The notes under the pieces were generated by a model that made no database searches, was not told the DNA's origin, and worked only from the letters and a program-made list of their open reading frames with translations. A stretch of DNA of 32,000 nucleotides from Vulcanisaeta distributa DSM 14429 (lineage in GTDB: Archaea; Thermoproteota; Thermoprotei; Thermoproteales; Thermocladiaceae), in contig NC_014537.1 of NCBI RefSeq assembly GCF_000148385.1, positions 2,010,001 through 2,042,000 on the forward strand, in the 5' to 3' direction. Below, piece after piece: positions 1-32,000 of the stretch; the stretch's first letter is position 1; every line of letters starts with the position of its first letter. The translations under genes and the position numbers were made by a program.

Positions 1-1009
1 CCGTTGTGAAGTCTGTGGTTATTTCGTAATCGTCCCCGTAAGACTTAACGAGTTTATACGCCTTAATTGTTAGGTCTAGGACCTTGTCAGGGTTTGGCTC
101 AATGCCCTTCGCACCATACCTAAAGAACTCATCACTATGGAGTGTTATTTCCTTAAAACCACCAACCTCAATATTCAACTTTATCTCCCTATCGATGTGC
201 CCCTCGAATGGGAATGACCTAATCATTCCGCTAAGCGTTGGCGTGCAGAATTGACAACCCCTGCCGCAGCCCCTCGTGACCTCAACCATACCGCCAATTG
301 AGGGCGTGACTATGGTTGGGACCATATCTATCGGCACTGGCCTATGGGCTACCACCCTACTCGGCACCGGTTCACCCTTCATTATCTTATCAAATAATTG
401 CGGGCCATCCTCCTCAAACTCGCCCTCATAAACAACGTCAATGCCAAGCTCATCCTGCCTACCGGTATCCACGATCTGCCAACCAGCGGGGCCTCCAACA
501 ACAATCTTGAGATGGCTCCTATGTCTCTTAATTGCTGGGTGATTAATGACTTGTAGGAATGACTTGGCTATGTATGGTAAGCCCCTATACGGTAAGTCAG
601 CTAGCTTCAATATCCAATACAGAATCCCTGAACCAAAGCTCAGTCCTAATGGGTCCATTACGTATATACCCACAATTCGTGTATTGGGCCCAATTACCTT
701 ATCGAGCTTATATGGATCGGCAACTATTACGTCATTTCTCGTGTAACCATGGGCAAGTAACGCAGCCTCAACCTTAGCCAAGCCATAGGGGGCTCTTAAA
801 ACCCTACCATCTTTATCACTCTTAACCCTGAAGAATCTGCGGGCAACCCAATCCCTGAAGTAGTTCTCCGGTATTGCACTTGCAAATCCGACCACGGATG
901 AACCGTGTGTATCGCTCATTGTCGCGATTTCGCCCGTTAAAACGATTGGATATCCACCGAATGACACAGACCTACCACATACCTGTAGTAAATAAAAACC
1001 CTTCTTCAT
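1..1009 (-). CDS. Radical SAM protein (3' end runs off the left window edge)
   Basis: Absent from the ORF track because its stop lies outside the window. Manual minus-strand translation from ATG 1009..1007 stays open down to position 2 (336 codons): MKKGFYLLQVCGRSVSFGGYPIVLTGEIATMSD...KIVVGGPAGWQIVDTG...MVEVTRGCGRGCQFCTPTLSGMIRSF. CGRGCQFC (about 245-268) is the canonical CxxxCxxC radical-SAM cluster motif. Confidence 0.8.
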   Translation of the reverse strand, partial: MKKGFYLLQVCGRSVSFGGYPIVLTGEIATMSDTHGSSVVGFASAIPENYFRDWVARRFFRVKSDKDGRVLRAPYGLAKVEAALLAHGYTRNDVIVADPYKLDKVIGPNTRIVGIYVMDPLGLSFGSGILYWILKLADLPYRGLPYIAKSFLQVINHPAIKRHRSHLKIVVGGPAGWQIVDTGRQDELGIDVVYEGEFEEDGPQLFDKIMKGEPVPSRVVAHRPVPIDMVPTIVTPSIGGMVEVTRGCGRGCQFCTPTLSGMIRSFPFEGHIDREIKLNIEVGGFKEITLHSDEFFRYGAKGIEPNPDKVLDLTIKAYKLVKSYGDDYEITTDFTT

Positions 1010-1055
1010 TAATATAAACTACTGGCTTCGCGTAGTTTAATATAGGAATTGAAAG

Positions 1056-1481
1056 TTAGCTAATACCCTTCCTTGGAGTCCTCGCGCCGCAAGCCGTGCA
1101 CACGAGCACGTATATCCTACCCTCCCTCTCAAGGTAGGTATCTATTGAGTGGCACACGGGGCACTCAACATAGAACTTAATATACCTCTCATAAACAGCC
1201 TCAAGGGTCCTCGGACTCCTCTCAGCGTATAAAACAAACGTATTGCCCTCAATATTACCTGGAAGTGCCAGCTCCTTAAGGAAGAACCTCGCTATGTGTG
1301 TTGGGTCCCTATTAAGTCTTTGAGCAACATCCCTGAAGTTCTGGATAATCGTCTTCTTAGGCTGAACTAATATGCTCAACTTAGGTATCTCCTGCCTTCT
1401 CTGAATCCTAGGTGTTATTAATGTATAGGCCTTATCCAATAACTTCATATAAAGCTCATCATAATTAACATCACTCGACAT
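1056..1481 (-). CDS. eif2b: Translation initiation factor aIF2 beta subunit
   Basis: 141 aa. It has a typical aIF2-beta/eIF5-type core ([28 protein letters not shown]...) and a C-terminal CxxC...CxxC zinc ribbon (CPVCHSIDT...CTACGA). Confidence 0.9.
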
Positions 1482-1597
1482 ACCAACGTTAGGAGAAACT
1501 AATACTTAATAAATTCTTACTTCCATGATTTACGTTATTAATCTATCTAGGCCACGGTCAGTCTGGTTTAAAGTCTCTGCGTTTTAATAAATCATTA

Positions 1598-2251
1598 ATG
1601 ACCTTACTCGTGATTAAAACCGCTAATAGGCGTGGAATGCTTCACGAAATAACCGGCGTTATTAAGGATTATACAAGCATTGAGTGGGTCTTCGTATCCA
1701 TACCCTCAGAGACCGAGAGGGTAATTGCCATGAGACTCAGCGACTCCTTACCAATAAGCGCCATTGATAGGTTGAAGAGCATTAATGGCGTTCACGATAT
1801 CTGGGCAAGCCATGAGGCACCCATGGAGCTGGTGGGCTTTGATAAGGAAATCCTTAGAAGTATATTAATGCACATGGTTCAAAGCGGTGGGGAGGTTCAC
1901 GCATTCCTAACAAAACTTGGTTACGAGATGGGCTTGTCAATGGCCAGCACAATGCTTAGGACCAAGTATGAGATTCCATCAAATGCCGCGATGAATAAGG
2001 TCCTTGAGACCGCCATAAACATGCTCGTGGTTATGAACTTAACGAGAAGTGTTGAGAACATAAGCGTGAGTACGGATAAGGGTGGGCACGTGGTTAATAT
2101 ATCGTTGCTAGAGCCCTTTGACTTAGATGCTGGGTTACCGTTTACTAGGGGTTACCTACTTGGGTTGTTGAAGGTGCTCCTTAAGTGTGATTGTAGCCTT
2201 GATGCAGTAATAAATAAGTCGAGGGTAACCTTCTACATCAAGGGTAAGTAA
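1598..2251 (+). CDS. Hypothetical protein with ACT-like N-terminus and V4R-like C-terminus (putative small-molecule-binding protein)
   Basis: 217 aa. The N-terminus LLVIKTANRRGMLHEITGVIKDY resembles the ACT-domain beta-alpha start. The C-terminus RGYLLGLLKVLLKCDCSLDAVINKSRVTFYIKG resembles V4R (4-vinyl reductase) domain ends. Recognised by eye only. Confidence 0.35.
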   Translation: MTLLVIKTANRRGMLHEITGVIKDYTSIEWVFVSIPSETERVIAMRLSDSLPISAIDRLKSINGVHDIWASHEAPMELVGFDKEILRSILMHMVQSGGEVHAFLTKLGYEMGLSMASTMLRTKYEIPSNAAMNKVLETAINMLVVMNLTRSVENISVSTDKGGHVVNISLLEPFDLDAGLPFTRGYLLGLLKVLLKCDCSLDAVINKSRVTFYIKGK

Positions 2252-2344
2252 ATTCAATTCCAATGTCTTAATCATTATGAAACAAAACAAATTGTAATTA
2301 ATATTTAAATAGACGGAGGTGGCATAGCAATCGGTGAGTTCCCT

Positions 2345-3277
2345 TTGGAGAGTTGGGTTAGGTCTTTAATCGATATAATGAAGAGAAGCCTTGATTCCAA
2401 TGGTTTACCAATACCGATGGATAAATCCTACTGTACCGAGTGGGCTAAGGACCTTAACATACCCAGGGGTGGTGATACGATAATTTACACGTCATGCCTA
2501 TACCAAATGGCACCCATGATTAATCAATTAGTGCCATGGATAGAGAAGGTCAGGGGAACACCATTAAGTGGGTTGGCTGGTGTGCTTTCTAGGTTTGCGG
2601 GTTTTGTGATAAAGCCGAGTAGGGCGGATATCGATAGAGCCAATAACATACTTAAGAACATTGCCAGGTCATTGATGAAGGCTGGCATAAGCTTTGGCTT
2701 CCTCTACGAGGATGAGCCATACAGCGGCGCACTGCTTCATGAAATCGGGGCTGAGGATGCGTTCCTTGAGTACTTCGAGAATACGGTCCTCAAGACCTTC
2801 AGGAAGTACGGAATTAGGAGGATCATAACGATCGATCCACATACCCATAACATACTGACAAACGTGGCGCCAAACTACTTCAAGCTTGATTTTGAGGTTG
2901 TGAATTACCTGGATCTAATTAGGGGCATTAAAGTAAGGCCTAAGATGAGCGGTGATGTGGTTATTCATGACTCATGCCTATACGCCAGGTACCTGGGTAA
3001 GTACGATGTGTACAGGTCGATACTCGATAATGCCGGTGTTAAGCACCTTGAGGACCCATTAATAACCGGTAGGGACACATCAACCTGCTGCGGAGGGCCA
3101 CTTGAATCACTCAGCCCGGAGCTTTCTAGGAAGATTGCTAAGATTAGGATTGAGAATTTGGCTAAGCTGTCAAAGACTGTGGTGACCGTATGCCCAATAT
3201 GCTTAGCAAACCTCAGTAGGAATGCTGAGGGTGTCGTTCAGATCCTGGACATAAATGAGGTCGTCGAGGCGGAGTAG
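2345..3277 (+). CDS. CCG-domain (Fe-S) oxidoreductase, HdrB/GlpC/LutA-like
   Basis: 310 aa with a TTG start in the track. It shows the cysteine-rich CCG signature TSTCCGGPLES...VTVCPICLANL plus an upstream Cys-containing half-domain (YTSCLYQM, HDSCLYARY). Confidence 0.7.
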   Translation: MESWVRSLIDIMKRSLDSNGLPIPMDKSYCTEWAKDLNIPRGGDTIIYTSCLYQMAPMINQLVPWIEKVRGTPLSGLAGVLSRFAGFVIKPSRADIDRANNILKNIARSLMKAGISFGFLYEDEPYSGALLHEIGAEDAFLEYFENTVLKTFRKYGIRRIITIDPHTHNILTNVAPNYFKLDFEVVNYLDLIRGIKVRPKMSGDVVIHDSCLYARYLGKYDVYRSILDNAGVKHLEDPLITGRDTSTCCGGPLESLSPELSRKIAKIRIENLAKLSKTVVTVCPICLANLSRNAEGVVQILDINEVVEAE

Positions 3278-3279
3278 GC

Positions 3280-3287
3280 TTTAAATA
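3280..3287 (+). promoter_or_regulatory. TATA box (TTTAAATA) positioned for the candidate C/D box sRNA
   Basis: The consensus-like archaeal TATA element tttaaata is centred about 26-27 nt upstream of the C box at 3311. Confidence 0.45.
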
Positions 3288-3310
3288 ATAATCCTAATCA
3301 ATAATGATCA

Positions 3311-3360
3311 ATGATGATGCGATGGCTGTCCAGACCAATGACGAGTAAGGTGTTAGCTGA
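3311..3360 (+). ncRNA. Candidate C/D box sRNA (2'-O-methylation guide)
   Basis: It lies in the 131-bp gap between CDSs. The layout is C box ATGATGA (3311-3317), a 12-13 nt guide TGCGATGGCTGT(C), a degenerate D' box CAGA (3331-3334), a 3-nt loop, C' box ATGACGA (3338-3344), a 12-nt guide GTAAGGTGTTAG (3345-3356) and D box CTGA (3357-3360). The 50-nt total and 12-nt spacers match the archaeal C/D architecture. A TATA box sits at -27 and a T5 run 18 nt downstream. Confidence 0.6.
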
Positions 3361-3377
3361 CTACGTCTAAGAAAGTG

Positions 3378-3382
3378 TTTTT
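3378..3382 (+). terminator. Oligo-T run, possible archaeal terminator for the sRNA
   Basis: The run ttttt lies 18 nt after the D box, and archaeal RNAP terminates at T-stretches. Confidence 0.3.
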
Positions 3383-3408
3383 ATTCTGGTCTGCCTACGC
3401 AGATTTTA

Positions 3409-3855
3409 ATGAGCTTCACACCCGTGTATGAGAGGGACTTGGAAGTACCCATAAAAATAAGTAAGTCAACGAATGAGGATGCGAGGAGAAAGAGACTTGA
3501 GAGGTGGCCCAGGGAGGCTGGCTTATCGGTGCCTCTTGACGATTCTGGCACGAGCTTCATGCAGTTGGTTAAGTCCTTCTCCACGGACTACGGCCTAACA
3601 CCTGGCGAGAGGGTGTGGGATGTTAAGGATGTCGGTGGTAAGTACAGCATTAACATGGTTTGGAAGTTGATGAGGGGCAGCGAGGAGAAGGGCTATGCCA
3701 GGGTTACCGGTGAGATACCGCTGACGCCAACCGGTGAGGAGGGTAACAACGTAGTTTATACTGCGAGGCTTAGGTACGTGATTGAGATTAGCAATGATGT
3801 GCTTAGTGAGAAGGCAACTGCGGAGAATGTACCCGAGGTTAACCTATTCGGTTAA
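3409..3855 (+). CDS. Hypothetical protein
   Basis: A 148 aa ORF with coding-like composition and no motif I recognise. Confidence 0.4.
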   Translation: MSFTPVYERDLEVPIKISKSTNEDARRKRLERWPREAGLSVPLDDSGTSFMQLVKSFSTDYGLTPGERVWDVKDVGGKYSINMVWKLMRGSEEKGYARVTGEIPLTPTGEEGNNVVYTARLRYVIEISNDVLSEKATAENVPEVNLFG

Positions 3856-3897
3856 GATTAGGTAATTCATTTAAAATAATCCTAAGGCATCAATAAA

Positions 3898-5094
3898 GTG
3901 GTGTACGCAGTACCGACCAGGGAATTCGAGAGAAGGCTAAACCTACTTTATAGGGTTATGGATGAGAAGAGATTGGATGCCGTCTACATAGTCAATCCAA
4001 TAAACATAGCCTACTTCATAGGGTTTTACTACCTACAGACGGAGAGGCCGGTTGCGATTGTTGTGCGTAGGAATGGCGATATCTACTTCCTTGGGCCACT
4101 ACTGGAGAGGGATCACGTACTGAGCCAAACGAAGCTCGTGAGCAGGGTATACACGTATAGGGATTACCCAGGCGAGGTGCACCCAATACGGTTATTCGCT
4201 GATTGGCTCCGTGAATTACACCTGGATAGCTCGGCCATTGGTTATGATGCATCACCAGGTTACGTAAGTTACTGGGGCTATAAGGGACCAAGCCTAACTG
4301 ATTTATTACCTAATGCTAAGTTCGTGAATATATCAGACGATATTTACTCCATGAGGTTGATAAAGAGCGATGTGGAGATTGAATTGCTCAGGGAAAGCGC
4401 TAAGTGGTCAAACCTTGCCCACTCACTCCTTCAGGATTACACGGCACCTGGCATGTATGACTATGAGATATCACTAAGGGCTTCACTTGATGCCTCCATA
4501 ATGATGAAGAAGGCCTTAGGCCCTGGATATAAGCCACTGAGGTCTGAGTACCCCGCCTACGCAGGTTTTAGGGGCCAGGTTGGTGAGCATGGCGCTTACC
4601 CGCACTCAATAAGTGTGGAGAGACCTATTAAGGTCGGTGACGTTTTAGTGACTGGAGCCACCGCAGATGTTGGTGGTTACATGGCTGAACTCGAGAGAAA
4701 TCTCTTCGTTGGAAAGCCAAGCAATGATGTTGTTAAATACCATGAAACGGCACTTAAGCTTCAGGATGCGGCATTGAACGCTTTAAGGCCAGGGGTTAAG
4801 GCCTCCGATGTCGATAGAGCCGTTATAAGGGTTGCCAAGGAACTTGGTGTGGCTGAGTACCTACTGCATCATAGCGGGCATGGCTTAGGGTTGGAAAGCC
4901 ATGAGGCGCCATTCTTGGATGTTGGCGATGAGACAGTGTTGAGGCCGGGCATGGTTGTTACAGTTGAGCCAGGCATATACGTAAGTGGCCTTGGTGGATT
5001 TAGGCACTCAGACACTGTCGTTATCCATGAGGATTATGTCGAGGTAATAACGTATTACCCCAGGGATACCGAGTCATTGACAATAGAGATCTAG
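3898..5094 (+). CDS. M24-family (creatinase/prolidase fold) protein, Xaa-Pro peptidase-like with non-canonical metal ligands
   Basis: 398 aa with a GTG start. The pita-bread fold motifs HHSGHGLGLESHEAP and MVVTVEPGIY are present. The positions that align with the prolidase ligands in IDxGA...SDITRT and GVRIEDT read VTGAT...AELERN and GFRHSDT. Confidence 0.75.
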   Translation: MVYAVPTREFERRLNLLYRVMDEKRLDAVYIVNPINIAYFIGFYYLQTERPVAIVVRRNGDIYFLGPLLERDHVLSQTKLVSRVYTYRDYPGEVHPIRLFADWLRELHLDSSAIGYDASPGYVSYWGYKGPSLTDLLPNAKFVNISDDIYSMRLIKSDVEIELLRESAKWSNLAHSLLQDYTAPGMYDYEISLRASLDASIMMKKALGPGYKPLRSEYPAYAGFRGQVGEHGAYPHSISVERPIKVGDVLVTGATADVGGYMAELERNLFVGKPSNDVVKYHETALKLQDAALNALRPGVKASDVDRAVIRVAKELGVAEYLLHHSGHGLGLESHEAPFLDVGDETVLRPGMVVTVEPGIYVSGLGGFRHSDTVVIHEDYVEVITYYPRDTESLTIEI

Positions 5095-5137
5095 CATGAT
5101 TAAGGCGTATAAATTGGTTTATTAATTACGTTATTAC

Positions 5138-5704
5138 ATGAACATAAAGCAATTTTTAACGTATACGGGGGTTATCGCCGCGGTACTTGCCTGGCTATTC
5201 ATAGCTATTAGCATAAGCGTTAATCCCTGGTTTGTATTCACTAGGAACGCCTTCAGTGACTTGGGAGGACCCTACGCCACTGATCCCTGGATTTACAATT
5301 ACGGATTAATAACGACATCAGTATTTGTTGACCTATACTCAATAAACCTATTGCTAATATCAAGAAATAAGGTTGAGGACTTCGCCTCAGCATTCGTATT
5401 CATCGCAGGGCTATTCCTGGCATTAATAGGGATTTACCACGCTGGAACTCGACCACACGTTTTTGTCTCAACCTGGTTCTTCACGCAAATGGATATGGCG
5501 TTGATTACGTGGGGAGTTGGCTCATTAATGGCTAGGGATAGGAGGCTTGGGTTGTTCTCACTACTCCTCGGTGTTGTAGCGCCAATGATAGCGTTGATAA
5601 TTCCATGGCCATCAGCAGCCACCGAGGAGGCTTATGGAATAGCCGTGATAGACCTGTGGGTAGCCGTGGTCACGTACTTTGATGCAAAGCACTTGATTAA
5701 GTGA
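5138..5704 (+). CDS. Integral membrane protein (about 6 TM, possibly DUF998-like)
   Basis: 188 aa and highly hydrophobic with several predicted TM helices. It carries an FSDLGG motif near the N-terminus. Confidence 0.45.
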   Translation: MNIKQFLTYTGVIAAVLAWLFIAISISVNPWFVFTRNAFSDLGGPYATDPWIYNYGLITTSVFVDLYSINLLLISRNKVEDFASAFVFIAGLFLALIGIYHAGTRPHVFVSTWFFTQMDMALITWGVGSLMARDRRLGLFSLLLGVVAPMIALIIPWPSAATEEAYGIAVIDLWVAVVTYFDAKHLIK

Positions 5705-5714
5705 TTGAGGTAGG

Positions 5715-5778
5715 TGTCAAAACTTGGACTGGAAGAGTGGAGGTAAGATTAATCTTACCTCCACTCTGCCTGCCCAAC
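5715..5778. repeat. 64-nt repeated element, copy A, containing a perfect 34-bp palindrome (5734-5767)
   Basis: TGTCAAAACTTGGACTGGAAGAGTGGAGGTAAGATTAATCTTACCTCCACTCTGCCTGCCCAAC is identical to 10616-10679. It starts 11 nt after the stop of the upstream + strand CDS. Confidence 0.9.
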
Positions 5779-5834
5779 ACGTTCAGTCCCAAAATACTTC
5801 ATGCCACGATTACTGATTACTGAATTGGCAATTA

Positions 5835-6416
5835 ATGTTTTTAAGGGTCGCCGTTTTAGTCGTATTGATGCCTGATGAGTGGTTGATTAAGGATGTTAGG
5901 GGTGTTTTGGATAGGGTTGAGAGGGTTGGGCTTGGGTTTAGGGCTCAAAATCCCAGGTTATTAATTGTCATCTTTTACGACCTCTACTGCCCGGGCTGTG
6001 CCCTGCTTGAGGATGAGGCTGGTGATTACCTGGTTGAGTTGTATAGGAATGGTAAGGCGTCACTCTACTTCGTTGATTACCCAGTGCATAGGGGTGTTGA
6101 GAAGCTCCATGCAGCGTTTAGATGCATTTACAGGAGGGATCCAATGGTCTTCCTGGAGGTCCTAAAGAGGCATTATGAGGCGTACCTAAGCGGTAAGTTA
6201 AAGGGTGAGGAGTCCATTGCCGAGGCTGGTGGCGACTGCGTTAACGAAGAGCTTAAGAGGGTCATGGAGGCTAAGTCCGTGGCCAAGGAGTTGGGTGCCC
6301 CGGGTACTCCAACAATAATAATTGGTAACCTTGTTAAGAATGTTGGACAGGGGATATTTGGTTACCCAGGCATTACGAAACTCGCGAAGGCCATTGAGGA
6401 CCTTTACGTTTATTAA
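5835..6416 (+). CDS. Thioredoxin-fold protein disulfide oxidoreductase (DsbA-like)
   Basis: 193 aa. It has a CPGC redox motif (DLYCPGCALLE), a hydrophobic N-terminus and the C-terminal GTPTIIIG typical of the DsbA/thioredoxin fold (cis-Pro loop). Confidence 0.6.
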   Translation: MFLRVAVLVVLMPDEWLIKDVRGVLDRVERVGLGFRAQNPRLLIVIFYDLYCPGCALLEDEAGDYLVELYRNGKASLYFVDYPVHRGVEKLHAAFRCIYRRDPMVFLEVLKRHYEAYLSGKLKGEESIAEAGGDCVNEELKRVMEAKSVAKELGAPGTPTIIIGNLVKNVGQGIFGYPGITKLAKAIEDLYVY

Positions 6417-6418
6417 AA

Positions 6419-6991
6419 TCACCTACGGCGCGCCCTAGCCGTTGGTGAGTACCTCCTCCTGACTTGGAGTAGGACTATTAGTATTAGGGCGTTGCCTAGG
6501 GCGTTTAATGCCGTACCCACCTCCATGATATTCGGTATTAGGGCTAGCCACATTATGATAGCCACAATCGAGATTATCGCGCCAACTCTACCCACATTAC
6601 TCCTAAATTGATTGCTGACCATGTAGGCACCCACGTAACTAGATACGGAGAGACCAAGTACCACGCTCACGGCTATTAGGAATAACACGGCGGCTGCCGC
6701 CCCATCGCCATATAGGTAGAGTAGGTAGGAGATGGTCATTAGTGGTGGTGCAATGAACATTATGTACCTGTAAATCGTTGATAACCTGCATGAACCCCTA
6801 TTGACGATGCAGATATTACCCCAGCCAAACATTCCAATGCCAATCCAGAGTATTGCAATGATTAACTGCAGCACGTCATAGGTGAGGTCTGTGAAGCCCA
6901 TGAGTAGTAAAGCCTTCAGTGCTATGTCTAGTATGAAGCCGTATATTATGGCTGTGAAGCCCTCATAGACACCCCTAACAATGCTCATCAA
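6419..6991 (-). CDS. Integral membrane protein, unknown function
   Basis: 190 aa with multiple TM helices and a basic C-terminal tail (RRRYSPTARARRR). It lies downstream of the nuoN-like gene on the same strand. Confidence 0.4.
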   Translation of the reverse strand: MMSIVRGVYEGFTAIIYGFILDIALKALLLMGFTDLTYDVLQLIIAILWIGIGMFGWGNICIVNRGSCRLSTIYRYIMFIAPPLMTISYLLYLYGDGAAAAVLFLIAVSVVLGLSVSSYVGAYMVSNQFRSNVGRVGAIISIVAIIMWLALIPNIMEVGTALNALGNALILIVLLQVRRRYSPTARARRR

Positions 6992-7026
6992 ATTTTAGGA
7001 AGTATCAATGGTTTTAAGCAGTATTG

Positions 7027-8301
7027 TCACAGGCTTAGGATTAAGTAGTTGATTAGGTTCATTATTGGGTGTATTAACCAGGATGGTGGTATCGTTGTTG
7101 ATAAAACGAGTATCGTGAAAACTATTACCAAGCCCTCAGCCAACCCACCCTTCCAACCAGTCCCCAACTCCCTGGCGAGCCTCACGTAGTAGGGTACCGA
7201 GATCACGGAGTTAATTACCAGTAGAACCGCGAGCCAGGTGAGGTTGCCGTAGACCAACGCCAGTATTATGTATAGCTTTGACCAGAAGCCCAGGAGCGGT
7301 GGTGTGCCTATGAAGGCCAGGGATATCAACCAGGTACTCACCGCATTATTACCCTTTGAAAATACTGTGTTAAAGAATCCCATTTTGCCGACGGCATTCA
7401 TGAATAACTGTAGTAATAAACCGACGAGCGCCAGCCCTAGGGTTACGCCCATCTCCTGGGCACCCATTATCGCGGCTGCGAAGGCGGCCATTACATAGCC
7501 CATGTTTGCTATTGAGGAATAGGCGAGGACCCTCGGACTCTCCCTACTCGTAAGCGCGCCTATGTTTCCTAGGAACATTGATATCGTCGCGAAGGCGCCG
7601 GCTATGTATGCCAGGTAGTAGGGCGGTACCCTGTAGAGGCTCATTGTGGTCAGTGTTATCTTAATGGCGACGATGAATGGGGCTATCTTGGCTATGGAGG
7701 CTATTATCGAGACAGGTATTGGGTTACCGGCCGTGAACACGTCGGGAACCCACTCATGCATTGGGGCCACACCAACCTCTAGGGATAGGCCGAGGAGTAG
7801 TAGGGAGAAGCCTATTATGTATGTTATTAATGATGGGCCTGAACTAATTATTATTGCGCCCACGAAGAAGAGTACCGTGGCTATTATCATGTTAACCACG
7901 TACTTAACACCAACCTCAATGCTCGTGCCTGGATCCCCCATTAGGATCAGTAAGTACGTTGGTGCTGAGACGAGCATTAGCGACAGCAGTGTTAGGGCTA
8001 GGTTGCTTGTGTATAGGGCTAGTACCGTGGCTATTATCATTATTGAGATGAGTACGTAATCAACACCCCTTATTGGCGAGTTGAGCCTCATTAAGGTAAT
8101 TATTCCAAGGATGCCTATGACCACGAGGAACGCGACATATGCCATTAAGTACGTGTTTGGCGCCGCGAGGAGTATTATCATTGATATTGCCGGTGCGATC
8201 CACGAGTACCTCCTAGCACCCTCACTGAGTAGTGCCGGTGCTGTGCCAACCACGCTTATTACTGCTGATGCAAGGAGGATGTATGTGTATGGTGTGGACA
8301 C
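7027..8301 (-). CDS. nuoN: NADH-quinone oxidoreductase antiporter-like subunit (NuoN/ND2-like)
   Basis: 424 aa polytopic protein with proton-antiporter-type features (APMHEWVPDVFTAG, AYSSIANMGY, PPLLGFWSK), typical of NuoN/M family members. Confidence 0.7.
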   Translation of the reverse strand: MSTPYTYILLASAVISVVGTAPALLSEGARRYSWIAPAISMIILLAAPNTYLMAYVAFLVVIGILGIITLMRLNSPIRGVDYVLISIMIIATVLALYTSNLALTLLSLMLVSAPTYLLILMGDPGTSIEVGVKYVVNMIIATVLFFVGAIIISSGPSLITYIIGFSLLLLGLSLEVGVAPMHEWVPDVFTAGNPIPVSIIASIAKIAPFIVAIKITLTTMSLYRVPPYYLAYIAGAFATISMFLGNIGALTSRESPRVLAYSSIANMGYVMAAFAAAIMGAQEMGVTLGLALVGLLLQLFMNAVGKMGFFNTVFSKGNNAVSTWLISLAFIGTPPLLGFWSKLYIILALVYGNLTWLAVLLVINSVISVPYYVRLARELGTGWKGGLAEGLVIVFTILVLSTTIPPSWLIHPIMNLINYLILSL

Positions 8302-8326
8302 TTCGCATCACCCCTGTCCACGTGAT

Positions 8327-8659
8327 TTAAGTATTACTCTTCGACTCAACATACTGCTCACCACCAGCCTTAATCTCCTCAACCCTCACGGACTTCCTAA
8401 CCCTATCCAACGCCATTATAGCCGTTATTAGGGTCATGAATTCTGTGGATGATGACAGTATGGTTACGACGAGTATGCCGAAGGCGACCACGGCATTAAC
8501 AGCAAAGAGTGGAACCAGCGCTAGGAATATTGCGTTGAACATGAGTTCAAGCGATATTAAAACCCTAATCAGGTCATTAGCCCTCAATGCGCTGTAGTAA
8601 CCAATCATTAGTATTATTGATGCAAATCCGTAAATTATCGCCGCATTCACGACCTCCAT
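8327..8659 (-). CDS. nuoK: NADH-quinone oxidoreductase subunit K (ND4L)
   Basis: 110 aa with 3 TM helices and a NuoK-like core, LIRVLISLELMFNAIFLALV. It overlaps the upstream nuoJ-like gene by 13 nt. Confidence 0.75.
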   Translation of the reverse strand: MEVVNAAIIYGFASIILMIGYYSALRANDLIRVLISLELMFNAIFLALVPLFAVNAVVAFGILVVTILSSSTEFMTLITAIMALDRVRKSVRVEEIKAGGEQYVESKSNT

Positions 8660-9147
8660 CCCCCACTCACCTCCAGGTAATACATTATTAAACCAATCAT
8701 TATAGCCATCAAAAGCGAAGCCAATAACGCAATTAGTAATAGGCCATCGGGCGTTGATGCGAAGCTTATCAGTGATTGACTGGTTACCGGCGTCACCTCG
8801 TAGTTTGTGAATGCCGAGGCTATGATTATCGCAATTATGAATAGTAGCATTGGTGCTATCCAGGACTTACCAACACCACCCCTGAACTCAACCCTCCTGT
8901 ATGTGGCTGCCAGGACTATGGTCATGGTTATTGTGGCGCCAACGAATATTAGGTATATTAGTATGAAGCCGTAGGTTATTCCGAACAGGCCATATACCGC
9001 GCCAACGAGGCCCGTCGCTATGGCTAAGTATATCGCCGCGTATAGGTTGTCCTTCGTTATGGTTATGCCTATGGCTGATAATACGGCGAAGATGCCAAGT
9101 GTTATTAATGCGTCGATGTACGTGCTAACCATAGCAAGGGAAGACAT
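8647..9147 (-). CDS. nuoJ: NADH-quinone oxidoreductase subunit J (ND6)-like
   Basis: 166 aa with 5 TM helices. Its position immediately upstream of nuoK and its size and topology fit NuoJ. Confidence 0.6.
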   Translation of the reverse strand: MSSLAMVSTYIDALITLGIFAVLSAIGITITKDNLYAAIYLAIATGLVGAVYGLFGITYGFILIYLIFVGATITMTIVLAATYRRVEFRGGVGKSWIAPMLLFIIAIIIASAFTNYEVTPVTSQSLISFASTPDGLLLIALLASLLMAIMIGLIMYYLEVSGGWRS

Positions 9148-9251
9148 AACTCACGTATTTTTAAGTATAACCAATTGACATCCTTCTATATGCAGTATTT
9201 AAGGTCCTTAACCATGGTGGTAATGCAAATTAAGTTGGTCCTTAAGACACC

Positions 9252-9755
9252 GTGATGGGGCTGGTACTACTCTATACCGGTGATGGTAAGGGAAAGACAA
9301 CGGCGGCGCTGGGGCTCGTCCTAAGGGCGGTTGGTCACGGCTATAGGGTCGTGATTGCCCACCTAATGAAGACCTTGATATACAGGGGTGAGTACGTCGG
9401 TGAGTACCTTGCAATTAAGAAATTCCTTGGTGATTACGTCGACATCTACTCACTGGACCCGGACCAGCACTTAACGCCTAGGGACGTGCTCAGGGCGGCG
9501 CTTGATAGGGCTAGGGAGGTTAAGCCCTTCCTACTGATACTGGATGAGGTCAATAATGCGGTGGCCAATGGCTATCTAACGGCTGATGAGGTCATTAATG
9601 GCATTAGGTCACTACCGCCTGAGGTTAATGTGGTGTTGACGGGTAGGGATGCGCCTAGGGAGTTCATGGAAATAGCCGACCTAATAACGATTATGGAGTC
9701 AAGGAAGCATTACTTCGATAGGGGTATAGTCGGTGTAAGAGGTCTGGAATGGTAA
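9252..9755 (+). CDS. cobA: Cob(I)yrinic acid a,c-diamide / cob(I)alamin adenosyltransferase (CobA/CobO/BtuR type)
   Basis: 167 aa. It has the P-loop-like YTGDGKGKTTAALGLVLRAVGHG and the downstream ILDEVN motif characteristic of the CobA family. Confidence 0.8.
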   Translation: MMGLVLLYTGDGKGKTTAALGLVLRAVGHGYRVVIAHLMKTLIYRGEYVGEYLAIKKFLGDYVDIYSLDPDQHLTPRDVLRAALDRAREVKPFLLILDEVNNAVANGYLTADEVINGIRSLPPEVNVVLTGRDAPREFMEIADLITIMESRKHYFDRGIVGVRGLEW

Positions 9756-9787
9756 TATTCTTTAATTCCCCACAAAGCCATTAACCA

Positions 9788-10582
9788 ATGCCAACACTGA
9801 AGTTTAGGGATGATAGGCCCACGCTCATCGGCGTTGTGCACTTACCGCCATTACCAGGCTCTATTAGGTATGGTGGACTGGACATCAGCACGATCGTGGA
9901 CTTCGCCGTTAGGAATGCCAGGGTGCTTGATGAGGCTGGCTTTGATGCCGTGATACTCGAGAACTACAACGATTATCCATTCAGGGTTAGGGTTAGGGAG
10001 GCTGAGACCATAGCCTCCATGGCGATAATAGCCAGGGAGGTGGTCAGGTCGGTGAATATACCCGTGGGCATCAACCTACTGAGGAATTCCGGCCCAGAGG
10101 CAGCCGCGATAGCAGCCGTGACCGGGGCATCCTTCATTAGGTCAAACGCCTACTGCGAGGCGGTGGTGAGTGTCGAGGGGTTGATAGAGCCGGTGGCCAG
10201 GGAGGTCCTCGAGGTAATGACGAGGCTCAACACAAAGATCACGGTGCTCGCCGACATATTCGTTAAACACGCAAGCCCACTGCACAGGATGACCATTGAG
10301 GACGTGGCCAGGGACTGCGTGGAGAGGGCCCTGGCCGACGCACTCGTGATCACGGGACCAAGGACCGGTGAACCACCAGACCCACTACTCCTTAGGCGCG
10401 TCGTTAAGGCGATGAATGCCAAGGTACTCGTGGGAAGCGGCATAAACCCAAATAATATAGGCGATTACAGGGAGGCCCACGGCTTCATAGTGGGCACATA
10501 CCTAAAGGACGAGGAAGGACAAATAGACCTGGCAAAGGCCAGAAACATGGTAAACGCAGTAAAGGCATTAACAAAGCCGTGA
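9788..10582 (+). CDS. BtpA/SgcQ family TIM-barrel protein
   Basis: 264 aa. The N-terminal LIGVVHLPPLPGS motif, NYNDYPF and the overall length match the BtpA family. Confidence 0.7.
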   Translation: MPTLKFRDDRPTLIGVVHLPPLPGSIRYGGLDISTIVDFAVRNARVLDEAGFDAVILENYNDYPFRVRVREAETIASMAIIAREVVRSVNIPVGINLLRNSGPEAAAIAAVTGASFIRSNAYCEAVVSVEGLIEPVAREVLEVMTRLNTKITVLADIFVKHASPLHRMTIEDVARDCVERALADALVITGPRTGEPPDPLLLRRVVKAMNAKVLVGSGINPNNIGDYREAHGFIVGTYLKDEEGQIDLAKARNMVNAVKALTKP

Positions 10583-10615
10583 ATGAGTACCCACGACCCA
10601 GGAAATTGCATTACT

Positions 10616-10679
10616 TGTCAAAACTTGGACTGGAAGAGTGGAGGTAAGATTAATCTTACCTCCACTCTGCCTGCCCAAC
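10616..10679. repeat. 64-nt repeated element, copy B (palindrome 10635-10668)
   Basis: Identical to 5715-5778. It starts 34 nt after the stop of the upstream + strand CDS, and the flanks on both sides are unrelated to those of copy A. Confidence 0.9.
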
Positions 10680-10828
10680 CATCAACTCCTAATAATCATC
10701 CAGGCCCAGACCACTCTCACAAACAATTCACGACAATGCACTTAATCCTAGCCTGCTAATTATGTCTTAGCACTTCTTATTACTGACTTAAACAGAAGGG
10801 GATTAATTTTCGCTTAATTGATTTATTA

Positions 10829-11110
10829 TTAAAGCCTTGATATGATGTACAGTAATGAGATCGCGACTAGGTTTAGTACTGTAATCAGTAGTGTTGGTGC
10901 TGCGACCTCCATCCCAAGGCCCCAGGTGGACCACATGTAGTATATTGTTACCATTAGTATGCTTTCAACCAGGAGTATCACTGATATGGATAGTAGTATC
11001 TTACCTATTCGCGTAAAACCAACACTTACGTAATTCCTGAGGATCAATAACACGATTATTGTCTGTACAGCGGCAATCCCAATATCCACATACCATAGGT
11101 AGTGGGTCAT
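10829..11110 (-). CDS. Small membrane protein (3 TM)
   Basis: 93 aa and hydrophobic. Its start overlaps the stop of the upstream wHTH gene by 4 nt (ATGA), which suggests co-translation. Confidence 0.45.
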   Translation of the reverse strand: MTHYLWYVDIGIAAVQTIIVLLILRNYVSVGFTRIGKILLSISVILLVESILMVTIYYMWSTWGLGMEVAAPTLLITVLNLVAISLLYIISRL

Positions 11111-11487
11111 GGCTCACCACCCTCCTCCATCTCCTCCCTCTCGTTAATACCCAATATCCTCATGACATCCCTAATAAGGTCCCACCTCTTTTCAAGCTTA
11201 TCACTAATGAAGTATGGCGCCCCATAGCCGATATCTAACTTATTAACGAGCCCATACCTCTCAAGAAGCTCTAAGTGGTAAATCACGGTCCTGTAATTCA
11301 CGTTTAACACCCTGGCCAATTGATTAGGGTTCATGGGCCTTTTCTTAAGGAGTAATAGGATCTTGAGTCTCATTAAACCTCCACGGGAGCCGCCAAGCAA
11401 CCAAATAAGTATTTTCTTTAAGTCCCTCTCATATTCAACCATTAGGTACGTAACACTACCCGTCAATAATTTATAAGTTTTAAGCAT
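11107..11487 (-). CDS. ArsR-family winged-helix transcriptional regulator
   Basis: 126 aa with the HTH segment MNPNQLARVLNVNYRTVIYHLELLERYGLVNK. Confidence 0.6.
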   Translation of the reverse strand: MLKTYKLLTGSVTYLMVEYERDLKKILIWLLGGSRGGLMRLKILLLLKKRPMNPNQLARVLNVNYRTVIYHLELLERYGLVNKLDIGYGAPYFISDKLEKRWDLIRDVMRILGINEREEMEEGGEP

Positions 11488-11726
11488 TAATTATCCCGTG
11501 AAAGCCATTATTAATAAGGTGATTGCACCTCAGAATTCCCAACTTTAGTAAGAAAATGCAAACTAAATTGTAATAACACTTGAACAGTACCATGATTAAT
11601 CAAGCCTAATATACGTTGCATTAATAAACAGTAATTAAGGTTGCATGAAGCCCATTATAATTTTATGATTAAAATCAAGGGAAATATTTTGAAGATTTTT
11701 AAATACAAGGTAATGTAGCCAACAAC

Positions 11727-13220
11727 TTAGCTACCCCACGTAGGTGTACTTGATGATGAGCTTGACGATGATGAAGATGATGAGTAACTCGAAGATGGCG
11801 TTGATGATGGCATCATGGTGCCTGTCAGGTTAGTGAAGCCGTGGATTGGCGCCACGAATACCCAGGGTACGGGCTTTATGAAAACCACATTCACTATGTA
11901 ATCATCGCCCACCAACCATGGGTTGGCAAAGGCGTAGTTGCCGCCAAGTAATGTCCCGTCTGGTAACTCCGTATAGCCTAGCCAGGTCCATGATGCCACT
12001 ACCTCCGTAAGCGCCATCATGCTGCTTGGGTTATAGAAGGCCTGCGGTGGTAGGAAGGCGATGGTTATCACGGGTGTTGGGGAGCCTGAGGCGTTTACGA
12101 AGGTGTATCCTGGGCTTATCTCATTATTCACTGCGAAGGCGTATGAGAATATTGGCCAGTATATGGTGCCACTCTCATTTAGGTAGACTGGGTTGTAAAC
12201 TGCTTGATACACCAGGCTGAAGTTGTAAGTACTGAGTATTTGGCCGCTGGGCGTCTTAACGTAGGTGCCGGGTGGTATGACCGCCAGTAGGTTGCCCACG
12301 GCGACGGCGCCGCCCTGTGTCGCATTCACGGTTATCGTGCCTATGCTAACGGGTACTAGCTCCGGCTCCATTGTCGTTACTTCAGTGCTATTTGGTGTGG
12401 TCTCTGAGGTGTATACCGTCATCGACATTGCCGGCATGCCCGTGTACGCGAAGATCCAGGGCACCGGCTTAACGAATTGGTAGTTCACGAATATGCCAGA
12501 GCCAACATACACCCAGTTGTCTGGGAATGCGTAGTGGCCGCCGACCAACGTGCCGTTTGGCTCCTCAGTGAACCCAAGCCATGTCCAGGTGGTCCACGTA
12601 CTCGGCATCCTCACCACGGTAATTATTGCCTGCGGCTTACCCTCCTGATTAACGAATGTATAGCCCGGTGATACCTGCCCATTAACGGCATAGGCGAAGG
12701 CGTAAATTGGCGGTGAACCTCCCATGCCCATCTCCATGGGTGTTGGCCCGACATTCTCCAGCATGTAGTCAATTATTGAGAAATTATACGTACTGAGCAT
12801 CTGCCCGCTTGGTGTCTCCACGTACGTGCCCGGCCTAATCACGGCTATTATGTTGCCAAGCCTAACCGTAGCTCCTTGTGCCGCGTTTACGGTGACCGTC
12901 GCCTCACCAATTGGTATTAACTCTGGTTGCATCATGCCCATACTTGAGTTGGACATGCCCTCTAATGATTGGTATTGGCTTTGTAGGCTCATATACTGGT
13001 TCTCCAGGTTTGTGTAGTTTGTCATTAGGCTTGAGTACTCGCTCTCCAGGGTCTCATACTTACTCTGTAACTGCTGGTATTGGCTTTGAAGTGCCATGTA
13101 CTTACTGGCCATTGATGCAGTGGTTGAGTATAGGTAACCCACATACCCCAGTCCCGCCGCGAGTATTACCACCAGTATTACCAGTCCTATTGTTAGTGTG
13201 TTCATCAACCACGTACTCAC
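11727..13220 (-). CDS. Membrane-anchored extracellular protein: N-terminal TM helix, Q/Y/S-rich coiled coil, two tandem beta-rich domain repeats, poly-Ser tail
   Basis: 497 aa with an N-terminal TM helix LTIGLVILVVILAAGLGYVGYLY. A periodic segment follows: KYMALQSQYQQLQSKYETLESEYSSLMTNYTNLENQYMSLQSQYQSLE. Two homologous blocks of about 170 aa start PELIPIGEATVTVNAAQG and PELVPVSIGTITVNATQG and end KPVPWIFAY and KPVPWVFVA. The tail is SSSYSSSSSSSSSSSSTPTWGS. Confidence 0.6.
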   Translation of the reverse strand: MSTWLMNTLTIGLVILVVILAAGLGYVGYLYSTTASMASKYMALQSQYQQLQSKYETLESEYSSLMTNYTNLENQYMSLQSQYQSLEGMSNSSMGMMQPELIPIGEATVTVNAAQGATVRLGNIIAVIRPGTYVETPSGQMLSTYNFSIIDYMLENVGPTPMEMGMGGSPPIYAFAYAVNGQVSPGYTFVNQEGKPQAIITVVRMPSTWTTWTWLGFTEEPNGTLVGGHYAFPDNWVYVGSGIFVNYQFVKPVPWIFAYTGMPAMSMTVYTSETTPNSTEVTTMEPELVPVSIGTITVNATQGGAVAVGNLLAVIPPGTYVKTPSGQILSTYNFSLVYQAVYNPVYLNESGTIYWPIFSYAFAVNNEISPGYTFVNASGSPTPVITIAFLPPQAFYNPSSMMALTEVVASWTWLGYTELPDGTLLGGNYAFANPWLVGDDYIVNVVFIKPVPWVFVAPIHGFTNLTGTMMPSSTPSSSYSSSSSSSSSSSSTPTWGS

Positions 13221-13382
13221 GACCCTACTTAACTCTGTTTTTCGTAATCTCTTACAAATTCTTACCTAATCACTAAGTACTGTTTAAATTAGGTAAAACG
13301 CTAATCATTAAGTAGAAGACATGAAATTCCACCATGGACCTTACCCGCGGATTTTGAAGAGGCGAAGTGGTGATTAATCCAA

Positions 13383-14726
13383 TTAGATGTAGCTCTTAAC
13401 CCCCTTCATACCCAATGCATTCTCAAGCATCCTCTTTGCCGTGTAGTATCTCCTACAGTCTGGGCATAGGTACAGCCACTCCGGGTCACCCTTAATGCCC
13501 AGCCTAACCTTCGTAGCCATTATATGCCTCCTGGTATCGAAGGGTCTACCACACATTTTACAGGTGATCACCTCGTCGTAGACCACGTCAGTGCTGTCGC
13601 TCATTGGGAATTCCTTAGCCCTATCAACGGTTATTGCCTTCTCAGGGCATAACCTCGCGCAGTAGCCACAGCCAATGCACTTGAGGTTATTGAGCTTAAG
13701 CACTGTCTTATTACCATCCCTACCAACGTCAAATGCCCTCTCGGGGCACTTGGCAAAGCATACGCCACAGAATGAGCACTTAACATCATCCACATGGACA
13801 CTAAATATCTTAAGTAATTCATTGGCTACTCCCGTGGTCCTTGGTCTAAGTCTCGTTAATGCCTTAATATAGTCATTACGCCTAATGCCCATGTAGATCA
13901 TCCCCTCACCCACTTCCTCGCCGCCAATCATTGACAATGCACCATCCTCAGTGATGCTTAGCTTGAACGACTCCGTGAATGCATTAATCAATCCCTTGGC
14001 ATAGTCAGCACCACCCAACTTACATGACTGGTCGGGGCACTCAACACCCACCTCAAGGGACTTGGCAAGCGCCATTGCCACCCACTCGGGACTGACTGAG
14101 TCGATGCACGGCACCCTATAGATGTACTCACCGTCCCTAGACTCCCTGGTGTTCAATGGGCATGTGAATGTAATCCTCCTAATACCCCTCACATTATTCA
14201 ACTTATTAAGTAGGGCTACGTACTCATTATCGTCAGCGCCCACCATTGCCAGGGCACCGGTTGGGCACCTCGACACGCATAGGCCACATTCAATGCACGC
14301 GCTCTCATTGATAGTGACCCTATTATTAACTATGGATATTGCATTAGCCGGGCATGCATTGACGCACTCACCACAGCCAAACCTAGCCCTACATGCGTTT
14401 TCGAAGTATGTGGGTATGTTTTTCTCAACAACCTTGGTGACCCTACCCATCAGCAACTCCCTCCTGCTAATGGGGCCTTCAACAGCCACCTCCTTAGTGG
14501 TGACCCTCCTGGCCATTAACTGCGCCTTCAGCGCCTCCAACTCCTCATTACTCGGTGACCTGAGTATGTATATGTTCATTGGGTGTTTTCCCTGGACATT
14601 GACATTACCCAGCTTCCTGAGGACTATGATTACGGGGCCATCATGATCCTTAACCCTACTCAACTCCTCATCACTTGGGTCCTCGAGGATCAATAACCTA
14701 CCCTCCTCACTCACCACCATAGGCAT
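13383..14726 (-). CDS. Cytoplasmic polyferredoxin (four CxxCxxCxxxCP motifs) with C-terminal zinc ribbon, SreD-like accessory protein of the molybdoenzyme operon
   Basis: 447 aa. The four motifs are CGECVNACP, CIECGLCVSRCP, CSFCGVCFAKCP and CIGCGYCARLCP. A Cys-containing insert of about 150 aa separates the two ferredoxin pairs. The C-terminus reads CKMCGRPF...CPDCRRY. There is no signal peptide, and the gene overlaps the upstream gene by 20 nt. Confidence 0.7.
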   Translation of the reverse strand: MPMVVSEEGRLLILEDPSDEELSRVKDHDGPVIIVLRKLGNVNVQGKHPMNIYILRSPSNEELEALKAQLMARRVTTKEVAVEGPISRRELLMGRVTKVVEKNIPTYFENACRARFGCGECVNACPANAISIVNNRVTINESACIECGLCVSRCPTGALAMVGADDNEYVALLNKLNNVRGIRRITFTCPLNTRESRDGEYIYRVPCIDSVSPEWVAMALAKSLEVGVECPDQSCKLGGADYAKGLINAFTESFKLSITEDGALSMIGGEEVGEGMIYMGIRRNDYIKALTRLRPRTTGVANELLKIFSVHVDDVKCSFCGVCFAKCPERAFDVGRDGNKTVLKLNNLKCIGCGYCARLCPEKAITVDRAKEFPMSDSTDVVYDEVITCKMCGRPFDTRRHIMATKVRLGIKGDPEWLYLCPDCRRYYTAKRMLENALGMKGVKSYI

Positions 14727-15381
14727 CCCTCACAGCCTTAATGACCTCCCTGTCCTGGACCACGAAATCCCTCGTGAAGTTGAGGAGGAGCTTGAAGTAG
14801 TCCGTCCTCACGAGCTTTAGCGACGTGCTCACGAATATTGGTACCCAATTAATTAAGTGATTATTTATGAAGTAGTCCTCCTCCTCAACGTACTTAACCG
14901 CACTACTCCAATCGTCATACTCCTTATACGCCAGGAAGCTCATGAAGGCGAACTCAACGGCAATATGGTCACCCCTCAAGTCCCTGAAGTCCTTATTAAC
15001 GACTAGGTTATAATCAGCGTAGATCCTCTTGAGGGTTATTTCAGTGTTCATATCGAGATAGCCGGTGTGGGTGTAGCCCTCATACGGTATTGCGCCATAA
15101 TCAACCCTCGTGAAGTCTACCTGTATTGGTGTTAATGCATTATAATCATTCACATTCTCCGCAAGACCCAACAGCTTAATTAAGTCATTCATTGACGGGT
15201 ACAGACCAACCAGGACCCTTGCCACATCCCTAACCCTACCAATCCTCGACTTAATGAGCCTCTCAAAGTCACTGAGCCTATACGGGTATATGTAGGATGA
15301 GGCTAAGAAGTCGTAAATGATGGAACGAGAAAAGGCGAGTGATTTTAAGGCCTGTGGGTCTAGGCTCTCCATATTAATCAC
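14707..15381 (-). CDS. TorD/DmsD/NarJ-like molybdoenzyme maturation chaperone
   Basis: 224 aa, all-helical and acidic. The call rests on its position between the Fe-S subunit and the polyferredoxin, with an N-terminus SRSIIYDFLASSYIYP like that of redox-enzyme maturation proteins. The start is GTG at 15381 (overlapping the upstream TGA) or ATG at 15372. Confidence 0.55.
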   Translation of the reverse strand: MINMESLDPQALKSLAFSRSIIYDFLASSYIYPYRLSDFERLIKSRIGRVRDVARVLVGLYPSMNDLIKLLGLAENVNDYNALTPIQVDFTRVDYGAIPYEGYTHTGYLDMNTEITLKRIYADYNLVVNKDFRDLRGDHIAVEFAFMSFLAYKEYDDWSSAVKYVEEEDYFINNHLINWVPIFVSTSLKLVRTDYFKLLLNFTRDFVVQDREVIKAVRDAYGGE

Positions 15382-16169
15382 GTACCCTGGCCCTTGGCAT
15401 TACCCACGCCACCACCGCAATGACCACCAGTGGGTTTGACACCCTTAAGCTTCTGGAGCAGTGTTGGTAGGTCAGCGGCGCCTGTCCTCAATGCAAACTC
15501 CTCAGGCTCCTCCTTAGTGACTATCCTGGTTGATTCATTAGTCTGCACGCCCGGCATTATGTATAGGCTTGGCGGGTCCGTACCAAACTCTGGGCCCATG
15601 GGCACGGCACCCTTCCTCACCGCAGTCCTGTAGATTATGCTGTTGGGGTCGTCCATATCACCGAATATCCTGGCGCCAGCCGGGCAATTCCTAACACATG
15701 GTGGTATCCTCTCGTAAAGCGGTAGTGACTCGTCATAGATTCTGTCGATTGCCATCACGCACTTCTTACTGACCCCCTCCACTGGGTCGAATATTATGTT
15801 GCCGTATGGGCATGCATTCTCGCAATACCTACAGCCGATGCAAACCTCGTAGTTAATCACCACGACGCCATCCTCCTTCCTCTTGTATATAGCCCCCGTC
15901 GGGCATACAGTGACGCATGCGGGATTCCTGCAGTGGAAGCAGCTGATTGGCACACTGAATGTCTTTGTGTTTGGGAACTCACCAACCTCTACCTGCAGCA
16001 CCCTCATGAAGAATACTGACCATGGCGCCTTACCAGGCTCTGGACCCCATGGGTTTAGGTCAGTCATTGGACCGTAGCATCCGCTTGAGTGCCACTCCTT
16101 GCAAGCAAGCATGCATGCGTTACATCCAAAGCACTTGCTTAGGTCTGTGAGTATGGCTAGCTGGACCAT
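15378..16169 (-). CDS. Molybdoenzyme electron-transfer subunit, four-cluster ferredoxin (PsrB/DmsB/TtrB-like)
   Basis: 263 aa. The cysteine groups are CFGCNACMLAC, CFHCRNPACVTVCP, CIGCRYCENACP and CVRNCP, as in CISM beta subunits. Confidence 0.85.
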   Translation of the reverse strand: MVQLAILTDLSKCFGCNACMLACKEWHSSGCYGPMTDLNPWGPEPGKAPWSVFFMRVLQVEVGEFPNTKTFSVPISCFHCRNPACVTVCPTGAIYKRKEDGVVVINYEVCIGCRYCENACPYGNIIFDPVEGVSKKCVMAIDRIYDESLPLYERIPPCVRNCPAGARIFGDMDDPNSIIYRTAVRKGAVPMGPEFGTDPPSLYIMPGVQTNESTRIVTKEEPEEFALRTGAADLPTLLQKLKGVKPTGGHCGGGVGNAKGQGT

Positions 16170-16174
16170 TCAGG

Positions 16175-19100
16175 TCACCCCTGCCCGTTCTTTCTACCCT
16201 TCGGGTCCGTACCCGAGTTTGAGTTTGAACTGGATGGCGGCGTTGTGGCGCTTGAGAATGAGTAGCCCATGGAGTGCCTAATTGCCTCCTGGAACTGAAG
16301 CCACGTACTATTCACCTCATACCAGGTAATGCCCATCTCCTGCGGCGTCTTGTAGGCGTTGTAGTTGAACACCTTTATGTTCCAAGCCTCACTACCGACT
16401 ATTAACTTAGGCGGCGTCTTAACTATTGGATCGGCATTGCCCCAGGCTGAGTATGGCTTATCATTGGCAATCCTAACAATCTTAACCCTCAGATCACCCC
16501 AGGCAGTCTTACCACTAAATATGTCAAACTGAAGTGTTGGGTACTGCCCACTCTGCACAGCCTTTATTAAGCCATCCACGGTGTATTGGTCATTGGGTAC
16601 TCCACCCTGGCTATTCGCCCTAGTGTACACATATATGTCGTTAAACATGAAGCCCTTGGTCACCTCCAGGGCATTGGGCGGTAACGCCATCATTCCTGCC
16701 CTGGCATTCCTCGACTTCCAATAACCAACAACGCCCGGCGCTATGGCCTCAGTCAACTTAACCTGGCCTCTGGCGATCTCGCCACCCCTGCTTGTTAACT
16801 CAACCCAGTCACCATCCTTAATACCGTACTGGGCTGCGGTCTTCGGATTCATCCAAATCACTGAGTACGGTATTATCTGCCTCAACCATGGGTGGTGGTT
16901 CTCCCAGGTGTGGTAGAACCACGGCGTAGTCTTCCTATTGATAGTGGCCAGTGGGTACTCACTTGGTGGTGAGCCGTCAGGTGCTATCCAGTCCAGCGGC
17001 TCATACCATACGGCTATTGGGTGGTAGAACTGCTTAATAATCTGCGCCACGTGGCTACCCCACCAATCACTTGGTGGCGATGCATTCTTCTGGGCCAGCT
17101 GTAGGTACGACTGGTCGCCAGTCTTCTGATACATGTAGTAGAAGTATGCGTTCATGCCCTTCCACAGTCCGTAGGCTGCCAGTATGAACTTCATAATGAT
17201 CTCCGAATATATCGGTATAATCACTGGCTTAGCATACGGCATTAGGCTGACACTTGCGGCCCACTCCAGGTAGCCCTTATTCACGTGCCTATAGTACCTA
17301 ATCTCAAGCGGCAGTTCATAGTAGGCGAAGGCGTGACCCACGGTCTGAGTACCCGGTGAGACACCTGGTGGGTAAACTCCATTAGTGACCGGGATCTTCT
17401 GAAGCGGTGGATATGTATTGCTACTTGAGTATGCCGCCGCATTTATGAAGCCTGGGTATACGTACATCTTAATCTGGTCTGGGTTAGGCTCGCCCTTGCA
17501 GCATGACGTGCCGTCCTTACCCCTGGCCATATAAAGCACACCAACACCTGGCACGTACTGCCACTTCCACAGCCAGTCATACATTAGGTTGGGGTACATG
17601 GGCTCCCCGGTCTCGGTAACGAAGCCAGGCAACTGCAGCTTCTCGCCAAGCAGTATCTCGCCGTCGCTCCATGGCCTAACCTCCTTAAATAATGGCGGTA
17701 ATATGGGCCACTCAATGTTGTCAGCGGGCCCATGCACTGATGATGTCGGCCTATCCAGTAGACTGTGCTCACCATACCTCTCGAAGAACGTGGTATCGGG
17801 TATCACCAAGTCGACACAGGGTACTGAACCGCCGTAGAATGTATCAACCTGCGCCACGAACGGTATCCTATACCTACCGTCGGTGTCCTTCATCCTGAGT
17901 AGACCTAGGTCCTTATCAATGTCGTAGGCGTTATCCCAGTATGGGTTCGTTATGTGCCATAGCAGGAACTCAATCCTATAAGGCCACTCAAGGCCAGCAT
18001 CAATGTTAACGGCCGTGTAGTTCCTATGCACTGATAGCGGGAACTCCCAACTGAAGCCCCTATCTATCAGTAGTGGGTGCCCATTCTCGTCAATAACCAT
18101 CTGGTCGGGCGTGTAGACTATAGGCTTAGTCGTTATTTGCAAAGCCTTTGGATAAGGTACCTTCTCAACACTCAGTATCTGCACCGTGCCATCGTTGAGT
18201 ACTCTCTCCTGAACCATTGCACCGCCGACAACACCTATAAGCTTCTCGCCATTAGGTCCAGTGTATAGGCTTGGGTTAGAGTTGTAATCATCCTGAGTAA
18301 TGTTCATTCTTGGATGAGCCGGTGTCACATATGCTGGCCAGTAGTCACCATCGGGTACTGGCCATGGAGCCGGTGGCTTATAGGCGAAGCCTCCAGGGGT
18401 GTCCACGGCACCGACCAGGGTTAGCAGTAGTGCGAAGGCCCTAGCTGTTACGAAACCGTTGCTGTGGGCTGATATGCCCCTCATTATGTAGACTGAGAAT
18501 GGCGTACCTATGAAGTAGTCATGCTGCCTACCCAGGTAGTCAGTCCACTTAGCCGGTATAACAACCCTGCCATTATTAAGTAGGTTAACTATCTTCTGGG
18601 CGAGCTCCCTAATCTTATATGCCGGTGGCGTGCCCCAGGTCGCCTCAACATTCTCCGGGCTCCACTTATCCTGGAGCGCGATCTCCTTCAGTATGCTGAA
18701 TACTGTCCTAACATTGAGCGTTATCGTCTGGTCACTGTCCGGGGCCACTGGTATTGTTATTGAGCCTTGCCACTCAAGGACGGGCTCAACACCGTTCTGC
18801 CAGGGTATGTCAGTGAATGGGTATAAATTACCGTCGCTGCCCATGACTATTGGCACCCAATCACCATTCTTATTCTTCATCCTGGCGAAGAGGCCAACGT
18901 TGGAGGCCTGCGGCGGTATTATTGAGCCGTCTGGGTTTGTTATTACGAGCCAGGGTGCATTGGTGTACCACTTCAGGTAATCCTCGTCGATTGAGTGTAT
19001 TCCCTGCTCCCTCATCTTAAATAACTCATGAATTACTGACCAAACCACCATACCGTCAGTGCCAGGTATCACTGGTATCCACTCATTGGAAACCTGCGCG

Positions 19101-19966
19101 AAGTTACCGATTCTCTCAGGTGACATGTATATTATCTCACCGCCGTTGGTTATCACCTTCATCACCTCACGCCTCGTTATTGTCGGGAAGTGGTCCTGCG
19201 TCATACCGGCGATTATTAAAAGCTTCGTATAGTCACTGTCCCAGCCACCGTACTCCCACCAGGTACCGCCCATGGCGTAGGAACCACCTGACGCCACAGC
19301 CACTGCGCAGAAGCCTCCGTGTGCTGCCTGGTTTGGCGTGCCAAACATTGCGGCGAACCAAGTGTTCTCGGTTGGGTTATACTGGTCCCTGCCCGTGAAG
19401 TATACGAACTTGTATGGGCAGCACTCCCTAATTTGTTTAAGGCCTAGGAACCCGTACTTCCAACCCCTCTCCTGCAGGTATGATGCGTTGTCGCCATTAA
19501 CGAGTATGTCGAGCATGTCATCATAGGTTATCTCCACAAAGTCTCCCTCACACCTCTCGCTGGTTGGTACCCTAAGTAATGGTGACCTAAGCCTTGCTGG
19601 GCTTAGGTAGTGAAGCATTGTGGTTGCGCCTATGTCGCATGTGGCTCCCTGGTTCCTGGTAAATATTGAGCCCGCAATGTACCTGGGTAATTTAGTCGTG
19701 CCACTGATTATCACCTCAACGTTGCACCTACCCAGGCATCCATAGCATGTCGTGAATGCAACTACGTCACTCGCAATCTCCTCCTGGGCCAGCCTGCTTT
19801 CTTTGAATATTTGCCCAAAGACAAATGCCTCCCTACCCACGGTACCTAGGAACGCCGCTGCTGCAGCCGTTACACCGGCGATCTTTAGAAAGTCCCTCCT
19901 CGTTATTAACCAATCCCTCTTAACCTCCCTTTCCTGGGTAAGCTTTGTGGCTGTCTCCATGCCCAT
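16175..19966 (-). CDS. Molybdopterin (Mo/W-bisPGD) oxidoreductase catalytic subunit, Tat-exported, unusually large (Psr/Phs/Ttr/Sre-like)
   Basis: The track ORF of 1270 aa starts at 19987, but the likely start is ATG 19966 (MGMETATK), which overlaps the TGA of the anchor gene by 1 nt. It has a twin-arginine signal LITRRDFLKIAGVTAAAAA and an N-terminal FS0 motif CYGCLGRC...C. HGGFCAVAV provides a candidate Mo-ligand Cys, and the C-terminal tail is S/T/N-rich. Confidence 0.85.
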   Translation of the reverse strand: MGMETATKLTQEREVKRDWLITRRDFLKIAGVTAAAAAFLGTVGREAFVFGQIFKESRLAQEEIASDVVAFTTCYGCLGRCNVEVIISGTTKLPRYIAGSIFTRNQGATCDIGATTMLHYLSPARLRSPLLRVPTSERCEGDFVEITYDDMLDILVNGDNASYLQERGWKYGFLGLKQIRECCPYKFVYFTGRDQYNPTENTWFAAMFGTPNQAAHGGFCAVAVASGGSYAMGGTWWEYGGWDSDYTKLLIIAGMTQDHFPTITRREVMKVITNGGEIIYMSPERIGNFAQVSNEWIPVIPGTDGMVVWSVIHELFKMREQGIHSIDEDYLKWYTNAPWLVITNPDGSIIPPQASNVGLFARMKNKNGDWVPIVMGSDGNLYPFTDIPWQNGVEPVLEWQGSITIPVAPDSDQTITLNVRTVFSILKEIALQDKWSPENVEATWGTPPAYKIRELAQKIVNLLNNGRVVIPAKWTDYLGRQHDYFIGTPFSVYIMRGISAHSNGFVTARAFALLLTLVGAVDTPGGFAYKPPAPWPVPDGDYWPAYVTPAHPRMNITQDDYNSNPSLYTGPNGEKLIGVVGGAMVQERVLNDGTVQILSVEKVPYPKALQITTKPIVYTPDQMVIDENGHPLLIDRGFSWEFPLSVHRNYTAVNIDAGLEWPYRIEFLLWHITNPYWDNAYDIDKDLGLLRMKDTDGRYRIPFVAQVDTFYGGSVPCVDLVIPDTTFFERYGEHSLLDRPTSSVHGPADNIEWPILPPLFKEVRPWSDGEILLGEKLQLPGFVTETGEPMYPNLMYDWLWKWQYVPGVGVLYMARGKDGTSCCKGEPNPDQIKMYVYPGFINAAAYSSSNTYPPLQKIPVTNGVYPPGVSPGTQTVGHAFAYYELPLEIRYYRHVNKGYLEWAASVSLMPYAKPVIIPIYSEIIMKFILAAYGLWKGMNAYFYYMYQKTGDQSYLQLAQKNASPPSDWWGSHVAQIIKQFYHPIAVWYEPLDWIAPDGSPPSEYPLATINRKTTPWFYHTWENHHPWLRQIIPYSVIWMNPKTAAQYGIKDGDWVELTSRGGEIARGQVKLTEAIAPGVVGYWKSRNARAGMMALPPNALEVTKGFMFNDIYVYTRANSQGGVPNDQYTVDGLIKAVQSGQYPTLQFDIFSGKTAWGDLRVKIVRIANDKPYSAWGNADPIVKTPPKLIVGSEAWNIKVFNYNAYKTPQEMGITWYEVNSTWLQFQEAIRHSMGYSFSSATTPPSSSNSNSGTDPKGRKNGQG

Positions 19967-21015
19967 CACCCCCACCACGGACCCCACTGTGGTTGTGTGT
20001 TGTAGAATGGTGGTATTGGTGAGTGGAAGTACGCCGTGGCAATCACCGTGTACCTAAGCGAGTACCCACCAACCATAACGGCTATGAATATTATCACTAT
20101 CATTATAGCCGCGGTAGTGCTCAATGGGTTAATCCTCAATAGCGCTATTTCGAGTAGTAATGGTATGGCTATGCCTATTGATATAACCACGCCCCAGAAT
20201 AATGGTGCGTACATACCGAATAAAAGCTCGTAAAGGTTCAACCCAGCTAAGTAGTGGTTTGCCATGGCCACAGCTATGAACAACGCCCAGCCAAACCCCT
20301 CAAAAATCTCCGCAAGTAGGTCCAGCCAACTTAACTCATGCAGCACATGAGCTAACTCGCTTGTGCCTCCATCAGCCTTCACGGGCACTGTCGTTGTTAC
20401 AGGCTTCTCGAAAAACCTGGCAACTAATAGCGAGAATGCGGAGCCATATGCGAGACCTGATGATAGCCATAGCAGTGGTAGCACGCCATTCCACCAATAG
20501 GACTTGCCACCAGCTGCTGCGAATAGGAATGCTGTGTATACCGTAGCTGCTATGCCTGTTAGCATTATTAAGTAGTCAAGGACTAATTGTGCAGGTCTAA
20601 CGTACTTACCGAGGACGGCCCTCGCCAGTGATGGTATGTAGGTTATTGCCAGGTATATTATTCCCCAAATAACCATACCGCTTAGGAATAGGACACCCCA
20701 GTCCATCCATGATTGGGCGAGCCTACCATGTGGGTAGCCAATGAATATTATGTTGCCAGCCCTCTCAGGCCTACCTAAATCAATTATGAAGAAGGCTAGG
20801 GCAGCTAGTATGAAGATCCAGCCAGCGGTCATGTTTATCTTAACCATCCTACTGACCTTACCCCTAACATTATAAACCGCGGCCAGTAGCATCATCATGC
20901 TTCCAAGCGCCGTTAGGAAGACCGCAGCAGCGATTCTCCAGCCCCATATCATGTGATAGCCTGGCGGCATGTATGGGCCCCAGCCTGTCCAGCTAACTGG
21001 CCAGGGTAATGACAT
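19966..21015 (-). CDS. NrfD/PsrC-like polytopic membrane anchor (quinol-interacting subunit)
   Basis: 349 aa with about 8-9 TM helices and an NrfD-like N-terminus (HMIWGWRIAAAVFLTALG). It is the first gene of the operon. Confidence 0.75.
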   Translation of the reverse strand: MSLPWPVSWTGWGPYMPPGYHMIWGWRIAAAVFLTALGSMMMLLAAVYNVRGKVSRMVKINMTAGWIFILAALAFFIIDLGRPERAGNIIFIGYPHGRLAQSWMDWGVLFLSGMVIWGIIYLAITYIPSLARAVLGKYVRPAQLVLDYLIMLTGIAATVYTAFLFAAAGGKSYWWNGVLPLLWLSSGLAYGSAFSLLVARFFEKPVTTTVPVKADGGTSELAHVLHELSWLDLLAEIFEGFGWALFIAVAMANHYLAGLNLYELLFGMYAPLFWGVVISIGIAIPLLLEIALLRINPLSTTAAIMIVIIFIAVMVGGYSLRYTVIATAYFHSPIPPFYNTQPQWGPWWG

Positions 21016-21040
21016 CGGTTATTACCTAGTTACGTGTTGG

Positions 21041-21046
21041 ATATAA
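21041..21046 (-). promoter_or_regulatory. Putative TATA element for the molybdoenzyme operon (TTATAT on the coding strand)
   Basis: The element is centred about 28 nt upstream of the ATG at 21015, consistent with a leaderless transcript. A second GATATAA copy sits 24 nt further upstream (21064-21070). Confidence 0.35.
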
Positions 21047-21099
21047 GCGGTGCTTTCTCACTTGATATAAACAGCCGTAGTTATACCTGTGCCTAGGAA

Positions 21100-21891
21100 T
21101 TACCTACTTTCATATGAGTGAAAGGTTTTAAGTAGATTGCCCTTGTTCATTATGGACGTGAGTATTGGGCAGTTTAAACGTAGTGCATAACCATTAATCC
21201 TGCATTTAATGGCCACTGGCTTTACGAAAGGCTTTCCAGAACTCTCCTCTATTAGTAATGCAGCTTTACACCCATCATTTAGGGTAACCACTGGTAATAA
21301 TTCAAGTAATGCCTTGGCGATTACCCTCTCGGCCTTCCTAACGAGCTCTAGAGGTACATTCAGGGTCTCCGCAATTACTTGGTCTAGGGGCTTCATGCCT
21401 ATCCTTAGATTGTCAGGGAGCAGAACTAGGACAGTCCTACTTAAGCTACTGGCGCAGAAATCCTCAATCTTCCTACCCAGCCTAACCAATCCCTTAATTA
21501 ATAATGAAATGTATTCCTTAACCTCATCATCACTAAAATCCTCCAGTCCCCAGTCTTCTTTCAATTTCATAATCACGTACCTAAAAGCCGCATCATTAGC
21601 CCTAACAGCACCCGTTAAATAAGCAACAGATAGTAGGAAGGCGCCTCTAGCAGTAACCACGTACTGTCCCTTATTAACCTTCTCAACAAAACCCATCGAT
21701 AGAAGTTCTAACATCTTTCTATAAATTGTCGCTATGCTTAACCCAGTTACCTTGGATAGGTACGTTAATGACAATGTATTGATACCTCTTTGCATTAAGG
21801 CTAATTGAAACATCGAGACGATGAGAGTTTCAAGAATAAGTATATGAATTGAATCTAGCGAATCTTCCCTAACTAATAAATGAGGCATCAT
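21100..21891 (-). CDS. Winged-helix transcriptional regulator, paralog 1, with a Cys-containing C-terminal domain of unknown family
   Basis: 263 aa with the wHTH LSKVTGLSIATIYRKMLELLSMGFVEKVNKGQYVVTARG. It aligns with the neighbouring gene over its full length, including AERVIAKALLELLP, NDGCKA, AIKCRINGY and LNCPI. Confidence 0.6.
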   Translation of the reverse strand: MMPHLLVREDSLDSIHILILETLIVSMFQLALMQRGINTLSLTYLSKVTGLSIATIYRKMLELLSMGFVEKVNKGQYVVTARGAFLLSVAYLTGAVRANDAAFRYVIMKLKEDWGLEDFSDDEVKEYISLLIKGLVRLGRKIEDFCASSLSRTVLVLLPDNLRIGMKPLDQVIAETLNVPLELVRKAERVIAKALLELLPVVTLNDGCKAALLIEESSGKPFVKPVAIKCRINGYALRLNCPILTSIMNKGNLLKTFHSYESR

Positions 21892-21950
21892 TATTAATAA
21901 TTTTAAATCATGATTTAGTATTAAAGCGTTTTGGGAGTATGCTAAGATTC

Positions 21951-22700
21951 TTACTCGTTAAATGCCTTATGAATTAATGATAAGGCTACAGGGCAGTCAC
22001 TATTAAGCGAATAGCCCCTAATCCTACATTTAATGGCGAGTATTACCGGCGAGACCCTAATCGACTGGTCCCCAGCCAATACAACCACTGCCCTGCAACC
22101 ATCCCTTAAACGGATGCTTGGTAGGTAATCAAGTAGTGCCTTGGCGATTACCCTCTCGGCTTGCTTCACCTCATCAATACTCACACCCAGGTACTCGGCT
22201 ATTGAGTGGGTTAGAGAGATCCTACCGTTATTAATGCCGTCGGGTAATACGTAATAAACAGAATTACTAAGTGAATTAACATTGGCGTTTAATGGCGAGA
22301 GACCCGCCTTATTAAATCCTTTATATAGTAATTTTAAGTAACTAATTACCTCATTACGATCAAATTCCTCAAGGTCCCAATCCTCCCTCAACTTATCAAT
22401 GGCCAACTCAAAGACATCCTTATTTATGGAACCCCCATTACTTAGGTACATCATTGCAAGTAGTAACACGCCCTTAGTGGTTATTACGTAATGACCCTTA
22501 CTAACCCGCTCTATCAAGCCAAGATTCATCAGGTCGAGGGCCTTCCTATATGCTGTGGCTATGCTCATACCCGTACTCATCGAAATATAGTAAAGAGAAT
22601 CCAAATTCCTACTACAACGCCTTACCTTACCCTTAATGAGATGAAGAAGGAGTGCCTGAAGTATTAGTATGTGGTAATTATCTAGGTAGTAAATACTCAT
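21951..22700 (-). CDS. Winged-helix transcriptional regulator, paralog 2
   Basis: 249 aa with the wHTH ISMSTGMSIATAYRKALDLMNLGLIERVSKGHYVITTKG. The shared C-terminal motifs are AERVIAKALLDYLP, RDGCRA, AIKCRIRGY and SDCPV. Confidence 0.6.
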   Translation of the reverse strand: MSIYYLDNYHILILQALLLHLIKGKVRRCSRNLDSLYYISMSTGMSIATAYRKALDLMNLGLIERVSKGHYVITTKGVLLLAMMYLSNGGSINKDVFELAIDKLREDWDLEEFDRNEVISYLKLLYKGFNKAGLSPLNANVNSLSNSVYYVLPDGINNGRISLTHSIAEYLGVSIDEVKQAERVIAKALLDYLPSIRLRDGCRAVVVLAGDQSIRVSPVILAIKCRIRGYSLNSDCPVALSLIHKAFNE

Positions 22701-22998
22701 ATTAAATCACCTAGAAAATAACATAAATGTACTATTTTTAACCTTTATTGTCAAAAAAATGACACTACAAACGTAGAAAACATGCAAAAGTGAATGCTGG
22801 AATCTAGAGCAGAAAGTGTAACTTTTCGATAAGTTAATAATTTATGATTTATGGAAAAACATGCATTAATATAGTAATAAATTTGTTTAAATACTCATGG
22901 TTTTTCATGATATCTTATACAATGTATATTTTCATTTTTCTCAGTATCTAGAAACTAATCCTTAATAGAACAATATCTTTGCGGTATTCTCGATAAAT

Positions 22999-23547
22999 AT
23001 GACAGAAATAGTCAAATATATGGAAAAGACTGTGGAGGTATCTAGTGTTGAGAGGTTCTTGCCTATACTGAGGGTTACGTTGGGTTGGATGTACTTCTCT
23101 GCGTTCCTGAGGAGAACTGTTAATGTGCCTGCAAAGCTTAACCCATCATCCACTGCGTATGTTGGTGGTAAGTTGATAACGTTCTTGCCACATGCGTGGC
23201 AACCTGTTGTTGGGCAGCTTGAGTGGGTATTGCTACATCCGCACCTGCTTTACATATTCCTACTCTTCTTCACGGCTGTCGAGGGGATATTTGGCTTATT
23301 AATGATTCTTGGCTTCATGACGAGGCTCTCCGGGCTCGTAATAACCATACTAGCCTGGAGCATTGGGGCTGCTGGTGGTTGGTTGGGGCCTACGTGTGTT
23401 GATGAGTGGCAGATTGCGGCTGTTGAAGGCGCCGCCGCATTTATGTTCGTGTTTACAGGTAGTAGGTGGTTATCGATTGATCAGTACCTGGCTAAGAAGT
23501 ATCCAAGGGGCTTAAGGATATGGAGTGTGTACGTACCACTATGGTGA
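22999..23547 (+). CDS. doxD: DoxD-like membrane protein (DoxX/DoxD family, thiosulfate:quinone oxidoreductase subunit-like)
   Basis: 182 aa with 4 TM helices. The N-terminal [26 protein letters not shown] segment resembles the DoxD family as I remember it. The next gene has DoxA-like size and topology. Confidence 0.55.
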
Positions 23548-23557
23548 GGTGGTGAGT

Positions 23558-24064
23558 ATGGATAGGACAACCGCGCTTGCACTGTTGGGCTTCATAATCG
23601 CCACCGGGGTAACGATGGGTCTATACCAAATAAACTTTCAGGGATTCACCCACCTAACCAACTACTCAAAGACACCCGCTTACTCACTGGCTGGTACTCA
23701 ATTACTTGAGAATGGTACATTACTACTACACATCACTAGGGTGGCGGGTCCGGACACATACGGTGGATTCATAGTACTCGTACAGGTACTTTACCCAAAT
23801 GGTACCATAGCTTATGAATGGAACTCAACATACCTAGGCCACATACCCCAATACGACATCATAAATAAGTATAACCTACCAGGGCATTTAGTGCACTCCG
23901 ACGGCTTCGCCCTCGTGGTACCACTGGGCCAGTCTGCCATTGTTAAGTTATATGCACAAACAACATTCAGCCCAGGGACCTACATTGTCAGAGTTTACGA
24001 TGTTGATGGGCAATACGAGGCGTACGGAATTAAGTTCCAGGTATACGTAACAGTCAGCGGGTAA
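23558..24064 (+). CDS. doxA: DoxA-like protein (N-terminal TM anchor plus extracellular beta-rich domain)
   Basis: The track ORF starts at 23525. The ATG at 23558 is preferred because GGTGAGGTGGTGA lies just upstream as a ribosome-binding site and this start avoids overlap with doxD. The protein has one TM helix (ALALLGFIIATGVTMGLY) and several N-x-S/T sequons (NYS, NGT, NGT, NST). Confidence 0.5.
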   Translation: MDRTTALALLGFIIATGVTMGLYQINFQGFTHLTNYSKTPAYSLAGTQLLENGTLLLHITRVAGPDTYGGFIVLVQVLYPNGTIAYEWNSTYLGHIPQYDIINKYNLPGHLVHSDGFALVVPLGQSAIVKLYAQTTFSPGTYIVRVYDVDGQYEAYGIKFQVYVTVSG

Positions 24065-24130
24065 AGCGATGAGTCCTACCAATCTCTCATTAAAAACCAT
24101 TCCTTCTTCTCACCTTCTTTTAACTCACAC

Positions 24131-24607
24131 CTACTTAACTCCAATTACCTCCCTAACCTCATCAATCAACGGCCTTATGTACTTAACCCTCCTCTCAACC
24201 TCATCAATCTTTATCCTAACCTCGTGGAACCCGTTAACGTGTAGGAAATAAGCCTCAGCCCATGCCCTCTCCGCCACATCGCCTAGTTTCGAAGCCGCAT
24301 CATCGAGTAGGCTCACGGTCCATCTGCCCTTCTCTAGGGCTTCCCTGGCCTCATCGAGGTTTTTGGCAATGGCTAATGCCTTGATAGCCTCCTCCACAGC
24401 CTTATACAACTTCTCACTGGCCTGAACCACATCACCCCTACCGACAAAGTTAAGACCCTCACTAAACATGACCAAGGCCAACTCGGCATGAGCCTTAGCG
24501 GTGTCTGAGGGGTCTAGGTTGAGCTTTGCGGCTAGTACGTCTATTATGTAGTCAAGGTCTAACCCCCTTTTTCTAAGTGCTTCGATTAATGTCTGCGGTA
24601 TGCTCAT
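24131..24607 (-). CDS. PaREP1/PaREP8-family protein
   Basis: 158 aa and all-helical. The motif series SEKLYKAVEEAIKALA...KGRW...AWAEAYFLHVNGFHE matches the PaREP1 family pattern (EK.W.A...A.KA...LH.N.Y/FHE). Confidence 0.65.
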   Translation of the reverse strand: MSIPQTLIEALRKRGLDLDYIIDVLAAKLNLDPSDTAKAHAELALVMFSEGLNFVGRGDVVQASEKLYKAVEEAIKALAIAKNLDEAREALEKGRWTVSLLDDAASKLGDVAERAWAEAYFLHVNGFHEVRIKIDEVERRVKYIRPLIDEVREVIGVK

Positions 24608-24667
24608 TATTATTAATAATTTTCCGCGGATTTATTAAGTCTTGTATGGTTAAGTTGGGTAGTGAAA

Positions 24668-25032
24668 TCACTGCTCCAGGTTAATGCCGTAGGTCCTCAT
24701 TAGGTCAACGAGCCTAACTGCTTCATGCCTCATCTGCCTTATCCAAGCCGTCACTTCACCACTCCACTCCTCAGTGGTGTATATGAAGAATTCAATCCTG
24801 GGCTCAATGAATTCCTTAAGCAACAACCTCCTCTCCAACTGATCCATACCCCTCACGTCATCACTAATAATCACTAGGTCAATGTCACTCATGTCCGTGT
24901 AATCACCCTAGCCCTGGAACCAACCACGTAAACCTCAGAAATACCAATCCTAGACCTTGCCCTCCTCACGAACTCCCAAGCCCTCCTGAGTAGGACAACC
25001 TGACTCTCTACTGCAGATTTTGCCTTACCCAT
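24668..25032 (-). pseudogene. Minimal nucleotidyltransferase (MNT, antitoxin-type) gene disrupted by a 1-nt frameshift
   Basis: The frame from ATG 25032 gives MGKAKSAVESQVVLLRRAWEFVRRARSRIGISEVYVVGSRARVITRT*, with its stop at 24891..24889. The adjacent frame continues GDYTDMSDIDLVIISDD... (track ORF 24668..24892). Joined together they restore the MNT signature GSRARGDYTxxSDIDLVII. The shift maps to the GGG run at 24906-24908, which appears one G short. Confidence 0.75.
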
Positions 25033-25367
25033 TCAACCACCTCCCTAGCCATCTCAAGAGCCTTCCTAGCCTTACCCTCAGTATATACTTCGTATGGTAG
25101 CCCATTAGCCGCATCAGGGTACCTGGAGACTGTGTAATGCATGGTCAACTCCCTAAGGTAATCCATTATTCGTGATACATCGATACGAAGCTCATCCCTA
25201 ATTATGTAGCCGAGCTCCACCAAATCATGGCCACTGACCACCTTACCCCTCGAAATAACGGCTTATTGAGACCAAAATGCGTAGGCGTAATAGTCGCCAG
25301 AATTAAGGGAGTTCTCCGCCGTACGCAGGTCCCTAAGTGCCTGGGCAAGCCATTTTTGGTACTCCAT
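25008..25367 (-). pseudogene. HEPN-domain (toxin-type) gene interrupted by an in-frame TAA
   Basis: ATG 25367 opens MEYQKWLAQALRDLRTAENSLNSGDYYAYAFWSQ. A TAA follows at 25265..25263, and the same frame then continues AVISRGKVVSGHDLVELGYII...YTVSRYPDA...EGKARKALEMAREVVEWVRQNLQ. Together this is a typical HEPN of about 119 aa, and it overlaps the MNT start by 25 nt. Confidence 0.7.
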
Positions 25368-25480
25368 TACTCATTAACTAATTACTACCAGGGCTTAAAA
25401 TATCATTCCGTAGTAGTGTCCGTAGTATTTCATGAACATGTCATACCATGTTAATGGATAACGGCAAGGATAGGTCCAGA

Positions 25481-26359
25481 CTACACCTTAGGCATGTTCC
25501 TATATATTACCTTACTCCATACGTACCCCGCCTCGAATAGTGCTATGAACATTATGAACCATAGTAGTGTGCTTATTAGTGTTGGGTCTGGGTTTATTAT
25601 GGCTATGGCCACGAGGACCCCGAAGTATATGTAGGGCCTATTCCTCGAGAGCATGTCAGGCGTTATTAAGCCGATTTGCGTCAGTAGCGCGATTATCACG
25701 GGCGTTTCAAAGAGGAAACCTGCGAAGAATAAGGTTGCAATGAACGTGTCCAGGAAGCCACTCGTGGTGAGCAAGTGCACGAAACCGAATAGGCAACTCC
25801 AGAATAGGCTTATCCTTAGGAAGGCTGGGAATACGAAGTAGTAACCAATGAACATGCCTAGGTAGAAGAGTATGGTTGCAACCCACACATACCTCCTAAC
25901 GGCTCTAAGCTCATGGGGGTAAAGGGCTGGCTTGATGTATTGGTAAATTTCATAAATTAGCACTGGTATTGTAACGAGGAGGGCAATAACTATGCTAAGC
26001 TCAACACTGAACACGAACGGCCCGAGTACGGTGGTTGATATTATGCCTATGGGCTTAGTGGAGTTGCCAATAACCACGTAACCACTGGCGCAGGATACCG
26101 ACTCCGCAGGCGCCATGATAAGGCTATATATGTAGTGCCTATAAACATAGGCTATTATTGGGTTGTACTCCATGGTGAAGAAGCCAATGACGACCTGGGC
26201 AATGTTATGACTATGTACATCGGGCATTGGCAACCAAAGGATTACGAACACCACAGCAAACACAATCAAAGCCCTCCTAAGCCTAACCCCAAGCTCACGG
26301 ATATGCTCCCAAAAAGGCAACTCCCTATCATAAGGCGGCCTATCCTCACTCATTATCAA
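25481..26359 (-). CDS. tatC: Twin-arginine translocase subunit TatC
   Basis: 292 aa with 6 TM helices and a TatC-like N-terminus, ELPFWEHIRELGVRLRRALIVFAVVFV. Confidence 0.85.
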   Translation of the reverse strand: MIMSEDRPPYDRELPFWEHIRELGVRLRRALIVFAVVFVILWLPMPDVHSHNIAQVVIGFFTMEYNPIIAYVYRHYIYSLIMAPAESVSCASGYVVIGNSTKPIGIISTTVLGPFVFSVELSIVIALLVTIPVLIYEIYQYIKPALYPHELRAVRRYVWVATILFYLGMFIGYYFVFPAFLRISLFWSCLFGFVHLLTTSGFLDTFIATLFFAGFLFETPVIIALLTQIGLITPDMLSRNRPYIYFGVLVAIAIINPDPTLISTLLWFIMFIALFEAGYVWSKVIYRNMPKV

Positions 26360-26492
26360 TTAATGATATGTGTGTGGGTAAAAATCCCTTTTTCACATAA
26401 ATGATAAATGAGGTAGTCAGATCCCTGGTTCTCAGTAATTCCTTATTTCAAAAAGGATAAAGTTTTGTATTTAATGCCTACGTTGATTTAGT

Positions 26493-26858
26493 ATGTCTGT
26501 GAGTGTTAGGTTTAGGGTTTGGATTGAGGTTGGTGATAGACATGTTATTGGCCCTGGTGGTTATGAGATTCTTAAGGCTATTGATGAGGTTGGTTCAATA
26601 AGTGGTGCTGCCCGTAAATTGGGTATGTCCTATCGCTTCGTCTGGAATTACGTAGATAGGATGGAGAAGACGCTGGGCGTTAAGTTGGTTGATGCGAGGA
26701 AGGGAGGTAGGGGCAGGGGAGGGGCAAAATTAACACCAGAAGGGCAGGCGCTATTGAAGTACTACGAAGAGATACTCGAAGAAATGAACCAAGTAGCAAG
26801 TAAATGGTCGCAGGAATTAACACAGAGATTTAGAAACTTAACAAGCTATGATCTTTGA
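26493..26858 (+). CDS. ModE N-terminal-domain (LysR-type HTH) regulator lacking Mop/TOBE domains
   Basis: 121 aa. GSISGAARKLGMSYRFVWNYVDRMEKTLGVKLVDARKGGRGRGGAKLTPEG is the ModE-type HTH module, and there is no C-terminal molybdate-binding domain. Confidence 0.75.
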   Translation: MSVSVRFRVWIEVGDRHVIGPGGYEILKAIDEVGSISGAARKLGMSYRFVWNYVDRMEKTLGVKLVDARKGGRGRGGAKLTPEGQALLKYYEEILEEMNQVASKWSQELTQRFRNLTSYDL

Positions 26859-27220
26859 TTTTCACCATTAGATAGCTTCCTTAGTATCTCGTCTATTACC
26901 TGTTGCCTTGTTTTTCCCTGGGTGTTTATGTTTAGGGCTTTGGCAATCCTCAGTATGTCTGGGTCTAGGGCTTCGTTCATTGTCCTCCTCACATCATTCA
27001 CTGCGTTGTTCATTGTTGCCCTAGCCTCGTGGATTGGCTCGTTAATCTCCCTCATGAACTCCTCCATCTCCCTCCTGGCCCAGTTATACCACCTGCCCAA
27101 CTCCCTGGCTATTTTTGGTAGTGTCTCGGGCTTCCAGGCGAGTAGAATTAGGAGGAATAGGAATATGAGTAGTCCTGTCTGCTCATCGAGGATTAGGTAA
27201 ACGGTCATTTTAAGGCTCAC
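26846..27220 (-). CDS. TatA/TatB-like translocase component with a C-terminal SAP/HeH-like motif
   Basis: 124 aa. A TM helix is followed by the hinge and amphipathic helix WKPETLPKIARELGRWYNWARREMEEF (compare the TatA consensus FGPxKLPxxxRxLGxxxxxF). The tail reads ILRIAKALNINTQGKTRQQVIDEILRKL. Confidence 0.55.
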   Translation of the reverse strand: MSLKMTVYLILDEQTGLLIFLFLLILLAWKPETLPKIARELGRWYNWARREMEEFMREINEPIHEARATMNNAVNDVRRTMNEALDPDILRIAKALNINTQGKTRQQVIDEILRKLSNGENQRS

Positions 27221-27240
27221 CGATTAATTTAATTTCAAGG

Positions 27241-27696
27241 TCACTTATTACTGAGCCTCCAATTAATCTCCTTAATAAGGTCCTCCTCACTCTTACCCCT
27301 AGTGTCAATGCCGAGCCTCTCCGCAATCTCAAGGACCCTAGGGTCAACGCCTGACTTCGCTGCGGTGGATGCCCTCTGCTGGCTCAATGCCTTGTTGATC
27401 TCCGTGAGCAGCTCATCCCTAGTCTTACCCGTTGGGTCAATACCAAGCTTCCTAGCAACCTCAACAAGCTCAGGCTCGGGCTCACTCTCCGAAGCACCAC
27501 GCCTAAACTCCCTAACAGCCTGCCCAAAACTCCTAGCCAACTGAGGAATCTTACTCGGACCCCAAATAATGAGGATTATGAAGGCTATGATAATCAAAAT
27601 CAAAGTCTGCGTATCAATAAACAATACTACGCCCATCAAGAAGTCAATCGTGGATTTACTTAAAAACTTTGCTAACAATTGTGTGAAAATTCCCAC
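27241..27696 (-). CDS. tatA: TatA with two C-terminal SAP/HeH-like repeats
   Basis: The track ORF is 151 aa from a GTG start. The likely true start is ATG 27636 (MGVVLFIDTQTLILIIIAFIILIIWGPSKIPQLARSFGQAVREFRRG), which gives the TatA TM helix, GP hinge and amphipathic helix. The tail carries the repeats LVEVARKLGIDPTGKTRDELLTEINKAL and VLEIAERLGIDTRGKSEEDLIKEINWRL. Confidence 0.7.
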   Translation of the reverse strand: MGIFTQLLAKFLSKSTIDFLMGVVLFIDTQTLILIIIAFIILIIWGPSKIPQLARSFGQAVREFRRGASESEPEPELVEVARKLGIDPTGKTRDELLTEINKALSQQRASTAAKSGVDPRVLEIAERLGIDTRGKSEEDLIKEINWRLSNK

Positions 27697-27779
27697 CTGG
27701 AGCCTTAAATCAAATTGAATGTAGGGTTAAAGATACTTATTCTTCATTAAAAGTGGAGTTGAAACTAACTTCATGACCA

Positions 27780-28565
27780 CTATGAGCCCTTAATTATGCC
27801 CCTGTGAACAATTAGTAGTAAGACTACGGTAATCAATGTTAGAAATAACAGAATGACTAATGAATAACGAACTAATTCAAGGGCATTAACATCGAAAAGA
27901 CCCATCATAACCACGGCCATGGGAGAAACGCTGGAGATGGGCATCGTACAAGCACCCAACCCACACGCCGAACCCACGAACGCTGCTGTACCCGTGGATG
28001 CCGCAATGCCCACTGTACCACCTATCGCACTACCTAGCCTATTGACTATACGTTTTACGGCAATCCTCAATTGTAAATAAGAAACGCTGATTATTAACCA
28101 TGTACTTAATATTAGGTTAACGGTGCCTATTATCATGGTTGTCAAATTAAATGAACCAATGAATGGTGTTGTGTAAAGCGTTATGTAATTAGGACCTACA
28201 ATCCTGATAACCCCCACGTTAATTAAGTATGAAATTAGGGCTGGTATTAACAATAATAGGTATAATTGAAGTAGCCTTTTACGGGTAAATACATCTAAAA
28301 CGCCGTGAGATTCATAAACCCTAACCACATCACTCAGGATGACCTTGGCAAGCGGTGATGCGTATCTATAAATTAGTAGGGCACCCACTATTAATAGAGG
28401 TACCAGGTAAGCCATGGTACTTACGTATTCGCTGACTATGGTATGTAGACTTGGGATTCCAAAATAACCTAAACGAGTACTAACAAGGATTGCCGTTAAT
28501 GGTAGAATCACCGTAAATACAATAAAAACATACATAATAAGTAATGCTATTCCCTCATTACTCAT
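27780..28565 (-). CDS. Integral membrane protein, unknown function
   Basis: 261 aa with about 7 TM helices. It contains a G/A/S/T-rich segment with a Cys pair (GSACGLGACTMP). Confidence 0.4.
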   Translation of the reverse strand: MSNEGIALLIMYVFIVFTVILPLTAILVSTRLGYFGIPSLHTIVSEYVSTMAYLVPLLIVGALLIYRYASPLAKVILSDVVRVYESHGVLDVFTRKRLLQLYLLLLIPALISYLINVGVIRIVGPNYITLYTTPFIGSFNLTTMIIGTVNLILSTWLIISVSYLQLRIAVKRIVNRLGSAIGGTVGIAASTGTAAFVGSACGLGACTMPISSVSPMAVVMMGLFDVNALELVRYSLVILLFLTLITVVLLLIVHRGIIKGS

Positions 28566-28724
28566 AATCCGCCATTCTGATGATACCGTTTTTAATTTAA
28601 AGGTAATTCAACACATGTATTTTAAATGATGCGAAATGAACTCGTAATTTATATCCCATTATATATAAATCAACATATCATTTAACTATTTGTCTAGTAA
28701 ATTTAAAATAACAAAGAAACCTCA

Positions 28725-28732
28725 TTTAAATA
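28725..28732 (+). promoter_or_regulatory. TATA box (TTTAAATA) for the peroxiredoxin gene
   Basis: Centred about 28 nt upstream of ATG 28757, which implies a leaderless or near-leaderless mRNA. Confidence 0.4.
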
Positions 28733-28756
28733 CATTGCCATTTACTGACCCGTAGT

Positions 28757-29449
28757 ATGCCAATAACAATCCCATCAATAGGGGAGAAATTCCCTGAGCT
28801 AAACGTAATGACAACCCATGGGCCAATGAAGTTACCAGACGCCTTCAAGGGTAAATGGTTCATACTCTTCAGCCATCCAGGCGACTTCACACCAGTGTGT
28901 ACCACCGAGTTCGTGAGCTTCGCTAAGCACTATGACGACTTCAAGAAGCTAAACACAGAGTTAATAGGCTTAAGCGTTGATACTGATATTAGCCATATTG
29001 AGTGGGTTCAGTGGATTGAGAAGACCCTCGGTGTTAAGATACCATTCCCAATAATTGCTGATCCGCTGGGTAACGTCTCAAGGGCTCTCGGCATGTTACA
29101 TGCAGAGTCCAGCACAAATACCGTTAGGACCGTCTTCATAGTTGATGATAAGGCGACAATAAGGACAATACTATACTACCCACTGGAGCTTGGTAGGAAC
29201 ATACCGGAGATACTGAGGATAGTTAGGTCATTACAGCTCATTGATAAGTATGGAGTTGTCATGCCGGCGAACTGGCCGTACAATGAAATAATTGGTGAGA
29301 ACGTCCTGAACCCACCGCCACATCACGTTGAGGAAGCCCCAAAGAGACTTCAGCAATTTAAAGGTTATGCATGGTGGCTAACCTATAGGGAGTTGCCTAA
29401 GGAGGAGGTTGAGGAGACGAAGAGAATTATTAAGATTAGGATTGAGTGA
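28757..29449 (+). CDS. Peroxiredoxin (Prx6-like, apparently 1-Cys type)
   Basis: 230 aa with the peroxidatic-Cys motif [14 protein letters not shown]. No Cys is visible in the C-terminal arm. Confidence 0.9.
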
Positions 29450-29524
29450 TGAAGGGCATCACCACAATCAAAATCCTCCTAAAAATATTTTAAGGTAATT
29501 ATTTCCAAACTACCCTGAGCCCAC

Positions 29525-29914
29525 ATGAAATTTAAGGGAGAGACTGTGTTTGGGAGCGGCGTTGTTAATGGCGAGTTGGTGGTTTATCGGGAACCACTTT
29601 CCTTCCTTGGCGATGTTGATGGTAAGAACGGTATTATAAGGACCATTAACGCCAGTATCGCAGGTAAGGTGCTTGTGATACCCAGCTCAAGGGGCTCGAC
29701 GGTGGGTCCCTACGTCATGTACCAACTGAGTAAGTACGGTAAGGCCCCACTGGTGATACTCAGTGTTAAGGCCGACACTATGCTGATAATTGGGGCTATC
29801 ATGGCGCAAATACCAATAATGACCAATTTGCCCAAGGAGGTATTAAACCTTAGGAGTGGTGTCATGGCCCGTGTTGATCTAGACAGGGGTGAGGTCTATG
29901 TCGATGAGCCCTGA
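29525..29914 (+). CDS. Aconitase X swivel-domain protein (DUF126), candidate phosphomevalonate dehydratase small subunit
   Basis: 129 aa. LSFLGDVDGKNGII...GKVLVIPSSRGSTVGPYVMYQLSKYGKAPLVIL is the typical DUF126/AcnX small-subunit pattern. Confidence 0.65.
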   Translation: MKFKGETVFGSGVVNGELVVYREPLSFLGDVDGKNGIIRTINASIAGKVLVIPSSRGSTVGPYVMYQLSKYGKAPLVILSVKADTMLIIGAIMAQIPIMTNLPKEVLNLRSGVMARVDLDRGEVYVDEP

Positions 29915-30200
29915 GGCTAGGCTGGCATTGCTGCTGCTTGAGGAGCTTGAGTTGAGGAATGGCAGGGCTAGGCTTAGGTACCTAAAGGTTTATAGAATGA
30001 TGGCTTACTGGCTCGGTCCTGGGTATGCCAGGGCATTGCTTGATAGGCTCGTCTCAAGCGGCTACATAGCAATTAAGGGTGATAGGGTTGAACTACTGCG
30101 TAGGTTCAAGACCAGTAAGAGCCAGCAACAGGTGTATAGGGAAGCAAGAGACGTTGTTATTAGCACTTACCTATCGATACAGCGCCCACCGAGTAAGTGA
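29889..30200 (+). CDS. Hypothetical protein (possible small wHTH)
   Basis: A 103 aa track ORF. The alternative start ATG 29904 overlaps the DUF126 stop region. LLDRLVSSGYIAIKGDRVEL resembles a wing/recognition segment, but the support is weak. Confidence 0.3.
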   Translation: MRSMSMSPEARLALLLLEELELRNGRARLRYLKVYRMMAYWLGPGYARALLDRLVSSGYIAIKGDRVELLRRFKTSKSQQQVYREARDVVISTYLSIQRPPSK

Positions 30201-31012
30201 AGTAATTCGAGAACCCTCCCATTGTAGATGTTTAGGGCCTTTGCCCCATTAATTGCCTTATTCATGCTAAATGAGGAGTTGATTAGTAAACCACCGAGAA
30301 CCCAAACCACGGAGTCTAGGTTAAGTGGTGGTACCCCACTGAGCCTACCAATCTCACTCCATATACCCTGAATCTCAGCCCTCCGTCTAGTCATTAACTC
30401 CCTGGCCAGCCCAGCCACATTATCGAGACCCCCCATGACCGGCATTAAGCCACTGCATATCGTTATTACGGTAACCCTGTAATCCACGGGTATTGGTATC
30501 TCCATTGGGACAGAAACGTCGAACCCGCAGACCCTACCCACGTAATACGCCATCTTAACCGCAAACACTATCGTCTTCTCATCACCACTCGTATTAGTTA
30601 CCTTCGAAAGCAGTTTCCAGAGCGACGTTAAGTCGCTTAAGTAATTACTAATGCCCAACCTGGCTATTTGTGGGCAGGCATTTTGAATTCTCCTTATCCT
30701 TGAATCCCTATACCGAGCTAAGTACCTACTATTCATTACGTAATTTATGAAGTCCCTGCACAAATCGGCTGGTTTATTCACAATGAAGTAGTTGGCGAAG
30801 TAGTTCCAGTGATCCTCACCCTTACCAGTCAGTTGATAGCTAACTAAGGCATTGAGTATTGTTAATTTCAGTGTTGTTTCAACGTCGTGCCTCAATTCAC
30901 GGCACAATCTGGCTACGGCAAGGTACTGGGGATCTCTCTCCTCAAAACCCCTAACCCAGTCTATACCGAGTTCACGTAGTACCTCCGCTATCTTCTCCTT
31001 AATACTGCTCAT
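30167..31012 (-). CDS. Archaeal 8-oxoguanine DNA glycosylase / N-glycosylase-DNA lyase (AGOG family)
   Basis: There is strong motif-level similarity to Pyrobaculum aerophilum Pa-AGOG as I remember it: ERDPQY, LNALVSYQLTGKGEDHWNYF, LCRDF, IPIPVDYRV, IWSEIGRLSGVPPLNLDSVVWVLGG. The start is placed at ATG 31012 (MSSIKEK) rather than the track start 31054, which avoids a 40-nt overlap with the upstream gene. Confidence 0.85.
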   Translation of the reverse strand: MSSIKEKIAEVLRELGIDWVRGFEERDPQYLAVARLCRELRHDVETTLKLTILNALVSYQLTGKGEDHWNYFANYFIVNKPADLCRDFINYVMNSRYLARYRDSRIRRIQNACPQIARLGISNYLSDLTSLWKLLSKVTNTSGDEKTIVFAVKMAYYVGRVCGFDVSVPMEIPIPVDYRVTVITICSGLMPVMGGLDNVAGLARELMTRRRAEIQGIWSEIGRLSGVPPLNLDSVVWVLGGLLINSSFSMNKAINGAKALNIYNGRVLELLHLLGGRCIDR

Positions 31013-31014
31013 TG

Positions 31015-31515
31015 TTAACCCCGCATTAACCTGTGAATTGAATAATACCTCCAAATGGTTATTAATGCAATGACTTGACCCCAGTCAAGGTATAGGAGTG
31101 GTTTACCCACGGTAATTAGTACGTAAGTTAATGGGTAGACTATTACTGGCGCGCCTATTGTGAATAGGTATATGTAGTGCGTTATTACGTAGGAAATCCC
31201 GTAAATAACACCTGACGAGTCGAGCACAATTGATGGCTTTATTATGTAGGCTATGTACGTGATTATCCACGCAAGGAACAGCAGCGATGAAACCCTCCAC
31301 ATATAGAGATAGAGCGGTAAATAACCAACATGAATCACCTCCCCAGACCTATAAACCACATAGCCATAAGCCCTAAACTCCAGTGCAAACGCCTCACCAA
31401 AGTGCGACAAACCCAGTGGTAGGAATAATGCCGTAATGATAATACCGAGTATAAACCCCCTCCTAACCCTTGCCTTAACATCCTCACGATTACTTAGGGC
31501 ACTACCACTGCCCAT
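31015..31515 (-). CDS. Integral membrane protein, unknown function
   Basis: 166 aa with about 5 TM helices. Confidence 0.4.
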   Translation of the reverse strand: MGSGSALSNREDVKARVRRGFILGIIITALFLPLGLSHFGEAFALEFRAYGYVVYRSGEVIHVGYLPLYLYMWRVSSLLFLAWIITYIAYIIKPSIVLDSSGVIYGISYVITHYIYLFTIGAPVIVYPLTYVLITVGKPLLYLDWGQVIALITIWRYYSIHRLMRG

Positions 31516-31561
31516 TACTGGCTAACTCCATTAGGCAGTTATTAAAGAATCACGCACCTCC

Positions 31562-32000
31562 TTAAATTAACCTATACAGACCAGTTATTAACGTGTAATA
31601 AAGTGTAAGCCCTATGAGAGACCATAAAACCACCGATATTGCAATCATCACCTTACCCCTTAATGCCTGGTCCCTAATCACCTTCGTGAGGAGTGTCTCT
31701 AGGAATTGACCACCATCGAGGGGATATGCAGGGAAGGCATTGAGTAATGCCAAGGTTAGATTTAGAGTGTATATCCAGAACATTAGGTTATAAAATGAAC
31801 TACTCTCCACGACTATACCCCATGGGTTTATGTATAGGGCTGAATAACCAAGTAATGCCATTGATAGGTTACCCGTACTTAGTACTTCGTTGAATACGGT
31901 GCCATTTGCGGGGTTAAACACGGTTAACGTGACGTTACTTGAGCCGACTGAGTTTAGTATTGATATTAATGAGTATATGCTGGCCACTGGATGATTGTTA
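31562..32000 (-). CDS. Site-2 protease (M50 family) C-terminal part; the 5' end runs off the right window edge
   Basis: It carries the M50 signature LLNAFPAYPLDGGQFL (NxxPxxxLDG). The frame remains open upstream of the track GTG start at 31987 to the window end, so the HExxH half should lie outside the window. Confidence 0.7.
   Translation of the reverse strand, partial: NNHPVASIYSLISILNSVGSSNVTLTVFNPANGTVFNEVLSTGNLSMALLGYSALYINPWGIVVESSSFYNLMFWIYTLNLTLALLNAFPAYPLDGGQFLETLLTKVIRDQALRGKVMIAISVVLWSLIGLTLYYTLITGLYRLI

Follow-up and report, generated by a model that had tools for sequence, protein, structure and literature searches.

Which substrate does the five-gene molybdoenzyme operon of Vulcanisaeta distributa DSM 14429 act on, and how is it related to the sulfur reductases already described? 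The operon occupies positions 13383-21015 of the window, the 32,000-nucleotide stretch of DNA that we analysed. An earlier note on this DNA had described five closely packed minus-strand genes, and direct reading confirmed the ORFs, their coordinates, and all junctions between them. On the minus strand, the genes encode an NrfD/PsrC-type membrane anchor (19966..21015, 349 aa), the Mo/W-bisPGD catalytic subunit A with a Tat signal (16175..19966, 1263 aa from the ATG at 19966), a four-cluster Fe-S electron-transfer subunit B (15378..16169, 263 aa), a system-specific chaperone of the TorD/NarJ/DmsD family (14707..15381, 224 aa), and a cytoplasmic polyferredoxin (13383..14726, 447 aa, or 445 aa with an alternative start). 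The gene order is C-A-B-chaperone-polyferredoxin (C-A-B-E-D), as the note had given it. The stop codon of the NrfD gene and the start codon of subunit A have one base in common (GGGTGATGGGC), a gap of 5 nt separates A from B (TGACCTGAATG), and the stop codon of B overlaps the GTG start of the chaperone gene (GTGA), with a further ATG 9 nt on. The chaperone and polyferredoxin genes overlap by 20 nt, or by 14 nt if the polyferredoxin starts as in the 445-aa version. Counted from the first, upstream GTG, the catalytic ORF reaches position 19987 (1270 aa); the 1263-aa start agrees with the annotated length of close homologues, and residue numbers of subunit A refer to that version. The five genes form a genuine operon, and their arrangement is not a product of chance, since with one exception (see below) it recurs across the loci examined in Thermoproteales, Sulfolobales, and bacteria.

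Pfam and NCBIfam profiles supported all five subunit identities proposed in the note and agreed with its view of the operon as a complex iron-sulfur molybdoenzyme with a Sre-like accessory set. The predicted enzyme belongs to the DMSO reductase superfamily and has an NrfD anchor, and its motifs predict a Mo/W-bisPGD cofactor and iron-sulfur clusters. Subunit A carries the twin-arginine motif RRDFLK followed by a hydrophobic stretch, a signal recognized by the Pfam TAT_signal profile (E = 9e-6) and by TIGR01409 (18.5 bits, cut-off 16.7). The RRxFLK motif was found in 12 of the 13 full-length members checked of the clade to which subunit A belongs (see below) and in none of the 38 SoeA-like relatives checked; the signal is real, and the outward orientation that the note had derived from it is probable. 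The cysteines of the FS0 motif CX2CX3C...C (C74, C77, C81, and C110) are invariant in the alignments. Cys220 aligns with Cys173 of Thermus thermophilus PsrA, which we take to be the molybdenum ligand, and does not vary among clade members or SoeA-like proteins. Molybdopterin domains were detected by profile search (Molydop_binding, E = 8e-17), and PF00384, which stayed below threshold in the V. distributa protein, was recorded for clade members P0003, P0004, and P0007-13. The AF2 model of subunit A (pLDDT 89, pTM 0.92) matched structures of ArrA, PcrA, and PsrA with E-values from 1e-29 to 1e-33 at only 14-15% identity, and the range extended to 1e-24 when Nxr and Fdh structures were included. 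Among PDB structures, ArrA matched best, but at the level of the fold only (15% identity). The catalytic subunit is indeed large, and its nearest relatives fall short of it by ~290 aa.

The remaining subunits were recognized just as clearly. The anchor matched Pfam NrfD (PF03916, E = 1.8e-25) and showed at least seven hydrophobic helices in a crude hydropathy scan; it is presumed to carry no redox cofactor and to be the quinol-oxidising subunit. Subunit B matched Fer4_11 (E = 5.6e-21) and is 83-85% identical to its Thermoproteus orthologs. Three groups among its 17 cysteines, starting at C13, C77, and C110, fit cluster-motif patterns, and Cys 137, 158, and 162 would complete a fourth cluster. 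Subunit B has no signal peptide of its own. The chaperone matched Pfam Nitrate_red_del (E = 4.3e-12) as well as the NCBIfam models for TorD (E = 9e-11) and the type II DMSOR chaperone (E = 1e-10), both under their curated cut-offs. The polyferredoxin contains 24 cysteines and four Fer4 stretches, arranged as two 2x[4Fe-4S] ferredoxin domains, four extra central cysteines, and a C-terminal CxxC...CxxC pair, and has neither a hydrophobic segment nor a signal. It is 100% identical to a V. distributa DSM 14429 database protein of 445 aa, and its likeness to MvhB/FwdF polyferredoxins runs through the Fer4 domains only.

From sequence alone, the note could not place the enzyme among the polysulfide, thiosulfate, tetrathionate, sulfur, or arsenate reductase clades; our comparisons do give it a place. 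In a neighbour-joining tree that took in no Psr, Phs, or Ttr sequences, the catalytic subunit formed a clade of its own with a bootstrap value of 100 and nested in no biochemically characterised clade, while support for the monophyly of the SoeA-like proteins was 48. Its nearest annotated relatives belong to the SoeA/bacterial SreA lineage (36-38% identity, E ~1e-150). PsrA, ArrA, and DmsA are only distantly similar to it (14-22% identity), a comparison of distances that covered Psr and Arr structures and Escherichia coli DmsA, with Ttr represented by a profile model only. None of the NCBIfam equivalog cut-offs considered was reached, whether for PhsA (76 bits vs 694), TtrA (72 vs 1750), DmsA/YnfE (72 vs 778), or ArrA (51 vs 1600). 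Judged by these comparisons, the enzyme is a separate, presumably Tat-exported clade next to the SoeA/bacterial SreA lineage.

SoeABC of Allochromatium vinosum and SreABC/SoeABC of Aquifex aeolicus have the FS0 motif and an HGGFC motif holding the cysteine ligand, as in subunit A. However, the SoeA-like proteins have no Tat signal, so they should face the cytoplasm, and are ~290 aa shorter than the V. distributa subunit; the Soe locus that we examined had the order A-B-C, a DmsC-family anchor, and neither a polyferredoxin nor a chaperone gene. The physiological direction of Soe is oxidative. PsrABC of T. thermophilus (PDB 2vpw) shares the architecture of a Tat-exported, Cys-ligated Mo-bisPGD subunit, a four-cluster subunit, and an NrfD-type anchor, and PsrA was the best sequence match to subunit A among solved structures (E = 7e-14; 14% identity in the structural alignment). 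In contrast to the 1263 residues of subunit A, PsrA has 734-765, and Psr lacks a polyferredoxin. The A. aeolicus enzyme, a member of the nearest annotated lineage, is reported to act on tetrathionate, sulfur, and polysulfide as a reductase (as cited in PMC4378227).

The C-A-B-chaperone-polyferredoxin order recurs in Thermoproteales, Sulfolobales, and some Firmicutes, with Hydrogenisulfobacillus, whose polyferredoxin gene is divergent, as the sole exception among the loci examined. The closest described counterpart is sreC1-A1-B1-E-D of Thermoproteus tenax (TTX_0045-0049), which has an ortholog of every gene and no change in their order (identity of 77-80% for A, 85% for B, 60% for C, 50% for the chaperone, and 46% for the polyferredoxin). 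Its catalytic subunit also has the Tat motif, its anchor is named a sulfur/polysulfide reductase subunit in one source, and a homologous winged-HTH gene lies directly upstream; V. distributa has two copies of this gene and adjoining doxDA, whereas T. tenax has neither feature within 10 kb. The T. tenax genes were published in 2011 by Siebers et al. as sreA1B1C1DE, a predicted H2/quinol:sulfur reductase for which the single [NiFe] hydrogenase is taken to be the partner (PMC3189178), and the Thermoproteus uzoniensis ortholog is annotated as 'sulfur reductase, subunit A'. The operon type, known as T. tenax Sre1, has therefore been described already, and the V. distributa operon is, by identity and gene order, its ortholog. 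The note's suggestion of an uncharacterised reductase holds in part, as we found no report in the literature of purification, genetic tests, or biochemical characterisation for any clade member; the sulfur-reductase label of the clade derives solely from operon composition.

Further genes of the window bear on function. The tatC gene (25481..26359, minus strand; Pfam TatC, E = 1.7e-42), 4.5 kb from the operon, would encode part of the Tat machinery on which export of subunit A depends. Divergent from the operon, doxD (22999-23547, plus strand; Pfam DoxD, E = 9e-57) and doxA (23525-24064, plus strand; Pfam DoxA, E = 3e-40) encode a thiosulfate:quinone oxidoreductase-type pair that is possibly linked to it in function. 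The V. distributa proteins are 71% (DoxD) and 63-65% (DoxA) identical to their counterparts beside this cluster in the Sulfolobales (loci L007 and L010-12).

The best reading of the operon, which we consider about evenly poised between right and wrong, is an outward-facing, membrane-anchored quinol:S0/polysulfide reductase orthologous to the predicted T. tenax Sre1. With it, V. distributa, an anaerobe of hot springs, would most likely respire sulfur compounds. Gene content, motifs, fold, orthology, and the conservation of gene order are shown directly; orientation, electron path, substrate, and the task of the polyferredoxin are inferred. Quinol supplied by cytoplasmic-side dehydrogenases would be oxidised at the cofactor-less NrfD subunit. 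The electrons would then travel along the four [4Fe-4S] clusters in B and FS0 in A and reach a Mo/W-bisPGD centre with a Cys ligand at the outer face of the membrane, where elemental sulfur or polysulfide would be reduced to H2S. The TorD-like chaperone may hold pre-A back in the cytoplasm by its Tat leader while the cofactors are being inserted, and A and B would be exported together via Tat, as suggested by the lack of a signal on B. The polyferredoxin would remain in the cytoplasm and most likely serves maturation, in a NapF-like role, rather than the catalytic electron path, given that NrfD lacks a haem by which electrons could cross the membrane.

The Tat motif throughout most of the clade, tatC nearby, the alignment of Cys220 with PsrA Cys173, and the confident AF2 fold are consistent with such a sulfur reductase. 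So are the orthology with the T. tenax operon, the annotation of the T. uzoniensis protein, and the sulfur and polysulfide reduction reported for the A. aeolicus enzyme. The archaeal hosts of the clade include the sulfur respirers Thermoproteus, Vulcanisaeta, Caldivirga, Stygiolobus, and Sulfurisphaera. Stygiolobus and Sulfurisphaera are given as S0 reducers in a review in which they are not among the holders of canonical sreABC (PMC8551704). Against this reading, the closest annotated relatives include the sulfite-oxidising SoeA, and subunit A is probably not near the lineage of the purified Acidianus ambivalens SreA. The clade also occurs in the A. hospitalis group and Saccharolobus caldissimus of the Sulfolobales, which are aerobic or facultative, and in the bacterium Hydrogenisulfobacillus, an aerobic H2 oxidiser; a role dedicated to sulfur respiration fits such hosts less well. 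The linkage to doxDA points instead to thiosulfate or tetrathionate chemistry, and the substrate is not fixed by physiology, as V. distributa respires thiosulfate too. We put forward tentatively, as a view somewhat likelier to fail than to hold, that the Tat-exported clade with a long subunit A beside SoeA is a distinct extracellular sulfur-compound oxidoreductase rather than a canonical Sre. It would be the true terminal reductase of the Thermoproteales, and also of such Sulfolobales as reduce sulfur without canonical sreABC (Stygiolobus and Sulfurisphaera), would act with co-inherited DoxDA in a thiosulfate/tetrathionate/sulfur module in Vulcanisaeta and Sulfolobales, and would have the polyferredoxin as a dedicated maturation factor.

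The main rival, suggested by the linkage to doxDA and in our view rather unlikely, is an enzyme of the same architecture that reduces thiosulfate or tetrathionate, not S0, in cooperation with the adjoining DoxDA. DoxDA would, for example, interconvert tetrathionate and thiosulfate at the quinone pool, while the molybdoenzyme would convert thiosulfate to sulfide and sulfite or reduce tetrathionate. Three arrangements place doxDA next to the cluster (V. distributa, the Acidianus-like contigs L010-12, and Stygiolobus L007), and the identities of DoxD and DoxA across two orders exceed the enzyme subunits' own conservation. Thiosulfate is also usable as an electron acceptor by Caldivirga, as it is by V. 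distributa. The same holds for T. tenax (PMC3189178), and the tetrathionate reduction reported for the related Aquifex enzyme points the same way (PMC4378227). However, doxDA is absent from the examined flanks of all Thermoproteus loci, of a Caldivirga/Vulcanisaeta-type contig (L021), and of all bacterial loci, so the linkage is not general. The PhsA and TtrA models also stay at background, with 72-76 bits where 694 and 1750 are required, and Stygiolobus is an H2/S0 specialist. Arsenate, selenate, or another non-sulfur oxyanion is a far-fetched substrate: ArrA is the best structural match and Thermoproteales hold uncharacterised DMSO-family enzymes (PMC3654217), but the match is limited to the fold, the ArrA model gave 51 bits against a cut-off of 1600, and the locus has no ars/arr context, its ArsR-type gene 1.9 kb downstream of the operon not being kept in other loci.

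It is improbable that the operon is a true ortholog of the characterised SreABCDE of A. ambivalens with a rearranged gene order (C-A-B-E-D vs A-B-C-D-E). The latter was reportedly purified as a membrane-bound sulfur reductase by Laska and colleagues in 2003. It comprises the same five kinds of component, namely a Tat-motif Mo subunit, an Fe-S subunit, an anchor, a polyferredoxin, and a NarJ/TorD-like chaperone (PMC3189178, PMC8551704), the proposed chemistry is common to both (quinol to S0 at the outer face), and 30-50% identity was given between the T. tenax and A. ambivalens operons (PMC3189178). However, A. ambivalens, A. brierleyi, S. solfataricus, and S. islandicus, the listed holders of canonical sreABC (PMC8551704), contributed no protein to the homologs with at least 39% identity, whereas A. 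hospitalis, Sulfurisphaera, Stygiolobus, and S. caldissimus did; the two systems are thus found in different Sulfolobales species. The 364-aa Acidianus-like anchor of the clade also differs from A. ambivalens SreC in length and residues, as the published SreC residue list (to Tyr389) agreed with it at no more than 5 of 22 positions at any offset. Moreover, the A. ambivalens-type SreA lineage has been placed beside or within Psr/Phs (PMC10100899, PMC12949373), whereas subunit A falls on the SoeA/bacterial SreA side and matches PsrA only at E = 7e-14. Published placement, homolog list, and SreC residues provide indirect evidence that subunit A is not an ortholog of A. ambivalens SreA. An oxidative direction like that of SoeA, in which an outward-facing dehydrogenase of sulfite or another reduced sulfur compound would pass electrons to the quinone pool, is slightly more improbable still. 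In its favour, SoeA is the label of the nearest annotated relatives, one of which lies in a tusA-soeABC locus beside soxYZ and dsrE, the Sulfolobales loci are flanked by genes of sulfur-oxidation type (DoxDA, TusA, and an SQR-like flavoprotein), and some hosts are aerobes. Every clade member is nevertheless set apart from SoeA by its orientation (Tat), anchor family (NrfD vs DmsC Pfam), and accessory genes, and, to our knowledge, V. distributa, Thermoproteus, and Stygiolobus are anaerobes that have no high-potential acceptor to take up these electrons.

Upstream of the NrfD gene, an 84-nt gap (21016..21099, minus strand) holds TTTATATC and the TATA-like CTTATATCC, the latter ~30 nt before the ATG, and is probably the operon promoter. 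A bacterial sigma-70 scan stayed at chance level. The next gene (21100..21891, minus strand) encodes a 263-aa winged-HTH protein with weak TrmB/IclR HTH matches, a candidate regulator of the operon, and beyond it lies the gene of a 249-aa paralog (21951..22700, minus strand; BLASTP E = 9e-60, 44% identity). Each of the six full Thermoproteus loci has one winged-HTH homolog immediately upstream of its NrfD gene, and the 249-aa paralog matches this same homolog. In L021, an unannotated 255-aa gene occupies the corresponding position. MoeA and MobA-like genes adjoin the cluster on the same contig, a hint of a Mo/W bis-PGD cofactor.

ORF read-out confirmed the five minus-strand genes that the earlier note had placed at 13383-21015 of the window: a NrfD-like anchor (19966-21015, 349 aa; Pfam NrfD, E 2e-25), a catalytic subunit (16175-19987 as the longest ORF; Molydop_binding, E 8e-17, with a Pfam TAT_signal match on RRDFLK), a Fe-S subunit (15378-16169, 263 aa; Fer4_11, E 6e-21), a chaperone (14707-15381, 224 aa; Nitrate_red_del, E 4e-12), and a polyferredoxin (13383-14726, 447 aa; four Fer4 stretches). 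The tight junctions were borne out by direct reading of the sequence: the NrfD stop and the ATG of the catalytic subunit have one base in common in TGATG, 5 bases separate the catalytic and Fe-S genes, and the Fe-S stop and the GTG start of the chaperone overlap in GTGA. Between chaperone and polyferredoxin the overlap is 20 nt with the 447-aa start, as had been proposed, or 14 nt if the database start of the polyferredoxin is used. Read from the ATG in TGATG, the catalytic subunit has 1263 aa, the length called in a V. distributa read assembly and in the Vulcanisaeta sp. JCM 16161 homolog. The whole locus was recovered in an SRA-derived V. distributa contig, and the polyferredoxin is 100% identical to a database protein of V. 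distributa DSM 14429, which ties the window to this organism. Plus-strand ORFs overlapping the operon (e.g., 14122-14646) were rejected as genes, as they lie inside conserved coding sequence of the opposite strand. A promoter and terminator scan of the window stayed at chance level; its model is bacterial and the host is an archaeon, so it is not applicable.

Profile searches of all five proteins against Pfam and NCBIfam supported every assignment made earlier. Overall, the observation is real and the operon had been read correctly. The catalytic subunit carries an FS0 motif (C74-x2-C77-x3-C81...C110), and its Cys220 aligned with Cys173 of Thermus PsrA, which we take to be a Mo ligand. None of the NCBIfam equivalogs came near its cut-off with this protein (PhsA 76 of 694 bits, TtrA 72 of 1750, ArrA 51 of 1600). 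Its AlphaFold2 model (residues 61-1250 in 1270-aa ORF numbering) reached a pLDDT of 89 and a pTM of 0.92, with fold-level matches to ArrA, PcrA, PsrA, Nxr, and formate dehydrogenases at only 11-15% identity, and none of the solved structures comes from its lineage. The Fe-S subunit has 17 cysteines, three groups of which fit cluster motifs, and further cysteines could supply the fourth. The 24 cysteines of the polyferredoxin form two 2x[4Fe-4S] domains, four central cysteines, and a C-terminal CxxC...CxxC; a hydrophobic segment was sought in this protein and none was found, and it is therefore cytoplasmic.

A word-indexed protein search and cluster look-up, which listed all homologs down to 39% identity, placed the catalytic subunit in a compact family of long proteins (1150-1260 aa). 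These come from Vulcanisaeta and Caldivirga (90-96% identity), Thermoproteus (77%; T. uzoniensis AEA11555 is annotated 'sulfur reductase, subunit A'), Sulfolobales (54-57%; Stygiolobus, Saccharolobus caldissimus, Acidianus hospitalis, and Sulfurisphaera ohwakuensis), and Firmicutes-type bacteria (48-53%; annotated 'putative sulfite/sulfur reductase' in Candidatus Hydrogenisulfobacillus). Below them came a Desulfitobacteriaceae protein (39%) and then hundreds of 930-1000-aa proteobacterial proteins (E about 1e-150), many of which JGI labels SoeA; one SoeA-labelled relative sits in a tusA-soeA-soeB-soeC locus with soxYZ and dsrE alongside. An exhaustive HMMER search of 1.84 billion representatives, in which the whole long clade is one 50%-identity representative, returned only 80 proteins at E ≤1e-30.

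In a neighbour-joining tree rooted on E. coli DmsA, YnfE, and YnfF and built without Psr, Phs, Ttr, or canonical Sre references, the long clade received a bootstrap of 100 and its archaeal part 99. Identity was 36-38% to the shorter SoeA-like proteins and 21-23% to the outgroup. The motif RRxFLK was present in 12 of the 13 full-length long-clade members and in none of the 38 SoeA-like proteins examined; besides the extra signal peptide, the long proteins carry internal insertions totalling about 142 aa and extend further at the C terminus. Distance to the Psr, Phs, Ttr, and Sre lineages was judged from the NCBIfam scores, phmmer and Foldseek (PsrA matched at E 7e-14 in PDB phmmer and 14% Foldseek identity), and tblastn of plasmids, where SoeA-like megaplasmid genes scored 440-530 bits and anything else ≤71 bits. 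Together, the data indicate that the long clade is a lineage of its own, closer to SoeA and to bacterial SreA. A further sister of the clade in the tree was a 1452-aa Sulfolobus acidocaldarius-type protein; S. acidocaldarius is an obligate aerobe. The protein of strain SUSAZ shows 30% BLASTP identity (37-38% over conserved columns) and has no Pfam match. It stands first in a cluster at 6001-14617 of its contig, with a Fe-S subunit, a chaperone, a 336-aa protein, and a 490-aa Fer4 protein, the NrfD gene being on the opposite strand.

The gene order in question, anchor, catalytic subunit, Fe-S subunit, chaperone, and polyferredoxin, recurs widely in archaea and bacteria. It was found in Thermoproteus tenax and five further Thermoproteus loci (one a short end fragment), Vulcanisaeta AZ3, a Vulcanisaeta/Caldivirga-type contig (L021), five Sulfolobaceae loci, a Desulfosporosinus MAG, and another bacterial contig; in Hydrogenisulfobacillus the polyferredoxin gene alone is displaced, onto the opposite strand. 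A peptide-pattern scan of genome contigs, with narrow patterns, gave at least nine loci; when the polyferredoxin and the NrfD subunit were used as protein queries, all matches were either from Thermoproteales or unrelated. The T. tenax locus, at about 43-50 kb of the genome, corresponds to TTX_0045-0049, an operon published by Siebers et al. in 2011 with its Tat motif noted (PMC3189178). The V. distributa operon is an ortholog of it and therefore a new member of a type already in the literature and in the annotation of public genomes. Our additions are the placement in a Tat-exported long clade, the cross-domain five-gene order, the upstream winged-helix (wHTH) gene, and the linkage to doxDA. 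In L021, moeA and a mobA-like NTP_transf_3 gene (8647-10788) lie directly past the polyferredoxin gene on the opposite strand, consistent with a local supply of bis-PGD cofactor.

Sulfur respiration is the chief energy metabolism of many hyperthermophilic Crenarchaeota, and the operon and its orthologs are routinely called 'Sre' by analogy. The only archaeal membrane sulfur reductase purified so far is, to our knowledge, that of Acidianus ambivalens. True orthology with it, judged on indirect evidence, appears quite improbable. Neither the homologs of ≥39% identity nor any named members of two Sulfolobales clusters came from A. ambivalens, A. brierleyi, S. solfataricus, or S. islandicus, the reported sreABC holders (PMC8551704; PMC5127849). 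The published residue list of A. ambivalens SreC runs up to Tyr389 (PMC8076601), and no offset fits it to the 364-aa anchor of an Acidianus-like clade member (≤5 of 22 positions). Archaeal SreA has been put beside or within Psr/Phs (PMC10100899), with Sre as sister of Psr/Phs/Srr in a 2026 study (PMC12949373), whereas the V. distributa protein falls on the SoeA side; the gene orders differ as well. Calling the operon 'Sre-like' is correct as regards its composition and probably its chemistry, but does not establish that it belongs to the clade of characterised Sre enzymes. The long clade is probably distinct from canonical archaeal Sre and may be an extracellular sulfur-compound reductase lineage wrongly pooled with it. 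If so, 'SreA-like' counts in hot-spring metagenomes mix at least two enzyme lineages in sulfur-cycling annotation. In practical terms, the operon offers a well-defined target for expression or proteomic studies, although it is not a new kind of system.

Elemental sulfur or polysulfide is the favoured substrate, inferred from the T. tenax interpretation, the sulfur-respiring hosts, and the activity of an Aquifex enzyme. Hosts of the clade include sulfur respirers. Stygiolobus and Sulfurisphaera reduce S0 and are absent from the list of canonical sreABC holders (PMC8551704). The T. tenax enzyme was predicted to act with the only [NiFe] hydrogenase of that organism in a short chain running from H2 via quinone to sulfur (PMC3189178), and sulfur, polysulfide, and tetrathionate reductase activity was reported for the related Aquifex enzyme, as cited in PMC4378227. 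The main rival, a role with thiosulfate or tetrathionate, we regard as rather unlikely. It draws on doxD and doxA (22999-24064, plus strand; Pfam E 9e-57 and 3e-40), which lie divergently upstream and have homologs (71% and 63-65% identity) bordering the cluster in Acidianus-like contigs and Stygiolobus. DoxDA of A. ambivalens is a thiosulfate:quinone oxidoreductase, and V. distributa can use thiosulfate as acceptor, which together with the adjacency makes this role plausible. However, doxDA does not occur in the flanks examined of the Thermoproteus loci, the Caldivirga-type contig, or the bacterial loci, and the linkage therefore does not hold for the clade as a whole. An oxidative, Soe-like role has little support and is very unlikely; the SoeABC membrane subunit (8650-9588 of the soeABC contig) matches Pfam DmsC, whereas the V. 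distributa anchor matches NrfD, so that the Soe and long-clade lineages are set apart by their anchor family in addition to their orientation. Reduction of a non-sulfur oxyanion, likewise with little support, seems more improbable still. Arsenate reductase was rejected, the likeness to ArrA being at fold level only.

The gene and motif facts support the standard picture for the enzyme type. Quinol would be oxidised at the NrfD subunit, and electrons would pass through the four clusters of the Fe-S subunit to FS0 and then to a Cys-ligated Mo or W centre on the outer side of the membrane. Because the Fe-S subunit has no signal, it would be exported together with the catalytic subunit via Tat, with the TorD-like protein as leader-binding chaperone. 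Because NrfD lacks haem, the polyferredoxin, being cytoplasmic, cannot supply electrons to an active site on the outer side; we infer that it may act in maturation, as E. coli NapF does. A tatC gene (25481-26359, minus strand) lies 4.5 kb from the operon.

The doxD/doxA genes stand beside the cluster in three different arrangements, in the window, in an Acidianus-like contig (4939-5969), and in Stygiolobus (14541-15574). Across the two orders DoxD and DoxA are more conserved than the enzyme subunits (catalytic subunit 55%, anchor 33%), which with their adjacency suggests co-transfer or a functional link. Thiosulfate:quinone oxidoreductase genes were reported missing from Thermoproteales populations (PMC3654217). 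Upstream of the anchor are two minus-strand wHTH paralogs (21100-21891 and 21951-22700; 44% identical). Both have a winged HTH around residues 38-78 and share conserved cysteines towards the C terminus; nothing in Pfam matched them above threshold. Each of the six full Thermoproteus loci has one homolog immediately upstream of its anchor gene; in V. distributa the gene is duplicated. The paralogs probably regulate this operon specifically and would belong to a family not yet described. L021 has a 255-aa gene in this position, known by position and length alone. Downstream of the operon, neither the gene for a 497-aa protein (11727-13220, minus strand; weak coiled-coil-type matches only and no family match) nor an ArsR-type HTH gene (11107-11487, minus strand) is kept beside the cluster in the other genomes examined. 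A PaREP1-family gene (24131-24607, minus strand; Pfam E 7e-30) lies between doxA and tatC.
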